Shown: positions 1-64,000 of the stretch, in pieces
Layout of the letters: each line of letters opens with the position of its first letter
How positions within the stretch are numbered: the first letter of the stretch is position 1
Assembly (NCBI GenBank): GCA_973895155.1
Contig: OZ316899.1
Span: 11,657,775-11,721,774 of the forward strand
Source of the DNA: Marsupella aquatica
Taxonomy: Eukaryota > Plantae > Marchantiophyta
DNA: 64,000 bases
Direction of reading: 5' to 3'
The notes under the pieces: model-generated
The model's input: the letters and a program-made list of their open reading frames with translations, nothing else
The model's database searches: none
What the model was told of the DNA's origin: nothing
Translations under genes and position numbers: made by a program

Positions 1-111
1 CTTTTAAGAAATTAAAAAAATTAAAAACCCTTGTATATATTGGCTTATTTATTTACATGCATCATGCCAATAACACTAACGGTGACTTTATGTGACGGGG
101 ACCCCGTCACA
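1..111. mobile_element. Probable end of an LTR (ends ...CCCCGTCACA) inserted into the family-B LTR ORF
   Basis: Homology to the family-B ORF (MCGLLALNIFGV) stops abruptly at 112. The left flank is AT-rich and ends in ACA within a perfect palindrome (90-112). The other end is outside the window. Confidence 0.45.
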
Positions 112-1984
112 TCTACCCCAAAGATGTTGAGGGCAAGTAGTCCGCACATCCTCCCATATTCTAGGGCTCTGGAACGTGCATAGGTGGAGTGGTTAGGAGA
201 TGTCGGCATCTCCCAACGCAGCCTTCGTTCCCATGTTGCCCTCTGTATTTCATCAAACGTGGGCAAAGGCCCGGCTTGAGTCCCTGCAAGACGCCAAATG
301 TCCTCCGACCATCCTTTGCCTGACAAATCCTTCTCCTTGGCCAGGGTTGCTTCCTCCAGGTCACTAAATCGCTGCTGCAACTCGTGATCAACCTGTTGTC
401 TCTCATCGTAATTTGGAGGAGGTATGTCCGATGGGGGAGACTTTGGGGCCTTTTGGTGTTGTGGATCCCCACGCACCACTCTTGGAAGTGTGGGGATAAA
501 ACGGCCACAGGTTTGCACCCCTGGTACCGAGCAATCCGACCTGTAACCCAAGTCCTTGTGGTATTCCTCCACGTGCTCCCCGGCTTCCGGACATCTTGGT
601 GCCTGCGGATCCTCTCTAGGACTAGCCGCAAACCCGACATCATGCCGGGGACTATGTATGCGTGCGACTTGCTCTTCTGGCTCCCGCACCCGGCCTCTGC
701 TAGTGGGGGGTCCACCCCTATGGCTTTTGCACTCCTTCTCAAGACTGAGAACCCTGGGTCCATGTCCCTCGGATTCTGAACTGGAGTTTCCTACATACCT
801 TTGCATTCCCGGCTCATTTTCCGGCCTGCTTCTCTTCACGGCCCCGGCCATGGGTTCTCCTCTAGCTGTTCTTGCGGTGCCTGCTACCGCTGCCTCTGGT
901 GCTAATGCCGCCTTCTCCTTCTTTAGTATCTGTAGAAGATGGATTACGTTGGAGGTGAGATAGAAGTCCCTCCCGTAGATCTTGGTTGAGCTGGACTTGT
1001 GGTCCCATGATCCCACAAATTCCAGTAAGTCTGACTCCAACACCTTTGGCTTCAGCCACGGCAATCTAACAAAGTCCTCCAAGCCTGATCCGGCCATGAA
1101 GCCCTGGTACTTTTTGGTCTGCATGGCTGTAAAGCATGCATCCTCCTCTCGTGCAAAATGTAGCTATACCGCCGGCGGTATTATTGTTGCCCAGCCCTTC
1201 CAGGTGTCATCTCGGGTAGGGATGGCATTGACTGGGTCAACTTCCGGTTCCTTGGCTCCCTGCTCTCTCTGGCTCCCTTGTTTGGCCGGTCTTCTTGATA
1301 CTGTCAACCTTGTCCTCTTGGCTGGTGTGTTTTCTTTGTTGTTGGCCATCGTTCTCTTCATTTCAGCTGCTCCTGACAATTCTCCCAACACTGTTGCTTT
1401 CGCCCACACCGCCATCCAACCCTTCAGGTCCCAATGTTTGTCGTTGCAGTTGTTTATGGCTTGCCGAATGCCGACAATTCTATTGTCTTGAATTAGAAGA
1501 TTGTCAAGCCCATTGGCAATAGGTGTCCACACAATTCAGCCTTGATGAACTCTCCTCCTAAGAAGGCCAACTTTTGCAATTCCCACAGCCAAGCAAGCAC
1601 TTGTCGCTCGCGGGCTGCTCTTTCTAATTCTTCCTCCTTGTAGGTCCCAACGTACTCACTTGCCCGTTTGAACAGGCATCCCCAAAAATGTGTCGCTTGA
1701 TTGATGTTGCTCATTCCGTCCTTTGTCGTTGCTTGGTAGCTGCTTATGCCCCCGTGTTCTCCTTTGCAGTTGACAGTCGTTGGCTTCTGCTTGCACTCTG
1801 CTTGATCAAGGTGCAAAATGTGAGCCGCCACTCCTGGGTGACCTTGCCTTACCCCCCCTCCGGCTTGCGCTGCTTGCCTTGGTTACTGATTACCAATAGC
1901 CATCAGCATTAACGTGCCCTAACCCTAATTGCAACCCATAGTGGCCATTACTCCTCTTACTCCCGGCCTCGGCTTGGGTTCCAT
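112..1984 (-). pseudogene. Family-B LTR-encoded protein, disrupted copy (frameshifts, stop, ~180-aa internal deletion)
   Basis: ORFs 1493-1831, 1164-1532 and 45-1124 align with the 33058-35841 proteins (MSNINQATHFWGCLF; MQTKKYQGFMAGSGLEDFVRLPWL; CGRFIPTLPRVVRGDP). Confidence 0.85.
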
Positions 1985-2102
1985 GTATACCCTTAGTTGT
2001 TTATGGTTTCCTTGTTTTTCTCCCCCTTATACTAGTGGTTTTATTGTATACCACCCGGTTTTACCTCTTACATGGCCTAGTGATTCCTGGCTAGACATCA
2101 CA
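112..2102 (-). mobile_element. Family-B giant LTR, 5' portion, inserted into the integrase region of gypsy family C
   Basis: Reverse complement from 2102 reads TGTGATGTCTAGCCAGGAATCACTAGGCCA, matching the solo-LTR start at 32943 (TGTGATGCCTAGACAGGAATCACTCGGCCA). The encoded peptides are colinear with 33058-35370. Confidence 0.85.
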
Positions 2103-3058
2103 TTCTAATCTTAGAGACTCTGGGATGTACACACGCTTATGCTTGTATTTCCATAATTGGACATTATGCATGGTACCCTAAACCCTAAACCCCAATGAAA
2201 CGTGCCTCACCTTGTATTGGCTACCCCCATTGCTTTGCCATTCCTTGGCTAATTTGTCATCCCCATATGCCTTGGCCAGAACCTTTGGCCACTCGGATTT
2301 GAGCATCGTGATCCCATTGACACGATGATGCTCCCTACGCGATAACGCGTCAGCTGCCGTGTTTGTCTTCCCCGGAACGTGATGGACTTCAAAATCAAAA
2401 TCCACCAAGACCATCTGCTAGCTCATTTCCTTGGGGTTCAGCCTTGACTTAGAACTGAAGCACCCAGTCGGCAAGCTATCTGTGTGTATTACCAATTTGG
2501 GACCATTTTTAAGGTAAGTCTCTCACTTCTTCAACGCGTAGATCACTGCATGCATTTCCCTTTCCGGTGTGATCCAATGATTTTCCAACTTACATGACTC
2601 AAAGGCCACATGACGCCCGTCTTGGTGACGACAAGCGCCAATGGCGTAATCACTTGCGTCTGTCCAAATCTCAAACGGCTTCCCCATCTCAGGTAACTTT
2701 AGAATCGACAATGTTATCATCAGCCACTTTAGTTCTAGGAATGCTAACTTGCAATCTTGTGTCCACACAAAAACTTTGTTGTTCATCGTTAGCACGTTTA
2801 GGGGCCTCACAATCCTTGCATAGTCTTTCATGTATCTTCGATAGAACCCCGTAAATCCTAAGAAGGCTCTAACCTGCCTTACAGTGGATGGACGCTCCCA
2901 TTCTTTGATCTCCTTAAGCTTGTCCTGACTAGGCGTAATCCCCTCCGGGGTAAAGGTATGGCCAAGGAACTGAATCTCGTTCATCGCAAACTTGCACTTA
3001 CTAGGTTAAGCAAAGAGACGAGCCTTACAAAGGCAAGAGAACACTTCTCTGAGCAACT
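2103..3058 (-). pseudogene. pol: Family-C pol, 3' part (RT thumb, RNase H, start of integrase)
   Basis: ORFs 2523-2984 (FLGFTGFYRRY, TDASDYAIG) and 2178-2414 (HVPGKTNTAADALSR). Confidence 0.9.
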
Positions 3059-3413
3059 TGTGACGCTGCCGGTACAGCGGTTAATGAGTGATTCGGTCTA
3101 ACTGCGCTTAGCACGCGCGTTAGGAGTGTCTTAGGCCGGTATTATTAGCATAACAATAGTATTTAGGTAATCATTATGGGTAGGACATCATTAGGCAATA
3201 AGGGGGAATTCAGGTTCGGATTGGCGGCGGGTCGCTATTCGCACACCCGGGTTACGAGCGTGGAGGGGCCCCTCCCTCGGGTCCGTATAACGTACTTAAG
3301 AAGCGGCCACTAACACGCGCTGACTCAGACCGGCTGAGTGGCCGGTACACCACAAGCATGAGCGGTTCAGCCTATGGGCGTCGAGGAGATGTCGGGGGAT
3401 CGAGCCCTCAAGG

Positions 3414-3420
3414 TATAAAA
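3414..3420 (+). promoter_or_regulatory. Putative TATA box of the family-A LTR (TATAAAA; also present at ~13537 in the 3' LTR)
   Basis: GGTATAAAAGGGG lies ~355 bp into the LTR and ~105 bp upstream of the LTR ORF ATG at 3522. Confidence 0.6.
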
Positions 3421-3521
3421 GGGGAGCCAACCCTTTGTAGTGCACCAGTCCATCAGTCCACGCGCCAGCTTCGACCCCAGCTCTCTCGTTCGCTCTAAGT
3501 CGCCACTACTATCTCCTCTGA

Positions 3522-6181
3522 ATGTTGCACACAATCCTCTCCAGCTCGGCCATTCGATTCTGGATGCAGTTCCTATCTACCGGAAGGCACTTGGCCGACT
3601 CATTGAAACACGCCAACCCGTGCCGATACGAAATCGAACGCGAGTACGAGAGAGCCATCCGCCTAGCAGGACGACACCACTACATCCTTAACTTTGACTA
3701 CCCGTCTTAGAGCGAGCTTTACCGACCAGCAGAGGTATCTGGGTACTTCTTCAATGGAGACAAATATATCGGTTTCTGGGAAGCATTGCTTCGGCTTCCG
3801 GACAAGGTCTTCAATATCCCGGGTACGATCGACTTGCAACGACATCACTTCGACCACATCCCTGCTCAGGTTTGGGCTATCATCAACAGCGAGTCCAGCA
3901 CTACCCGTTCGACAAGGTCATCTGCACTCGCTTTGGAGAACTTCTACCAGCACCTACAGAGCTTCATGGGAACTCGACCATCAACCAACATGACCAACTC
4001 AGTTGAACCCGTACCCGTACCCATGCAACCTTAGGCTCAACCTCAGGCTCAACCTCAGGCTCAGCTTCAGCTTCAGCCGCAGCCGTAGCCTAGCCAAACC
4101 CCACCACCGATCGCCCAGCCAGCACAAGTACGCTCCATCATCAACGCTATGGATCTTAGCGATGACGACGAGGCTACCCCACCCTTGACCAGGCGGCCCA
4201 GAAGAACAAGCGCTTAGGGGGCCGACACTATATCGTCCCCACCCCCTGCTCTGACCCCAGGAGCGGCCCCGGCAGACAACATGGTGACCATGGCCGCCCG
4301 GGCCCGTTACTAACGGCAGTGGCACTACCCAGGCCCAATCGGGAGGATGGGGAAGTGTCAGCTTCCCCGAGCCAGTCATTGGGGAAGAAGAGGAAGGAAT
4401 CCACCACAACATTCGGGTTACCGTTGGCCACGGTAGCCATAGCCAAGGTGACAATGCACCGCATGGGGGAAAACGTTCACAAAAACATCCTCCATCCCAA
4501 GCATGCGGTGTACCTGAAGACTCAGGGATTCGAGCACCTCGCCTCCCTCCACTGGAACACTTGCAGGTACTACGGGGAGGACATGACGGAGTTCGTCAGG
4601 AATTATGATGACACGCGTCAACATACTCGGCTGCAGGGAAGGAGTATGTCCCTCACGGAAGAACGGCTCGGGATGATCTTCGGGTTACCCGAAGGTGACC
4701 ATCGAGTCGAATCACGGGCTCCCGGGGGCAAGGGAGCCAAGTACCAATCTTCAAGTTTTCCCTCAGAGGGAGCAGTGGACAACGGGTTCGTGATGAAGAC
4801 CTGCCTCATCCCCGAGATAGCTGAGCGACTGGAGTTCCAGAGGTACGCCCTCCACATGATGGAACCCCGGGGGGAGATCTCCGCCGCCCAGGTTATCCAG
4901 GTCGAGAACTATCGACCTAGGAAGTGGGCGTCGTACTTCGCTAAGAAATTCCATGAAGAGATGGAGCGGCGAAGGAAGACGCTGTACATTGGCGGGAAGG
5001 CGTATTTCGCTAGCCACATCGAGATCATTCTTGAGTGGTACGCCCGGTTTGATCGACGAACCCTTCCCCGTGTCAACGTTACAAAGCTGGTCCCAGCTAG
5101 GTGGGTTTTCCCGGCCTTGGAGAGACGGCCCCAACCCGAGGCCCGAAGTCCAGCGGACACGCCAGCTTCACCCACCCCACCTCCACAAGTAGCTGTAGTC
5201 GTAACCGAGGAGGTACCGGATGGGTCGGTTGTCGCAACCGTTGATGCGACCCAACAAGCCGGGCTAAGTACAGAAGTCGATACGGCGGAGGTCTTACCCG
5301 AGCCCGGGTCTCCCAAAGACCCACCGGTGGCTATTCCGGAGAACCGGACATTGCTGCAGGAGGACACTCTAGCCCCTTCCAACGTTACGTCCCCAGGGCT
5401 GGACGTCACTGCCCCGGCCCCCGCGCGTGTTGACGTCTGCCCGTGCCCAACTCCGGACAGGCACAACCTGGACCACCTGGAACTCTTCGTACCGGGTACA
5501 TTTCTGAACGGGCTTCTGGGAGATTTCTCTCATCAAATTGCCCGGGATATCGGGGACTTCATGGCCCGAAAGGTAGCCTGTTTCTTCAATCAGGAGTTGG
5601 TTGCCGTAGTAAAGGCAGGTCGGGCCCAGTCAGAGGCCCTTCAAAGGATAGAGCGGTACCGGGTGGAGTCCGTGTACCTAAAGAACGAAGTTGCGGCTCA
5701 AGAGGCTGAGCTTCTGGAACTACGACCCAAGGTTGCAGCCGCCGATGAGTTGTTAGCAAAGGCGCACGCTCTTACCGCCCTAGCCGAACAGGCCAAAGCT
5801 GGGAACGAGGCCGAGATTACACGACTCCGGAACCAGATTGACAGTTTGAAGAATCAAACCGTCACCTGGCAGAAAGACCTGGAGGAGGCCGAGGAACGAG
5901 CCCAGCGGGATACGGCGAAGATAGCCACGCTGCAGGCCGAGGTGGCGCGGCTCCAAACCGAGGCCGAGAAGCAGGACCAGCTGGCGGGTAAACTGACGAG
6001 CGACGCCCAGCAGCTGGAGGAGGCATGTCAGGAGGCAGCAGAGGAGACGGACGCGGCGAGGCGAGAGAACGAATCTCTGCTGGACCAGGTCCAGCTCCTC
6101 AAGGCGGACAATGACAGGCTTCGAAGGCAGCGGGATGGCCGCTCCCATTCGGGCGGCTCTGGCAAGCGTGCCAGGCATTAG
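3522..6181 (+). pseudogene. LTR-encoded ~886-aa protein (N-terminal domain, PQ linker, plant-transposon-protein/PMD-like core, coiled coil), 5' LTR copy
   Basis: ORFs 3522-3710, 3786-4034 and 4319-6181 join when four TAG stops (CAG in the 3' LTR) and a 1-bp deletion near 4300 are repaired from the other LTR. Confidence 0.85.
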
Positions 6182-7092
6182 CAGTGGAGTAGGAATAGAT
6201 TAGGATTAGGACTGGCTTAGTCAGGCTCTTGGGACAGGCACCTGCCTTAGGTACAGCAGCGCTGCCATGCTGTCCAGCCTGCGTAGATTAGGATCTTCTA
6301 ATAAGACACAGTCGTTTTCCGGCCTGACTGTCAGCTTAGTTAGGACCTTAGTCAGCGAATCTTCGGCAAGAGGACACCCCGTCCCTCGTCCCTTAGTATT
6401 TAGTGCACCCCTCGGTAGAGGCAAGGGGGGCGGTTTTAGTTGCAGAGTTGGACGTCCGCGGTATGTGCGGGGAGTCCCGACCTCTGGGAATGAAAGAGTA
6501 CCAAGAGGAGGGGGTAGGACTAAGCTCGCCGGGCGAGTGCGGAGCCGGGCTCCGTTGTAGTGTGCACCCTCGGCCTTGAACCTGTTCATTCCGGGGCTGT
6601 CGGGTCAACTAAGTGTACGCATATGTTCCCTTTGTAGTAAAATCCTTTCCCATCATTTTCCTTTGTGTAAATCGAGATTGTATGCATGTGCGCGTGTATG
6701 TGTGTGGGTTTCTCGTATATGGGTGGCAGCGCCAGGCCGAACGCACTACCCGAGATGTGCACAGGGTGCAGCCTGCGGGTAAGTGGTTGCGAGCACGGGT
6801 TGAGGACCTGTATCATCGAATCTGGATCAAAGGCGGACAGCACGAAGGCTTAGAAGCCCTTAAGCCGGGGTCGATCTTGCTATCCACTAAGGTACGTTCC
6901 GGCGGCGAAACACAAACCATACCTAGGAGGTGTCCGTATTTAGCAGTATGCGCACTTAGCGCTAGTTTACAAGAATAAGGTGCATTACGTGCTTCCCTTC
7001 CTGCCCGAACACTCAGATTTACGAGGGATGTGCCCGTCTAAGCTGAAGTCTGAGTTAAGGCCGCAGCCGACGACGTGACATAGCCTTTGTTT

Positions 7093-7111
7093 TGGTGCTA
7101 GATGGAGGGGG
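7093..7111 (+). other. Putative primer-binding site (TGGTGCTAGATGGAGGGGG), 12 nt after the 5' LTR; primer tRNA not identified
   Basis: First TGG-initiated tract downstream of the LTR end and upstream of gag. Confidence 0.5.
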
Positions 7112-7203
7112 CACTCTACATATCATAGAGGGGAGACATGTGCGTATTCACCTAGGTAGGATACATCAGGACGTAGTACTAACCATCGCATTTATATGAG
7201 TAA

Positions 7204-10200
7204 ATGCCCGTCACTCGTTCTCAAGCAGCTTACTTGAGGAGATTGACCAACGAACGAGAAAGTGCAACCACGACAAGTTCCGATTCTTCGGGCTCGGAGG
7301 ACTCGCAATCGCCCTGACGTATGAACATACCCCCGGGACCTTCGGGGTCCGGTTCGACCGGTCCTGCTGCGGTTCCTCCGCCACCACCACCACCACCGCC
7401 ACCTCCACCACCACCTATGGCAGCCGCTCCACCGATGGCCCGCGCTGCTCAAGCTCCTCCACAAATATTGCAACGATCGCGATTTCATTATCGACCTTTC
7501 AAGGGGCGTCATGGGGACGATCCGGATGAATGGTTGGATGAGTTTGAAGCCACTGCTAAAGCTAATGGGGAAGACGCCATTAAGCTAACCGTCCTCCCGG
7601 GAGTGATGCGGGGAGAAGCTCGTCCATGGTACAACTCGTTGCCACCCGGGACTACATGGGCACAATTCCAAGCTGCATTGCTGCAGGAGTTTCGTGCCAT
7701 TGGATCAGAATAGCGTTCTCTATTAAAGATTGGCCAGCTTCGCATGGGAAAGAAGGAGTCCCTACGGAAGTTCATTCAGAAGTTTCAGAAACTTGCGGCC
7801 AAGATCCGACCCAGGCCGGGAGATGCGCTCCATCTTACATGGTTCCTTCATGGTTTGCCCACGAATATGCAATTCTGGGTACGCCAGAATAATCCAATTT
7901 CAATGCAGGCGGCCATAGCGTGCGACGAAACTTACCGGGAGTCCACCTATAACTCCCGGCGGAGCCAGCGAGCACGCCGCAAGAAGGGTAAGTACGAGAC
8001 GTTCAGTGACAGTGACTCCGAATCGGACGACGAGAGGAAGAAGAAACGAAAGAAGAAGAAGAAACATCGTTCGACCTCGTCCAACTCGGAGACGGAATCC
8101 AGTTCGGATTCAGCTTCAAGCACCGGATCCTCTACCTCCAGTTCATCAGGAAGTGACTCGGAGAGCGGAAGCTGGAGCAAAAAGAAGAAGAGACGAGTGA
8201 AGAAGGAGGGGAAGATCAAACCCCGGGCGTGAAGAACGATACCAGATCCAAAGGCTGCCGAAGCAGACAAGCTGAACGAAATCACGGATCGACTCAAAGC
8301 ACTGTCAGTACATCTTGCGGAAAAGCCGGTGGAGAAGAAGCAGCCATCTGAGATTCGAGCCCATGCGTGGTGTTCAAAGTGCTTCCAATCCGGCCATGTG
8401 GTGCAGGAATGCCCAAGGTGGAAGAACCGAGTTCACCAAGTAGAGCTGGATGATGTTGACAACCCGGGTCCCGAATCGGAGTCCACGGAGTATTTCTTTG
8501 AGGACCCTCTTGATTCCGTGTACCAGATTTCAACGATAGGTCCGCGTAATTTAGCGGGTAGAACTGCGTACCCCTACCCAAACAATGGCCGGAGTTTCCA
8601 GGTTATCAGTAACCCGAGCATCCCTCCTAAGCCAGGGATTTGGCGATCCCCGGTTTGTTATAACTGTGAAAAGCCAGGACACTTTGCGAGGGAATGCACC
8701 GAACCAAGACGTCAGGGAGATGGCCGAGGCACCCCACTATGTCAAGTCTGCAAAACGGAGGCTCATTCCACGGCCAACTGTCCGTTGGTAATCGCTGCTC
8801 GAATGAGCGCAGCTAGACCGGCCCAGGCTGGACCGGCCACGAGCGATGCAGTCATCCAAATGATTGTTGTAGAATGGCAAGATGACAACACCAAGTGGGT
8901 GAATCTGGTGGACGTGGCGGAACACCCTAATCCATCTGACGAGGTTGAGTGCTATCGTGTGTCAACAAGAGCTGAACGGAAGGAAGAGAAGCAGGAGGAG
9001 AAATGCAGGAAAAAGCAAGATACTACTCCGGTGCAGCCAGCGATAGATATACCCCCGGAGAAGGACGATGACTACCGACGGGAAAACCCGAAGCTATTTT
9101 TCCCCCGCATCGAAGAATTGGTAAAGAAACAGCTGGAGGCTTACGAAGCTCGGGAATACCAGAAGGCAATCGATAAGGACATCAAAGCAGCCGAGACAGC
9201 CCGGCGACAGGAGCAAGAAAAGCAAGATAAACAAGAGGAAGCCAAGCAACAGCCGAAGGAAGAAACGAAGGAGGACTATGATATTAAGGAGGACGTGAAG
9301 AGTTGCCCGGTTACAGCGACGGTGGGGCAACTGCTGCAGAACAACCCACAGTACAGACGGCAACTAAGGGAGTTGCTCATGGGTCGCCGAAGGAGGAGAC
9401 TACCCCGAGTTGGGATCGCGGACTGCAACATGATATACGAGGACCTTGGAGCGCCGGACATCTCGATCGAAATTAATAATTGTACCATCAAGATGGTTCT
9501 TGTAGACGGAGGAGCGGGAGTCAACATCATGACTGAAGAAACGTCAGTCAAGTTAGGATACCTCACGTATCAACCCACAGCCCGAGCTATCAGATTAGCA
9601 AACGGGGCAAGGGTCCTCCCATTAGGCACGCTCACACGAGTGCTCACTCTGGTGGGAGGGGTGGAGTTCTATCTCAACTTCCTAGTTATGAGGCCGGTTC
9701 GTCCCTCCTCTTACCCGGTTCTTCTGGGCAGGCCGTGGCTGTACGGTGGCCGCGTAGTCACGGATTGGGGAAAGAAGGAGCTACGGTTCGGGGAACCCAC
9801 CGTACGGGTATCATGGGCAATGGACGATTATCAGGGAGAAACCCCACAAGGACCCGAGGAATATGATTCGGAGACCTCGGAGGAAGAGGAACTCAATATG
9901 ATTGAACTCATCTCGTCCCTGTCCGAGGAAGATGTCTTCGGAGTTGAAGCAACCCGCAAAACACATCTCCTAAATTACCCGAGGGCTGCCATTGAGTCCA
10001 CCCCAAGCACATCTACTGTCGGGGATGAGGAAAAGCACGAACAACTCGTCGAGACGGAGGACATGGCTCCAACTAAGCAGGGAGCCGAGGCTGCTTCTAC
10101 CATTGCAGAGCCTCGTAACCACGAACCAGTCCAACAACCGCCCGAGGCCGAAAACTCGAGACCGAGACATAAGAAACGAGTCTCATGGGATCCGTCCATT

Positions 10201-13200
10201 CCGCATTTGGAGGAAGTAACTCCAATCCCGAGACCAATCCCGGTTCCACCCATGTACGGAGGAGTTCGGTTAGCTGAGCTTGATGCAAGCCTGGACCCGA
10301 GCCTACGAAACCAGGTTGAAGTCATCAGGAAGGAGCACTACCGGAAGTACACTATTGGGATGGACAAATCTTTTAACCTGGGCCACGCTCTGACAGGGGA
10401 GGCTGAAAAATCCATCCAAGCTTTGCTCAAGGAATATGAAGATGTGTTTGCATGGAGTCATCATGATTTAACAGGCGTCTCCCCCGAGTTGGGAGAACAC
10501 ACGATCGATCTGAACCTAGGAGCCCATGCGGTACGGCAGCGACAACATCGCATGAACCCGAGGTACTCCATCTTAGTGAAGGAGGAAATTGATCGTCTCC
10601 TCGCCGCCAATATCATCTACCCGGTAATGGCCAACGACTGGGTCTCTCCCATTGTCATTGTACCAAAGAAGGGAGGTACGGATGGAAAACCTAAGATTCG
10701 TATTTGTCAGGACTACCGTAAGCTGAACAACGCAACCCGAAAAGACCATTACCCATTACCATTCAGGGATATGGTTCTAGATATGGTAGCCCGAAATGAA
10801 ATCTATACATTTCTTGACGGGTATTCAGGTTATAACCAAATCTGGATTCGCCTCGCGGATCAGCTCAAAACAACTTTCACTACGGAGTGGGGGACTTTCG
10901 CATTTCGGAGGATGCCTTTCGGTCTGTGTAACGCCCCGACCATGTTTCAGTGCCTTATGATGAATATCTTCCACGATTTCCTACGGGAATTTCTGGAGAT
11001 ATTTATCGATGACTTTGCCATCTTCGGAACCGTTGCCATGCACCCCGAACACCTAAGACGAACGTTGCAACGATGCCGAGATGTTAACCTCAAACTACAT
11101 CCCACCAAATGCTTCTTCGGGGTAGAGGAGGGGGTGTTACTCGGGCATCGTGTGTCCAAACGGGGCATTGAGGTGGACCAAGAGAAAGTTGCGGCCTGGA
11201 TGGCAGTGGTGTTCCCCGTGGATCAAAAAGTAGTACGATCCTTCTTGGGCTGCGTAGGGTATTACCGTCGGTTCATTAAAGATTTTGCTAAAATAGCTTT
11301 GCCCTTAACAGAGATGATGAAAACGGACGCGGTGATCGAGGAGACCCCAAGGAGACGGGTTGCTTTCGAAGAACTCCGTAAAAGACTCACCACCGCACCT
11401 ATCATGGTCACTCCAGACTGGAACAAGGAGTTCCACGTGTATGTCAACGTGTCAGGGTTCTGTATCGGGTCTGTGCTTAGTCAGCTTGATACGGACGGAC
11501 GCGATCACCCCATCTACTTCGCTAGCCGTCAATTATTCACAGCCAAAAAAAATTATTCCCCCACGGATCGAGAGGCACTGGGCATAATCTACTCATGTAA
11601 GAAGTTCCGGCACTATCTGCTCGGCTACAAGGTCATCTTCCACACGGATCACGACAGCCTGAAGTACATGGTCAACAAAGCAGACATAACGGGACGGATA
11701 GCCCGTTGGGTGCTACTTCTCCAGGAATTTAACTACGAAGTTTGGGTTCGGCCAGGAAAGGCACACCTCAATGCCGACTTCTTTTCACGGCTGGACGGCG
11801 TACCAGTCGATCAGCCAATTGATGATATTTTTCCGGATGAGGAGTTGTTCCACATAGGGGAGGGGACACCAACGTGGTACGGCTCAATAATCACCTTCCT
11901 TTTAACGGGCCGCATCCCTGACGGCATCAATCAGGAGGCCGCCGTTGTGTTTTTACGGAACGCCGGGCCTTACGTCATGATACAGGGTCACCTACATAAG
12001 GAAGGTATTAATGGAAAGTTACGACGCTGCTTAGAGTATAAGGAGATGCTTATCGTGATGCGGGCCCTGCATGAAGAAGAAGCTGGAGGCCATTTCGCGG
12101 TGGTCACGACAGCCCGAAAGATTCTGGACTCGGGGTATTGGTGGCCTACGTTGCATCGGGATGTACAGCGCTTCATTAAGGGCTGTGACTTGTGTCAGCG
12201 AGTTGGGGCCCCAAGGCGGGCTCATCATCACCCGCTCACATCTGTGCTTCCATTGGCACCATTCGAAAAATGGGGAATTGATTATATCGGGTCGTTTACT
12301 CCCGTTACCCGAAGGCGAAGATGCAGGTACATCCTACTAGCTATTGATTACTCCACCAAGTGGGTCGAAGCGCGGGCTACGGTAAAGGACGACGCCGCAA
12401 CCAGTGCCAGATTCTTATACGAACAGATTTTCACCCGATTCGGCCCGCCCTTAGAATTGGTAAGCGACCGTGGAACCCACTTCCTCAATGACACCGTAGT
12501 CCAGCTTACGGAGCATTACCTAGTCAAGCACCGCAAGACTACCCCGTATCATCCTAAAGCCAACGGGATGGCGGAGAGAGCAAATGGTATCATTGGGAAG
12601 ATCCTCAACAAAACAGTAGCTGCGCACAAAACGGATTGGGATGATAAGTTGTACGCAGCGGTGTACTCGTATAATCTAGCTTACAAAACTACTACGAGTC
12701 ACAGCCCGTACTTTCTTGTGTTCGGCCAACATTCGTTGGTGCCCGTCGAGTTTGAAGTACACACTCCACGGGTCAGCATTCGGGATCGCTTACCTGAATC
12801 TGAAAGTTCGTCAGACCGAGCTTATCAGATTGAAGCCTTGGAAGAAGCATGGCTACTAGCAGCTCGACATGCCGTGAAGAAACAGGCAACTTTGAAGAAG
12901 CAGCACGACAAAGGACTACGGAGGGTCGACGTCGTGGCAGGCGTCTAGTCCTTCTATACGATAGTAGGTACATGCAGTTTCCAGGGAAGCTTCATACCCG
13001 GTGGTTAGGGCCCTTCCTTGTCAATCAGATCTACCGTAACGGATCTTTGGAGCTTGCGACGTATGCCGGCGATTTACTCCCCACGCGAATCAGCTACGAT
13101 CGTGTAAAAAAGTACCACCATCAAGATGACGACGCCGAGAGTGATGTTCGTGAGGACGCTTCACAATTAAGCAGGGAGCTATGTGACGCCGCCGGTACGG

Positions 13201-13214
13201 CGGTTAATGAGTGA
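7204..13214 (+). pseudogene. gag-pol: Family-A gag-pol polyprotein (Gag, 3 CCHC knuckles, protease, RT, RNase H, integrase)
   Basis: Single frame from MPVTRSQ (7204) with three stops (7315, 7711, 8230) and one frameshift near 12945. Motifs: LVDGGAG, FLDGYSGYNQI, FIDD, HHCC, GIDY/SDRG/ERAN, and the Athila-type VLLYDSR..FPGKL..RWLGPF. Confidence 0.95.
13165..13181 (+). other. Polypurine tract region (AATTAAGCAGGGAGCTA)
   Basis: Purine-rich tract directly abutting the 3' LTR start. Confidence 0.6.
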
Positions 13215-16200
13215 TTCGGTCTAACTGCGCTTAGCACGTGCGTTAGGAGTATCTTAGGCCGCTATTATTAGCATAACGATAGTATTTAGGTCATCATTAT
13301 GGGTAGGACATCATTAGGCAATAAGGGGGAATTCAGGTCCGGACTGGCGGCGGGTCGCTATTCGCACACCCGGGTTACGAGCGTGGAGGGGCCCCTCCCT
13401 CGGGTCCGTATAATGTACTTAAGAAGCGGCCACTGACACGCGCTGACTCAGACCGGTGGAGTGGCCGGTACACCACAAGCGTGAGCGGTTCAACCTATGG
13501 GCGTCGAGGAGACGTCGGGGGATCGAGCCCTCAAGGTATAAAAGGGGAGCCAACCCTTTGTAGTGCACCAGTCCATCAGTGCACGCGCCAGCTTCGACCC
13601 CAGCTCTCTCGTTCGCTCTAAGTCGCCACTACTATCTCCTCTGAATGTCGCACACGATCCTCTCCAGCTCGGCCATTCGGTTCTAGACGCAGTTCCTATC
13701 TACCGGAAGGCACTTGGCCGACTCATTGAAACACGCCAACCCGCGCCGATACGAAATCGAACGCGAGTACGAGAGAGCCATCCGCCTAGTAGGACGACAC
13801 CACTACATCCTTAACTTTGACTACCCGTCTCAGAGCGAGCTTTACCGACCAGCAGAGGTATCTGGGTACTTCTTCAACGGAGACAAATATATCGGTTTTT
13901 GGGAAGCATTGCTTCGGCTTCTGGATGAGGTCTTCAATATCCCGGGTACGATCGACTTGCAACGACATCACTTCGACCACATCCCTGCTCAGGTTCGGGC
14001 TATCATCAATAGCGAGTCTAGCACTACCCGTTCGACAAGGTCGTCTGCACTCGCTTCGGAGAACTTCTACCAGCACCTACAGAGCTTCATGGGAACTCGG
14101 CCATCAACCAACATGACCAACTCAGTCGAACCCGTACCCGTACCCATGCAACCTCAGGTTCAACCTCAGGCTCAGCTTCAGCTTCAGCCTCAGCCGCAGC
14201 CTAGCCAAACCCCACCACCGATCGCCCAGCCAGCACAAGTACGCTCCGTCATCAACGCTGTGGATCTTAGCGATGACGACGAGGCTACCCCACCCTTGAC
14301 CAGGCGGCCCAGAGGAACAAGCGCTCAGGGGGCCAACACTATATTGTCCCCACCCCCTGCTCTGACCCCAGGAGCGGCCCCGGCAGACAACATGGTGACC
14401 ATGGCCGCCCGGGGCCCGTTACTATCGGCAGTGGCACTACCCAGGCCCGATCGGGAGGATGGGGAAGTGTCACCTTCCCCGAGCCAGTCACGGGGGAAGA
14501 AGAGGAAGGAATCCACCACTGCATCCGGGTTACCGTTGGCCACGGTAGCCGTAGCCAAGGTGACGATGCACCGCATGGGGGAAAACGTTCACAAAAACAT
14601 CCTCCATCCCAAGCATGCGGTGTACCTGAAGACTCAGGGATTCGAGCACCTCGCCTCCCTCCCCTGGAACACTTGCAGGTACTACGGGGAGGACATGACG
14701 GAGTTCGTTAGGAATTATGACGACGCGCATCAACATACTCGGCTGCAGGGAAGGAGTATGTCCCTCACGGAAGAACGGCTCGGGATGATCTTCGGGTTAC
14801 CCGAAGGTGACCATCGAGTCGAATCACGGGCTCCCGGGGGCAAGGGAGCCAAGTACCAATCTTCAAGTTTTCCCTCAGAGGGAGCAGTGGACAACGGGTT
14901 CGTGATGAAGACCTGCTCCCCGAGATAGCTGAGCGACTAGAGTTCCAGAGGTACGCCCTCCACATGATGGAACCCCGGGGGGAGATCTCTGCCGCCCAGG
15001 TTATCCAGGTCGAGAACTATCGACCTAGGAAGTGGGCGTCGTACTTCGCTAAGAAATTCCATGAAGAGATGGAGCGGCGAAGGAAGACGCTGTACATTGG
15101 CGGGAAGGCGTATTTCGCTAGCCACATCGAGATCATTCTCGAGTGGTACGCCCGGTTTGATCGACGAACCCTTCCCTGTGTCAACGTTACAAAGCTGGTC
15201 CCAGCTAGGTGGGTTTTCCCGGCCTTGGAGAGACGGCCCCAACCCGAGGCCCGAAGTCCAGCGGACACGCCAGCTTCACCCACCCCACCTCCACAAGTAG
15301 TTGTAGTCGTAACCGAGGAGGTACCGGATGGGTCGGTTGTCGCAACCGTTGATGCGACCCAACAAGCCGGGCTAAGTACAGAAGTCGGTATGACGGAGGT
15401 CTTACCCGAGCCCGGGTCTCCCAAAGACCCACCGGTGGCTATTCCGGAGAACCGTACATTGCTGCAGGAGGACACTCCAGCCCCTTCCAACGTTACGTCC
15501 CCAAGGCTGGACGTCACTGCCCCGGCCCCCGTGCGTGTTGACGTCTGCCCGTGCCCAACTCCGGACAGGCACAACCTAGACCACCCGGAACTCTTCATAC
15601 CGGGTACATTTCTGAACGGGCTTCTGGGAGATTTCTCTCATCAAATTTCCCGGGATACCGGGGAGTTCATGGCCCGGAAGGTAGCCTGTTTCTTCAATCA
15701 GGAGTTGGTTGCCGCAGTAAAGGCAGGTCGGGCCCAGTCAGAGGCCCTTCAGAGGATAGAGCGGTACCGGGTGGAGTTGGTGTACCTAAAGAACGAAGTT
15801 GCGGCTCAAGAGGCTGAGCTTCTGCAACTACGACCCAAGGTTGCAGCCGCCGATGAGTTGTTAGCAAAGGCGCACGCTCTTACCGCCCTAGCCGAACAGG
15901 CCAAAGCTGGGAACGAGGCCGAGATTACACGACTCCGGAACCAGATTGACAGTTTGAAGAATCAAACCGTCACCTGGCAGAAAGACCTGGAGGAGGCCGA
16001 GAAACGAGCCCAGCGGGACACGGCGGAGATAGCCACGCTGCAGGCCGAGGTGGCGCGGCTCCAAACCGAGGCCGAGAAGCAGGACCAGCTGGCGGGTAAA
16101 TTGACGAGCGAAGCCCAGCAGCTGGAGGAGGCATGTCAGGAGGCAGTAGAGGAGACGGACGCGGCGAGGCGAGAGAACGAATCTCTGCTGGACCAGGTCC

Positions 16201-17187
16201 AGCTCCTCAAGGCGGACAATGACAGGCTTCGAAGGCAACGGGATGGCCGCTCCCATTCGGGCGGCTCTGGCAAGCGTGCCAGGCATTAGCAGTGGAGTAG
16301 GAATAGATTAGGATTAGGACTGGCTTAGTCAGACTCTTGGGACAGGCACCTGCCTTAGGTACAGCAGCGCTGCCATGCTGTCCAGCCTGCGTAGATTAGG
16401 ATCTTCTAATAAGATACAGTCGTTTTCCGGCCTGACTGTCAGCTTAGTTAGGACCTTAGTCAGCGAATCTTCGGCGAGAGGACACCCCATCCCTCGTCCC
16501 TTAGTATTTAGTGCACCCCTCGGTAGAGGCAAGGGTGGGTTTTTAGTTGCAGAGTTGGACGTCCGCGGTATGTGCGGGGAGTCCCGACCTCTGGGAATGA
16601 AAGAGTACCAAGAGGAGGGGGTAGGACTAAGCTCGCCGGGCGAGTGCGGAGCCGGGCTCCGTTGTAGTGTGCACCCTCGGCCTTGAACCTGTTCATTCCG
16701 GGGCTGTCGGGTCAACTAAGTGTACGCATATGTTCCCTTTGTAGTAAAATCCTTTCCCATCATTTTCCTTTGTGTAAATCGAGATTGTATGCATGTGCGC
16801 GTGTATGTGTGTGGGTTTCTCGTATATGGGTGGCAGCGCCAGGCCGAACGCACTACCCGAGATGTGCACAGGGTGCAGCCTGCGGGTAAGTGGTTGCGAG
16901 CACGGGTTGAGGACCTGTATCATCAAATCTGGATCAAAGGCGGACAGCACGAAGGCTTAGAAGCCCTTAAGCCGGGGTTGATCCTGCTTTCGACTAAGGT
17001 ACGTTCCGGCGGCGGAACACAAACCATACCTAGGAGGTGTCCGTATTTAGTAGTATGCGCACTTAGCGCTAGTTTACAAGAATAAGGTGCATTACGTGCT
17101 TCCCTTCCTGCCCGAACCCTCAGATTTACGAGGGATGTGCCCGTCTAAGCTGGAGTCTGAGTTAAGGCCGCAGCCGACGACGTGACA
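13182..17187 (+). repeat. Family-A 3' LTR (4006 bp)
   Basis: Copy of 3059-7080, followed by TSD CAACT. Confidence 0.97.
13645..16289 (+). pseudogene. LTR-encoded ~882-aa protein, 3' LTR copy
   Basis: ORFs 13714-14928 and 14964-16289. Only one early TAG (TGG in the 5' LTR) and a 4-bp deletion near 14916 break the frame. Confidence 0.85.
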
Positions 17188-17192
17188 CAACT

Positions 17193-20100
17193 GCTCATGT
17201 TCCTTCCAACATTTTTGAGTAGATCAAGATGTTGTCTATAAAGACTACCACTCCTTGGTCTAACAAGTCATGAAAGATGGTATTCATCATCTTCATGAAA
17301 GTTACGATTGCATTACACAATCCAAATGGCATAACCAAAAATTCATAGGATCCCAACCTTGTGCGTATTGCGGTCTTATACTCGTCTCCCTTGGCCATGC
17401 GGATCTGGTAATACCCAGACCGCAAGTCCACCTTTGAAAACTTCTTAGCCCCAGAGAGGCAATCAAAGAGGTCATCCATATGAGTTAAAGGATACTTGTT
17501 CTTTACCGTTTGCTTATTGAGGGCCCAATAATCTGCGCACAATCTCAAAGTACCATCCTTTTTGGACATAAACAGCGTGGGCGCCCCCCAGAAAGACTCT
17601 TACTAGGACGAATGAACCCTTGGTTGATCAACTCTTCCAAGGCGTTCTTCAACATCATTTGTTTGTTCAAATTCAAACGATAAGGAGCTTTAGTCTGAGG
17701 AGCCAAACCTGGCTCCAACTCAACTTGGTTATCCACTTCTCTCTGCGGGGGTAAACCTTTAGGTAGCTTTTGTGAGAGCACATCATTGAATTCCTCTAAA
17801 ATTTCAGGAATTTGACTACAGTTGGGCCTGACCTTAGCTGACTTAACCTTTGGCTGCAAAGCAACCTCCTTAACTGGGTGGAGATGAAAGAAAAAACATT
17901 CATGTCCATCCTTGAGTCTTTCCACCATTGCTTCGCCGATACACACGGAGACAAACACGACACATTACTTACTTTGAGAAATCTTTCATTGTTTTTGGTA
18001 ATTTCGTGTACAACGATGGGCTCACTGCCCTTATTGCAAAAATGGAGCACCTCATCCCTCAGTTTCAAGGTAACATTATGTTTTCTGAGATAACCTACCA
18101 ACAAATTGAAGTCTATGGTTAGACCGTCTAGAACGTAGAACATCTCCTGACTAACAAAATCTTGTTGTTTGCCTATGACCTTTACACGAAGTCTATGTAC
18201 AACTCTTGACACTATCCCTTTTGTATCGTTGACAAACTTGCACACTAATGGTTGTAGAAACTCTTGCACGTCCACCCCAAGACGTGTCGTTGCCTACTCA
18301 CTTATGAAGCAGATGGTCGCGCCTGTATCCACTAAAGCAACACCCAGATTATTGTTAGAAGTGACATTCACAAAAATCAACTTTTCAGGATCGATTGTCT
18401 TAATCTTAGGTACCTTCTCTCGCAACAACCCTTTCTCTCTGGCAGGAACATCCCCTACAGGGACCTCATCAACTACTAAGGGATCGGTTAGAGCGATACT
18501 TACCTTAATGCCCTTCTGCCCTCCATCTCCGCTTGGCTTGCCACCTTTCGAGGGGCAATCCTTACTTTGATGGCCCATGGCGCCACATGTGTAGCACAAA
18601 CCTTCAGCCCGCCTCTACTCCATGAGCGCTTGTTTCTTCGCTTTTTGCACTGATGAGGTTCCTTTCTTGAAGTTGTTGGCCTTCCAGTTGCACTTTGCTT
18701 CTCCATTTTGGGGCTGAGGATCCAAACCACCGGCCTCCCGCCCCCTCCTACTGCTTTTGCTTGTTTCCGGGACCTTTTGCTTTCCCAACTTCCCCCTCGG
18801 ATCCCTTGCCACCCACCTTCGCCAAGTCCGGTCGTTTATTCACCAACGTAGTGGCTTTGTCAAAGGCGTCATAAAGCGTTTTAAACTCATGACGCTTTTC
18901 CTGTAAATTTCCCCTAAGCAACGGGAGGAGCTTCACTATAAAGTTATGAAGCTGCGTGTGTAGGGTCTCCTATCCCGCCGGGATACACGCCAAGTGGTTC
19001 TAGTAATAAGTGATGAACTTTTGGATATCACCCCTGAAGCTCATCTCCGTTACACATTTCTGAGGGTGCCGCTTTGGGTACTTAGTGGTGACATGAGCAT
19101 GGAGGCTCTCAACCAGGTTTTCCCAGTTAATGGCAAGGGGGAGTCCTCTCGCGACTTCTTCCAAGACTTGTACCAAGTCAAGGCATAGTTCTTTAGGTAA
19201 GGAGCGGCTACGGTAGCCCAAGTGGACCGCTCAACGCACGCTTGGAGATGAATCATTCTCCATTGTGGAGAGCCAACTCAGGAACTTTTGCCCACTTTGT
19301 TCATAGGCCCCGTCGTAAGTTGGAGGAGTCGATAGCTGGTTGACTTGGAACATACTCCATCCAACTACCATTCCCCCCTCAGGATGCGTCGCACTTTGAC
19401 TACCCAGACTAAGTAAGTCCTTAATCTGGGCCCCCTTGTTGTGTTCCAATTGCTCATAAATGAGTCGTTGGTCTTGAGTCAACGGACCCAAATCGTCGTG
19501 AGCGGCTGGGCCCTTGCGGATAGTATGAGGATGGTCCTCCAACCACCTTTCCTCTACGGGCCGCTAGTCGTGGAACTTGACTACCTTAACACTTAGCTCC
19601 GGCATCGCTGACTCCGACGCCGAGCTCCCTTATGGTCCAGGCCTGGATAGGCCATCCGGGGAGGACTTAGCATGGAGAGACTTGTGGGCAATGAGACGTG
19701 GCACTAGCAAAGGCAAGGCGCCAAGCTGATGACACACACTAAGGACTTAGACTAGCTGAGAGTTGGTCGGGTCAAAGGGAAAAGGGCCGGGCTCAAGGTT
19801 GACCGTCCGAACCCCTAGACAGACTTTGAGTTTTGAGAGCTTGAGTGAGAGCTCCTCTTGGGCCCAAGGCCAATGGAGTTGACGCCATGGGCAACGGACG
19901 CTTGGGGACACCCTTAGCCCCTGTCCTTAGGTTCTCTAGTGGACTTTGGTGACACCCCCCGCGACTTGCAGGCACCGTGACCTCCCGGGCTGAGGCATCA
20001 CCCGCATCGCTCTGATTTTTCTTGGTCAAATTATCCACATTGACATCCGGCTTGACATCATCCTCTGGTTCCGCATCCAACCCTCTTAAGGCTAGGATCA

Positions 20101-20416
20101 GTTCCTCTTCTAGGTCCTGACCCTCTTCTTCCAATTCAGCGTTTGAACCGCCGTCGCTTCCATCTGAGTTGGAGCCGTCATCACCTAACTCATCCTCTGG
20201 AGGATCGGCCACCTCCTTCCCTTTAAGTTGATGGCGCTCTGCACTTGACGTGTTTGCTATAGCGGTCGACGGTTTGGCCGCTACGTCCTCATCGTCCTGC
20301 TTGTAACTTTTGTCTAGGGAAGTTGACCCGTCCTCCTTATGTTTTTCTTGAACTTGGGCTCTTCCCTTGGCGGGATGAACCTGCTTACCACTCTTTGATC
20401 GAGTGATCTTAGCCAT
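17193..20416 (-). pseudogene. gag-pol: Family-C gag, protease and RT 5' part (fragmented)
   Basis: Probable start MAKITRSK at 20416, then gag fragments, CCHC, LVDTGAT and RT (17195-17958). Confidence 0.85.
19565..19907. repeat. Inverted copy of family-C LTR sequence 21690-22008, located inside gag
   Basis: Reverse-complement match over ~330 bp (e.g. ACACTTAGCTCCGGC vs GCCGGAGCTAAGTGT), with scattered transitions. Confidence 0.9.
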
Positions 20417-20547
20417 GTCTCCAATAACCGAATCTGCCCGCAGTTGACCCGTTGGGCACGTTGAAGCACTAAGTCCCCACAAAAATCCGTTAAGATTTTT
20501 GGATTTTGACCTCGCACAATCCCGGCCCGGTGTCTATGCTGGCAATC

Positions 20548-20559
20548 GCTCCAATACCA
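20548..20559 (-). other. Family-C PBS, tRNA-iMet-like (TGGTATTGGAGC)
   Basis: 10/12 match to canonical TGGTATCAGAGC, located ~130 nt upstream of gag. Confidence 0.65.
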
Positions 20560-20561
20560 CA

Positions 20562-22014
20562 AGTGGTGGACCTTGCTACCTAGCACCCTCACCAATCTCA
20601 ACACCCACGCCTAAGTGCCCCTGGTGCCCGCACGCCTCCATGGAATACCTTGAGCAAGCAACCTAGTGCCCCTTGCACCACCTGCGGCCCCTCCCATACA
20701 AAGCCGCACTTGCTCTCCAACACAACCGCTATTCAACGGCCCTCACTGTTTGCACAAGCAACCAAGCGTCTCGGTAAGTAACCCTTTAGGATCTAGATCT
20801 CCCAAGTCTAGCATTCTAACTCAAGCTCAACAGACATTAGTAAGTAGGTCAGCGATACTCCCGATGCCATAAGCCAAAACCAGAATCGACGTCCACTATT
20901 TGTCCAGAACAACTCCTTCCTTGGGCGTAGCCCGGGTTCCCCCTTGCACCTATCCATCACCAACTGACCGTCCTTCCCCCAAGACATGCTCATAGCCCAA
21001 ATAGCGCAGCTTGTCCCAACACACCGACACCAGAACGGCCCCAACTTTAGCAACTAACTCCCGGTTCTTGCCTCACTGATGATCTAAGGGCCAAGTGCCC
21101 TTGGAACTCAACCTCCATGCCTATTTGGCCTTGCCTCCCCAACGCAATCTCCCTTGAGAGATTGAACACGGCTTGGCTGCTATTTTGGCAGGATTTGGCA
21201 AGCGGGCGAGATAACACCCGCAAACCTCAAGAATCTATGGCGTTCCTAGACCCAAACAAGCTCAATAGGATGTAGCCATCCTCAAGAGCTTTCCAATACA
21301 CCCAACAAGTCCTCCAACGGACTTCCCATTGGGAAGATATTGCCATTTCCGTTTGGCATTTTCCCTCAGTGTCGCGACTATCGCGGCTCACGACTTTGGC
21401 TCGCCCTTAGCCCCTAGGGAGACAACACTCCCCTCATATATGCTTCTGGAGACCTGCCACCTCCAAACCAACTTTGGTCCCAAACTTTTGGTCCCCAACC
21501 CGGACCCTATCCGCATGTCTAGGCGCGCCACCAACTGGCAACGCCCATAACTTCCTAGTTAGGCGTCCGCAAGCGGAGTGCCTTAGCCTGTTGTGATCAG
21601 GCCAACCTAGTGCTCATGCCTAGGCCCTTGGATCTCATCGCCACTTAGGGCCCCCGATCGGCCCAACCCGGATCGAGCCATAACTCGCGCCCCAAGTGTC
21701 CGTTGCCCATGGCATCAACTCCATTGGCTTTGGGCTCAAGAGGAGCTCTCACTCAAGCCCTCAAAACTCAAAGTCCGTCCGGGGGTCCGGACGGTCGACC
21801 TTGAGCCCAACACTAAGGACCATCTAAATCCTTAGTGTGTGTCACCAATTTGGCGTCTTGCCTTTGCCAGTGCGACATCTCATTGCCCACAAGTCTCCCC
21901 ATGCTAAGTCCTCCCCGGATGGCCTATCCGAGCCTAGACCATAAGGGAGCTTGGCGTCGGAGTCGGCAACGCCGGAGCTAAGTGTTAAGGTATTCGAGCT
22001 CCGCAACTGTTACT
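20562..22014 (-). repeat. Family-C 5' LTR (~1.45 kb; boundaries uncertain by a few bp)
   Basis: Lies between the PBS and the point where copia gag resumes. The partner LTR is not in the window. Confidence 0.6.
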
Positions 22015-22616
22015 GACAAAGCAGAAGAGGAAGCATGAGAGGTTACATGCATTTTCTTCCTATTGTCATCCACAATAAGAGTGCTCACCGTCTCATCATA
22101 GGAAATCTGATCCTTACCATAGATTATGGTTTGAGTCAAATGCTCATACAATTTGGGCAAGGAGATGAGAAGATACAAAGCTCTCTTCTTGTCTTCAACT
22201 TTCATCGAGAGTGACAAAGTCGGACACTATCAAGTTAAAGGTATCAATATGATCGGCAAGTTTTGTACTTTCCATCATTTGCAGTGTCATCAATTTCAAG
22301 GTTGTGTATAAGCGAGTTGCCAAGAATTTCTTTTGGTACTTCTATTTGCATCGTTTTCACAAGTTTGACGGTGAATCCTCAGTCAACACTTGGAGTAGAA
22401 CATCAGATGCCAAGTGTAATCGGATTAAGCTGAGAGCTCGTGCACAGATGTCCTCCCAATCCTCCTCAGACATTGTCGATGGCTGACTTTTCAATGTTGT
22501 GCCCAAACCTTGCAAAACTAACAAGCCTTGCATTTGAACTTGCCATAACATAAAATTATTGTGGCCGGTAAACTTCTCCACCTCATATTTGCAGTAGTAA
22601 CTTTTGATGGAGCCAT
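22015..22616 (-). pseudogene. gag: Copia gag (frameshifted, cut by the family-C insertion)
   Basis: KYEVEKFTGHNNFMLWQ..M..LL..QGL, ARALSLIRLHLASDVL, ALYLLISLPKLYEHL. Confidence 0.88.
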
Positions 22617-24121
22617 TGTACACCCTTAGGACCTTAAAGTGCCAAAAATCATTTTGCAACTTCTCAATTTCATGCAAATTTGCACAGCAGCACACGACAA
22701 CACGACAACATAAGCCACAAAATGACCAAAAATGAAAGTTGCTGAAATTGAAATCCAAGAGCACTCCTGGGTACTCTAGAAGGTATCGTTTGCCAAAAAC
22801 ATATCTCAGTTGAGATATTTTTACCGCCAAGTAAGGGGAGGTCAAAACGTAAAAATTGGACCCCCAAGGAGAATCAATTCACTCAAATCTCCAAACAAAG
22901 TCGGTTTGACAAATTGTTTGCACAGGCCTCTACTCAACTCCCTTAAGTATGCCCTTGCAAAATATTGTGACGATATAACATCGGATATTTTGCCAAAAAT
23001 CCAATTTTGTCGCAAAAATGAGCTTATTGGAAAAATGTCCTTTCCTTAAATTCTCGCAACCCTTGTACAAGCCATGCGGAAAAATTTTCAGAGCTGCCCA
23101 AAGACTGTCACATGCCCCCTCAAACCCCTTATCACCCCCTATCACCTCCTTGACCCTTTTTTCACGTCAGCGCGTTGTCCTACGTGAGTAAGTACTCGAG
23201 ACATACTTACCCCCCGATGGGATATCTAAGATATCTCTTTTGAGGTTTTAACAAAAAACAAAACCGATTTCAGATTCTGAAACTAGACTTCAAGACACTT
23301 TAAATCAATGTAAGGAACTCTGAAAATGGTGAAGAATTGAGGGAGATAAAATTTGGACAAGATTGTTGATTTTGACCTAGCCATCATAGCCAGGACTTTC
23401 AAGCTTAACTCAATCCAAGAGTTCTTTGCGATAACTTACTGAAACATATTGATTTCTTCACCACCGTATTCCATCATAACATCACTCGCACCAACTTTCC
23501 TTCAACGATCACTAACGTCTTACAAGAAACCAAAATCACATCCCGGGAGCCATGTTTCCCTTGGTAATCAAGTCGGGACCTCAAAAACCATAAAAAAACC
23601 ATCTAACATGAAAATTGAAATTGCTCAGCCATATGTGAACAATCTCTTGACTAAACATGCAAGTTTCCATTCCATAGACCTCCTTATCCGATCACCACTT
23701 TGTATGTCAACGTTCACACTCCCATCGTGCCCCCCAAAACCGTCAATCGATCACGATAAACTGTTGAGACATCAGCTGATCCTGAACCGAAGCTCTGATA
23801 CCAATTGTAGGATCAAAATAGACAACATGACGTCTTAGAATCATCATTCATTCAACACTCAAATAAAACGACACAAAGATACGTGGTTCACCCCGTCAGG
23901 GCTACGTCCACAGCCGCACCAACAGCTTCACTATGAACATGAAAAAAAATACATATCACCATAGCTCCATGGTCCAAGCTCTCTCTCTCACACACAAAGT
24001 TCTCTACTAAGTGTTCTCTCTCCATGGGATACAAAGAGGGTTATCCCTTCACAAAGAGTCTAGTCAACTAATGTTAACTTACTCTACTTAACCTAGCCAA
24101 GATTGAGTCAAAATCCTAACA
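22015..24121 (-). mobile_element. Ty1/copia retrotransposon 5' part: 316-bp LTR (23806-24121), iMet PBS (23792-23803), long leader, gag remnant
   Basis: TGTAGGAT...ATCCTAACA termini, perfect TGGTATCAGAGC PBS, and copia gag motifs. Confidence 0.9.
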
Positions 24122-25397
24122 CTTATGGGGGTTCTTGGGCGAGTCTAGGCGTGAGAACATCGAGGGCCGTTGGCCGCCATCACCTGATTGAGCGTGACAG
24201 TTGTGGTTGAAGCATGAATCGCCATAACAAATTTTTACTCCACCGTCGTCATAGTACAACAAACGATTGTAATAGTGCGCATCATAATCAGTACTAATTA
24301 AGTTGACTAACCTATCCCTAGTCTAATCATAATTGTAAAAACTGCAATTGTCCTATCTATACAGATTCGGTCTTAATAACCATATACATCATAATCTGAC
24401 ACTTGCGTCATGTTAAGTGACACATTGACTGTGTCACAGGGTCATTGTAGAGTGCAAGGAAAGAGTTAAAAATCTCCTGGCACAAGCAAAGAAAATTCTC
24501 ACATGACCCTAATTTTTCTATATCCAATTGCCTCTCTAACAACAACCAGGTTGATAACATCCATTTTGGGGAATCCTCTTTTTGCTAAACTCGCTAGCCA
24601 TTTGGAATCATAAAACAACACAAAAAATATAGAAGGCAAAAGCAAAAGAAATTTGAAACCACTAGTTGTGTCCCTAACAACACTCTCCCCCTAACAAAAT
24701 TCCTGTTTCTCTCGGTATTCAATACCTCTTCACATGATCATAGTAAAATTAATCCGTGGACCCCCATGTTCATCCAAGGAATGTGTGTTTGATGAAGTGA
24801 AATCAATTTTTAACAAGGCGGTAATCGCCCGGGTAATCGACGGTTTTGAGTCTCCTGATGGTCTTGGTGTGTGCTCGTACAAAAGAAAAGTAACGCTCAA
24901 AAGATAGAGGAGATTTATCAACGGAAGGTTGAATATGGATGAATTAATTGAGTTTTTTGACAGTTTTTGCTTACATATTAGAGAAATCGTGTTTCTATCA
25001 TTCATGATTGATCGTTTGTGAGTTACATTGAGCATTACCGCCACAAGACAGACCAAAGGACAACACTTAGCTATTGGCAAAAGAGCGCTTGTCGATTCGG
25101 TGGGAAGAACACACAAAACAAACAAGTCATCGATTCACATGAAGGATTTGTAGTTTTTTTATTTAAGAAAGCTATGGTGTGAGAGGGAGACCAATGATTG
25201 TTTCTTTGAATAGAGGTTGCATTTGGCGTCAACCTGTGTTCAGAGTGAGCTTCAATTGAAGACTAGAGGAATGCAAACAATTCAAGTCGGGAAGCAAGCA
25301 TTGTGGACAAGGGATGGCGACGTAATCAAAGAAATCAATTTTCAACGGCTAAGTTTGTGACGGTGATGAGATTGTGATATCTCCTAATCGAGAAAGG

Positions 25398-25884
25398 GTT
25401 TCCAATGAGCCTCAGATTGACAAATTTTGTCAAGTTCTAAATGAGTTTTTGAATTTCTTTGCCTTTCCAATGAGTGAGTATAAGAAATATTGATCATGAG
25501 TCCATGAATTCTTTTAGCTTTCCAACATGATTGAGTCCGACATTGATAAATTTTACATCAGATTTTGTCACGTTACTAAAGAGATCATGAGGTTTTCAAT
25601 CTCTCTAGCTTTCTAATGTGTGACATTGAGATTATTTGTCAAGAATTACAGAGATCATGAGTATCTGAATTTCTCTAGCTTTCCAATGAACCTAACATTG
25701 ATAGATTTTGTCAAGTACTAAGGAGATGATGAGTTTTTAATTTTACTTTAGTTTTCCAATGAGTACGTGTGACATTGAGAGATTTTATCAAGACAATACT
25801 AAAGAGGTCACGAGTTTCTAAATCTTGATCTTGAGTTTTCCAATGAATCAAACATTGACAGATTTTATCAAGTACTAAGGAGAT
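25398..25884. repeat. Degenerate ~60-bp minisatellite (TTTCCAATGA...ACATTGA.AGATTTTGTCAAG.TACTAA), ~8 units
   Basis: Recurring motifs at 55-70 bp spacing. The array resumes at 37705 after the LINE. Confidence 0.75.
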
Positions 25885-26200
25885 TTTTTATTTTATTTTT
25901 CAATAAAACCCGCAAAACCCTACGGGAAAGGGGGCCAAAAGGCAACAATGAGACCCTCAAAAGGGAAGGCCAAAAGCCAAGGGAGTGAAAGACAAAGAGA
26001 AGCAACGCGAATAAACCAAACTACTTCTAGAACCAGCCTGCCCTGAGACCCTCAGAAGATGACGGTCTCACAACATAACCCCACGACTCTAGTTCTGCTA
26101 GCAGGTCACAGCCAGGGAACCCATCCAAGATGCAAGAACCAAGAAGGGTAGAAGCCCTAAGGCCAAGAGAGACTAAGAGAAGGAACTAAGTAACTAAAAA

Positions 26201-29200
26201 CTAAGATACTGAGAATCTAGCCGCCGGACGGGGAACCCATAGTAAGCATTCCTTAATAGTTTCCTCCTTAGTCCGCAGCAGCCGAGTACGCCGGTTACTG
26301 GGGCCAAAGTCCTCACACAGGCCATGAAGCTGGTCAATTATCTCCAAAAATATCCTAAGCAGGTCAAAGCTGCGCCTTCTACCATTATTGAAGACACTGT
26401 CATTTCGTGCTAGCCGCAGGTGCCAAAGAACTTGAAACACCATAAAGATTATCAATGAACGGGCAAGACTGTGTCCAGAGAAAGCGTCCATCAGAGCTTT
26501 CAGATCCGCAATAGGCCAAGTGATCAGATCCGGAAAAGTCTGGGCAACTAGTTCCCAAGCTTTGCGTGCAAACGTACATGTGAAAAAAATGTGTGGAATG
26601 GTCAAGCATAGAACTGCAAAGACCACAAGTACCATCACTTTTCCCCATTTTGGAAGCCCGGACGTTAGTGAAAAGGCCCTGCGCAATCACTCGCCATATA
26701 AAGGTGCGAGACTTTGTAGGGATATCAGAAGACCACAGTGAGTGCAAAAGGTGGCTCCATTCCCGGTCAGAAAGATGTAAGGACCAAATTCTATTAAGTC
26801 TGTTGAATTTGTTGCCCTTCATGCGAAGCAATTGATAAACCCTGGCATTGGGGAGAGCAAAGTGAGTCAATCTCTCCCTTTTGTCAGCCCAAATCCAGCC
26901 AGCAGCAGAAGTACCTGCTTCCCGAACATCAGTAATCCGCCTGATCTCTGTCACCAAAGAGATACACCTTGCTCCCAGTACAGGATCCAAACCTCTAATC
27001 CTATTGAACTTGTGTCAAAGCCTTCCAAAGGATTGCCGTCCCACCGTCTAAGGTCAGCGACCTTTCTCAGACCAATCCGGCCAAGAGTCCGAATTAACAT
27101 GCTTTTACTCTCTTCTGATAGATCCTGGAATCCTTCCAGACTCCGAACTATATCCTCAAAACTCCACCAAGAAGCAACAGCAACACCAACAGGTGAGAAT
27201 ATCAGATGAGTGCGGAGTACTTCCCAGGCTTTCCAAAGGTTGCTAGTGTAGCTCAGACCACTAAATGAATGGGGGTAGCAAAGTAAGAGCCGGTCCGAGA
27301 AAGAGTAGTCGTTCCTCCTTATAGTTTTCTGGTTGCGCCATTTGGCCATTTTCAGATTCTCATAGTAAAGCTTAGCCCAGTTTGAATCCGAGTGGTCCAA
27401 CGCCTTGTAAAACCATTGTACAAGGAAAGTATCAGAATGGCTCCAAAATTCCTTAAACCCCAGCCCCCCATCAATCTTAGGACGTGCCAGCATCTTCCAG
27501 GCCACTAAAGGGACCTTTCTCCCCCCAGCAGAGTTGTAACCCCAGAGGAAGTCACGACAGAGAGCCACCATCTTTCTAGCCAGGGCACTCAACAAATGCA
27601 GGAACATCATGTGGTATATGGGTACCGCTTGGAGAACATGCTTAACCAATATAGTCCTGCCTGTGAATGATAAAAACCTGGTGGACCACGTGGATAGCCT
27701 GGCTTTGATTTGATCCAGACAGAAAGAGTGAAGCTGTGAGACCTGAACCCCCCATCCAAGGGAGCCCCCAAATACTTCTGAATTTCTCCTTTCCGACTGA
27801 TGCTGCCTCTTGTCTCAACCAACCACTCAGGAATCTCGTGAAGTCCCAAAGGAATTACCGTCGACTTGCGCAGATTCAGTTTGGCATCCAAAGCCAGCTC
27901 GTAACACTCAATAGCTAGTCGGGCCCCATTGAAATCCTCCAGTGTAGCAGGAATGAACATACCAAGGTCATCAACAAAAAACTTGTAACAAATCGTCAAC
28001 AAAGCAGAAATTTGGATACCTCGCAGAGTGCCTTGAGCTAATTCTCCATCGAGAAAGTCCATGAAGGGTTGGGTTGAGAGTACAAACAACAGAGGCGATA
28101 ATGGGCAGCCTTGACGTACTCCCCGCAACATACTGATATCCTTAGAGAAAACACCATTAATGTGAATCTTAGAGCTAGCCCCGGTAACAAGTGAACGTAC
28201 CAGCCTGATGTAGTGGCTCCCCAGGCCTAGGAGGTGCATAGATTCCCAAATATAAGAATGATTAACCCGATCGAAGGCTTTCTCAAAACCGAGCTTGAGG
28301 AACAAGGATTCTTTTTGCTTGATTTTGACCCAATCCACTGTAAGCCACGCGGTTGAAATGTTCTCAAGAATGTGACATCCCGGGATGAATCCTGATTGCT
28401 GAGTGCTTATCAATTGGTTCAGCAGAGGTTTTAAGCGTCGGGCAAGGAGGTTAGCTATGATCTTGTATGTCGTATTGAGCATAGTGAGGGGCCGCCAGTC
28501 CTTCAATCGCCTTTTATCCGCCTTCTTAAGTATCAGCTTTATAATCCCCATTTTCACACTGCCCGCCAGTTCGCCTGTTCTCCAGAAAGCAAGGATCATG
28601 CTCAACAAGTCATCACTTATGAAGTCCCAACACTTCCGGAACACTTCAGCCGTTAACCCATCAGGCCCCGGCGCTTTATCAACCGGAAAGGACCATAGAG
28701 TATCTTTGACCTCCACCAATGATGGAGGTAGCTCGAGTTTTGCTAGTTCCGAGGTAGTCAGTGCCTTCCGTGTGTTGGAAAACAGCCGCTGCCTTGCAGC
28801 CTGAACCTCCCTCGACTCACTCCGTGTCTCTTCCTCGTGTGCCTCATATAATGTCAAGAATTGCTTTTCAATCTCCGCTAACATTAGGCTTTCCTGAGAG
28901 ATAGTCGTGCCATCGTCTAGTAGTAGCACCGACATTGTCTCCCTTGTTTGCTTCTGTTTAAGCATGGCAAAATAAAATTTAGACGGCTCATCGCCTTGTC
29001 CCAACCATTTGATACGTGAGAGACATCTGCCTTGCCTGGCCTCCTAATGCTCAGCAATCCTTACCTGATCCTTCGTGGTGGCAAAGTCTTTCAGATCGTC
29101 ATCGGAGAAGTTGTTTAGGAGTTCCAATTTCAAGGAGCGCAACCTCTCTCTGAGATCTTGAACTTCAATCTCTGTACCCAGAACCTCACGTTGGAGCCCC

Positions 29201-30125
29201 ATGTACTCCTGTCGCAATCTCCAGCAAGCACGATTAAACCTGAGATGCGGTTCGGAGGTATCGACATCCACTCTTTCCCAAGCAGATTTGAGCCGCTCTA
29301 TATTGGCTGCGTCTTTTAGGAGACCTGCATTTGCTTTGAAGTATGACGACTTTGGCATATTATTACAAGTGTCCGCTGCAGTGAGCCGGCATCTAAGAAT
29401 GCATGGATCATGGTCTGAAAGAGCCAAGCTCCCTTCATGTAGTAGTTCTTCGACACTTCCAGTCCACCATCCGCGCTCACTGAAATAGAATCTGTCGAGC
29501 CGTGATTGCAAATCTTCCCATTAATAATCCTTCTCTAGGTGAAATTTGCACCTATAAACTTGTGGCTAATGCTAATGGCATCCACTAAGTCAAAGCGCAT
29601 TTTCAGGAATCTCCAAAATTCTTCCTCACGCCCATAGATGAGGGGGGAAGAGCCAGTTGAATCTATACTCCTTTCGGTCATATTAAAGTCGCCATAAAGA
29701 ATCCAATTATCATGAGGCAACGAGGTCTTCAATTCATGCCAAAGCAACGCCCGCTCCCTGGCCATATTAGGAGCGTAAATACTTGCGAGACCAAATTTGC
29801 CTTCCTGGTGCTCCACTCTGACCCATACAACGTGGCCCTTATCAATGATCCCAGATTCAATTATCTTGAGTGAAGGATGCAGCAGTAAAGACGTGCCCCC
29901 GTGTCCCTCATCGGGAGCGGAGGAGAGATGTTGGTAGCTGGGCAAAATAGATCGTAAAGCTATGTCTAGTCTAAATTGATCTGCCTTGACTTCTTGTAAT
30001 GCAAGTGCTGTAAGTGGTATCTTCAGTGAGGAGAGCCAGTTCTTGACTACTTGTTTCCGGTTTGGGTCACAGAGACCTCATACATTCCAAGACACAAACG
30101 TGAGTAATGTACTCATCTTGTGCAT
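26201..30125 (-). pseudogene. LINE ORF2 (APE endonuclease, RT, zf-RVT), with several stops and frameshifts
   Basis: SWNV*GL, IYAPN, GDFN, SRLDRFY, SDH, KAPGPDG, WRPLTMLN, QSGFIPG, GVRQGCPLSP, FVDD, and a C-terminal CxxC. Confidence 0.93.
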
Positions 30126-30154
30126 TGGCAAGCCCGCTACAGGCCATCTCTTAT

Positions 30155-32629
30155 TCAGTGCAGAGAAACCGACCTAGAGCTGCTCGGAGAAAGGTTGTTC
30201 TCTGGGAGGGTTCGCCCAGCATCCCGGATCCGTCCGCCTCTTCCTTCCTGCTCCACCAGTTGTCGTTCATCATGCCAAGCCTGACCTTCCATGGAAAGAC
30301 GATCCCTGTATGGAGTTCGGGCAGACTCAGACTCAGTTGCCGCATATTGCAGAGATCTTACTTTCTTATTATCTTTCCTCAGATCATCTTTCCTCAGTGC
30401 CGAAGGAGGAGTTTCCTCAGTTCGCAGCTTCAGTTGGCTTTTGGTGATGTAGTCCTCGTATTCAGACATCTCAATGTCAGAGCCCCCTTGATAGGAGTGA
30501 TTCTCCTCCTCTCCGCTTCCAGCTTGTGCAGCTTCATATTCTTCAATCGCTGAGAGCTCTTTCACTCTCGCCGGACCTGAGCTTTGTGAGTGGCCAGGCT
30601 AAGCACCACGCTCCCTGCTGATGCCTTCAGGTCGATTAGTCACAAGCCTGTCCTCAGTGACCGCCAATGCAGGCCACGTAACCGGGTCCAGTTCCTGTTC
30701 TTGGGTATGGTTCGTGTTAACACTGTGTTCCTTTTGAGTTTGGTCATTTATGGCACTTACATGCACATGAGTCACCCGATTGACGGCTGAAAGCGACGAA
30801 ATCCTGAAAGGGGGGTGAGTTTGATTTTCATGTGCATGGCCCATGCCACTCAGTGTCCTCCGGTCTGATCTATTTGGGGACTCTGCGTGCCAACCTGCTT
30901 CAGCACTCCTCACCGTTTCCTGTGGTTCGTGGGTCTCCACACCAACTCTGAGCTCGCTCGCCTCCCTGATTGAAGATAGATGATCACCCCGCCTTGCTGA
31001 AAGCGGCACACCGAGTGTCCGCTCGCCCAACCTAGTAGCAGCGTCACCACCATCGCCAGAGTAGCTGTCGTGTTGGGGCTTATTAGTACTAGTGAAAGCC
31101 TTCGGATTGCCGCTATCCGGGATATCCGCCGTCATCGTGGCCTCCTGAGAGATATCGCCTGCCCGCGTGTGCTCACCAGTCTTTTGTGCCCCGTTGATTT
31201 CATGGCCTTTAGTAGTGTTCTCCCCCTGCTCAAAGGCTTTGTAGTCCCGAGCTAAGTGCCCCTTCTGGTTGCATTTGAAACAATGATATGGTATATTCTT
31301 GAATACTACTAGCTGCCAAATCGTGATGCCCTCGGTGATATCCACACCAACGCAATGGGGGACTTCCCTCCCTGTGTCCCAAAGTATACACGCCCTATCA
31401 TGGGGGAAGGAACTACGTTCGTCTCCCTGTATGTAATAGAGAACCTTCCCAAACGACTCGGCTATCCGTTTCCTGCATCCCTCTAGTACAAGCGCTCGGA
31501 ATGGTAGCTCAATCCATACGGGAAGCTTTGTGTAAGAGTCACTGCTGGCATCGAATGAGGGATCCCATGGGAAGGTAAAAACAAATTTCCGATCCATGAA
31601 GAAAGGGGCCAGCTCCAGTGCTGCATCCCTATGTTCTGAAAATTGAAACGTGATCACATAGAAATTCTTACCAGCAAATTTGAGTTGTGTAATTGGCCAG
31701 CCCAAGTCTCTAATGAACACTGATTCGGCCCATTCCCGGAAAGCTGGTAAAAGAGGGGGCCGGTCCGTGAAATAGCACATCATTGTGCAGTTGTACAATT
31801 CTGTAATGGAGAGGGTAGCCTCTTCAATGGACCACTGAATCCTGGTGTGAAGCGTGTTAGGCCAATCACCAGTGGAGCTAATGGCTATTTTCCTTAGCAT
31901 TTCCAAACATGTATCCGAAAGCTCTTTAGAGAACTCACCAGCCCCATTAGTGTTAGCATTTCGTGCTTCAGCTCCATTAGGATGCGGAAGGCTGGTGGGT
32001 TGCGTTTGTAGCTCCTCCTGTTGCACTGAATTAACGGCCTCATGCTGGGAAGCAATATAAGCAGCCTCATGCTGCAAGACGCTGGTTGCAGCAGGCCTAG
32101 ACACCGGCCGTCTCAATGAGTCAGTGGTATGCCATTGCGGAGCAGCCCCCGGAATTGAATCCCTGATGAACGCTCCCTCTCTCATAGACGCCTCAGGTCG
32201 CGAGGAAAATCTACTCTATAGTTCATGTTCCACTGCTTCCTCCGCTTCTTGTATATCTAGGTCCATCTGGTCCGCCCAAGACGGTCCAGAGCGTGGAATG
32301 AACCTTCTGCTACTAGGCCCGTGTCCTTTGTCAGTAGTTTCTTGACGCCCATCCGAGTTGTCAAATAGATCAAAAGGAGCAGACTTTGGTCCGTCCCGAG
32401 CATCTTGAAGAGAAAATCTAGAGTGAGGCGTCTCACTAGACCGTCTGGCTCCATCCTCCTCTATAATACGTCGAGCCTCCAAAGCGGAAGCAACCCGTCC
32501 CTCCTCTCTATTATTCATCGGATGATCCCAGTAAGAAGGACCCACAGCAAACGGAAAGGTCGAACCGCGCCCAGGGCCTCGACCATAGCCGGCACGCGAC
32601 AGGGGTCCCCTCCCACTAAAATGATCCAT
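30155..32629 (-). pseudogene. LINE ORF1 (DUF4283-like region and CCHC knuckle), two in-frame stops
   Basis: 32216-32629, 30599-32185 and 30155-30565 share one frame. Motifs PVWIELP and CFKCNQKGHLARD. Confidence 0.85.
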
Positions 32630-32942
32630 TTGTTAGTCAGATTCCTAGCTACCAATGATGTAATTGACCAAATGGATTGTCGAGGTTCAGTCCTGACTCA
32701 GAAGAATGCAGCCTGGTGCTGCTAGCAGAGTCCACTAATTCCAACAAAAATTGGTCCAAAACTACACTTGATTCGCCCCGTGTACCCAACTCCACTTCCT
32801 ATTGCTGTACAATGTCTTCCCGTATCAAAGCAACATCCAACGCAATCTACAGCAAGGTCCTTCTAGCCTGCTTCCAGCGCACGAGAAGTCTAATACAAGA
32901 GCAGTACGTACACAGGAAAGGGCCCACGAGAGGCAGGCAGCC

Positions 32943-35900
32943 TGTGATGCCTAGACAGGAATCACTCGGCCAGTTAAGTGGGTAAAGCAGGAATGCACCC
33001 TGGAAACACCTTAGTATAGGGACAAAACAAGGAAAATATAAACAATTAGGGGCGACTATGGAACCCGGGCCGAGGCCGGAGGTAAGGACGTTGGGGGTGA
33101 AAACTCAATTAGGGTTAGGGCGCGCTAAGCGTCGGCGGCTAGGAAGGATCAACGGGAGGAAGGACCGGAAGAGGAGAGGGGTAAGGAGCACTTGCAGGAG
33201 ATGGTGGCTCATTTGCGAGCACGAACTAGGCAGACGACTACGAGAGGCCAACTACTGTCAGCTGCTTAGGCAAGCACTCGGAGAGAGAGTAGATACCAAC
33301 GATCGACCTAAGGAGGGTATGAGCAACGTCAATCAAGCGACACATTTCTGGGGATGCCTGTTCGAACAGGCAACTGAGTACATCAAGACTTACGAGGACG
33401 AGGAATCAGAAAGGGCAGCTCGAGAACGACAGGAGCTCGCTCGATTGTGGGAGCTGCAGAAGACGGCTTTCTTAGGAGGCGAACTCATCAAGGACGAGTT
33501 CTTGTGGACTCCTACTTCCAATCAGCTCGACGATCTTCTATTTTGCGAAGACAGAATCATCGGCATTCGAGAGGCCATCAAGAACTGCAACGACATACAC
33601 TGGGAATTGAAGGGTAGCACGGAAAGGTGGACCCAGGCAACGGTGCTAGGAGAAACCTCCACGGCAGCAGAGATGAAGAGGAAGGGAGCCATCAACGATG
33701 AAGCCACCCCGACAAAAAGAACGAGGTCGGCGGCACCAAAGAAGCCAGCCGACCAGCAGAGCAGGAGGCAGGGAGAAGCCGAAGAGGAGGAGGTCGATCC
33801 CATCAATGCCATTCCAACTAGGGATGACACCTAGAAAGGCTGGGCGGCAACCCTACCGGTGGAGGTGCAACTACATTTTGCACGGGAGGAGGATGCATGC
33901 TTTACGGCCATGCAGACCACGAAGTACCAAGGCTTCATGGCCGGATCCGGCTTAGAGGCCTTTGTAAGATTACCATGGCTGAAGCTGGAGGTACCGGATT
34001 CAGACCTATTAGAATTCGTGGGGTCATGGGAACCCGAGACCAATTGCACGAGGATATATGGGAAGGATTTCTATCTTACTCCCAAGGTGATTGCCGAAGT
34101 GTTTGGCTTGCCGATAGGCAATAAGACCAAAGTTGATACCAGGAAGACCTTGCCTGACAAGGAGTTCCGGTCGTTCCCCGGGCCATCAACAAAGAATGGC
34201 TTCTTCCGGAACACCTGCACCAACCCACACATAGGAGAGATGATCGACTTCTTGCGGGTGACCATGCACTGTAACTTGCCGAGGGCAGAGATCGGCAAGG
34301 CACAGGTCTATCTGGCAGAGAGGCCAGACCCAAGCCGGGACTACAACGGGTACCTCCTCAACCAATTGAAGAAGATCTTAAAGGAGGAGCAGCAGGTAAT
34401 CGGCATGGGGAGCGTGTCGCGACTTGGCTATCACATGCCGCTGTTGTGCCGGTATGCCAGAGGACAGACCTTTGCCCCAGTACTTCCCCTGCAGGTAAGG
34501 GCACCCGAGGAAGCTCCAGCACCGAGGCCGGTAGCAGAGAAGCCTCAACCACCTGTTAGCCCTACGATCGAGCAGGTGTTTAGGCCAAGGAAGGAAGACT
34601 TGCCGATGCAGCAACCTGGCATGCAGAATCTGCTGAAACTACTGGAGAAAGAAAAGAGATCGGCATCGGCAACGACAACGGCAACGGCAACAATGCAGGA
34701 CACTACTCCAGAGGTAGGCCTACACCGGCTTACAAGGGAAAACCCTTTTACTGGAGACAAGGAGAGAATCAGGCCATAATCCAAGCCGGGTGTTCGAATG
34801 TACGTGGGAGTCTCAAGCTCTGAATCTGAGGCAAAATTGCCTGAAGCTCCTACCGACGAAGAGGAGAGGGAGAAGCCGGAAGTCCAAGAAGTAGAGGAGG
34901 CAGTGGAGGACTGCAGCCATGATAACTCCGGCTATGGGTCGGACCATCACGTTCCAGGAGTAAGGACCTGTGGCCGGTTTATCCCCACACTTCCAAGGGT
35001 AGTACGAGGGGACCCCAACCAGCAAAGTAGCCCTGAGTCTCCCCCACCAGATGTTGCTCCCCCGAGCTTTGACGGCATAAAACAGACGGCGCAGGAATTT
35101 CAGGAGCGAATCAGGCAGGCAGAGGAGGCAGCCCTGGCTAGGGAAAAGGATTTGCCAGGAGGAGATTGGCCAGAGGACATCAAGCGGCTAGCCAAAAAAG
35201 GAAGCAAACCTCTAGCCACGATTGAAGAGATCCGCAAGACGGCTTGGGAGCAGAGGCCGCGGTGGATGATGCCGATGACTTCTACTTCCTCCACCTATGG
35301 TAAAGATAGAGCCATGGAGTACGGGGAGATGTGTGGAGAACTGGCGCTCAGCATCCTTGGGGAGGAGTTGGAGCAGGGACCCTTTTTCCAGAGGGAGATG
35401 TTGGAGAAGCGCCAATTAGAAGAAGCGGTGGCCTTGGAAAGAAGCAAGAAGGACGAGGTCATCCGTCGGCTTAGGGAAAGGGAAGCCGAAATCAAGGACC
35501 TGAGGGTGGCCAAGAAAGCCCAAGATGAGCTGCGGATTAAGCGACATGAGCTAAATATCATGCAAGGCCAGTTGGATACCGCACAATCTGATAATCGGAT
35601 GATCGAGAATCTACTAACGCGGACCCAAGGAGAGTTGGCCGATACGATCAAAGAGAGGGAGAAGTGGAAACGAGAGCTGAGGAATGCAGAGGAGGCCCAC
35701 ATAACAGCCAACAACCGGGCCATGGCGGAGACCCAAAGAAAGGAATGGGCGTTGAAGGAGGAGCTCCAGAAAATCCGCGGAGCCCTTGAGCAGAAGGAGG
35801 CCGAGTTAGGGAAATCCTATCAAGGGATTATGGCGTTGTAGCAGGAGCTTGCGTCCCTGACGGCCAGCTTCAAGGCCGACCTACGGGAGAAGGACGAGAT

Positions 35901-37624
35901 GCTCGATCAAACTTACGCCAAGATGAACCAGATGGAGTCTGTCATCATTGCAGAGCTCGACAAGGAGCTAAGAGCAACCCGGGAGGAGAGGGCTACCACC
36001 AAGAGGGAATTGGAGGAAGCCAAAAACGAGCTACAAGAGGCGCGCAAGGACCTGGATGAGACCCAGGAGGAGTTGGAGGAAATCACGAGGAAGATGGAGA
36101 ACCTCTAGCGGCGGGCCGACAACCAAACAGAGCGGCTGAAGAAACAAGCCGCAGTGTTTAAGTGCTTGTCTTCATCAGGCCCAACTCCAATTGGGGCAAC
36201 CAAGTTACCAGGAGAGGTACTGGCCGAAGAACAAGCCGCGCCACCTGCACCAGTGCCGGAAGTAGGTGGGAAGGGGAAGGGACCAGCTGCCGAACCATAA
36301 AAGAAGAAGAAGCGGAAACCTTCAGGGTCAAGGAGTAATACGACTCCACAGGCCGTGGTGACCAAGGAGGTAGACCCAGCACCAACCTCTGGCATGAACA
36401 CGGCAATAGATCCCGCTATCACCAAAGGTGGGGATGGTGCGGCCCAAGCCGAACTACTCAGTAATGAGGCCGGTATCCCAGATCCGCCTCTTGAGCAGGC
36501 CGGGGAGACCGTAGCCGAGGCTGAGGCCGTAGCCGAGAATGATTCCCGAGCCGATGCCGATGCCGATGCCGATGGTGGACCCAATCAGTCCGATGGAGAG
36601 TTGACTCAATCAAGGGCAGGTAATCTGTCAGAAAACGAACCTACGGCAGTGGCTGAGGAGGAAGCGTTGGGGGCGTCCATTGAGGATCCACCACCGGTGT
36701 CGTGACGGTGCAAGGGCGCCGTTCCTTTTAGGAAGGGCGGACGTGGAGGGAGGAGGTGTGAGTGGGCAGGGCGGGCGCTGATCTCCAAGTTTAGGATTAG
36801 GATCAGGACCAGAAGCGGCCCTGACACTTAGCTTAGTGGGATTGCGGTTCCACTGGTAGGAGCAACACTTGTGCTCCTGCCTTGCTATACATAGGTAGAT
36901 CCGGGCAAGTAGATTACTGTTAGGTAGATTAGGCTTACGCTGCAAAGAATTAGGCGGATCCACTACCAGGATAAGTACCTGGGCAGCGGGGAGCTCAGGG
37001 CCTCTTCTTTAGCAAGTTTTTAGTTTGCACCAGCCGGGCTGGGATCAAGTAGTAAGAGAAGCTCTCGGTTAGTCATACAGTGACCCTTGTGTATATTCAT
37101 GTTTCCTCATGCCTAAGAGCCGAATAGAGTTGGCCTCACGGCTTAGTTCGCAGAGCTTGTGTATGAGATGTACTGTTTGTATGGCCAGTGCATGGTATGA
37201 CTTAGTCAGAAGGAGTCATTTTGCTATTTGTGTGTCGCATTAACTTGTGTGAAGAGTGCCCACATCAACTAATAGAGGAAGGAAAGTAAGCAGGGGAGTG
37301 AGAGTTGGATGTGTCGAGCTGAGAGAGGTCTTAGCGGCTTAACCAAGCCTATTGGGGATCATTCCGGCGGCGGAATCCAAACATACCTAACAAGACGGAG
37401 GGGAAGACAAGGGAAGGCCTAGATTAGGCCGGCTACGTATCTCATGACCCGATGAAGGATCTGTCCAGTATATGTGTGTAAAATGTTAATAGTAGTAGTA
37501 GAAGAAGGTTAGCAGCGTCCCATGCCGCTAAGCCGCGGAAACGGCCTCGCCAAGCGCGAAACCTGCGGGAATCGGCTTGAGCTGGGGGGTTTCTTGGGTT
37601 TAGGGAGCCATGGGACGCACCACA
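32943..37624 (+). mobile_element. Family-B solo LTR (4682 bp) inserted in the LINE 5' UTR
   Basis: TGTGATGC...GCACCACA termini (7/8 inverted match), flanks CAGCC/CATCC (5-bp TSD with 1 mismatch), no gag or pol inside, and 5' end matches the second copy ending at 2102. Confidence 0.85.
33058..36705 (+). pseudogene. Family-B LTR-encoded protein, up to ~1215 aa (start uncertain): conserved core, long coiled coil, acidic tail
   Basis: Five ORF-track pieces all lie in one frame, separated by stops at 33832, 34777, 35839, 36106 and 36298, with no frameshift. Confidence 0.88.
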
Positions 37625-38524
37625 CATCCATAGCCCGGACCTTCAAGAGCACCCCGTCCCCTCAGTTCTCTCAGTCCCTTCAGTTCAAATTCCAAAATCT
37701 GAACCAAGTACTAAGGAGATTGATTATTTAGTTTTACAATGTGAAGCCAAAGGGGTTTTAACTATGTACATTTTTATTGGTTGGTTTTTTCAAGCTTGCA
37801 AACAATTAAAAAATACAAGCATTTTGATATAAAACACTGATATTTCTTTGACAAACATCAAAATGGTTACTAAATGACATCTCCCTTTGTATTTTGGTTT
37901 TTTTACGTTCAATATTTATGGCATGGCGTCCAAAAAATTACGTTGCTTTTGCCACAAATAGGAATGTGCACGCTTGTTATTGTTAAAAGTATGATCATTC
38001 CTGTTTGTGGCTGGTTGTGATGATGTGGCGCAACCTCGTGACATGGAATTTGCAAGAGACCTCTCATGGGGTCCATAACTAGGTAGCCACAAGCTATGTG
38101 CAAGGGGGCACATAGTTTTGATACAACATTAAAAATATTTTCAAAGACATGCTAAAGGGAGGCCTGAGTACGAAAGTGCACAAACCAAATTGAACAACCC
38201 GAAAATTTTACAAGTTGCCACGCAACCTAGGCTCCGTCTAGACTAGGCGCCCTAACGCTTGTACTCCAGTGTCAGCTACCGAACACGGTTCTTTTCCCTC
38301 TTTTCCATGAAAGTCATCCTAGTACTATTGGCCAACTTCACCACCCCATCGCGCTTCTCCTTCTTTCCCGTGAAAGACATGCTTGTGAGCTTCGGAAACA
38401 GATCAGAGAGTAACAACTTTGCATAGGAACTCGCGGTCCATAGCGAACCGCTGTGACACCGATTGCAGTTTTGCCTCTTCTCTTGCAGGGCTAAGTGCAG
38501 AGTTGTTGGGGGGAATGTGCAGAT

Positions 38525-38734
38525 ATGGCAACATGCAATATGAAAGTGTCAACGAATGATTACCATTGTACGCAGGGTAGTTTCAATGCTGAAGGGATTG
38601 CACGCACCTCTAAAGTAGATCTTAATCCAAATTGCGGGCACCTTCCCAGTTCTGAGCTTAAGCGAGCGGAATCTTGTAAACCCGAGCTGAAACCTGAATG
38701 GCTGCAATCGAAGGACGCGACTAAGCGGAAGCGG
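38525..38734 (+). CDS. Host RING gene, coding exon 1
   Basis: ATG 38525 to ...TKRKR, then a GT donor. In phase with exon 2. Confidence 0.75.
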
Positions 38735-38914
38735 GTGCGTCTTCTGGCCTGCTCTTGCGTAGCGCATCTTGCCTGGCCATGTTCGATACGCCAATGTGTG
38801 TAATTTGCAGAGGTTGTGTCTCTGTAGAGTCGAATGCATTGTGTCGTCTTGGTGGGATTGTGTAGGATAGAACCATCATTTGGTCTATAATGTAATCCTC
38901 ACGCGCTAGTGCAG

Positions 38915-38981
38915 GTGAATCGAACCGCGAAGTTAAAACAGTGCAAACTCGACGCACGACGTGAGCAGTGGCTCTCTCAGG
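38915..38981 (+). CDS. Host RING gene, coding exon 2
   Basis: TGCAG acceptor, VNRTAKLKQCKLDARREQWLSQ (conserved N-terminal motif of plant NOT4-like RING proteins), GTGAG donor in phase 1. Confidence 0.88.
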
Positions 38982-40559
38982 GTGAGCTTTGTACTCTCGC
39001 TTTATCTTTGGGAGGTGTCATGATTGCCCTTAGGTCACTTAACGTGCAAAATAGGCTGAGCCTTAATTTGTCCACAATGTCCACGCGTAGCTCATTCCTC
39101 CAGTCATTCACGTTAGGAGAACCTTCATGTGCGAAGGACCCCATCTCCGTTGCATCTCTGCCTTCGATGTCTTCTGTGATTTTAGACGATGTTATTTCGA
39201 TGAGATCGGTTCTCAACTTTCTTTTGCCCTTGTAAGTTCGAGATACTGGGCGCTTCTAGAATCCAAATGATATGGCAAGGGGTGAGGTTGCCGCTGGTGG
39301 GTGATGGTTTTTTTAATCTGCACGCTCTCTTTGAATCGACTTAAAGCATATAGGTCATCCTCACAGTTGTAGGACAGATCGTTGGGCAATCTGATGGACC
39401 AGAACTTAAAGCATACTTCAAAGGTTCCGGAAAGGGGCCCCCTGGGTGGGCTGGGAGGGTGAGAGGGTGAGAAGTGTTGGGGGTGTAAAGGCTGTTTACG
39501 ATAATGAGATTTTGCTACTGGCTGAAATGAAAGGGATTGACTGGGTCGTGCACGTGCCGACCTTCTCCGCTAAGATTTAGAAAGAAAGTTTTTCCCAATA
39601 GGTTTGTAGGCTTTAGTAGAAGGACCCCATTGGAGTTGAGGTAGGGTCTTGAGGAGACTACCGTGTAGGGAGGTTCTTGGGTTCAAGTCACTGGTCGTAG
39701 ATTGTATCTTTTCTTGAGCACCATTCTGTCCTTGCTGCTCCGGTGTGTGTTAGAGCTTTGGTGCAGGTGCCTGAGTAGACGTTAGGAATGGTGAGAGCCA
39801 CAGCAGTCGCAGTCTCAGGTGTATGGTCGTTTGCTTCTCTGGGATACATGTGTGTACGAAGCGGGCAGGGGGTTTTGAGGACTCTCTGAGAGCCTGCGGG
39901 TCTTGTGTGTTGTCAGTACGAGGAGCGATGAGGACTCTAGAGAATTGAATACGATCCATCTCCGCACTTTGTACGTTGGTGATGTCATTGCAAGGAGCTC
40001 CATGTCAGACCTCATGGGAGTCGCACATCTTTCGATTTTGAAATTGAGAAGGTCAAGATAAATACTGGATGTCCTGGTTGCCTTCCAATGCGACGCTGAA
40101 GAAGCTTTTGCTGAATCTCCATCCGAAGTCAGGAACTCTGATGGAATGTCTACATTAAAGTACGTGTCCGTTCTTCTTCCTTTTTGCTTGATTCTGCAAG
40201 TAAATCTGGGACGAAATAATCTAATAGAAACACTCCATGGAGTGGTGGAGGGTTTGAATTTTTTGATATTCAGATTTTTCCCGTTTTGGTGCAGGGGAGG
40301 ATGCGAGTGTGGGATGAAGGTGGGTGGGGAAGGAGGATCAGGGGGTCTGGGACATGAAGAGTTGATTGGTGGAATTCGATTGGATGTTGGAACTTTGCAT
40401 GGTAAAGAAGAGATTCGTAGGCAAGTCTTGAGGTTTAAGGGAGAGGTTACCCGGGGGAATGATTGCAGCAGAAGAAACGGATAGAATAGAGAACCGAAGA
40501 GGAAAGAACAAGCTCTGCAAAAAGTCTTCCAGGGTGTTAACTGTGTATGTACCTAATAT

Positions 40560-41660
40560 GTCTTAGTGCGCACTGGTGATTGCGGAGATCACTTTGTGAC
40601 AAGGCATGTGGAGTGTGTAACCTGGATTGCGATGACAGTGCACCACTTCATGATTTGGAGCAGAAAGGGTGCTATCATCGTAGGGTGAATCTAAGTTATG
40701 TGGGCTTAAAGTGGCAGTTCAAAATGGATGGGTACGCTATTTTGCTTGCATTTCACATTTGTCACATTCAGATGACCTGGGAATGCATGAGGGGGGTGGG
40801 GAAGGCATGGGAATCCATCGAACATCATATAATACATTTGCTGACAGTAGCTTCCAATCCCTAGAAAAGCGCAGGATAATGTCAATTAGCTACTGGAGTT
40901 TGTCTATCAATACTTCAGAGCCTCCAAAGTCCAAGTAACATCAGTTCAGGAATCTACTTTCAATTTCTATACCGAGACCACTTTTACCGACATCCTCCAA
41001 ACGCTGGCTGATGAAGGTACTGAACAAGGTTGGAGTGGAACAAGGTTGGAGTGGAAGGGTAATCCTTGGCCACACCCTGATCTATGTCAAGCATTTTGGG
41101 CCTCTCAATTCGCCAGACTACAGCTCCAAGTTTTCTGAAACAGAAGCTCAACAAAATGCCACTATTTGCTCTTTAGGCAGATTGTCAAAGTTTTGATAAG
41201 AGACCATCTCGCCAAACCGTTTCTCATTCTCTTTTCGCAAGAAAGAGATGCAAATTATCGGCAAGTGTCTTCCTTGAACAATCTGGCGAGGATGAAGATA
41301 TGAAAACACAAAGTGGTTATATCTGAAAACCACTTGACCTTCTAGAACCACTGTACGACGAGGGACAGAAACAGTTTGGAGAGAAGAATGAATCAAAGAA
41401 TTTTATGTTAAGTTACAGATACCGAATTCGGGTAGCGGGCAGAGTATATGAGAAGGCCAAAACGCTAGTAGGAACAGTAAGAAAACCTGCCAAATGAATA
41501 GACAAGCGAAAACCAATAGTTTAGAAGACTAGACACTGTGTCGATGGTTGCTCTAGCCTGCAATGGCAACACAGGTCTGGTCCAAGAGTGAAGTGAGAGG
41601 AAAGTTTCAACGGGCACCGAGTGAATTGGCAGTGGAGAGGACTGTAGTGATGCAGTCTTC
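40560..41660 (-). mobile_element. Highly decayed non-LTR (RTE-like) RT remnant in the intron
   Basis: Reverse strand near 40950-41080 gives GV..G..PTLFSTFIS, resembling the RT motif QGxxxxPTLF. No open frame remains. Confidence 0.35.
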
Positions 41661-44469
41661 ATGTGAGCAAGTAATGGTTAGTATTGCGCATATTACGTTG
41701 ATGGCGTAAGCTGTCTTCGTGGAGAATTGTGGGTCTCCCGCGTCTGTTTTTATCTATAAAGTATCTGCCAACCTCGATTGCAAGTTTTTAGAGCCTACGC
41801 AGAAGAGGAGTTTTTGACTTCTTCGCCACACTCTCACGTTGCCTGGACTGCGCGCTTTGGGACCTGTTTGGTCAAAATCTCTTCATCTGCTGTAGGTTGC
41901 ACGCGACTTTCTGGATGCTATAGATCCGGAGCAGCACCACCTCTTGCAGGACACTAGCGCAGGTGTCATTGTTTGATGTTCACAGACATTTCCCAAAAAG
42001 GCACTTAGATTCTGCAGAGAAACAACCTTCATCCTTAACGATCAGAGGTACCTCCAGTGCAACGTCATCTAGAGCTTCAACTGCATACCTACGTGCTTCT
42101 GTACCATTTCTGCTGGAATATGACTGCATATACATACATGATGCTCGTATGCCCGCGTCCTATTGTTCTTTGGTACGGTCCACGTGCACTTTCATGCCTT
42201 ATTTCTTTCTTCATTTAATGCAGCCAGAAATTCTGCACAGTTCAGCAGTTGTGCTTGGGATGACAATGATATGTCATTTTCGAGAATGGCAATCGCAATG
42301 GAGAGACACCTAGGGCGCCTCGCATGGTCCTCAATCATACCTTAAGCTGGTCGATGAAAATCCTTACTCTACACAAGTATTGGGCAACCCTCTTCATGCC
42401 AATTGTCTAACTGGTAAACAGTAGAACAGAGCGCTGACTCGGAGCACTGCTCTGCAAAGCCTGGAGTGGAATTATGTGATTCGTTGTGCTTTAGTTCTTT
42501 CAGAAACCTGCCTGCCGTAAGGCCCTTAGGCTATTTTTTTGAGCCCTTTTCTTAATCTGGTATTATGCTGAACCATTGCTCAGGGGGAATCTTACCGTAA
42601 CGTTCGAGTATAGGAGAGGAGGCGATCCAAACCTTTCTTGAGGTTGTGAAAGCTTTAAATAATGCTTGGTTGAGAATTGCAGCAATACGAGGAGCAGGGC
42701 AACCCCTTGCCGATTGTGGGCGATCCTATTTGGAAGCTTTGATGGCTCGGACCTGGTGCAGCATCAATAGACCGGAAGGAATATTGATAGTGGTGAAAAT
42801 ATGTTCATAGGACAGGCGGCCACGGATCTGCTATAAGTATATTTTTGTGGACATTGCAGGTTGGTAGAGTGACGATGTTGACAGCTCTTCTGTAGATAGT
42901 TTCTTTTTGCTTTCCACCTAGATTCCCGAGCAATAGTGGTCTTTTTCAACGCCAAGTTCTTGAAGAACCGGGCCTATTAAGTGAAAAAAAACATCTAGCT
43001 TCTATTCCCTTGTCCTGGGCTGACATCATCCTCTTCCCAGGCATGTCGCCACCAATCATCTGTCACCAATTAGAAAGTTGGGTTCTTGTGTCTATACAGT
43101 TTGCCCCAATGATCCGCCATCACCATTCTGCTGAGAAGGAGAAACGAGTGAGGGCAAGGACAGGAGTCATCTTTGTAGACGATATTGGGCGGGGGTCGAT
43201 GTAAAAACTATGAGTGCAGATGATGAGTGTAGAGGGGAGGTTAATGGTTCATGTGCGATGAGGAATCCCTGAGAAGGCATCTGACAAGAACTTGTCGAGC
43301 AAACTTGGGATCTAGAAGACAACCTTCACTTTTCCAAATTTCGACCGTTTACCCACTGCTCTAGCATCGGTAGTCCACGGGCCTGCTTTCGTTTAGATGC
43401 CCTCATGAAGGCACTATCTGTGAGAGTAGTATACAATGCAAACAATAATGTAAGTAGTTTGCGTTAAATCTTGGGTATCCACATTGAAGCTCATCTTTAC
43501 AGGACTGTCTGACACAATTTGAACATCGTCAATTGAATTCGTGTCAATTACTCTACCTGATCCAAGTTTAGTAAAGTCACTCATTAACCGATTTTGACTC
43601 AACCGGCTTAGAATGACTACATGGCTTGTTCTTCTTCGAACAGATAAAAATTGCAAATCGTAGTTCGGAACCAACTGTGTATACGTATAGTAATACCACC
43701 CACAAGCCTTTTTCGCAAGTGGCCAGTAGCGGACTTGAAGGGCAGTGCAATTTATGTGGTCCCAGCTCTAAGATTTTGAACGTTGGCATAATTTCCAGAC
43801 CATTAGTACATGTTACCACTATTTCACATGGTGCCTTGGTGTGATTCCCCGTTCTTTAGTGATTGCAGATTCCGCTCCCGGGGATCGCCATCTAATTGCT
43901 CGACTGCAGAAAGTATCTTCTGATCAAAAGGCTTTTCTACGACAGATTTCACTCCATCTTCTTGGTACAAAATTGCCGTATGAAATCAATTCCTATGACA
44001 ACGATCCGTGACTACAGATTCAAGGTAATTGTCATAGCACGCAGGCCAGTGCGACCACTCTCACGGCAATCACGGATGGCGCTCTCCTTCAGCTATTTCA
44101 GTCTCCACTTGTGAATAATCCTCTTCTTGGCCTCACAAAACCTTTATCTTCCCAGCCAGCCCACAAAATGTGCGAAGGTGTTGGGAAGCACCAGTGTCTG
44201 TTTGATGGGTTTAAACCCTTCTATAGCAATTAAAAATGCATGGAGAATTTCTTGTCGAACAGAGATGCTACTGTTCTTCAGCCGTTTCACTGTCCACTCG
44301 TAGTAATACCCCTCTTGACTTTCCGTGGAAACTCTGTGTTCCCATTGAGCGCCAATTTCATCAGTTGAAACCCTTTTACTGCAAATAGAATCAATAGATG
44401 AACTTCATGTCCAAAAGCCGTGGGACCAACGATTTATCAGAGTATATGTTGGTCTTCTCTTGTTGATAC

Positions 44470-44940
44470 TTTAGGTTTAAGTCTTTTGAAAAATATTTGC
44501 TTCACTGAATGCTTTTGATAAGGCCATGTACTTAGCTTTGCTGGACAATCCTACAGATTTCTGCTCTCCTATGCAATTGCTCATATGAAAAAGACGCAAT
44601 GTATCAAGCCGTAACTTTCCTGGGACACTTTGAGCCAGCCGTCCTTCCAGCCTTATGAGATTTTCACTTGATAATGATTGCTGGCGAGGTTTGATGACAC
44701 CTGAGAGGTTGACCATTTTTTTCTAGTACAGTCATTGCCATCAATATTCTTTTGTCGTTGCTCGGGATAAGGTATTGACTTCCTGCTAAAGAAGGACTCG
44801 CAGAATATGCCATTTCGCCGCTGAATTCTGACTCCTTATTGCACCTGGATTTAAAAGACTCAGTTTGCCTCTTTCCCTCTGGTACACGCCAAACCTGGAC
44901 ATGCAAATTCAACAGGTACACCAAAAAGGGCATTTTGAGG
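44470..44940 (-). mobile_element. Decayed copia RT/RNase H remnant in the intron
   Basis: EQKSVGLSS-KAKYMALSKAFSEA resembles the copia RNase H motif KQ.SVALSSTEAEYMA. Confidence 0.55.
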
Positions 44941-47537
44941 AGATGATCTGAGTGTAGTTATTACAACTTTAATGGCCGGAGTTAGACAGTTAGAAGATGA
45001 ATGAGGGCTGGTACTCCTGAAGTGAAACACTTGGCCCTGGGTATCACACTGACGCCGATGCGACTGGTTAGTTATACATCGAATTGTTGGGTGTCAGTTT
45101 TCTTATGGAGCATGGTCGTTATGCTCTCTGTATAGCAGGTGTAGGTGTTCGACTGGAGGTGTTAACTGTAAAATTATGAGATACAAATTACAGTACTTGA
45201 ATGCTCAGTAATGAATTAAAGGAATCAATTTTAGTACACAATGTGTCTAGATTAGGGTCAGAAACATACTTGATGGCTATGTCTGTAAACGGGTAACACC
45301 AGAACGGGATGTATGCGCGTCCCTTCGTAGTGACTCAGTCCGTGTGCTAGTCAACAATAGATTTAACTAAATTAGATTGAAAACTAAGTAGGTGCTAAAC
45401 AAGTAGCCGTAAACTCGTAACGTCAGCAAATTCGACAGCAATGTAGGATTAATCTGCAATATGGATCCGATGAGACAGGAGCAGATACTCCTCTTCCACG
45501 AGTTCTGTCCTCCTTGAGAACGTTTCTGGACACAATGATTTGGTAGTCTTCTTTCTACTGTCTTCAGTTGGCCTTTGCGTTGTCAAGATCCAACGACGAT
45601 GGACTCTTCGGGCTCATGAATCTTTTGGCAATGATCCATGTGGAGAAGTGCACAAGCTTTACTTCCAAGTGGTCTCGGACACTACGATCTGTTTGCATTT
45701 ACGTCAGAAGGTGTTTAACCTACTTTAGTTAAGAGTTCTATACTAAGGATAGTTTGCTTAGTGGATAGGCTTTCCCCAAGAAATTCTCTACAGATCCGAC
45801 TGAAATAGCGACGGGAGCATTTTCCACACCAGTGTCTCATTATTTTTTCTAACTACCGACTCTGTTTAGAGTTATCTGGAAAAATATTTGGTGTCAGATC
45901 CAGTTATTTTCGCACATTGACCTAGCCAGTTTTATGTTCTCCACTGTAAGATCTCGAAGATCTTTTGTGTTTGGCTAGTCTGATTCTCTCAAAGTGTATT
46001 GTACCACCTTCCCTTCTGGAGCCCTTCCAATCAGTGCTAACGTTCAAAATAGTTGCATGTTCAATTGCACTGGGCCACGAATCTCTGTTACACTGGAGCT
46101 ACCACTTTCAGAATTCTAGGCGTTCTTAATATTAGGAAAGAAACAGATTTCAGCAGGCCTTGAACGGACTTATTGAGGCTAAAAGATATGACGCACACCA
46201 CCTCGAACCTGCCTTAGGTCGAAGAATCACCTCTCTACGTTCTAGATCTTTCTTGATTCTGTTATTTAGGTTCCTAGAGTAGAGATTGCCTGATACACTA
46301 ATCACCTCATGGCCCTATCAGTTGCTATAGAATGAAGGACGAACTTAATATACCTTTGCTTCGAAGCCAGTGACCGATTGGACTTCTGACATTGACTACA
46401 ATGGTGAACAAGCCCATGTCTCAGCTATCAAGTAAGTCACTGGAAGTAAAATTTAGTCATAGGCAGTACAGAAGTGTAGTCGGTGTTGGTCCAACGAGAA
46501 CTTGATCTGTTCTAACAGACGAGGATGCAACATTCTTCCATACCAACTTAGCTACCCGGCGCTGCTATTGGCATAACAACCGGTCCACCATAGGTTTGCA
46601 ACCTTAATAGTAAAGGAGCTTAGTTCCTGATGGAGGGCTCTCGTAGCAAATCTTCGAACAGGGTCAAATAAACTACCGATACTTTCCGTAGTATTGACAA
46701 ACAGGGCAAAATTATTTCAATGCCCGTTAAACCAGAAATAAAGGTGGCACTCCTGCAGTGCGTGGGTAGAAATGTTCTCTAGCAGCCAGTTACAATACCA
46801 CTTTCATGTCTAGCACATAGACCATCAAATTGAGCAGTCTTGGACAATAACCGCATTTTATACTGAATCTGGTTATGATCGTATGCCATAACCTCAGCCT
46901 ACCAAAGTCCCGTATTGGCAAGGACCATTTAGCGTTTCTATATAAATCATATTTTAGATGGCCTAATGAATTGACTTGAGAGGAAAATCTCAAAAGAGGT
47001 TGTTTTATGTGACAAATTGCTGTAACTTTGCAGCTGAGGTCTCAACATGTCGGTCGTCTACAGTCTTGAATCAAATATATATTTGGCCAGTCTACTATGC
47101 GAATATTGGGAGGCGAATATAGACTTTTCTCTGATTGCTGGTACCGCTGTTGAACCCAAGGATTTAAAATCTGCATCGGGTGAACACAAGGATTGCAACG
47201 GGATGCCCCCTTTGAAGCGATTGCGTCTGAAACATAAGAAATAATGTTGCAGTCTCACAGTTGGTTCGAAATGAACTTATATTTGGCGTTTTAGTTCGCT
47301 ATCGTTGTAACTACATACGGAATGCACAAGTCGACTATTGTTGCTCTTGTCCGCCTTATCGTTGATCGTCTTCCAGTGTTTACAACAGTTACCAAATCGG
47401 TTATGTAGGATGTGGGATTATCAGGAGAATTTCACATTATTGAGCTACTACAGACGGGTCTAACTTTCGTTTTGTCAAACTTCTGGTGGCTAGAATGTGG
47501 TCCTCATGGAGTCTTTTGTGGAAATTGCCAATTGCAG

Positions 47538-48760
47538 GAAGTCAGAGCCAGGTGAAACATGGGGATGAAGACTGCCATGAAGGAAATGACAAAAGATCTC
47601 TTAATCTGTTGAAAAGTCATAGCCCTTTCTCTGACACTGACTGTGTCAGTAGCATCCAGCCACTTGAGTTTCGGCAAAGTCTCCAATCTGCTGGAAATGC
47701 GGAAATGGGGTTGCCCACTTCAACTGTCATTAGTATGCATACAGGCCATGAGAAGCCGACCAAACCTGCAAAGTGGAGAGACATGAATGTAATTCAACTC
47801 CCAGAATTGGATTACAAAAACACCAGTGTCATCGATGACTCTTTCAGATCCACTGTGGAGCAGCATAATGATAGTGCAACGACAGTGCATAACAGCTGTT
47901 TCACAGTCGAAAGGAATAGTTCTGTTCTGAATATGCATGGAAGTCCTGTTACCACGAAGTCTGAGCCCATTGTAAAGGAAACGGGCCTCATCCTGGCAGC
48001 TGGAAGAATATGCAGACACGAAATTTCTGGAAGAGATGGAGAAGAAATGCTTGTCGACACTAAGCAGAAACAAGGGCAGGGCTTTGAGAATTTGCCTCTT
48101 TCCCATAATCTTTTCAGTGGTATCCAATCAAATCATACTTTCAAAAGCAGTCGTTATTCTGAATGTTCTAAAGACGGTAATGGACAGTCGCATCCTCATG
48201 ATGGAGACGATGACTGGGAAGCAGTGGCTGATGCAATCTATATGCAAGGTGCTACATCAAAAACTGACGATGCAACCGAGTTGGTAAGTGGCGAAAATGC
48301 TGATTTGCTTGACAGAAATAGGAAACTTTCGGCAACAAAGGAACAGAATGGTGCGTTGCAGCCAGAGTATAAATACAAGGCAGGTGGACTGGGGGGACGG
48401 ACAAGAGCTATGGGTGGCAGGGCGTGGAGACCTGATGATGCAGCAAGGCCACCTACTCTTCCGAGGCTTTCCAAACAGCACAGCTTCTCTCTCTTGTCAA
48501 CCCCACCAGCCTGGAGTGAATTGCATGACAGTAGTTTTTGGGGTCCACCTCCTGCTCCTTTGTTTTGTCCAATTTGCACCGAAGAACTGGATCTGACGGA
48601 CTCTTCCTTTGTTCCTTGTTCTTGCGGTTTTCGACTTTGCCTTTTCTGTCATCATAGAATTGCGGCAGACGACGGCCGTTGTCCTGGCTGCCGAAATACT
48701 TATAACTCTGATGTAGCCGTGAAATTGTCCCGTGCATCTAATCTTTGGCTCGATATCTGA
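47538..48760 (+). CDS. Host RING gene, coding exon 3; NOT4-type C4C4 RING E3-ligase-like protein (~499 aa spliced)
   Basis: TTGCAG acceptor in matching phase. Motifs DDWEAVADA, RAWRPDDAARPPTLP and CPICTEELDLTDSSFVPCSCGFRLCLFCHHRI...CPGCR. Confidence 0.92.
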
Positions 48761-49109
48761 TTACTCAGAGATGGCGACTAGAGGGTTAGATATGATCACA
48801 CGTCACAATCCCTATTTGACATTTATTTCTATGCTAGTGTAAAAACTGTTTCTTAACTGAGCAAATGGCTGTACATTTTTGTATGAATTTGACGTGACTG
48901 AGAAGTCCGCCAAGTGCTTCAACGAGTGTCTTGTTTTGTTTTGTTTTTCCATAATTATGTTTACAGCGGACCTAGGGCACTGTCGCTCGTAATGTGGACT
49001 TCCTGGCCGTTGCTTAGACGTTATGAACCGTTAGAGTAGCTCAAACTGAACCCTGTTAATAATCATGGATTAAAGCAGAAACCTACCCTGGGCAAGGGTT
49101 AGGGTGCTC

Positions 49110-49510
49110 ATGTTATTACACAGAACGGCTCAAAATGGGTCTACATCTCTTATTAACATTCTGATGTTATTACACAGAACGGCTCGAAATAGTGTATGCA
49201 TCTATCACTACATGAAGATTAAGATGGCTCTTCCCACAACCCACTAAGTATTTCTCTTGCTATACCTAGAGTAAGGAAAGATGTTGTCTCAAAATAGTGT
49301 CTGCATTATTACTACATGAAGATTAAGATGGCTCTTCCCACAATCTACTAAGTGTTTCTCTTGCTATACCTAGAGTAAGGAAAGATGTTGTCTCAAAATA
49401 GTGTATGCATCTATTACTACATGAAGACTAAGTCACTAAATGTACTAAGATTTAGAAACCACAACCCACTAAATGTTTCTCTTAGACCTAGAGGACTGAA
49501 AGATGTTGTT
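49110..49510. repeat. Local tandem duplications (~105-bp unit x2-3 plus a ~27-bp duplication)
   Basis: CTACATGAAGATTAAGATGGCTCTTCCCACAA...CCTAGAGTAAGGAAAGATGTTGTCTCAAAATAGTGT is repeated. Confidence 0.8.
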
Positions 49511-50789
49511 GGGCATTTTTCAACAATGATTGGGGTGCTAGTTATTTGTTGTGTAATCATTGTTCAAAAAAACATGTGGGATACTATAAACAATGTTGTA
49601 ACATTGTGCTTCTCATACTGACCAGTCATCATTGCATATCTGAGTATTACATGTTGAATTATTGCCTTGTATTTTTCCTTGATTGCATCACTGACTATTC
49701 ATTGTATTTTCAGTGTTCTTTCATTGCTACAATAATATGAAATGATTTCATGGTGTTTCATGGTTGTCAGATCACTGTCATTTCATCATTAGTCAAATGT
49801 TACATCGGCCTAGAATCAGCAAGTTTGAATTGTTAAGTAAGCACGGTTTCATTGAAAAATCATTGTCCCCTCAATGCTTATTCATTGTGTTTGCAACAAT
49901 TGAATCACCATGTTTCCATTTTTAATTAAACATATTTACATATGTAAATCATTATCACTTCAATGCCCTCTCATGGGCTTTTCAATGATCAATCATTGTT
50001 GCTTGATTGTTGATATGTTTACAGCAATTGTCATATCAATGTCATTTCATCATGATTACATCATTGTTATTTCATTAGCATTTGATCATTTCCTTGTTAT
50101 TTCACTGCCTCTTTGACATCCATTCATTATCATATCATATCATTGATTCATTGCTATTTCATCACCATTTCATAGTTTCCTGGTTATTTAGTTGCAGCCT
50201 CTTCAACAATTCTTTCATTGTCGTTTCAGCTATGGATCATTGTACTTGCATCATTCAAAAGTGCTGCTCTGGTCACAGGTTGAGATTTAGGGTTTAGGAT
50301 TTGAGTGAGGGTCATTGATAGTTTGAAGTTGACATCATTTTGGGGGTCAAGGACCCATGTCTAAATTCTATAGACTTAAACAAAAGCTGGTTCCAACAAG
50401 CAAGGTGAAATCAAAATAGGGATTGTATGGTTTCCTTGTAGACCACACAACCTGCATTTCAATCAATAATGGTACATAACACGGTTAAATAATTACCATA
50501 TATGCACTTATGGGACAGAACTTAAGAAACCTCCCTTTTCTGGCTTACAGATTAATAAATGTAGTTTATAATAGAAAATAGTTCAAAGCAAAGCTCCTCG
50601 GGCAAAACTTTTACTGGTCCTCTCTCAAAGTCTTCCTATTTTTGAGCTGGGCTTCTTCCTTGTAATTGAGGAAGTTAAGAACTAATCCAACAATGATTAC
50701 ACATGCAGTCTTTGTAAATACTGCACTTTGCATGGCTCCTGCACTCGCTAGCTGACTAATAACCACTAAAGTCTAGACTACACCTAGTG

Positions 50790-51978
50790 CTTTACATGGC
50801 ACGTTCTCAAGCTACTACTCGAAGAGATTCGTGAATGGTGTTCGGAACAGGCACACACACTATACTTGATCACTGGACATCAGTATAACCTCCTATGGAT
50901 GATCGACTCCATGTTTGAGTTTGTACTTAATCTCCCTACAAAAATACACAGCCTGTTTGTGGCAGACATCACTCGATGTTATGAAATGATACCGCTTACC
51001 GGGGATGCTAACCTCCCGAACGCCCTCCAATACATTGTGCGCAAAGCATTCCTCCACCATCGGTCAAAGTCCAGAACACAAAATATCTGGGTACACTTCA
51101 ATACATCTTCTGGTCTCGCGGATAAAGCTCGCTGGCATCAGCACTGCCCTGGTACGGCCTGCTGGATTGAGATGACACAAGATCGATTCCTCGCTCTACA
51201 AAACTGGCTCATTCAACACTGCATGGTTTGCCTTGGCGACAGGGTATGGAGACAAAAGTTGGGCATCCCAATGGGATTTTTGTATTCACCACTATGGTGT
51301 AACCTATACTTCATGGCCTATGAAATTCAATTCATGCTACGCCTTGCCAAACTTCAGCGCTATGACCTGATGCAACACTTTCAAAATACATATTGATATA
51401 TAGATGACTTCTGTTCACTCAATAACACTGAGATCCACAAATTTCTCCTGACAAAGGCACACCGGACCAGAGATAACCCAATCTGGATATATCCATTGGG
51501 CATTGTGGAAATCAAAGTGGGGCATGACACCACTCTACCTGGGCTCGCCCATTGGGGAACTAAGGGGCATTTCTTGAATGTACAAATGGAGATCATGGAC
51601 ACTGTACTTGGAACGTTCACTACAACCAAATATGACAAACGACGTAGCCTACCATTTACATTCCGACAATATATTCAGTTCAAGTCTAACCGTCCAGTAC
51701 AAGAGGCCTACAACATCACCATTTCCTAGATGATGTCGATCCTCTATATGGCCAGTTCCCATATATTAGCCATCATGGAACTGGACATCCTAGCTACGAC
51801 ATTGGGAACAAATGGGTTTGCAATACCTAGAATCTACCGGTTAATACTTCGCTACTGCCACAATGAAACCTTGCCTGGGATTAGATTCGATCTGCAAGCC
51901 CTCATCAAACTCCTGGAGACCAGAGCATTTTACAATCATCCAAGCAGGACCAGAATGCATGGCACATCTAGCAACTAG
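50790..51978 (+). pseudogene. 5'-truncated Penelope-like element RT (Naiad/Chlamys-type signature)
   Basis: One frame with two stops: LWMIDS, ADITRCYEMIP, RQKLGIPMG..SP..CNLY..YE, *YIDD, IYP, FLNV, YDKRR..PF, SNRP...Y...S*. Confidence 0.8.
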
Positions 51979-52054
51979 ACCCACATGTCTGTATGACCAC
52001 TCCACACTGGACTGATGGAAATAAAGCGCATTGCCCCCATAACGAGACTGTGCA

Positions 52055-52134
52055 CATTGTGGCTTGATCATAATTGGATCTGTTTGTGAGATATCATTGT
52101 GGCTTGATCATAATTGGATCTGTTTGTGAGATAT
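52055..52134. repeat. Perfect 40-bp tandem duplication
   Basis: CATTGTGGCTTGATCATAATTGGATCTGTTTGTGAGATAT x2. Confidence 0.95.
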
Positions 52135-52304
52135 CCTTATCCTTAGGAGACATCCGTCACCAACACTACGATTTATCTTTATTTTGAACTTCTATCTTTA
52201 GCCGACATCTCACGATGGATGGTGGACATGATCAGTCTCATGTGGGTCAAACAGCACCCTACCTTAAGAGAGCACATATGGAGAATTTTGATAACAAATC
52301 AGGA

Positions 52305-52386
52305 GAGTATGGTATGCACTCCCTTCTGGGGTGAGTGCATACCATACCCGGATGGGAGTGCCTCTACCATGGGTATATGGTGGAGG

Positions 52387-52432
<46 letters not shown>

Positions 52433-52849
52433 ACAAAAGAAAATCGAATTACCCACTTTAAATCAGTATTATAGAAATACCTCAAAACCAATGTACGGAC
52501 ATGTTTATACATATAAAATATAAGTATTTTTTACTTACACTTACATTTATGCACATAAATAAATATACTAATTTTCTGACACATGCACCACCATTCGATC
52601 TTAACGCTAAGAGATGTTAGTACATCTACCACTCAAATAAAATACCCTAGATCTGACGGTCACCATAGGGATTCGGACCCCACAAAGAAAACCTAAAATA
52701 TCTCAGGACCTACGCAACCTTCTTTAAAAGCGCATTGTTCACTCTCTACAGTTATTCTCTTGGCACAGCACTCTGGTATCTTGCACTGACGCACTTTCTG
52801 ACTGCACATCATTTCCAATGTTCTGTTCACACACTGCACTATGTGGGCC
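52305..52849. repeat. Direct repeat copy 1: two hairpins, (CT)n, then a ~420-bp AT-rich block
   Basis: Matches 54824-55393; near-identical downstream of the (CT)n tract. Confidence 0.92.
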
Positions 52850-53917
52850 AGGACATTCTCCTGCCATGTACTCTGTGCCCTATGCTCTGCCCCAATAGAT
52901 GCTTGTGATATAGTTTTTCTAAGTACATCATACTCAAGGTGACCAAGTCAATCAACGAGACCTCTTACACAACTCCAGTACACGAAAAATGGCCCGGGCG
53001 CAACAGGTATGACCTTGTTTTTTTCTATGCTGTATGATTGCTTTTATATTTCTTGTGCTAGCCTTGAACTGATTACGCGTCTCCCCGTTACCGCCTGGGC
53101 TTTGGTAGCAGAAACGTGTAGCTTGAATCTGTCCTAAGTTTGACTGGATTCTCCCCATGGATGGGGGCTGAAAGACAACCATGGGGCCTGCAATGTAGCC
53201 CGTGTCACCTACATTTTCAGTTCAGGATTATGGTCTATATCAATCTGTATGACAGACAGATATGATGAACTGCTACCTTCTGGATTGATCTGATCAAGAC
53301 AAGTCTTTATTGTAAAGGAAAGATATTTTTTCTTCAATGTTTGTCTCAATACTAACCTATGCTAATCTCTTTTTGGTGCTGTCATCCACAATGCAGAGTT
53401 ACCTCTATGCTAATACTTGTGACGTACCTTTTTCTCCTGATTTTTTTAACTTTGATTAAATATTTCTCAATGACGCATGAATACACACATCTCATACTGC
53501 TTTGTTATGTTACAACACATATCATGATGTCACTACTTTATCTTTTCATATTACTTACTTGGAATATAACTCCTTTTCGTATGACCCATTTTTTACTGCG
53601 TATCAAACTTCTATTTGTCCTCCCATGACATACCATGTGCATTCGGTAACTTGTGAATTTCTGACATGAATGATCTGGTGGATATCATATCCAATAAAGA
53701 TACTCCCTCTACCAATCTGTGTGACTAAACCATATGCTCTGTGTGGATATGGTCTCGTCTTGACGGTGGCCTTGACTGGGTGTGTATAAGCTACTCTTTA
53801 TGATCTCTCTCTTACTTTCCTCCACTCCTTCAATTGGTTTTGAAGGACCATTGTCAAGATCGATACTAATGCCACACACCCATGGATGTCTGATTACAGA
53901 AACGCTGGTCACGGGAA

Positions 53918-54820
53918 ATGCTATCTTTAGGATACAATAATGACCTCCCACGGCCATGTAACATGGCTATCCAAGCCACCCTGGCCTCCATTCGCCAGCC
54001 AGAAATTCACACTGCCATCCAGACACATGATCGGGATGTGATGAATCGTGGAGACGATGATGCACCAGGTCAGTTACTCCTACACCTCCTGGGGATTAAT
54101 GAATGGTTTACCATATATCAATCTGCCGGATGTATCAGCACGGAGAATGCTCTGACCAAACTTGATAGTCTTATTAGTTCGCTGGATACTTTCGAACACA
54201 TCGACAAAGACGAATTGGAGCAATCGCGCGTTACCAGCAGCAAGCTAGCACGGATGTTAGCCTACGCACCAACGGTTTCTACTACCAATGAATGTCCCCC
54301 TTCAGCACTTATTACCGACATTGCTTCGAGACTTTGGGAGAATCCGTTGTTAAACACTTCATGGTTGTCCACTGAGGAACGTATTGCCTTCGATGAGGCC
54401 ATTGATGGAGCGCAATCATCACAGAAGGACCTCGATGATTCCAAACAAGATGGAGAACCTTTCATTCCCAATAATCCGCCACGCTTTCTAGAATGGGAAG
54501 CTTCGAAAGTTGACTGCTGCATGTGGCGTATTCCTAACATCAACAATCTTGCTCCTATTTCTCTCGGGATGTGGAAATTGTGGGCGTCCCTCTCTACCAA
54601 AGATATTAAGGCATGCAAAGCAAATGCCGTCTGAGGCTTCTCATGGATCGAAACCTCACCACCAATCTCGACTCGCTGGCCCATGACGATCTTTGGTGCT
54701 CCTAAATACAAATGCTCTATGGCGGCTGGGGCTAAGATCCGTGGAAACTTTGTTACCGATACTTCTAGGTCTCCCCAGGAACACAAAACCAGACTGATGA
54801 GATATGGCTGGAGACGAGGC
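53918..54820 (+). pseudogene. Uncharacterised ORF (~300 aa, one in-frame TGA at 54632) between the direct repeats
   Basis: 53918-54634 and 54683 onward share a frame. No recognisable domain. Confidence 0.45.
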
Positions 54821-54823
54821 TGT

Positions 54824-54908
54824 GAGTATGGTATGCACTCCCTATCTGGGGTGAGTGCATACCACACTCACAACAGATGGGGACCGCTACCATGGGTATA
54901 TGGTGGTG

Positions 54909-54975
<67 letters not shown>

Positions 54976-55393
54976 GACAAAAGAAAATCGAATTACCCAC
55001 TTTAAATCAGTATTATAGAAATACCTCAAAACCAATGTACGGACATGTTTATACATATAAAATATAAGTATTTTTTACTTACACTTACATTTATGCACAT
55101 AAATAAATATACTAATTTTCTGACACATGCACCACCACTCGATCTTAACGCTAAGAGATGTTAGTACATCTACCACTCAAATAAAATACCCTAGATCTGA
55201 CGGTCACCATAGGGTTTCGGACCCCACAAAGAAAACCTAAAATATCTCAGGACCTATGCAACCTTCTTTAAAAGCGCACTGTTCACTCTCTACAATTATT
55301 CTCTTGGCACAGCACTCTGGTATCTTGCACTGACGCACTTTCTGACTGCACATCATTTCCAATGTTCTGTTCACACACTGCACTACGTAGGCC
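54824..55393. repeat. Direct repeat copy 2 (hairpins, longer (CT)n, 420-bp block)
   Basis: Copy of 52305-52849. Confidence 0.92.
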
Positions 55394-56034
55394 CTTGGGG
55401 GGGGGTCACTGTATGTAGGGCTCTACATCGTGTGCTATGTTTTAGGGTCTGGACCCCCTAACTTTTAAGTGAATTTTTTTTCCCCACTCCCTTACTTTCT
55501 GAAAAGCGGCCATTTTTTGAATTGTTTACCCCTATAAAACTTTATGGAAAGTTTTATGATGATTTAAAAAATGCCTATTAAGGAAAGTAAAGTACCTCAA
55601 TAGTGTAGAGCCAATTGTGCAAATTGATGCACATTTCCAATACATTCAATGAATTTGCATCATGAAGTTGAATATCTTGTAATGCATTCATTGTCATCCA
55701 ACAACTTGTAGTTTTCGCTCTTGAATAGTGAAGCATGGTGGGTGCCAGATACTATGAATAGGTAACCAAACATCTTAGGTTGCCTATTCAAGGCATCGGT
55801 ACTCTACCTTGTTTCACTATAAACTCCAGCATGATGATGTCCACATCTCTACCTTCCTTCACAGACTCATGCATGATGATGTCCACATGATGGAGGGGAA
55901 TTGAACCCCTGATTGAGCATAAATCTCAATTTGCCAATCCGCCATCCCTTACTCTACTCCCTCCCACTAACCCTACACATGCATCACATACACACACAAC
56001 AAACTACTTTTAATAAACAATAGTCAATTATATA

Positions 56035-59000
56035 TCACAATTTACTCACACTTTGAATGTATGCAGTCAAAGCTTGCAAGTCACTTGCATCTAGTACATA
56101 CACTCTGTCAACTATCCCAGACTTCATTGTCAAGTTCACATTTGAAATTACCATCTCAATATCAATCCATTGTCCATCTGTTGCATCATAAGTGAACAAA
56201 GTTTTGTTGTTACCAGTAGATTTGTACCAATTACACTGCAAGCGGTACACACTTCCACTCTGTCCAACTGCAGGTATAGGCCTGTCCAACAGATCTATTG
56301 CTTTCCGACGTCTGACCCAATGGGAGCCATTCTTCTGTATCATAAACTCAATCCTACCCAACCAATATTCCTTCTTTGCAGATGTTGCGTCAACAACAGG
56401 CCCTTTATCTATTCCCTTCCTCTTCTTTGACTTGGATGATCTGGTAGAAGGACCAACCTCTACAGCAGACTCAAACAAAACTGCTATATCAGTACCAATG
56501 TCAACCAAACAAGTCACAGAGTCACCATTTTCCTTCTCCTTACCAGTAGTGTAATAGGTCTTCGAGGCTATCCTAGTTAGCCTATCCTTTGACATGAAAG
56601 GATTGCAACACAATTGACCCACAAGAGTGGACTTGTAGATAGTCCTTCCCTCATAAGTTATAGTAGACACTACTGACCGGGGTGTCTGCACATCAGTTAA
56701 GTCTGCTTGAACTCCAGCCAAGACATGCCTTACTTCATGTCCTAGTGTCTCCATCTCACAAAATGGGTTAGTGTCCACCTCAATCGAACAATCATCAACT
56801 GTTAGTGGCTCAATACAATCCTGACTATCCAGAGTGTCCCATGAATCAATCTGATTGAGATCTTCTTCAGGATCTTCAAACTCTAGAAACTCTCCAATTG
56901 GGGGCTCAGGTCTAGGGCCTACAGTAGATCGATGCTCAACTCTGTCTTCAGCATCATCACATAACACAGCCTCTTTCATGATACTTGTATCCGGCCAAGT
57001 CTCTGCCTCCACCTCCCAAGGATGAACCCACCATCATCTTTTTGCTGCTGGCAAAGAACTCCTTGGTGACATGTTCAGCTTGCACAACAAATCCTTTGCT
57101 TCCTGCAAACCTTCCTTTAGAGCATCAACAACCAGCTCATTAGTCTGAACTGCAGAGTAATCAAATAAATTTGGAGCTTATTCTCCTTCATCCAGAGGAT
57201 GTAAAGTTGCCCAAACATGATCCTGTTTATCATGTGATCGACGTATCTTCAATCCCTCTGGTCCATACTCTAATCCAGCTAGTCGATTCAGTCCCACTGC
57301 ACTATCCAGTAGAGATCCAAAGTCATAATTTCTCTCATGGCCACTCATGCCACCTACCTTGCTGAAAAATATTTCACAACAATCTGATCCCAACAAGTGA
57401 AATGGAACTTGCAGATATGGGAACTTGTCCCAAAAGGCACAGATTAACAATACTACAAAATGACAAGACATGTTGATATCATGGAAAGTTTGCACAAAAA
57501 TCATGTTTTTCTCTATGATAGATCCAGCATTCCCTGTCACAAAATGATCACCATACCTCAACCATAGCCTCCATAATCGGAAGAACCAAGATACCTTTGA
57601 TGCCAAGACAACACGGGTTCTTAGGTCATGCTTAACAGAGAAGAAAATATCCATGTAGTCTGCACAAACCTCCAAGTATATCATGGTCCCAAAACTTCTA
57701 TCATGACAAACATCTCGTCGCTCATACATATGCTGCAGGCAGGCCTGCACTCTCCTGGAAGCTATTCGTTGTGGGCCAGCCCAGTTTTGTCTATCTGTCC
57801 TATTCACATCATCCCAATGCAAACCATGCTCATGAATTGCATAATGGTTATAAACAGATGTGACATATGACAAAGATGCATGCTGATCACCAAGAACTAA
57901 CATAGCAGACACTCGGTCCAATGGGTTAATTGCCTTCTTGCCATTGTGAGGTGGGTCTTGGTCTCCAAAACCATATAGATCTCCATTTGGAAGTATGGAC
58001 ACTGAGTATTGCCACCCAACCCATCCTACACTGTACCTAGGAAAGGAACCATTCACAGCAGTATAATCTTCCATCATCAATTTCCTACGACGAGCATCAC
58101 CATCACTAGCATGGCCCAACAAAGGACCAACACTGTCTCTGCAATGTGTGTTCCACATGGACTTCAGCTGCACCCAATGCTCTCTTACCCAGGGAGCTCT
58201 AAACTTGTTACATGTTGGTAGAACACACAATGCCAATTTAGGCATCTTTGCATGCAGAGGATTGACAATGATTACTCTAGCATACATGCCTTTGGCATAT
58301 TGCTCAAAAGTACTTACAATCTTGTCATACCCTTCAGTACCTGCTCCAACTAGTACTTCCAAGCCAAAAGAACATGTGTGCTCCTCTAAGGGGCCACAGA
58401 AACCAATGAGGGTGTCATATTTAGCTTCCCATCTGTCACACACAATACAAAACACACATCAGCTCATGACGTGCAAACTCATCCAACACATTCAAAAGAA
58501 CAAGCTAATTTACTACAGAGACAAAAACACAAACCTGGGTCTCTCTTTTATCCTTGTTTCATCCTCAGCAAACATTACTGGTACATCTCCTAAAATTCCA
58601 AGTGACTGCTTTGATGCACATAGTACTCTGCACACCTCCTGGAATATCTCTTTTCGAATGCCAGCTCTAAAGGGTGGTAGTTTTGCTCTATCACGTTTCA
58701 AGGTCTTCAGACCTGGACCACCTAGGTTTGCCTGGAAACAATGAGCCACTTGTCTACCTCCAAACTGGAACATGGCTTGGGAAAAGGCCTTGGTTCTCTT
58801 ACTGTATCGATAACCCTTAGCAACTCTCTGCAAGTTCTTAGCTACATCTGCAGGAAATCCCACAACCCTTCCTTGCCACCAAAAGCACCACGCCTATGTC
58901 CATTCACAATATTTCTCAGAAACAGTCTTAAATCTTTCCTATCATGGGCTACTCCTAATAAATCTTCTAGCTTCTTTTGCCTAACACTCAAGGCACAAAT

Positions 59001-60629
59001 TTTCTGAGCCTGTTGTGCCAACAGCCAACGCTGTTTCCTAAAGCGAGTGTTGAGGTTACCAACATGTTCCCTCAGTTCGGTTTTGGTCAAGTATGCCAAC
59101 CTCATCCCACCCTGTGTAGTCCTGTCTCCTCTCTGCACTAATGCTTCCGCTTCCCTGTGCACCCTGCCACGAAAATCATCTTCACGTTTTATTGAAATCA
59201 CATAGAGTGCAAGTGAGGTTTTGAAAACCACCTCCATTAATGGACACCCTGTGACATTGCTTGTGCCTAAAACAACCCTGTATACCAACAACTGACTGGC
59301 TAGTTACATTGAAAACCTCAGCACAGGTGGTACGGTCACAGTCCCAGACATTCCCTCCCTCTTGATCATCAAGTATGCCCTTCACAGCCATAGAATCCCC
59401 TATCCACTTGACCTCTGACTCCCACAGGCCCCAACAAAGCAAACTTAAACTTGGCTCAACGGAGGAATACAACCCACCTCTGCCTGAACTGCTCCCTGCA
59501 GCAGAGCTGTCCTCTCAAAAGAAATTCAGAATAGAATTTTGAGATGGAAACAGATCACGAGCATCAGGCTTCCTTGGTCTCCCCTTCTTCCCTGCCCTCA
59601 GTGCAGCCTGGGTACTGGTGACAACATTCTCAAGTGCATCCATATGATCCCGACTGACAAGGTGTTGCCTTAAATTGTGTTCCAAATTGGATTTCTTAGG
59701 GCACATGTCAGTATGTAGCTTGCCACAAACTGTACATCTAACCTTAAATAGGAATGACCTCTGTGCAAATGTTGGATCAGTGGAGATGGTGTCATAGATA
59801 ACACTTCTACCACGCCACCTACCTCTGCATTCAACTTTCCAACTATTTCCACACCAGCCCCTATTTGCATACTATGATCAAGCAGTGGTTGCTGTATAGT
59901 GTCAGCAGCCGTCACCAAAGCTCCAGCTAAACCCCTTCGCTTACACCAGTTCTCCTTGTGTTTAGGGTTGGTCAGGTGCTTTGTCTTGAAGTTGCTAAAG
60001 CAATTTGCGATGGACTTGAGCACCTGTGAAGTGGCTGCATTCCCATAAGTCTCCCTACACTCTAAGCATTCTAGATGACCTCAACACTCCCCTCCCTCAT
60101 CCCATGTTCGCACTTTCCACTTGTGCTCACCAAAGCCCTTCTGGTTCACCCAGGATTGTAGCTTCAACCACTCATCATTCCAGGCCTTTGATGCAGCCTC
60201 AGACATGAGGTGAGACTCAAAGGAGCCTGTGACAGGCTGTACAGTAGCCTGTACTGGCACCCCTTGTGTTTGTCCTTGAGACAATGGAGTCGTGCCTACC
60301 ACATTGGACACAGTGGCAGCAGATGAATGAGAGGAACCAATAGTGACCCTCTCAACAGGCAAGGCAACTGAGGGTAACTCTGCAATCACGTAAACTGTCC
60401 CTTGAAGTTCAGTCACCCCAATAGTCTTCTCTGAAAAGCGTCGGACTTGACCAGGCAACCTCTCATCCCAAAAATCAAAGTCAAACTCTACTGCACCAAC
60501 ACATTTCAGACAAAAATCTGCCAGAGTCTGCCCTTCTTTGAAAGACATGACACAGATTGGCGTATCAGGCTTTCCTCCCTCCTCACCCTTTTCTACCAAT
60601 CTGACAGAGCTCATGCCTAGGTGTGCCAT
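56035..60629 (-). pseudogene. Large P-element-superfamily-like DDE transposase (about 1400-1500 aa, frameshifted; intron 58433-58534)
   Basis: Ordered motifs FAEDET, HASDGDARRR, QDPPHNGKKAINP, DRQNW.GPQR, LGSDCCEIFFS.VGG. N-terminal Cys/His fingers. A GT-AG intron joins ..RPR|WEAKYD in frame. Confidence 0.7.
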
Positions 60630-60779
60630 GATGGACAGTTATACAGGCTGTGAAAGTAAGGGATAGGGATTAGGTACATGAACCTGTCATACAACAATGG
60701 ACAGACATGGAAAAAGATCAGGACTCAAGTCAACCATTCACAATGTCATTTGAACACTCAATCTATTGTAGTCAATGAA

Positions 60780-60955
60780 ACTTACTTAAGTCCATTTCAG
60801 TTCATCAAACTTCCACTTCATTCAACCAAATACTTAAGTCCATTTCATTCATTGAAATACTTAAGTCCATAGCATTCAACCAAATACTTAAGTCGATCCA
60901 TAGCATTCAACCAAATACTTAAGCTGATCCATAGCATTCAACCAAATACTTAAGT
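60780..60955. repeat. Short tandem repeat (CATTCAACCAAATACTTAAGT, ~26-31 bp unit, ~6 copies)
   Basis: Directly visible, just upstream of the transposase ATG. Confidence 0.85.
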
Positions 60956-61035
60956 ATAATTTAGGTTGTCTTATGGGTCCACTACAAAAAAGGTTCAAGT
61001 TATAAGATGGTGGAATTAGTAGCAGTCATGCTGGT

Positions 61036-61761
61036 CTAGTCATGGGTACTTGGGATATCATAACCCTCTGGGATGACATGGCGAGTATAGTAAACCATGT
61101 GCCACTGTCCAATGTCCCAGGTGTCTCGGCCCCTCACCCTTCTCCTCAAGTGCCTGTCTGTTGTTGGTCCTTCATCACGACACCATGCATGATGGCATCT
61201 ATGACATTGGACAAAATCCCAAATGCCCTCCCGATACTCCTTACAGACCTCACAGTAATGTCGTGGGCATATAAGAGCATCGGGATGTGCATAAGGATTA
61301 TCTAGATGGCGGGTGAAAGGCATTTCCCCCAATCGCAGAAGTGTCCGAAGACAACTCACATGGTAAAATGAGTAGCAGTCATCATGAGAACACTGGATCA
61401 CAAGGGGCTCGTCTGTGGTGGGTCTCAAGGTTCTGCCAAGGAGTCCACAACCAAAACATCTTCCTCTGTTTTGCTGATAGAGGTCACAAAGCCAAGCTGC
61501 AGCCCAATCATGACCTCTGGAAATGACAATCCGCTGACATGTAGGTCCATGGCCATCTTCCTCATCGGGGTTGTGGCCATCAACTACATAATGAAAATGG
61601 CGACCACAAGGACCATCACAGAACAAAACAGTTCCTCCCTCATCACATTCAAAACAGCAAGGGGGATCCATACGAAGGTGCTCCCTATGCCCAAATCTTG
61701 GATCCAGCAACTGACGAGCAATGTGTGCCATGCTGAACAAGATCTGCAAAATTACCTTCAA
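61036..61761 (-). CDS. Tandem PHD-finger protein or exon (EDM2/NSD-like composite PHD)
   Basis: CFECDEGG.VLFCDGPCGRHFH...C...WLC...CFGCG.LG...IQC...C.SFYH.SC...ICPRHYCEVC...FVQCHRC. Confidence 0.78.
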   Translation of the reverse strand: MKVILQILFSMAHIARQLLDPRFGHREHLRMDPPCCFECDEGGTVLFCDGPCGRHFHYVVDGHNPDEEDGHGPTCQRIVISRGHDWAAAWLCDLYQQNRGRCFGCGLLGRTLRPTTDEPLVIQCSHDDCYSFYHVSCLRTLLRLGEMPFTRHLDNPYAHPDALICPRHYCEVCKEYREGIWDFVQCHRCHHAWCRDEGPTTDRHLRRRVRGRDTWDIGQWHMVYYTRHVIPEGYDIPSTHD

Positions 61762-61900
61762 AAATTAGGGGCAGGCATGTGATGTACCAGAAGGAGCGAT
61801 AGTCCACCAGCAATCATAGCCAGTAGGCACCACCAGGGGCATGACTTCCCTGTGGGCTCCTTTGATCCATCCTGCAATGTGAGCAATGCAAAATCAGAAG

Positions 61901-62430
61901 TCAACAACTTGAGTGTGCATCACCATCATGGACAGAACCTGGACGTGTCCCACCACAGACACAATCATTGATGAAATGACAGGTGTTCCACGCCAGGCAA
62001 CCACCCCATGACATTCTTGCCATGTACTGTGCAAAAGTCTGCACTATGTTAGAGTCACCTCCCCTACAACAATCACATGTCTGGGTGTGACAATGGAGAC
62101 AAGCCTCCAAGAAGACACGGTCCTCATCCAGCACCCCATCTGTCTGTTTAACCGAGACGGATACTGTTTGGGGCTGGTGGGGATGTACTTAGCCTCCGGT
62201 AATGGTTGCGAGGCACAGATGGATAGCCCCAAGTCACAGCACAGTCTGTAGGCACGATCCCAGAATGGATCATCTTCACACGAAAGCGCTCACCCTTCTG
62301 TCGATGGTACTCAGACAATACACTGCGTGTGACAACCATCTTCAGTGCAGTACACAGAGATTGTGCCCACTCCAACAAAATGACAAGGCCACAACAAACA
62401 AGGTATCGGGATTGACCTTAGCAAGGGCCT
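61901..62430 (-). pseudogene. Cys-rich coding fragment, probably part of the same cargo gene cluster
   Basis: CLHCHTQTCDCC and CHFINDCVC. Frames are broken. Confidence 0.35.
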
Positions 62431-62653
62431 GAACACAACCTCCCCAATTCCCGACTTCTACCAATTGATCCCTCCAAGAAAGAAAGGGAGTTGAAGTTAT
62501 ATTTCATGCATACAAGTATCAAACAAACATACAGAGTAGATAGTGTCCAAAAATAGATAGACTCCTATATGCAAACATTTGCATCAGACAAGCAGGTCTT
62601 TATTATGTAAACTGCACCAAACACAGGGATACACTTGGAAAACGTAACCAGTC

Positions 62654-63121
62654 CTATATACACCTGCGTTTTGGTATGATCAAGTTTACACTTTGCCAAA
62701 GGGCATTTGCCTCATCCTGTTTAATCATTTCTAGTTTCCTCTTGGTATTGTGAGCCTCAGATTCTACCTCAGTCAACATTAAGTTGAAAGGGCCTTCTTG
62801 CAGACGTACCCCTACCTTTAAGGATTCACACATCCATTCAAATGAGACAACTTTCATTGCCTGATTTTGAACAAAGTGATTCACATCAGACCAGGACCAT
62901 GTGGACAGGACTGCTTTCCATGAATTGGCAACAATGTGAGTGGTCTTGGTGGATAGAATATCACATTGTCCACCATGACGTTCTATCAGCTTTCTGTGAA
63001 AGACTTGAAAATGAGCTTTGGAAAATCCATTTTGAACTAAGATGGCATTCACGCCTCGGAAAATGGGGTTTGATACTGAACTAGGTGTGGCTTTTTGCGA
63101 AATGGCTTGTCTACGACTCAT
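62654..63121 (-). CDS. BRCT-domain protein or exon (resembles the N-terminal BRCT of plant DNA polymerase lambda)
   Basis: IFRGVNAILVQNG...KLIERHGG...KTTHIVA...VVSFEWMCESLKVG: canonical BRCT GG, THIV and WxxxS motifs. Confidence 0.8.
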   Translation of the reverse strand: MSRRQAISQKATPSSVSNPIFRGVNAILVQNGFSKAHFQVFHRKLIERHGGQCDILSTKTTHIVANSWKAVLSTWSWSDVNHFVQNQAMKVVSFEWMCESLKVGVRLQEGPFNLMLTEVESEAHNTKRKLEMIKQDEANALWQSVNLIIPKRRCI

Positions 63122-64000
63122 GGTACACTAAACCATAAACTATAAGAAACCGTCTGCTGCTCTGCAACAAAATGAAGCTTACTTGAATCCTCCAAACAGA
63201 TGCCTAGAATTTCTGCTCTGTGATAATTCAATACAAAACCCCTGCACAAGTCCCACACACAACAAAAAGCTCAATAAAACATCAATAGTCTCAACATACA
63301 CCAAAAGCTTAGTACAGTGAAAGTGAATGAGGACCGCAAACTCTCTCACTGTGACACTCTTTACAGTCTCACCAGAAATGCTTTGAAAAACAAAAATGTC
63401 AGGTTAAATAAACTGCGCAGGTAAAAAAACCAGGTTCTCTATCACATTGACAAACAAGCTTTCTTTCATAGTCCGAGGGTTTGTCTGTCTACTATCAGTT
63501 TTCTGCTAACATGTTCCAACTCTGATAGTAGACCCCCCCTGAGAGACTGTCAGTTTTTTGCTAACTATGTGCATTCTGCTAAGCCAAGCTGCAAGTAAAC
63601 ATAGTTAGCAGAATTTCATTCACTTTGGAACCCACAAAAAGAGTTGCTATATGAATAGCAATGTTCTTACCTTCACAGCACAGTCAGTGCAGGATTGGAT
63701 TGGATCTGATTTGGATGGCGAGCACCGATCACAACGAAGATCAAGCACCGATCACCAACCAAGCAGCACTCACCAAGAAAGCACCGATGTCTCTTGCTGA
63801 GTTCACCCTAAATGGACAATCTTGCCAATGCGAGTGGGGATCAGATGCGCAACTTTTTAGAAGCTTCTATAACTGAACAAGCTGGATTTCAGGGTGGCTC
63901 TTTTCAAGGCAATGCAAGCACATAGGCTTGTGACTGTGACAACATAGACTCTGTTTGTATGGAAACTTCCAATTACAAACTCACAGGAGTGATAGATTCT

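Follow-up and report, generated by a model that had tools for sequence, protein, structure and literature searches.

The window analysed here, 64,000 nucleotides of contig OZ316899.1 of the liverwort Marsupella aquatica, contains at 3059-17187 a Ty3/gypsy element whose two long terminal repeats (LTRs; 4,022 and 4,006 bp) are 96.9% identical end to end (blastn). It is the one full-length copy of the element in the window. The alignment of the two LTRs has 107 substitutions, 86 of them transitions, and four indels. Both LTRs start with TGTGACG and end with GTGACA, and the element is flanked by a perfect 5-bp duplication, CAACT; a gypsy element with paired LTRs of about 4 kb, TG..CA ends and this duplication was what a preliminary description of the locus had proposed, and it is borne out. 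The features discussed below are listed in Table 1.

Table 1. Features of the element, of its LTR-borne ORF and of two related repeats (window positions)
Feature	Position	Strand	Evidence and remarks
Repeat C	1..2102	-	TGTGATG terminus at 2102; frame-shifted homologue of repeat B ORF; cut by window edge
TSD CAACT, left copy	3054..3058	.	Sequence; identical 5 bases at 17188-17192
5' LTR, 4,022 bp	3059..7080	+	blastn against 13182-17187; alignment
TATAAAA, predicted promoter	3414..3420	+	Motif scan; 3' copy at 13537
LTR ORF, 5' copy, ~886 codons	3522..6181	+	ATG 3522; TAG 6179-6181
Central domain of ORF protein	4499..5176	+	BLASTP, HMMER; no Pfam family
C-terminal region, two long alpha-helices (coiled-coil-like), then basic tail	5504..6145	+	AlphaFold2
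AATGAA, best poly(A)-signal-like hexamer 3' of ORF stop, weak	6489..6494	+	Motif scans
Internal region	7081..13181	+	Pfam; tblastn with gag-pol proteins P0006, P0008
Purine-rich tract, PPT-like	13169..13178	+	Sequence; 3 nt upstream of 3' LTR; short, one C inside
3' LTR, 4,006 bp	13182..17187	+	blastn; alignment
LTR ORF, 3' copy	13645..16289	+	ATG 13645; TAG 16287-16289; stop at 13684, 4-bp loss after 14915
TSD CAACT, right copy	17188..17192	.	Sequence
Older gypsy-like host element	17195..18614	-	Pfam: zf-CCHC 18614-18294, RT 17599-17195
Repeat B	32943..35841	+	TGTGATG terminus; 951-codon frame 32986-35841, 2 internal stops

Between the LTRs, tblastn places a gag capsid part, broken in frame, at 7465-7944; a polyprotein frame runs from 8233 to 12948, and the C-terminal part of pol reaches 13127. 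Pfam matches in the polyprotein frame are zf-CCHC (residues 141-157), RVT_1 (810-973), RNase H (1039-1166) and integrase (1275-1441), together with a sub-threshold protease match (411-503). The resulting order, gag(zf-CCHC)-PR-RT-RNase H-INT, is the one required of Ty3/gypsy elements (Metaviridae). No chromodomain family is among the Pfam matches of the element, which is accordingly not classed as a chromovirus. Within pol, Pfam finds only RT_RNaseH and RT_RNaseH_2 and not the additional archaeal-type RNase H (aRH) that, according to PMC6317226, distinguishes the Tat clade (Retrosat2, RIRE3/8, Ogre and Retand).

The element sits within an older gypsy-like element on the opposite strand, which resumes across the insertion at 3053-2331 (RT/RNase H). 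A gag-pol protein (P0006) aligns to this older element with amino acids 1122-1252 at 17596-17219 and amino acids 1262-1509 at 3053-2331 (tblastn). Since the RT frame is colinear across the insertion (amino acid 1252, then 1262), the element inserted cleanly into the RT gene of its host. The preliminary description had also relied on neighbouring priming signals, and here the putative polypurine tract (PPT) is no more than a short purine-rich stretch before the 3' LTR. The first TGG lies 13 nt downstream of the 5' LTR, where a primer-binding site (PBS) would be non-canonical and putative. A self-priming complement was looked for and was not found, and the window contains no tRNA genes.

A long reading frame inside both LTRs

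In both copies the ORF lies wholly within the LTR. Its ATG is the first after the TATAAAA, an in-frame TGA lies upstream of this ATG, and its stop codon is 899 bp short of the LTR end, in agreement with the earlier account of a shared frame that follows a TATAAAA and ends some 900 bp before the LTR does. The TATAAAA, 356 nt from the LTR start, is the sole TATA[AT]A[AT] match in the LTR. Being inside the LTR, the ORF is present twice per element and also in solo LTRs. Its position is not in the internal region (PBS-gag or pol-PPT) that defines the aORF and eORF of plant LTR retrotransposons. Downstream of the ORF stop, four further one-mismatch poly(A) variants accompany the weak AATGAA in 6194-6979.

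Both copies are broken, and the alignment confirms every lesion that had been listed beforehand. The 5' copy has in-frame TAG codons at 3708, 4032, 4086 and 4215 and has lost one base at 4299. Opposite the stops at 3708, 4086 and 4215 the 3' copy reads a sense codon, and the stop at 4032 sits in an additional 12-bp tandem unit that the 3' copy does not have. Conversely, the 5' copy has a sense codon opposite the single TAG of the 3' copy, whose other lesion is the loss of four bases. Codon usage of the ORF correlates with that of the element's pol in frame (r 0.70; 0.46 for the N-terminal part) and not in shifted frames (r -0.10 to 0.11). GC content by codon position, with GC2 lowest, is likewise pol-like solely in frame. 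Judged by these coding signatures, the LTR frame is a real protein gene, decayed in both copies. The 75 substitutions between the LTR copies that fall in the ORF (0.028 per nt; 32 fall outside, 0.023 per nt) are spread over the codon positions as 26/22/27. The decay of this ORF after insertion is neutral; the copy is dead, with the gene broken in both LTRs.

Was the gene open when the element inserted, as had been proposed? Contigs from four sequencing runs give a divided answer. The stop at 4215 belongs to this copy alone, since 20/20 contigs from the four runs read otherwise. At 3708, in contrast, other letters stay below 20% of depth in each of the four runs, so that this stop may be common in the family, and an intact ORF at insertion is then insecure for the first 62 codons. 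The stops at 4032 and 4086 are in the 12-bp tandem-repeat stretch, where two contig placements disagree. The whole LTR is covered by thousands of contigs in the four runs, with a depth over the ORF part at least as great as at the LTR ends. In X1, summed contig depth is 83,000-360,000 over the LTR including the ORF part versus 18,000-42,000 over the internal region; this several-fold LTR excess is a weak hint in support of an LTR-resident gene. No recurrent intron is seen in the contigs, the joints being single-contig events.

Homologues of the LTR ORF

Homologues of the LTR ORF (family A) also occur in two further repeats of the window, B and C. The frame of repeat B is a distant homologue (27.6% over 185 amino acids, E 4e-18; tblastn), and the central domain alone aligns to it with 80.9 bits and 27% identity over 228 amino acids (BLASTP). 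In their N-terminal parts, A and B show no significant similarity (score 42, reached by 1 of 500 shuffles). Repeats B and C, which are 67-72% identical in DNA, share the LTR-like TGTGATG terminus while their upstream flanks are unrelated, and this terminus lies approximately 375 nt upstream of their ORFs, an offset equivalent to that in family A. A comparison of B with C over 517 codons yields a dN/dS of 0.23, where shifted-frame controls yield 0.91 and 1.27; the differences at the three codon positions number 175/141/263. As far as this comparison of the two sequences goes, the divergence between B and C is that of a coding gene under purifying selection.

No pol or other Pfam domain was found downstream of repeat B, and neither B nor C has a partner LTR in the window. 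Repeat B thus looks like a solo LTR with no pol nearby, and both repeats fit an LTR-like identity by their 5' terminus. Candidate 3' ends of repeat B, at 37031 and at 37616-37624, were no better than chance and were rejected. A profile search of all ORFs in the window returned no family members besides A (two copies), B and C.

Outside the window, word-indexed searches of proteins gave no match to either the ORF or its central domain. These blanks were misses, since an exhaustive HMMER search of 1.84 billion representatives later retrieved 68 relatives of the central domain at E<=1e-3, of which 24 reach E<=1e-10. Three of the 10 clusters looked up bear the name "unnamed protein product [Calypogeia fissa]", and these relatives exist in multiple copies: one cluster has six members, and several relatives are on one contig. 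One relative (P0205) is an unbroken protein of 906 amino acids on a contig of 3,633 nt. It is colinear with the LTR ORF (31% identity over 667 amino acids, 261 bits), and its N-terminal part matches too (E 2e-12). Given that relatives exist elsewhere and that one of them is unbroken, the supposedly non-coding end repeats of this lineage are likely carriers of a gene.

The family has no match in Pfam, either for the central and N-terminal parts at E up to 10 or, above cut-off, for 40 + 5 relatives. Sub-threshold matches were a weak one to DDE_Tnp_4 in one relative (P0203) and one to DUF7310 in another (P0212; E 0.0015). PDB sequence profiles contained no relative, giving at most chance-level interferon matches (E ~0.5), and a scan of viral contigs for the family returned none. 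The one locus from a metagenome scan (L001; 34% GC, densely coding, with a coiled-coil match only and no central domain) was rejected as chance.

For the C-terminal region, single-sequence AlphaFold2 (5441-6178) predicts two helices, at residues 22-117 and 123-235, with a mean pLDDT of 77.4; Pfam coiled-coil matches there are weak and sub-threshold. The model of the central domain from a 2-row alignment is too poor for a fold search, with a mean pLDDT of 37.6. The ORF protein also has basic patches (KKRK, KRAR), and its two-helix C-terminus comprises about 215 residues.

Possible origin and role of the LTR-borne gene, and known systems

We consider it probable that this Ty3/gypsy element, with its decayed ~886-codon gene in both 4-kb LTRs, carries what is likely a conserved accessory gene of its lineage, which would be transcribed from the TATA box as the first ORF of an LTR-initiated RNA. 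A lineage whose LTRs include the accessory gene, with solo LTRs keeping it, had been suggested before, and the evidence lends this support: the location in both LTRs, the clean insertion, the homologues in B and C, the lack of pol at B, the dN/dS of 0.23 between B and C, and the colinear relative P0205. On this arrangement U3 would be short (about 3059-3445, as placed from the one TATA box), RNA would start approximately 30 nt downstream of the TATAAAA, and the ORF would lie in R or R/U5. Polyadenylation within 6190-7000 might then let every LTR, even a solo one, give rise to a monocistronic mRNA, while read-through in the 5' LTR would produce the genomic RNA. A long ORF ahead of gag in the genomic RNA is an unsolved problem for the translation of gag-pol. 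The protein, with its basic patches and predicted two-helix C-terminus, may work in the nucleus as an oligomer and serve the family in trans, with genomic RNA handling and the countering of silencing as candidate roles.

It is tempting to extend this to a group of bryophyte gypsy elements in which the LTR is itself the gene. A short U3 promoter would precede an ORF of about 900 codons in R, present at both ends of the genomic RNA, rebuilt at each transposition and expressible from thousands of solo LTRs as a dispersed, self-promoted family for a nuclear coiled-coil factor, and the choice of poly(A) site in the LTR would decide whether factor mRNA or genomic RNA is made. We offer this broader picture tentatively and think it rather doubtful as a whole.

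How the gene came to be in the LTR, and in which part, can be read in other ways. If the ORF were in U3, in the manner of MMTV sag, genomic RNA would come from a promoter that has no TATA box and is close to the LTR 3' end, and the ORF would be expressed from its own TATA promoter or from a spliced or 3'-coterminal RNA, occurring once, at the RNA 3' end. Besides the retroviral precedent of sag, such a placement would spare gag translation the hindrance of an 886-codon ORF in the 5' leader, and the ~900 bp of LTR beyond the ORF stop could hold R and U5. Against it, without settling the matter, stands the one TATA box, which is upstream of the ORF near the LTR start; 6182-7080 has no second promoter motif, its sole TATA 4-mer being at 6716. 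Retrosat2 provides a similar layout: its TATA box is close to where the LTR starts, U3 is short and R is 2 kb long, both U3 and R being assigned from motifs in the account given of it (PMC3485330). We regard a location in U3 as unlikely.

Still less probable, in our view, is that the ORF is a captured host gene, or a remnant of another mobile element, that entered an ancestral LTR and has been passively copied with no role for the retrotransposon. Plant retrotransposons do transduce pieces of host genes, as noted in a review (PMC7264820), the two copies of this insertion decay neutrally, the annotation of Calypogeia fissa lists relatives as ordinary proteins, and P0203 shows its faint resemblance to DDE_Tnp_4. 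However, the homologues keep an equivalent distance to an LTR-like terminus in families whose DNA sequences are no longer similar, the B-C comparison indicates constraint, a relative of just 31% identity retains the whole architecture, and the Calypogeia relatives are themselves multi-copy and repeat-like. Finally, the preliminary description named as its own possible refutation a 4-kb repeat produced by a one-off recombination, to which nesting or an assembly product may be added, the true LTR of the family being short. The non-canonical PBS and the single full-length copy in the window would agree with this. Yet the repeats end at identical bases with a perfect duplication, the RT frame that they interrupt is colinear, thousands of contigs cover the LTR with undiminished depth over the ORF part, and B and C begin with the same kind of terminus at a like distance from their ORFs; such an origin is highly improbable.

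LTRs are treated as non-coding control regions, and extra ORFs are sought in the internal region, by reviews and annotation pipelines alike. The expectation voiced beforehand, that extra ORFs normally lie in the internal region, agrees with the relevant statements of two reviews, one placing the extra ORFs of LTR retrotransposons there (PMC7264820) and the other calling long terminal repeats non-coding (PMC6431247). A literature search for ORFs within, in or inside a retrotransposon LTR returned no retrotransposon case; the eORF-position supplements of PMC6317226 could include LTR-located ORFs counted as 5' or 3' eORFs. Long LTRs (3-6 kb) are usually left without explanation, and a gene resident in the LTR, if real, would account for how long they are in this lineage. 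It would also mean that solo LTRs, which tend to be regarded as dead remnants, could stay coding. The place of the gene in the replication cycle would change as well, because strand transfer copies R/U5 sequence, which occurs at both ends of the RNA. The central domain and two-helix tail would represent an unnamed protein family, seemingly confined to liverwort-type genomes, with RNA export, nuclear entry and escape from silencing as candidate roles.

One known system with a comparable location is MMTV sag, a superantigen gene in the U3 of a mammalian retrovirus LTR. As with other retroviral genes that overlap U3, its coding frame is inside the LTR and so in every LTR. The sag gene is much shorter than the present ORF and unrelated to it in sequence, and it differs in its U3 location; for the gene described here, a TATA box ahead of the ORF points to R/U5.

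In layout, the ORF protein resembles a set of gypsy-borne proteins in which a globular domain is followed by a coiled coil, as they are presented in PMC6317226: Transposase_32 (PF20167) with the coiled-coil DUF7310, PMD (PF10536), Transposase_28 (PF04195) and ATHILA ORF-1 (PF03078). A language-model search for look-alikes gave these four families as weak leads (scores 0.79-0.84). Pfam matched none of them to A, B or 45 relatives; against PF20167-bearing proteins, hhalign gave probabilities of 1-7.5% and hmmsearch found nothing. In angiosperm gene models the Transposase_32-type domain is downstream of the integrase, unlike the LTR ORF. The CERV protein of the C. elegans gypsy element Cer1 offers a functional analogy only, having no sequence relation to the LTR ORF: it too is a lineage-specific gypsy accessory protein without homologues outside its clade, and it is described as working in the nucleus on the export of genomic RNA (PMC10309623).

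Among plant non-chromovirus gypsy elements, a close likeness is to the 5' extra ORFs, namely to ORF0 of rice Retrosat2, RIRE3 and RIRE8 and to ORF1 of Ogre, each a sense ORF of unknown function upstream of gag-pol in elements with LTRs over 3 kb that evolves faster than pol (PMC3485330). Even the LTR end of Retrosat2, ...CGTGACA, is like that of the present element (PMC3485330). In the present element Pfam finds no aRH, the domain characteristic of the Tat clade to which these elements belong. They are set apart by description: ORF0 is placed upstream of ORF1 in the element, and LTRs are stated in the same source not to code (PMC3485330), whereas the present ORF is inside the LTR and upstream of the PBS. 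By its position, the LTR-borne ORF, a likely accessory gene, is different from the accessory genes that plant retrotransposons carry in their internal region.

A reading frame within the long terminal repeats

The Ty3/gypsy retrotransposon at 3059-17187 (element A) carries a gene inside its LTRs, and this gene is a member of a conserved protein family. In a comparison of the window with itself, the two LTRs are direct repeats that align end to end with 96.9% identity; 107 substitutions, of which 86 are transitions, and four indels separate them, and the K2P distance is 0.027. Both copies start with TGTGACG and finish with GTGACA, and CAACT stands on either side of the complete unit. Element A interrupts the RT gene of an older, minus-strand element of gypsy-like type, in which residues 1122-1252 of a reference gag-pol protein are matched at 17596-17219 and its residues 1262-1509, across the insertion, at 3053-2331. 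The interrupted frame of the older element is therefore colinear across the insertion, which fixes the LTR ends of element A independently. The internal region (6.1 kb) codes for gag and a polyprotein, and neither a chromodomain nor an additional RNase H was seen in the latter. A purine-rich tract lies upstream of the 3' LTR, and the putative PBS is non-canonical. The closest named relatives of the element A pol are liverwort proteins (Riccia, 53-54% identity; Marchantia, 47%); a metagenome protein reaches 73%. The host is presumably a liverwort or a comparable plant.

The composition of the LTR ORF, the frame of about 886 codons present in both LTRs, is that of coding sequence. GC by codon position follows a coding pattern throughout all of its parts, GC2 being the lowest. 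In codon usage the ORF resembles the element A pol only when read in frame: r is 0.70 over the central and C-terminal parts and 0.46 over the N-terminal one, and lies between -0.10 and 0.11 once the frame is shifted. The preliminary description had listed lesions in both copies, and every one of them is present in the LTR alignment: in the 5' copy, in-frame TAG codons at 3708, 4032, 4086 and 4215 and one base lost at 4299; in the 3' copy, a single TAG at 13684 and four bases lost. The stop at 4032 falls within an additional 12-bp tandem unit. Since insertion, the LTR copies have diverged by 0.028 substitutions per nucleotide in the ORF versus 0.023 outside it (26, 22 and 27 at the three codon positions), and this evenness indicates that the insertion is decaying neutrally.

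The tandem array in the ORF (12-bp, or 6-bp, unit; CAACCTCAGGCT) codes for a Q/P-rich linker. Its length differs by one unit between the two LTRs, and the placement of contigs is unstable there.

Features of the window
Feature	Position	Strand	Remarks
LTRs of element A	3059-7080; 13182-17187		
LTR ORF, 5' copy	ATG 3522; TAG 6179		in-frame TGA before ATG; ends 899 bp short of LTR end
LTR ORF, 3' copy	ATG 13645; TAG 16287		in-frame TGA before ATG; ends 899 bp short of LTR end
Tandem array	4026-4063; 14152-14206		
gag capsid part	7465-7944		reading frame disrupted
Polyprotein of element A			1,571 codons; zf-CCHC, protease, RT, RNase H, integrase, in gypsy order
Older gypsy-like element	1-3058; 17188-18614	-	zf-CCHC, RT, RNase H; ~32-38% identical to element A pol
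Inverted repeat	19566-19907; 21690-22008		~340 bp, 82% identity; right of older element's gag
Plant-type LINE	26400-32215	-	RVT_1 frame (27607-29043), DUF4283 frame (30599-32215); directly upstream of repeat B
Repeat B	32943-35841	+	distant homologue of LTR ORF (tblastn)
Repeat C	1-2102	-	distant homologue of LTR ORF (tblastn)
Probable host gene exons	47444-48760	+	AT-richer right half; RING/U-box-like zinc finger (zf-RING_4)
Direct repeats	52305-52849; 54824-55393		~570 bp, 92% identical, 2.5 kb apart; candidate small LTR element or TRIM
Probable host gene exons	61036-61764	-	AT-richer right half; NSD-type PHD finger

The older gypsy-like element is interrupted twice: element A lies in its RT, and repeat C begins at 2102, in the linker that would join RNase H to the expected integrase. 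No integrase of this element was seen within the window.

Other copies of the family

Over four public sequencing runs, thousands of contigs cover the LTR (8,478 in X1 and 12,812 in X2, two of these runs), with a likeness that ranges from more than 99% down to less than 90%. The summed contig depth of the LTR, including its ORF part, is several-fold above that of the internal region; summed depth is not copy number, and the excess only hints at many solo LTRs.

Was the ORF intact when element A inserted, as the preliminary description had proposed? The proposal is borne out at stop 4215, where 20 of 20 contigs have another reading. Stop 3708 speaks against it, as no alternative letter reaches 20% there in any of the four runs. 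Much of the family may share the stop at 3708, or this site may have changed in the 3' copy. Positions 4032 and 4086 are inside the tandem stretch, where two contig placements conflict (seen at position 4079). Between 3500 and 4330 the LTR copies differ by 30 substitutions, and at 13 of these the family has the letter of the 3' copy. Each of the 13, the stop at 4215 among them, is a C>T or G>A change in the 5' copy, a pattern consistent with methylated cytosines having been deaminated in a silenced repeat.

Relatives of the encoded protein

Two word-indexed protein searches for relatives of the LTR ORF returned nothing. An exhaustive HMMER search of 1.84 billion representatives with an A/B domain profile gave 68 relatives at E <= 1e-3, 24 at E <= 1e-10 and 2 at E <= 1e-30. 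Among the ten clusters looked up, three have the liverwort label 'unnamed protein product [Calypogeia fissa]', and the others come from assemblies and metagenomes. The accessions of the C. fissa relatives are CAM6082161.1, CAM6090539.1 and CAM6101870.1. One relative, P0205, is an unbroken protein of 906 amino acids on a contig of 3,633 nt. It shares 31% identity with the LTR ORF over 667 amino acids (261 bits), and the two are colinear, with the N-terminal region (E 2e-12), central domain, helical tail and basic end in matching order. None of 40 HMMER matches and none of five longer members has a Pfam match above cut-off, and PDB sequence profiles gave no relative.

Two distant homologues, repeats B and C, lie in the window itself. 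The frame of repeat B has 951 codons with two stops only; its central domain is 27% identical to that of the LTR ORF over 228 amino acids (80.9 bits), and its C-terminus matches weakly. No DNA similarity was found between A and B, while B and C are 67-72% identical. The B/C similarity starts exactly at TGTGATG, upstream of which the sequences are unrelated (a LINE for B, RT/RNase H for C). This boundary looks like an element terminus and is similar to the TGTGACG of element A; the ORF starts about 375 nt from the terminus in B (at a probable start codon), compared with 463 nt for element A. Repeat B has neither pol nor any other domain near it, which fits a solo LTR; B is a candidate known from its 5' terminus, and a search for its 3' end fixed none. 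Over 517 aligned codons, dN/dS between B and C is 0.23 (Nei-Gojobori; pN 0.29, pS 0.66), a value that is approximate because the alignment is protein-guided and dS is near saturation. When this alignment is read in the two other frames, the ratio is 0.91 and 1.27, and the differences per codon position are 175, 141 and 263.

The LTR ORF protein has basic patches (KKRK, RRRK, KRAR) and, after the central domain, a proline-rich linker. Its last 246 residues are predicted to form a pair of helices, 96 and 113 residues long (single sequence, mean pLDDT 77); the central domain gave no usable model (pLDDT 37.6 from a two-row alignment). Language-model look-alikes (ATHILA ORF-1, Transposase_32, DUF1985 and PMD, all plant transposon families; scores 0.79-0.86) are weak pointers, and no profile test against Transposase_32-bearing proteins reached significance.

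LTR layout and comparison with known elements

In the portions of the literature available to us, extra ORFs of plant elements belong to the internal region by definition (PMC7264820), a large plant-element survey classes them solely by the side of the polyprotein on which they lie, 5' or 3' (PMC6317226), and a review of giant elements calls long terminal repeats non-coding (PMC6431247). Literature phrase searching found no retrotransposon with an ORF inside the LTR. We rate the LTR ORF as a retrotransposon accessory ORF of a new variety, with a protein family so far without a name. As to the role of the protein, accessory proteins like CERV (PMC10309623) offer an analogy, from which one might guess at a nuclear, oligomeric helper of the element family.

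How might such a gene be expressed? The LTR has only one TATA-box match, at 3414, 356 nt from the LTR start, and in both copies the first ATG downstream of it is that of the LTR ORF. U3 would then be short (about 3059-3445), with transcription starting downstream of the TATA box and the LTR ORF as the first frame of the LTR-initiated RNA, within R or R/U5. Termination inside the LTR would yield a monocistronic mRNA from any LTR, and read-through from the 5' LTR would yield the genomic RNA; the poly(A)-like hexamers 3' of the ORF stop are weak ones only. In the main rival layout the ORF, like sag, would be part of U3, and the genomic promoter would lie downstream of it. A layout comparable to the short-U3 arrangement has been assigned from motifs in rice Retrosat2, with U3 given as 1-244, R as 245-2266 and U5 as 2267-3292 (PMC3485330).

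What the first reader, a model, noticed from the sequence alone, without database searches (positions are those of the whole stretch)
32943..37624. 4.7-kb solo LTR of a second family that is essentially a gene cassette (~1200-aa ORF)
Seen: the element has TGTGATGC/GCACCACA ends and a 5-bp TSD but no gag or pol. About 78% of it is a single reading frame, broken only by five stops explainable by single transitions, with no frameshift. A diverged second copy (112-2102, minus strand) has the same terminus and protein. Inference: LTR-LTR recombination leaves a promoter-ORF-terminator unit, so the protein could still be supplied in trans after the replicative genes are deleted.
Basis: partly seen in the sequence, partly recalled or inferred. 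Interest (0 to 1): 0.85.

Follow-up and report, generated by a model that had tools for sequence, protein, structure and literature searches.

The report
Decayed solo LTR carrying a gene
This 4.7-kb stretch is most likely the lone end-repeat (solo LTR) left by a plant jumping gene of a kind whose end-repeats are, unusually, mostly one long protein-coding gene; the gene copy here is broken by five stop codons, so it is a relic and would not supply the full protein.

Summary
32943-37624 has TG...CA ends. One frame has 5 internal stops, against 21-50 stops in the other five frames, and shows no frameshift. The "5-bp TSD" matches at only 4 of 5 bases (CAGCC/CATCC). The real ORF most likely starts at ATG 33319, so it covers 72% of the unit.

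The best support for "LTR" is in the same window. A complete Ty3/gypsy element (3060-17187, perfect TSD CAACT) has 4.0-kb LTRs, each holding a homologous ORF of about 886 codons in the same layout: TATA box, ATG 108 nt later, and a tail of about 0.9 kb after the stop.

The gene is real. dN/dS between the two B-type copies is 0.23. A library of 1.84 billion proteins holds 73 relatives, and every relative that carries an organism name is from a liverwort. One intact 906-aa relative is colinear with the element-A ORF. No Pfam family, solved structure or confident fold was found.

This copy is a pseudogene, so the "supplied in trans" idea is not supported for it. No genome or reads could be searched, so a paired-LTR family-B element and expression remain untested.

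Verdict: a new variant of accessory-ORF-bearing gypsy elements, with the gene inside the LTR.

The parts
32943..37624 (+). Family-B unit, read as a solo LTR (4682 bp), TGTGATGC...GCACCACA
   Evidence: No gag/pol, no internal long repeats. Flanks are unlike the internal regions of elements A and C.
32938..32942 (.). Left flank CAGCC (imperfect TSD partner)
   Evidence: 4 of 5 bases match the right flank
37625..37629 (.). Right flank CATCC (imperfect TSD partner)
   Evidence: chance of at least 4 of 5 is 0.016
33035..33041 (+). TATA-like ATATAAA(C), 92 nt into the unit. A weak candidate promoter element, not conserved in copy 2.
33319..36705 (+). LTR-borne ORF (1128 codons plus TGA), pseudogene with internal stops at 33832, 34777, 35839, 36106, 36298
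33328..33624 (+). N-terminal family domain (weak, colinear match to relatives' N-termini)
   Evidence: 16 bits, aa 4-102
33880..34500 (+). Core domain of about 200 aa shared with the element-A LTR ORF and 73 database relatives
35419..36132 (+). Predicted coiled-coil region (Pro/Gly-free, heptad-like)
   Evidence: sub-threshold coiled-coil Pfam hits
36706..37624 (+). Non-coding tail of 919 nt. Holds a TATA-like TATATG near 37468 and an A/T-rich stretch at 37475-37500.
   Evidence: function inferred only
96..2102 (-). Second, diverged B-type copy. Its 5' terminus is at 2102 and it runs off the window start. It is nested in the integrase of gypsy element C.
3060..7080 (+). 5' LTR of complete gypsy element A. 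TATAAAA at 3414, ATG at 3522, ORF to 6181 (stop at 3708, 1-nt frameshift near 4300).
7081..13182 (+). Internal region of element A: gag, zf-CCHC, protease, RT, RNase H, integrase (frame 7318-12948, two stops)
13183..17187 (+). 3' LTR of element A with the same ORF (about 13645-16289; 4-nt deletion and a stop)

Best explanation
32943-37624 is most likely a decayed solo LTR of a Ty3/gypsy family whose LTRs each carry a long accessory gene; the frame, its five stops and the homologous ORF inside both LTRs of a complete element in the same window are shown, while the solo-LTR origin is inferred.

How it would work (inferred). In such families every LTR holds a gene. In element A a TATA box lies 108 nt upstream of the first ATG. 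An ORF of about 886-1128 codons follows. It encodes an N-terminal domain, a core domain of about 200 aa, a linker and a coiled coil. A tail of about 0.9 kb then runs to the LTR end. Because the gene lies between the LTR termini, reverse transcription copies it to both ends of each new insertion, and LTR-LTR recombination leaves one copy behind.

I favour (about 45%) the gene lying in a long U3, with its own promoter, upstream of a conventional short R-U5. That would resemble sag in the MMTV LTR. Such an arrangement could arise in one step if the polypurine tract moved upstream of a 3' extra ORF.

The protein was kept by selection within the element lineages. It is predicted to be an oligomerising accessory factor acting in trans on the element's own cycle; its biochemistry is unknown.

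The copy at 32943 is dead. It has 5 stops, decay of roughly 3-4%, and a mutation pattern that fits methylation-driven C-to-T change.
For: (1) Termini are TG...CA, with an 8-nt end motif like element A's (TGTGATGC vs TGTGACGC). The 5' end is reproduced base for base in a second copy at an unrelated site.
(2) Flanks match at 4 of 5 bases.
(3) Element A is a true LTR element. Its LTRs are 4.02 kb and 96.9% identical, the TSD CAACT is present on both sides, a purine-rich tract precedes the 3' LTR, and gag-pol lies between the LTRs. Both LTRs contain the ORF.
(4) The A and B ORFs are homologous: 27% identity over 228 aa, E 2e-19. The layouts are parallel. The ATG is 462 nt into the A LTR and 377 nt into B, and the tail after the stop is 899 nt in A and 919 nt in B.
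(5) In A, TATAAAA at 3414 is followed by the first ATG at 3522.
(6) The gene is real. dN/dS for B vs copy 2 is 0.23 (517 codons, bootstrap 0.16-0.31). Differences by codon position are 0.34, 0.27 and 0.51. A translation-free DNA alignment shows the same asymmetry. The control, A's two LTRs, gives pN/pS 0.6 from 12.5 synonymous and 23.5 nonsynonymous differences.
(7) The library holds 73 relatives at E<=1e-3. Intact P0090 (906 aa) is colinear with A's LTR over aa 4-899.
(8) A and B fall in separate well-supported clades of the family tree: A+P0090 97/91, B+P0003+P0017 100/100. The LTR location is therefore old or has arisen more than once.
(9) The decay pattern fits. A's LTR pair differs by 86 transitions among 107 mismatches, at rates of 6.6% at CG, 7.6% at CHG and 0.8% at CHH.
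Against: No paired-LTR family-B element was seen, and none could be looked for. The TSD is imperfect. Only one B-type 3' terminus is in view.

Five stops with no frameshift is mildly odd. With A's own mutation spectrum, about 4 indels would be expected alongside 5 stops (P roughly 0.01-0.05, based on only 4 observed indels).

The promoter and terminator are motif-level inferences. B's TATA-like motif is weak and not conserved in copy 2. The U3/R/U5 borders are unknown, so the U3 placement is a preference and not a result.

No function can be assigned. There is no Pfam hit at threshold, both AlphaFold models have pLDDT 32-35, and no relatives appear among solved structures.
Confidence: 0.7

Rival explanations
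1. The element is the same, but the gene lies in R/U5 and not in U3. A single LTR promoter (the TATA box near the LTR's 5' end) would start all transcripts, so the ORF would be the first cistron of the genomic RNA, upstream of the primer-binding site. It would be the positional equivalent of the 5' extra ORF (ORF0/ORF1) of Retrosat2- and Ogre-type elements, drawn into the LTR by a downstream shift of the PBS.
For: The only canonical TATA box in A's LTR is at nt 355, and the ORF's ATG is the first ATG after it. Gao et al. 2012 (PMC3485330, passages read) predicted in silico a short U3 (about 243 nt) and a 2-kb R for the 3.2-kb Retrosat2 LTR. 5' extra ORFs ahead of gag are common in Ogre/Tat/Athila elements (PMC6317226, passages).
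Against: It needs a minus-strand strong-stop DNA of about 3.6 kb, or a multi-kb R. It also needs gag-pol to be translated some 4 kb downstream of a long ORF. Only about 77 nt lie between the predicted start site and the ATG, which leaves little room for a former R-U5-PBS. TATA-like motifs also exist 130-160 nt before both LTR 3' ends.
Confidence: 0.3
2. It is not an LTR. It would be a pseudogene of a dispersed host or DNA-transposon gene family, with TG/CA ends and near-TSD arising by chance. Alternatively it is a unit of another integrase-using element class.
For: The TSD is only 4 of 5 bases. Two Riccia relatives carry partial DDE_Tnp_4 (Harbinger-type) matches below threshold. No B-type internal region is in the window.
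Against: The homologous ORF lies inside both LTRs of a proven LTR element with the same layout and end motif. The 5' end is identical in a second, independently inserted copy nested in another element's integrase. Harbinger elements make 3-bp TSDs (recalled).
Confidence: 0.1
3. It is a one-off capture (transduction) of a host gene into an LTR, carried along as a passenger with no role for the element.
For: Extra ORFs of plant LTR elements are heterogeneous and often thought to be acquired independently (PMC6317226, passages).
Against: Two families only 27% identical in this protein both carry it in the LTR, and they sit in different clades of the family tree. The ORF was under purifying selection between the B-type lineages. 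Many paralogues exist in liverwort assemblies.
Confidence: 0.08

Closest known systems
Extra ORFs (eORF/aORF) of plant Ogre/Tat/Athila-type Ty3/gypsy elements, e.g. Retrosat2/RIRE3/RIRE8 ORF0 and Ogre ORF1 (PMC3485330, PMC6317226, PMC7264820; passages read)
   Same: A non-chromovirus-looking gypsy element: no chromodomain was found. The LTRs are very long (4-4.7 kb). It has a sense-strand accessory ORF of unknown function that evolves faster than pol. The LTR ends resemble Retrosat2's (...GTGACA). The ORF has weak language-model resemblance to the PMD, ATHILA ORF-1 and Transposase_32 group found in such ORFs.
   Different: In the passages read, those ORFs are placed in the internal region or upstream/downstream of the polyprotein. 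Here the whole ORF lies between the LTR termini, is present twice per element, and survives in a solo LTR. No significant sequence match to any Pfam eORF domain was found. No second (Tat-type) RNase H was found in A's pol.
The LTR ORF (sag, superantigen) of mouse mammary tumor virus
   Same: A protein-coding ORF lies entirely within the LTR and is therefore duplicated at both ends of the provirus. The phrase 'LTR ORF' in the searched library leads mainly to MMTV papers (listing only).
   Different: It is a vertebrate retrovirus with a much shorter ORF (recalled, about 320 aa). No Pfam family of any kind, MMTV sag's included, matched here. Whether the ORF here lies in U3 is untested.
Pfam PF20167 Transposase_32, PF10536 PMD and PF09331 DUF1985 (plant transposon-associated domains)
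   Same: They are the nearest leads for the core domain. Atlas feature scores are 0.82. Transposase_32 is the most recurrent non-coiled-coil Pfam hit among relatives: 4 of 77, best E 0.0058.
   Different: All hits are far below gathering thresholds. The window's own proteins gave 0 hits even at E<=10. Membership is not established.
Giant solo LTR carrying two genes in a flatworm
   Same: A multi-kb solo LTR that carries coiled-coil protein genes said to be under selection.
   Different: It is from another kingdom and has two small genes instead of one long one. No sequence relation was tested.

Membership tests
Solo LTR of an LTR retrotransposon | 5'-TG...CA-3' termini with a short inverted repeat | tested here: met
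   TGTGATGC...GCACCACA; 7 of 8 bases are inverted-complementary
Solo LTR of an LTR retrotransposon | Direct target-site duplication of 4-6 bp | tested here: inconclusive
   CAGCC vs CATCC, 4 of 5 bases; chance 0.016. Element A has a perfect CAACT.
Solo LTR of an LTR retrotransposon | The same sequence occurs as paired direct repeats flanking gag-pol elsewhere in the genome | not testable with these tools
The feature is met only for the related family A.
Solo LTR of an LTR retrotransposon | Termini reproducible in independent insertions | tested here: inconclusive
   The 5' terminus is reproduced in copy 2 with a different flank. Copy 2's 3' end is outside the window.
Solo LTR of an LTR retrotransposon | No gag/pol and no internal terminal repeats within the unit | tested here: met
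eORF-bearing Ogre/Tat/Athila (OTA) gypsy elements | [quoted passage not shown] | tested here: not met
   In element A the ORF (3522-6181; 13645-16289) lies inside the LTRs. No extra ORF lies between the LTR and gag or between pol and the LTR.
eORF-bearing Ogre/Tat/Athila (OTA) gypsy elements | RT/RH/INT phylogenetic placement in OTA; an additional RNase H for the Tat clade | tested here: inconclusive
   Pfam finds only RT_RNaseH/RT_RNaseH_2, no second RNase H and no chromodomain. No reference set was available for a phylogeny.
MMTV-type LTR ORF | ORF wholly inside the LTR | tested here: met
MMTV-type LTR ORF | ORF lies in U3 and is expressed from LTR or upstream promoters | not testable with these tools
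   No RNA data; only TATA motifs
Pfam Transposase_32 / PMD domain proteins | Match at the family's gathering score | tested here: not met
   0 hits for window proteins at E<=10. 4 of 77 relatives match below threshold.

The most novel reading that the evidence does not exclude
In a clade of liverwort Ty3/gypsy elements the LTR is itself a gene. Each LTR is an autonomous promoter-ORF-terminator unit encoding a conserved accessory protein of about 900-1100 aa. Every insertion then delivers two gene copies, and every LTR-LTR recombination leaves a free-standing gene copy. Young solo LTRs could keep feeding the family, or the host, with the protein after the replicative genes are gone. This would be a built-in route for dispersing, and possibly domesticating, a transposon gene.
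Probability: 0.3. Interest if true: 0.8.

Novelty: new variant of a known kind. Interest (0 to 1): 0.6.

Why it matters
LTRs are treated as non-coding control regions. Annotation pipelines mask them, and surveys of extra ORFs describe those ORFs relative to the polyprotein. An LTR that is two-thirds coding sequence, kept by selection in at least two deeply diverged families, changes several things:
- how such elements should be annotated;
- what a solo LTR can be, namely a dispersed gene copy and not just a promoter;
- how accessory genes can be gained, in one step, by a shift of the PPT or PBS.

It also defines an undescribed protein family. It has 73 representatives, and every one that carries an organism name is from a liverwort. 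The family is a candidate transposon accessory or counter-defence factor in a plant lineage whose transposons are little studied.

The specific copy in the finding is only a relic.

Tried and rejected
- Whole-genome search: no genome is held.
- The search for homologous proteins: three searches gave only P0001.
- Metagenome scans by profile and by the B 5'-end pattern, and a viral-contig scan: nothing.
- AlphaFold2, twice, on 3- and 4-row alignments made before the relatives were found: pLDDT 32 and 35. No fold search was run on these models.
- PDB sequence and profile searches: only macro-domain or coiled-coil noise.
- Pfam at E<=10 on the window domains: nothing.
- Complex prediction for a coiled-coil homodimer: never accepted, because the queue was full or time-locked. 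Oligomerisation rests on sequence features only.
- Idea that gypsy element C (minus strand, cut by element A) is the internal part of a family-B element with copy 2 as its 3' LTR: rejected. Copy 2 cuts C at the start of its integrase, and no B-like sequence lies on C's 5' side.
- Literature: six searches for LTR-borne ORFs in plants or liverworts and one for ORFs upstream of the PBS found no description. Subscription journals (e.g. Steinbauerova 2011, Genetica), Repbase and paper supplements were not seen, so 'not in print' is not established.
Full report
SETTING. The window is plant nuclear DNA packed with nested retroelements.
- A LINE lies on the minus strand, with RT at 27607-29043, endonuclease at 29535-30077 and a DUF4283 ORF at 30599-32215.
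- Three Ty3/gypsy elements and some genes (RING, PHD) lie further along.
- No whole genome is held for the window.
- Everything below therefore rests on the window itself, protein libraries and the literature.

THE OBSERVATION. The unit 32943-37624 (4682 bp) starts TGTGATGC and ends GCACCACA.
- The five bases outside each end are CAGCC and CATCC. They match at 4 of 5 bases and are not a perfect TSD; the chance of at least 4 of 5 is 0.016.
From 32986 to 36705 there are five internal stops (33832 TAG, 34777 TAA, 35839 TAG, 36106 TAG, 36298 TAA) and a terminal TGA at 36703.
- Over 33319-36705 this frame has 6 stops while the other five frames have 21-50. Base composition predicts 48, so P is about 1e-14.
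- There is no gag or pol inside and no long internal repeat.
- The flanks resemble neither internal region of the other gypsy elements.
- The second copy exists. It lies on the minus strand from 2102 downwards, 72% identical to B nt 1-1149 and 68% to nt 2024-2420.
- Its first bases align with B's first bases (20 of the first 22 identical), and its flank is unrelated.
- It lacks about 560 bp (B aa 370-547), has a frameshift and three stops, and runs off the window. Only the 5' terminus is therefore reproduced.

WHERE THE ORF STARTS.
- From codon 112 on the pattern is coding: 0.23, 0.14, 0.39, then 0.13, 0.15, 0.36.
- Codon 112 is ATG 33319. It aligns with Met1 of database relatives. A small profile of relatives' N-termini matches B from aa 4 to 102 (16 bits, single-sequence E 4e-7).
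- The ORF is therefore 33319-36705, 1128 codons, 72% of the unit.

WHY 'LTR'. The strongest evidence lies 16 kb to the left. Element A (3060-17187) is a textbook LTR retrotransposon.
- Two direct repeats of 4.02 kb are 96.9% identical.
- Its ends are TG...CA, the TSD is a perfect CAACT, and a purine-rich tract sits before the 3' repeat.
- Between the repeats lie gag, zinc knuckle, protease, RT, RNase H and integrase.
- Both LTRs contain a long sense ORF homologous to B's: 27% identity over 228 aa (E 2e-19), plus a coiled-coil match.
- An intact 906-aa protein from a public assembly (P0090) aligns colinearly with the 5' LTR. Residues 4-266 match 3543-4298 and residues 275-899 match 4304-6175.
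- The ancestral A ORF therefore ran from ATG 3522 to 6181, about 886 codons and 66% of the LTR.
- The 5' LTR copy now has one stop (3708) and a 1-nt frameshift near 4300. The 3' copy is continuous there but has a 4-nt deletion and a stop.
- The layouts of A and B match. A has a short upstream region with a TATA box (GGTATAAAAGG at nt 355 of the LTR), and the ORF's ATG is the first ATG after it, 108 nt downstream. B has only a weak ATATAAAC at nt 92.
- After the ORF comes a tail of 899 nt in A and 919 nt in B.
- The end motifs are alike: TGTGACGC vs TGTGATGC.
- A unit with integrase-type ends and no internal repeats cannot be made by reverse transcription on its own. A solo LTR left by LTR-LTR recombination is therefore the economical reading (inference).

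THE GENE IS REAL AND OLD.
- Between B and copy 2, 517 aligned codons give dN 0.37 and dS about 1.6 (saturated). dN/dS is 0.23, bootstrap 0.16-0.31.
- As a control, A's two LTRs have only diverged since insertion. They give pN/pS 0.6 from 12.5 synonymous and 23.5 nonsynonymous differences.
- A profile of the core domain, searched against 1.84 billion representative proteins, found 73 at E<=1e-3 (29 at <=1e-10).
- Of 30 clusters looked up, 13 carry an organism name: 11 Calypogeia fissa and 2 Riccia sorocarpa. Both are liverworts, from different classes.
- Long relatives share the architecture N-domain, core domain, linker and coiled coil.
- In a maximum-likelihood tree of 47 core domains, A groups with P0090 (97/91) and B with P0003 and P0017 (100/100). 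These clades are separate on an unresolved backbone (43 of 90 matched rows were left out because they covered fewer than 150 profile positions).
- Two deeply separated lineages thus have the gene inside the LTR.

WHAT THE PROTEIN IS. This is unknown.
- There is no Pfam match at any threshold for the window proteins.
- Among 77 family members the only recurrent non-coiled-coil family is Transposase_32 (PF20167), in 4 of 77, all below threshold.
- The protein atlas gave only weak leads (0.82-0.85) to streptophyte hypothetical proteins and to DUF1985, PMD, Transposase_32 and ATHILA clusters.
- These are the domain families that Neumann et al. [quoted passage not shown] That is a lead and not a membership.
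- Two structure predictions, made before the relatives were found, are unusable (pLDDT 32 and 35).
- PDB searches found nothing specific.
- The C-terminal third is Pro/Gly-free and heptad-like.

HOW IT DECAYED.
- A's LTR pair differs at 107 positions, 86 of them transitions, and has 4 gap events.
- Transitions hit 6.6% of CG sites, 7.6% of CHG sites and 0.8% of CHH sites. This is the signature of deamination at methylated cytosines.
- Under that spectrum the B ORF would gain about 4.0 stops for every 3.4 indels.
- Five stops and no frameshift is therefore somewhat unusual (P roughly 0.01-0.05, from only four calibrating indels) but not enough to call for another explanation.
- Five stops imply roughly 3-4% decay.

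HOW IT LIKELY WORKS. The following steps are inferred. Being inside the LTR, the gene is duplicated at every retrotransposition and is retained in solo LTRs. Two layouts fit the sequence.
- (a) Gene in a long U3. It would have its own promoter, upstream of a conventional short R-U5. Weak TATA-like motifs lie 130-160 nt before both LTR ends. This keeps strong-stop DNA and the gag leader normal and resembles sag in the MMTV LTR.
- (b) One upstream promoter, with the ORF as a leader cistron upstream of the PBS. This would be a displaced version of the 5' extra ORF of Retrosat2- or Ogre-type elements. Gao et al. predicted in silico a short U3 and a 2-kb R for Retrosat2 (PMC3485330, passages).
- I favour (a) at about 45% against 30% for (b). 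RNA end mapping would decide.

A promoter-ORF-(terminator) unit surviving recombination is compatible with both layouts. This copy, however, carries five stops and cannot supply the full protein, and expression could not be tested.

COMPARISON WITH WHAT IS KNOWN.
[quoted passage not shown] These are PMC7264820 (term search found no LTR-located ORF), PMC11963269 (passage) and PMC6317226 (passages).
- The phrase 'LTR ORF' in the library leads mainly to MMTV sag papers (listing only).
- A liverwort genome paper describes gypsy lineages but no such feature (PMC12885004, passages).
- I found no description of an LTR-borne ORF in plants. Subscription journals, Repbase and supplements were not seen.

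VERDICT. The finding is a real, decayed solo-LTR-like unit dominated by a once-functional accessory gene. The general feature, a gene inside the LTR in two diverged families, is the interesting part, and it is shown directly only for element A.

Noticed in passing
window 2103-3005 and 17195-18614, minus strand: A third Ty3/gypsy element (C) is split by the insertion of element A into its RT domain. Its parts are a zinc knuckle at 18614-18294, RVT_1 at 17599-17195 and RNase H at 3005-2523. Its integrase is cut at its very start by the 5' end of B-type copy 2 at 2102. This is a three-deep nest of gypsy elements.
   Followed up: partly
window 3060-7080 vs 13183-17187: Differences between the two LTRs of element A are 80% transitions (86 of 107). 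They concentrate about 9-fold at CG and CHG cytosines (6.6% and 7.6% of sites) against CHH (0.8%). There are only 4 indel events. This is a clean in-genome read-out of methylation-type mutation.
   Followed up: yes
window 7081-7110: The likely primer-binding site of element A (TGGTGCTAGATGG...) starts 12 nt after the LTR end, where 0-5 nt is usual. The tRNA was not identified.
   Followed up: no
window 19566-19907 and 21690-22008: Inverted repeat arms of about 340 nt (82-92% complementary) enclose about 1.8 kb, including a 246-aa acidic ORF (19793-20533, minus strand) with no Pfam match. This is possibly a DNA transposon inserted upstream of element C's gag.
   Followed up: no
window 52305-52849 and 54824-55393: Direct repeats of about 550 bp, 92% identical and 2.5 kb apart, with a shared start (GAGTATGGTATGCACTCCC). 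They may be the LTRs of a small non-autonomous element. An ORF between them (53894-54634) has no Pfam match.
   Followed up: no
window 49183-49509: A short tandem array of a 104-bp unit (about 3 copies, 82-95% identical), just downstream of a RING-finger gene (47444-48760).
   Followed up: no
proteins P0068 and P0072 (Riccia sorocarpa): Two relatives of the core domain are annotated as DDE Tnp4 proteins and carry partial, sub-threshold Harbinger-type DDE matches next to the domain. The domain may therefore also travel with DNA transposons, or the gene models may merge neighbouring genes.
   Followed up: no

Follow-up and report, generated by a model that had tools for sequence, protein, structure and literature searches.

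A decayed copy of a probable THAP-less P-superfamily transposon in the liverwort Marsupella aquatica, with relatives in liverworts, ferns and cnidarians

One copy of a multicopy DNA transposon, now decayed, very probably lies in the window, i.e. the whole 64,000-nucleotide stretch of Marsupella aquatica DNA analysed here. Its transposase is predicted to have the P fold, and the element would represent a divergent branch of the P superfamily that lacks THAP and is common to liverworts, ferns and cnidarians. The family is thus probably a member of the P superfamily outside the animal THAP branch. The plant TIR superfamilies listed in a 2023 review number seven, P not being one of them (PMC10741241, list of superfamilies), the portions of PMC3698922, PMC5718144 and PMC4455052 used here make no mention of P in land plants, and our search of the literature turned up no account of such elements in a land plant; bryophyte or cnidarian entries may exist in Repbase or Dfam. 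As far as these sources go, they agree with an earlier note, made from the sequence, that the P type is not standard in land-plant genomes.

The transposase pseudogene, of ~1,500 codons, lies on the minus strand at 60629-56035, from an ATG at 60629 to a stop codon at 56037-56035, and was delimited by tblastn with intact relatives, by related contigs and by motif reading; intact relatives of ~1,530 aa tile the interval end to end and collinearly in tblastn. It contains one intron, four premature stops (60083, 59517, 57180 and 57036) and three frameshifts (near 59781, 59195 and 58850) and, as read from its sequence, this copy cannot encode a full-length enzyme. Other copies appear less damaged, since contigs from related runs, among the matches listed, read differently from the window copy at each of the three frameshift positions and at two of its premature stop codons. 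The CpG observed/expected ratio is 0.21 in the window gene versus 0.66 in a complete relative (L001, described below), the low value being what would be expected after methylation-driven decay. The earlier note was silent on the pseudogene state, as well as on a ubiquitin-like N-terminus, a C-terminal barrel, a likely PHD cargo and cnidarian relatives.

The motif series that had been read in this gene, namely EDE, SDG, DxxHxxKxxxN, DRQN and DxxExxFS..GG, was recovered complete and in order on the minus strand, as AEDETR (58569-58552), HASDGD (from 58113), DQDPPHNGKKAIN (57963-57925), DRQNW (from 57795) and GSDCCEIFFSKVGG (57390-57349). The spliceosomal intron claimed for the gene also appears to be genuine: at 58534-58433 (minus strand) there are 102 nt with GT-AG borders and in-frame stops, whose removal gives an EDET-to-GFCG spacing of 48 nt, as in 43 of the 45 loci with both motifs (80 examined), and a related locus (L015) has a 119-nt GT-AG insert identical in position and phase. 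Several database proteins start immediately downstream of the intron site. From the motif spacing and the relatives we infer that 58534-58433 is spliced.

The split RNase H core with its helical insertion domain spans 58569-57349 (minus strand), according to fold match, motifs and profile. Its catalytic residues are D at 58563-58561, D at 58104-58102 and E at 57375-57373 (minus strand), conserved in a 36-row alignment in 29 of the 29 covering rows, 35 of 36 and 34 of 34, respectively; the equivalent of D230 was aligned directly by profile, and the second D and the E (equivalents of D303 and E531) were assigned by motif and conservation. The protein folded was an intact relative (P0009), to which the window core is 50% identical, using AlphaFold2 (mean pLDDT 75.6, about 90 in the core). 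The best structural match of this model is the Drosophila P transposase (6p5a), both by Foldseek (E 5.2e-11, TM(target) 0.72, with RAG1 next at E 7.9e-4) and by VIA, which gives a Z of 24.9 and an rmsd of 3.4 over 409 of 442 residues, insertion domain included; the next VIA matches are ISCth4 (8.8), RAG (8.2), Transib (8.1) and Hermes (7.9). By both methods the model combines an RNase H DDE core with a P-type (GBD-fold) insertion domain, and its HTH, its split RNase H and its insertion domain are predicted to superpose on their counterparts in the P transposase. The fold of this relative bears out the description of the core as P/THAP9-type with an insertion domain, the other DDE superfamilies falling far below (Z 24.9 vs 8.8). 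MuDR, hAT and Transib-RAG, considered as the closest solved fold, were rejected at Z of 8.8, 7.9 and 8.1-8.2, respectively, against 24.9 for P.

By sequence profiles, the convergence of the family with P/THAP9 appears weak but consistent. Identity to the P transposase is only 13-14%. A 75-row family profile matches 6p5a at E 6.2e-4, at the top of 26 rows and with the D of EDE aligned to D230, although a designed helical repeat trails it by a factor of only 35, and a 28-row family profile found no match among PDB sequences. PF21787 (TNP-like_RNaseH_N) is matched by 4 of 36 family members (best E 2.6e-4) and PF12017 (Tnp_P_element HTH) by 2 of 37 distant relatives, one of them above the cut-off; neither the eight window pieces nor the read-through core gave a Pfam P-family match. 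In the Atlas, the core ORF of the window itself is placed with TNP-like clusters (0.93, 193 shared features).

Concerning the GTP site, the P transposase contacts the nucleotide through eight residues, K385, K400, V401, S409, F443, D444, N447 and D528 (as described in PMC7776569). Mapped through a 2.9-bit alignment segment, three of the eight are kept in the window, S409, D444 and D528 (by D-x-x-E spacing), and K385, K400, V401, F443 and N447 are replaced by G, N, W, M and F, respectively. Because just three of the contact residues are kept, we put the chances that the enzyme would still use GTP, by analogy with P, at about even.

The N-terminus of the protein (60629-60390, minus strand) is predicted to form a ubiquitin-like (beta-grasp) domain: residues 1-84 in a model of the L001 N-terminus are ubiquitin-like by Foldseek (E 8.8e-3) and by VIA (Z 7.8, rmsd 2.5, 68 residues), and the window aligns to relatives here. 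Two C2H2-type zinc fingers follow (60074-59644, minus strand), of the form C-x2-C...H-x5-H at 60074-59958 and 59739-59644 with a frameshift between them, then a Cys/His-rich domain (59442-59200, minus strand; LLCWG...FRHxxC...CxxC; pLDDT about 55-60 in models) and a coiled coil and HTH region (59195-58570, minus strand), frameshifted near 58850, which corresponds to helices 108-268 of the P0009 model and is aligned by the profile with P residues 104-247. That C2H2-like fingers take the place of THAP at the N-terminus had been proposed before; both fingers are now located, Pfam detects no THAP in the window pieces nor in sets of 11, 36 and 37 proteins, and among 112 long proteins a THAP-like pattern occurs in none and a C2H2 pattern in 50. 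The fold searches with the N-terminus likewise list no THAP structure, though the ubiquitin-like domain fills these lists and the remainder is barely probed.

At the other end of the protein (56520-56050, minus strand) residues 913-1063 of the P0009 model give a weak prediction of a beta-barrel resembling BAH, Tudor or chromo domains. Its best match is the AIPP3 BAH domain (Z 7.0, rmsd 3.1, 83 aligned residues), a value within the range of common arrangements; the Atlas score is 0.76 and Pfam returned no match for the barrel. An HMM of this C-terminal domain matches the window protein at 5.6e-26, and the domain is present in 58 of the 74 tree rows of at least 780 aa, coral rows among them.

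The element has a 3' terminus (TIR), CTTGGGGGGGGGTCACT, at 55394-55410 (plus strand), identified from an empty-site paralogue, flank comparison and the ends of relatives. The segment 54824-55393 is 92% identical to an insertion-site paralogue without the element at 52305-52849 (plus strand), and this identity stops exactly where CTTGGGGGGGGGTCACT starts, the paralogue running on into unrelated DNA. In four of four runs the contigs enter the element at its G-run, coming from flanks that are unrelated (pooled contigs agree at 0.53-0.68), and a single contig of X1 bears the empty site. The left boundary, previously placed at ~55394-55410, is thereby fixed at 55394 by the empty-site paralogue and the unrelated flanks of other copies, and the locus proves to be multicopy and to possess a real terminus, instead of being single-copy and without termini. 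The 8 bp of target DNA that abut the terminus, CGTAGGCC (55386-55393, plus strand), are the predicted TSD, its length taken from L001. Within the 3' subterminal region (55411-56034), comparison of nine ends revealed a motif centred on GTG, some 35-40 bp inside the end, weakly common to relatives and with one invariant G, which is possibly a binding site.

No partner TIR occurs within the 64-kb window, mismatches allowed, and hence the window copy either exceeds 8.6 kb or no longer possesses its 5' end; the far end would be expected beyond the window, as an inverted AGTGACCCCCCCCCAAG-type terminus followed by CGTAGGCC as TSD. Contig depth, a weak hint only, goes up at 55396, is high to about 62350 (PHD ORF included) and is intermediate to 64000.

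Among metagenome relatives (93 of 145 loci confirmed, 80 kept) both ends can be seen. L001 is a complete element of 6,096 bp with 26-bp perfect TIRs, an 8-bp TSD (GTTTTCAT) and an intact, intronless frame of 1,520 codons, in line with the 7-8 bp duplication expected for the P type. L002 has a 15-bp TIR pair without TSD, and L038 a TIR pair of the window's end type, its 8-bp duplication being displaced by two C. The end type C-Y-Y-G(6-9)-x-x-ACT is common to the window, L001, L002, L003, L036 and L038, the G-run and ACT being present in all nine compared ends. A clean TSD was obtained in one of the 31 loci scanned, L001; eleven other rows of the scan were rejected as 8-9-bp chance inverted repeats or as the interior of the L002 TIR.

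The element likely moved by cut-and-paste, generating 8-bp target duplications. By analogy with Drosophila P (as described in PMC7776569) the enzyme would, with high probability, pair two G-rich ends, excise the element and join it to the target with an 8-bp stagger; a similar analogy makes it somewhat probable that the C2H2 fingers and the HTH would stand in for THAP in end recognition.

Upstream of the transposase there is a 242-codon open frame with NSD-type PHD fingers (61764-61039, minus strand; Pfam PHD_NSD PF22908, E 1.2e-8), which probably rides in the window element as cargo; its contig depth equals that of the transposase, a weak hint. A BRCT-like ORF (63127-62657, minus strand; Pfam BRCT E 0.0035, below the cut-off; intermediate depth) would belong to the element interior or to the flank. 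The PHD and BRCT ORFs have no match in 81 loci and 463 proteins, nor in P0322, and are therefore not general parts of the family; with no match in other loci, the PHD ORF is at most a trait of the window's own family. That the barrel at the C-terminus would, together with the PHD cargo, read chromatin, steering insertion or countering silencing, is suggested by analogy and seems to us rather doubtful.

As for the range of the family, 7 of the 19 long matches are to Riccia or Calypogeia and 28 of the 56 shorter ones to Riccia, with two shorter matches auto-named 'Transposase' by UniRef. The 120 profile matches listed include nine from Riccia, two from Calypogeia, three from Adiantum nelumboides and one from Desmophyllum; no seed plant stands among the named relatives, most rows carrying no name, and Desmophyllum is the sole name in 30 clusters looked up. 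The wider family comprises 6,116 representatives (E<=0.001), most of which Pfam's P models miss, and moss members are suspected from a plant LRR that adjoins the related locus L005. None of 39 viral candidate contigs was confirmed, and among prokaryotic genomes one of 187 was, on a 2.1-kb MAG contig that is probably a eukaryotic contaminant. Trees were computed with IQ-TREE for 47 of the 120 rows, dropping cluster members and rows with less than 80% of the core, and with FastTree for all 120; the tree has neither a canonical P row nor a true root. In the IQ-TREE of 47 rows the window and all plant-named rows form a 22-row clade (100/100) with the coral rows outside, and the window groups with Riccia (100/99). 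Because close relatives are found in liverwort and fern genomes, a P-type transposon likely lives on in these non-seed plants.

It is conceivable, though in our judgement improbable, that the mechanism is P-like and the family is a sister lineage deserving a group or superfamily name of its own, defined by C-Y-Y-G-run-ACT ends, lack of THAP, the ubiquitin-like/C2H2 N-terminus and the barrel. The 13-14% identity to P, the absence of the THAP motif from all 112 long proteins, a D1-D2 spacing of 119 residues versus 73 in P, the change of five of the eight GTP residues and the 6,116 representatives lying mostly beyond Pfam's P models would speak for such a name; however, the profiles converge on P by sequence, the Repbase rule, as given in PMC4455052, merges families with converging profiles, and the TSD is 8 bp, the same as in P. 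Much less probable is another DDE superfamily without solved structure (e.g. Kolobok or Dada), with P merely the nearest solved fold. A fold search does rank solved structures only, and identity is low, but the Z of 24.9 extends across nearly the whole chain, P-type insertion domain included, Pfam, Atlas and HMM links independently name P families, and the duplication has 8 bp, whereas the target of Kolobok is TTAA. No likelier is it that the locus is a host gene that was domesticated, or one duplicated passively, or contamination of the plant assembly from animals or elsewhere; the cnidarian members of the family might plead for this, but it is largely refuted by the broken gene, the terminus with its empty site, the setting among plant-type L1 and LTR elements, the location of relatives on liverwort contigs of 11-66 Mb and the grouping with Riccia (100/99).

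The P-superfamily reading is in accordance with what the family has in common with the Drosophila melanogaster P transposase (PDB 6P5A/6PE2), namely a coiled coil and an HTH, a split RNase H that carries a helical insertion domain, an acidic linker, a D/D/E triad with D-x-x-E as its end motif, TIRs that are short and a TSD of 8 bp. The Drosophila protein is an 87-kDa enzyme with THAP, whereas the proteins of the family have about 1,500 aa, no THAP found, a ubiquitin-like and C2H2 N-terminus, a C-terminal barrel and G-run termini. P cores outside animals have a precedent in the P-like elements of fungi and algae that lack THAP (Dfam class 'P-Fungi'; P elements of Chlamydomonas). Compared by description, THAP9, the zebrafish P-like elements, Galileo and 1360 have the superfamily core in common with the family, and in the accounts used here they are all animal, THAP-bearing and associated with 7-8-bp TSDs (PMC7776569, PMC3698922). 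The cnidarian relatives, from Desmophyllum pertusum, are annotated merely as 'hypothetical proteins'; they show about 30-35% identity and share the C-terminal domain, and fall outside the plant clade. L036 and L038, whose host is unlabelled and which are set beside these relatives, have the same end type as the window.

A more elaborate scenario can be offered tentatively, and we regard it as having rather less than an even chance of being right. It would see here an undescribed, recently mobile P clade, resident in non-seed land plants since early embryophytes (or acquired early from animals) and lost in seed plants, in which THAP was swapped for the ubiquitin-like/C2H2 N-terminus, a histone-reading BAH-like domain was gained, a PHD cargo was taken along and the need for GTP was perhaps relaxed. 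A clade of P type among liverworts and ferns would lengthen the list of plant TIR superfamilies and account for dozens of gene models labelled 'hypothetical' in Riccia, Calypogeia and Adiantum as debris of transposons. L001 and other intact elements without introns would allow GTP dependence and 17-nt staggered cuts to be tested as general or animal-only traits, as well as insertion steering by the fused barrel domain, and are candidate tagging tools for bryophytes.

A final point concerns the surroundings of the gene. Rfam gave no match at gathering score, with three chance rows at E<1. Tandem repeats of 27-31 bp lie directly upstream of the transposase ATG (60783-60958), and plant-type L1 (DUF4283, zf-RVT) and Ty3/gypsy LTR elements are present in the window.

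The insertion site of the P-like element, a decayed P-superfamily transposon, is the second of two direct repeats of 550-570 bp (52305-52849 and 54824-55393) featuring a hairpin together with a run of (CT)n, located downstream of a decayed reverse-transcriptase-like frame on the forward strand (50788-51990, PMG..YSP..YIDD motifs), which we take to be Penelope-like. Between the repeats lies a forward-strand ORF of 246 codons (53894-54634). Pfam searches gave no match for this ORF or for the reverse-transcriptase-like frame, nor did Rfam for the latter or the two repeats. Within the element, contig depth in the sequencing runs X3-X5 shows a several-fold further rise over the subterminal stretch 55436-55475, which may reflect short derivatives present in large numbers or a repeat that is shared.

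Concerning relatives of the element, the 8.8-kb metagenome locus L002 carries within its TIRs a second ORF of 174 codons (7003-7524, forward strand), without a match in Pfam, which is a different cargo, carried in another family. The distant protein relatives P0180, P0017 and P0322 show other C-terminal add-ons, i.e. PTM/DIR17 Tudor, SAP and C1 domains.

Elsewhere in the window, a Ty3/gypsy element (3059-16832) with a 1,571-codon pol presents very long direct repeats (~3.7 kb, 10.1 kb apart), each harboring a coiled-coil ORF of 490-670 codons. A related LTR-element family is found as inverted copies (943-2102 and 32943-34091), 73-80% similar and 31 kb apart. A broken plant-type L1 LINE occupies 26200-32215 on the reverse strand (DUF4283/zf-CCHC, endonuclease, RT and zf-RVT). 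A long inverted repeat of ~330 bp and ~90% identity (19566-19907 and 21690-22008), whose 1.8-kb spacer contains a 246-codon frame, is possibly a foldback or MULE-like element. Finally, a forward-strand frame of 438 codons (47444-48757), ending in a NOT4-type zf-RING_4 finger (E 8e-19), is probably a host gene.

Follow-up and report, generated by a model that had tools for sequence, protein, structure and literature searches.

Gene content and boundaries of the locus

The sequence analysed here (the window) is a 64,000-nucleotide stretch of contig OZ316899.1 of the liverwort Marsupella aquatica, forward-strand positions 11,657,775 to 11,721,774. Near its right end, an open reading frame (ORF) with PHD-type Cys/His motifs lies beside the remains of a transposase gene. 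The following features were assigned to this region.

54824..55393, plus strand: host repeat hit by the insertion; its second copy, at 52305-52849, adjoins a Penelope-like reverse-transcriptase remnant
55386..55393, plus strand: one of the two copies of a predicted 8-bp target site, the partner falling outside the window
55394..55410, plus strand: left terminus, CTTGGGGGGGGGTCACT, the 3' end relative to the transposase
56035..60629, minus strand: broken DDE transposase, predicted to be P-like, with stops and frameshifts; aligns to the L002 protein in four pieces
58566 (EDET), 58107 (SDGD), 57963 (DQDPPH) and 57387 (SDCCE), minus strand: transposase motifs
58433-58534, minus strand: predicted GT-AG intron of the transposase
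60819..60954, plus strand: spacer repeat separating the PHD gene from the transposase, a 31-bp unit repeated 4.7 times in tandem; other copies have length variants
61036..61731, minus strand: stand-alone EDM2/NSD-type triple-PHD ORF, in which Y96 (its codon includes 61478) and Y226 replace zinc ligands
61800..62450 (approximate), minus strand: ORF X, Cys/His-rich, likely coding, frameshifted in the window
62654..63127, minus strand: BRCT-domain ORF, probably further cargo (BRCT E 0.0035, under the Pfam cut-off; REV1 BRCT E 3.4e-5)

The initial annotation had described the PHD ORF as co-oriented with a transposase and about 400 bp from it. This agrees with our measurement, which gives 398 bp on the same strand from the PHD stop to the first open frame of the transposase. 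That annotation did not name the transposase, nor did it recognise the left end or the two additional cargo-like coding regions; the transposase gene is indeed present, and its P-like character comes from the fold of a relative (P0006, see below).

At the left boundary, the two copies of the host repeat are 92% identical over 572 columns and the match stops exactly at 55393, while the first copy continues beyond the corresponding point. The letters that follow match the core of the terminal inverted repeat (TIR) of a relative, L002, at 12 of 12 positions, and the end of another relative, L003, is similar. One contig of run X4 ceases to match at 55408 and continues with 203 other letters. Because L002 has an 8-bp target duplication and the host repeat ends at 55393, the target site was predicted to lie at 55386..55393. 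Neither a right end nor a resumption of the host repeat was found in 60600-64000. A candidate right end at 63527-63543 was rejected: its score equalled the shuffled median (19 vs 19), no target duplication accompanies it, and contigs continue across it.

The host repeat itself is a direct repeat of 570 bp and includes a CT microsatellite and a hairpin with 20-bp arms (54821-54872). The reverse-transcriptase remnant, which shares the stretch 50788-55393 with this repeat, is presumably Penelope-like, judged by eye from the motifs YIDD and GIPMG; Pfam gave no match on 50788-51393. A 438-codon ORF at 47444-48760 (plus strand) has a C-terminal C4C4 RING which we take to be NOT4-like; this ORF, probably belonging to the host, lies some 6.6 kb from the left end of the element. 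Positions 1-36600 of the window hold, by eye, remnants of LTR-type and LINE-type retroelements, including a 1571-codon pol-like ORF (8233-12948) and a duplication spaced at 10.1 kb. The single insertion observed sits in a repeat-rich region.

The transposase and its relatives

The window transposase can be aligned with the intact L002 protein over residues 46-1493 of the latter. We read its motifs as a D-D-E triad with DxxH, presumably as in P transposase. Pfam gave no match on it, and nothing useful came from searching PDB sequences with the window proteins by themselves. Among 3040 candidates, 88 relatives were found, including named proteins of Riccia and Adiantum, and in a FastTree analysis of 89 core rows the window grouped with P0004 and ten Riccia rows (support 99). 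Pattern searches returned no relatives in viral contigs (0 of 32 and 0 of 24 matches) or in genome contigs (0 of 18 and 0 of 20).

The class assignment was obtained from P0006, a relative with 47% identity to the window core, whose model has a pLDDT of 88. In Foldseek, the only entries at E <= 0.001 among 500 matches were those of Drosophila P transposase (E 6e-11). The predicted fold resembles PDB entries 6p5a and 6pe2; against 6p5a it gave a VIA Z of 23.7 (rmsd 3.6 over 415 residues), the next family reaching Z 10.1. The P0006 model has an RNase H DDE core and, within it, a helical insertion domain of the P type. From the fold of this relative, the window transposase is predicted to be P-like. 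Transposases of the P superfamily use GTP as a cofactor.

There are also differences from the P element. Identity is only 12-14%, and L002-type transposases have about 1490 residues as against 751. Pfam detected neither a transposase domain in the intact relatives nor the P-element domain in them or in the window; there was one weak TNP-like_RNaseH_N match, to P0028 (E 0.002). No THAP domain appeared in Pfam scans of seven long relatives, which have other Cys/His motifs. The ends of the window/L002 family begin with CTC or CTT and a run of G, the named hosts are Riccia and Adiantum, and the window subfamily probably has separate accessory ORFs. According to the available text of PMC7776569, the N-terminal THAP of canonical animal P elements is absent from plants.

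Two further conserved parts of the transposase were observed. The segment 56038-56550 (minus strand) is conserved with the C-termini of L001, L002, L003, L006, L010, L011 and L014 and looks BAH-like by eye; PDB and Pfam profile searches gave no confirmation of this identity. Were it a BAH domain, the transposase would have a chromatin reader of its own. At 60372-60620 (minus strand) there is a conserved N-terminal domain of 85 residues, ubiquitin-like by eye, likewise without confirmation by profile searches.

Locus L002 contains, at 192-6287, a complete and apparently intact 6.1-kb P-like element encoding a single 1493-residue transposase, in which Pfam found no transposase domain. Its 49-bp TIRs (84%) start with CTCGGGGGGGTCACT and are flanked by a perfect 8-bp target duplication. 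In this it resembles the P superfamily, for which the available parts of two sources give duplications of 8 bp in P elements and 7 bp in Galileo and 1360 (PMC3698922, PMC7776569). L002 was the only one of 39 loci of at least 4 kb in which both ends were seen; TIRs with a 7-8 bp duplication are thus present in L002, whereas the window shows the left end only. L002 is a candidate for an activity test. Other family members (L017, L020-L039, L057-L080) are more distant, at about 25-45%, and fall in separate clades; split matches in some of them suggest introns.

The L002 element is complete without a PHD gene, so this gene is not needed for transposition and is dispensable for the family. The 5' end of L002 lies about 680 bp ahead of the start codon, a distance which in the window falls inside the PHD ORF. 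No PHD gene was found at any of 80 transposase loci (best E 1.5). These were the best 80 of 90 from a metagenome scan with the transposase; they are distantly related (25-51%), and upstream sequence of more than 1 kb is available for just 16 of them.

The stand-alone PHD gene

The minus frame 61036-61764 is open across 242 codons, with Met codons at 61731 and 61671. All the Cys/His motif pieces cited in the initial annotation occur in this frame, namely CFECDEGGTVLFCDGPCGRHFH, CFGCGLLG, QCSHDDCYSFYHVSC, CPRHYCEVC and FVQCHRC. The EDM2/NSD-type homology proposed there was borne out by several comparisons. Pfam PHD_NSD matched the ORF with 35.6 bits (cut-off 23.9, E 1.2e-8), and PHD-1st_NSD gave E 0.0037, under its cut-off. 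A set of 92 candidates contained three close relatives: P0001 (66%), P0002 (about 54-55%) and a fragment, P0003 (71%). A further 17 longer relatives with E <= 0.001 (of 3744 candidates) all have PF22908 and belong to the EDM2 family, with 26-32% identity; those named by their source include ENHANCED DOWNY MILDEW 2-like proteins. The best atlas clusters for the ORF were plant PHD_NSD proteins (0.91).

The whole triple-PHD module of EDM2 can be aligned, starting at the first CxxC and reaching the last YCxxH, and the stand-alone proteins end where EDM2 continues. The frames of P0001 and P0002 are open, and their stops lie within one residue of the window PHD stop. With NSD2/NSD3 the likeness is to PHD1-3: the family profile matched NSD2 at E 8e-20 (and AIRE PHD1 at E 1.4e-5), and the best structural match of the P0001 model (pLDDT 65) was NSD2 PHDvC5HCH, with a middling Z of 7.1 (rmsd 2.7 over 78 residues). 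Foldseek with this PHD model gave nothing at E <= 0.001, the top entries being BRPF1/JADE1 PZP, and a PDB sequence search with the window PHD protein alone gave nothing at E <= 1. Of the three proteins suggested for comparison, EDM2 and NSD were matched; ASHR3 was absent from the matches, and Pfam found no SET domain in or upstream of the ORF.

The ORF thus carries an EDM2/NSD-type triple-PHD module but differs from its full-length counterparts. It has neither the SET nor the PWWP domain of NSD2/NSD3. Compared with EDM2 it is 25-30% identical, multi-copy, and consists of the module alone in 211-247 residues, with no RFTS-like or methyltransferase-like domain; Pfam found neither of these in the frames scanned over 61699-64000. 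From these sequence comparisons, the ORF is EDM2-derived and not itself an EDM2. Finger 1 retains CxxCDxGGxxxxCD, presumably typical of fingers that read an unmodified H3 N-terminus, such as AIRE PHD1. Finger 3 is remodelled in all three full-length stand-alone proteins, where an H is replaced by C and the next Cys is lost, a change absent from the initial annotation. In addition, the acidic leader before finger 1 is reduced to 2-3 D/E residues of 15 in the stand-alone proteins; the three short Marchantia paralogs of EDM2 likewise have 2-3, whereas the remaining 14 host rows have 5-9.

The window copy appears to be decaying, as had been suspected from a single mutated ligand in CDLY. That loss is real, but the count was too low. 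Host proteins conserve 26 Cys/His columns, of which 20 remain in the window and 22 in each of P0001 and P0002. Y96 (CDLY, for CELC in P0001-P0003) and Y226 (YYTRH, for YCNRH in P0001 and YCPHH in P0002) are losses private to the window. At 61478, all covering contigs of runs X1, X3 and X5 have Cys (Y96C); run X6 has no coverage there. The amino acid differences listed between other copies and the window, such as H222R at 61100, restore the P0001 residue in 11 of 13 cases, so the other copies are nearer to the intact relative than the window is. Of the 17 differences listed within the ORF, 13 are non-synonymous and just 4 synonymous, which fits private decay of the window copy and is in itself no sign of purifying selection.

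With respect to origin, an unrooted tree of 20 rows placed the stand-alone proteins as a clade joined to the short Marchantia EDM2 paralogs (100/100). These paralogs (P0092-P0094) end soon after the PHD module, and no methyltransferase-like domain was seen in scans of them; they share with the stand-alone proteins a DPP ahead of finger 1, a missing acidic leader, and a finger 3 whose loop is shortened. The branch leading to the stand-alone clade is 4.36 changes per column long, so this placement may be long-branch attraction. An AU test rejected the grouping with full-length Riccia EDM2 (p 0.024), for a group named after the tree was seen and with long branches. As ancestor of the PHD gene, we lean towards a short EDM2 paralog of the kind seen in Marchantia. 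Among the plant proteins searched, a set outside the host genome, the best match to the window ORF has 30% identity, and the stand-alone proteins in general are 25-32% identical to any host protein found. Since their common stop and ligands persist at 34-46% divergence from one another, a recent capture is not indicated.

Association with the transposon and possible role

The region was covered by contigs of all six runs, in which both genes occur as many diverged copies. In X1 to X4, compared with 55250-64000, 30 of 30 bins were covered in each run by 526-3147 contigs at 80-100% likeness; in X5 and X6, compared with 60900-64000, 24 and 18 of 30 bins were covered, including the PHD ORF. As a weak hint, depth being unsuited to ranking genes, single-contig depth was of the same order for the two genes: 263-267 for the transposase and 199 for PHD in X1, and 1130-1409 for the transposase and 969 for PHD sites in X3. 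Beyond 62460 the depth falls in X3, X5 and X6, which indicates a right part that varies from one subfamily or organism to another. The joints listed for X4 include 55791-63475, 56817-61458 (inside the PHD ORF) and 59649-62072. These are as expected of internal deletions, but come from one of four runs, at likeness 80, and one has a short side of 25 letters, a type that is often false. The linkage of ORF and transposase at other loci, which the initial annotation had made the test of its proposal, is therefore seen indirectly, through the X4 joints and the coverage, and was not seen at the 80 distant loci.

These observations suggest that the PHD gene is probably cargo of the window's transposon subfamily, located inside its two ends. 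The alternative is a separate repeat or host multigene family which lies beside the transposase only here or in one subfamily. No contig in X1 to X6 spans both genes, the right end was not seen, and the end-like motif at about 63527-63543 would suit such a repeat, weak as it is and at chance level. Yet there is no second terminus between the transposase and the PHD gene, the spacer is covered at undiminished depth in the runs examined, one X5 contig passes from the spacer (60955) into the PHD ORF (61155), and the three X4 joints tie the parts together. We regard a separate repeat as improbable. P0001-P0003 may not be transposon genes. The BRCT ORF is probably further cargo, as judged from its sequence. 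For ORF X, one minus frame makes 7 of the 11 differences listed for 61827-62119 synonymous (p 0.008 against 0.25, the frame having been picked post hoc); Pfam gave no match, the atlas was blank, and no family was found. ORF X and the BRCT ORF may be genes of their own or exons joined to the PHD ORF by splicing.

In the reading that we favour, an EDM2-type triple-PHD module would ride as its own gene in a multi-copy, P-like cut-and-paste transposon. Histone H3 tails are the predicted ligand of the PHD protein, which would act as an adaptor bringing the transposase to chosen chromatin. To this chain as a whole, an accessory reader that binds H3 and helps the transposase engage chosen chromatin, we assign a probability of about 0.45. 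Its parts differ in strength. Retention of the gene by selection is likely, whereas H3 binding is the somewhat better bet than its absence. Between tethering or target choice and anti-silencing the balance is about even; tethering is slightly preferred because a bare reader with no effector, lacking the other domains of EDM2, suits an adaptor better than a read-through factor.

Retention is favoured because open frames, a common stop and intact ligands persist at 34-46% divergence, which is hard to explain for dead cargo. The contrary reading, that a host fragment was captured in the Pack-type manner and copied along without use to the element, must contend with this and with the mere 25-32% identity of the stand-alone ORFs to host proteins. 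It gains from the completeness of L002 without the gene, from the neighbouring cargo-like pieces (BRCT and ORF X), from the excess of non-synonymous differences in the PHD ORF and from the variation of the right part between organisms. On balance we consider a useless passenger as improbable as a separate repeat.

Somewhat less improbable, though still unlikely, is an anti-silencing or read-through role, anti-silencing being one of two uses proposed in the initial annotation, in which the bare module would bind heterochromatic H3 on the element and either recruit EDM2 partners for full-length transposase mRNA or serve as a decoy against host readers. The background assumed for EDM2 in the initial annotation, reading of H3K9me2 and support of full-length transcription, is in print: in the available text of PMC7529245, EDM2 at transposable elements binds H3K9me2 chromatin, recruits ASI1/IBM2 and EDM3/AIPP1, and suppresses proximal polyadenylation. 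Modification-dependent histone binding by the EDM2 PHD repeat is mentioned in the part available of PMC3632883, which cites unpublished data. Escape from silencing is credited to VANDAL accessory proteins in the sections available of PMC12973397. The element is also CpG-depleted (observed/expected 0.19-0.36 in its coding parts), as for methylated DNA. Against such a role, neither the N-terminal nor the methyltransferase-like domain of full EDM2 (PF12047, PF26055) is present in the ORF, its acidic leader is missing, and no effector domain is attached to it; with these parts missing, the read-through function of EDM2 cannot be assumed for it. The available text of PMC10241880 and PMC10852260 has nothing on an isolated EDM2 module.

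PHD fingers are common accessories of transposons (PMC8557442, text available in part), with chromatin action proposed for them (PMC6446971). Rehavkus, CR1, Chlamys and plant MULEs resemble the present case in carrying a PHD finger on a mobile element for which a chromatin role has been proposed, but theirs is of the Pfam PHD or PHD_4 type and mostly within the transposase or reverse-transcriptase protein. Among 1846 MULE clusters, PHD occurs in five transposases and one accessory protein, with no PF22908 (PMC12973397, Table S6, as far as the available text extends), and the available portions of PMC9587614 and PMC8616336 contain nothing closer to the window element. The window differs from these PHD-bearing transposons in having a separate gene, an EDM2-type three-finger module and a P-like element. 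PHD on transposons is therefore already known, and a separate EDM2-type triple-PHD gene on a P-like element would be a new variation.

Our literature search found no P-like elements of liverworts, mosses or ferns and no EDM2-type transposon gene; Repbase and Dfam lay outside this search, so absence is weakly shown, and the transposase family may already be catalogued there. From the parts available, P elements in fungi are sparsely reported (PMC5751038), and in a Pfam screen of 1007 plant genomes that included P, the active elements recorded all belonged to seven superfamilies other than P (PMC12973397). As the transposase family has no Pfam match and L002 is intact and bounded by TIRs, P-like elements of land plants may have been overlooked, and their activity is testable. 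More tentatively, there may be a P lineage of non-seed land plants, missed by Pfam surveys, in which one branch built a cassette of BRCT, Cys/His and triple-PHD genes from the host's heterochromatin-reading machinery, the reader steering insertion or sustaining transcription in silenced chromatin.

EDM2 is the means by which Arabidopsis transcribes through transposon heterochromatin. If the PHD gene is a passenger, it is ordinary cargo; if it is true accessory cargo, a transposon with an EDM2 reader module as its own gene would represent a testable borrowing of a host chromatin reader.
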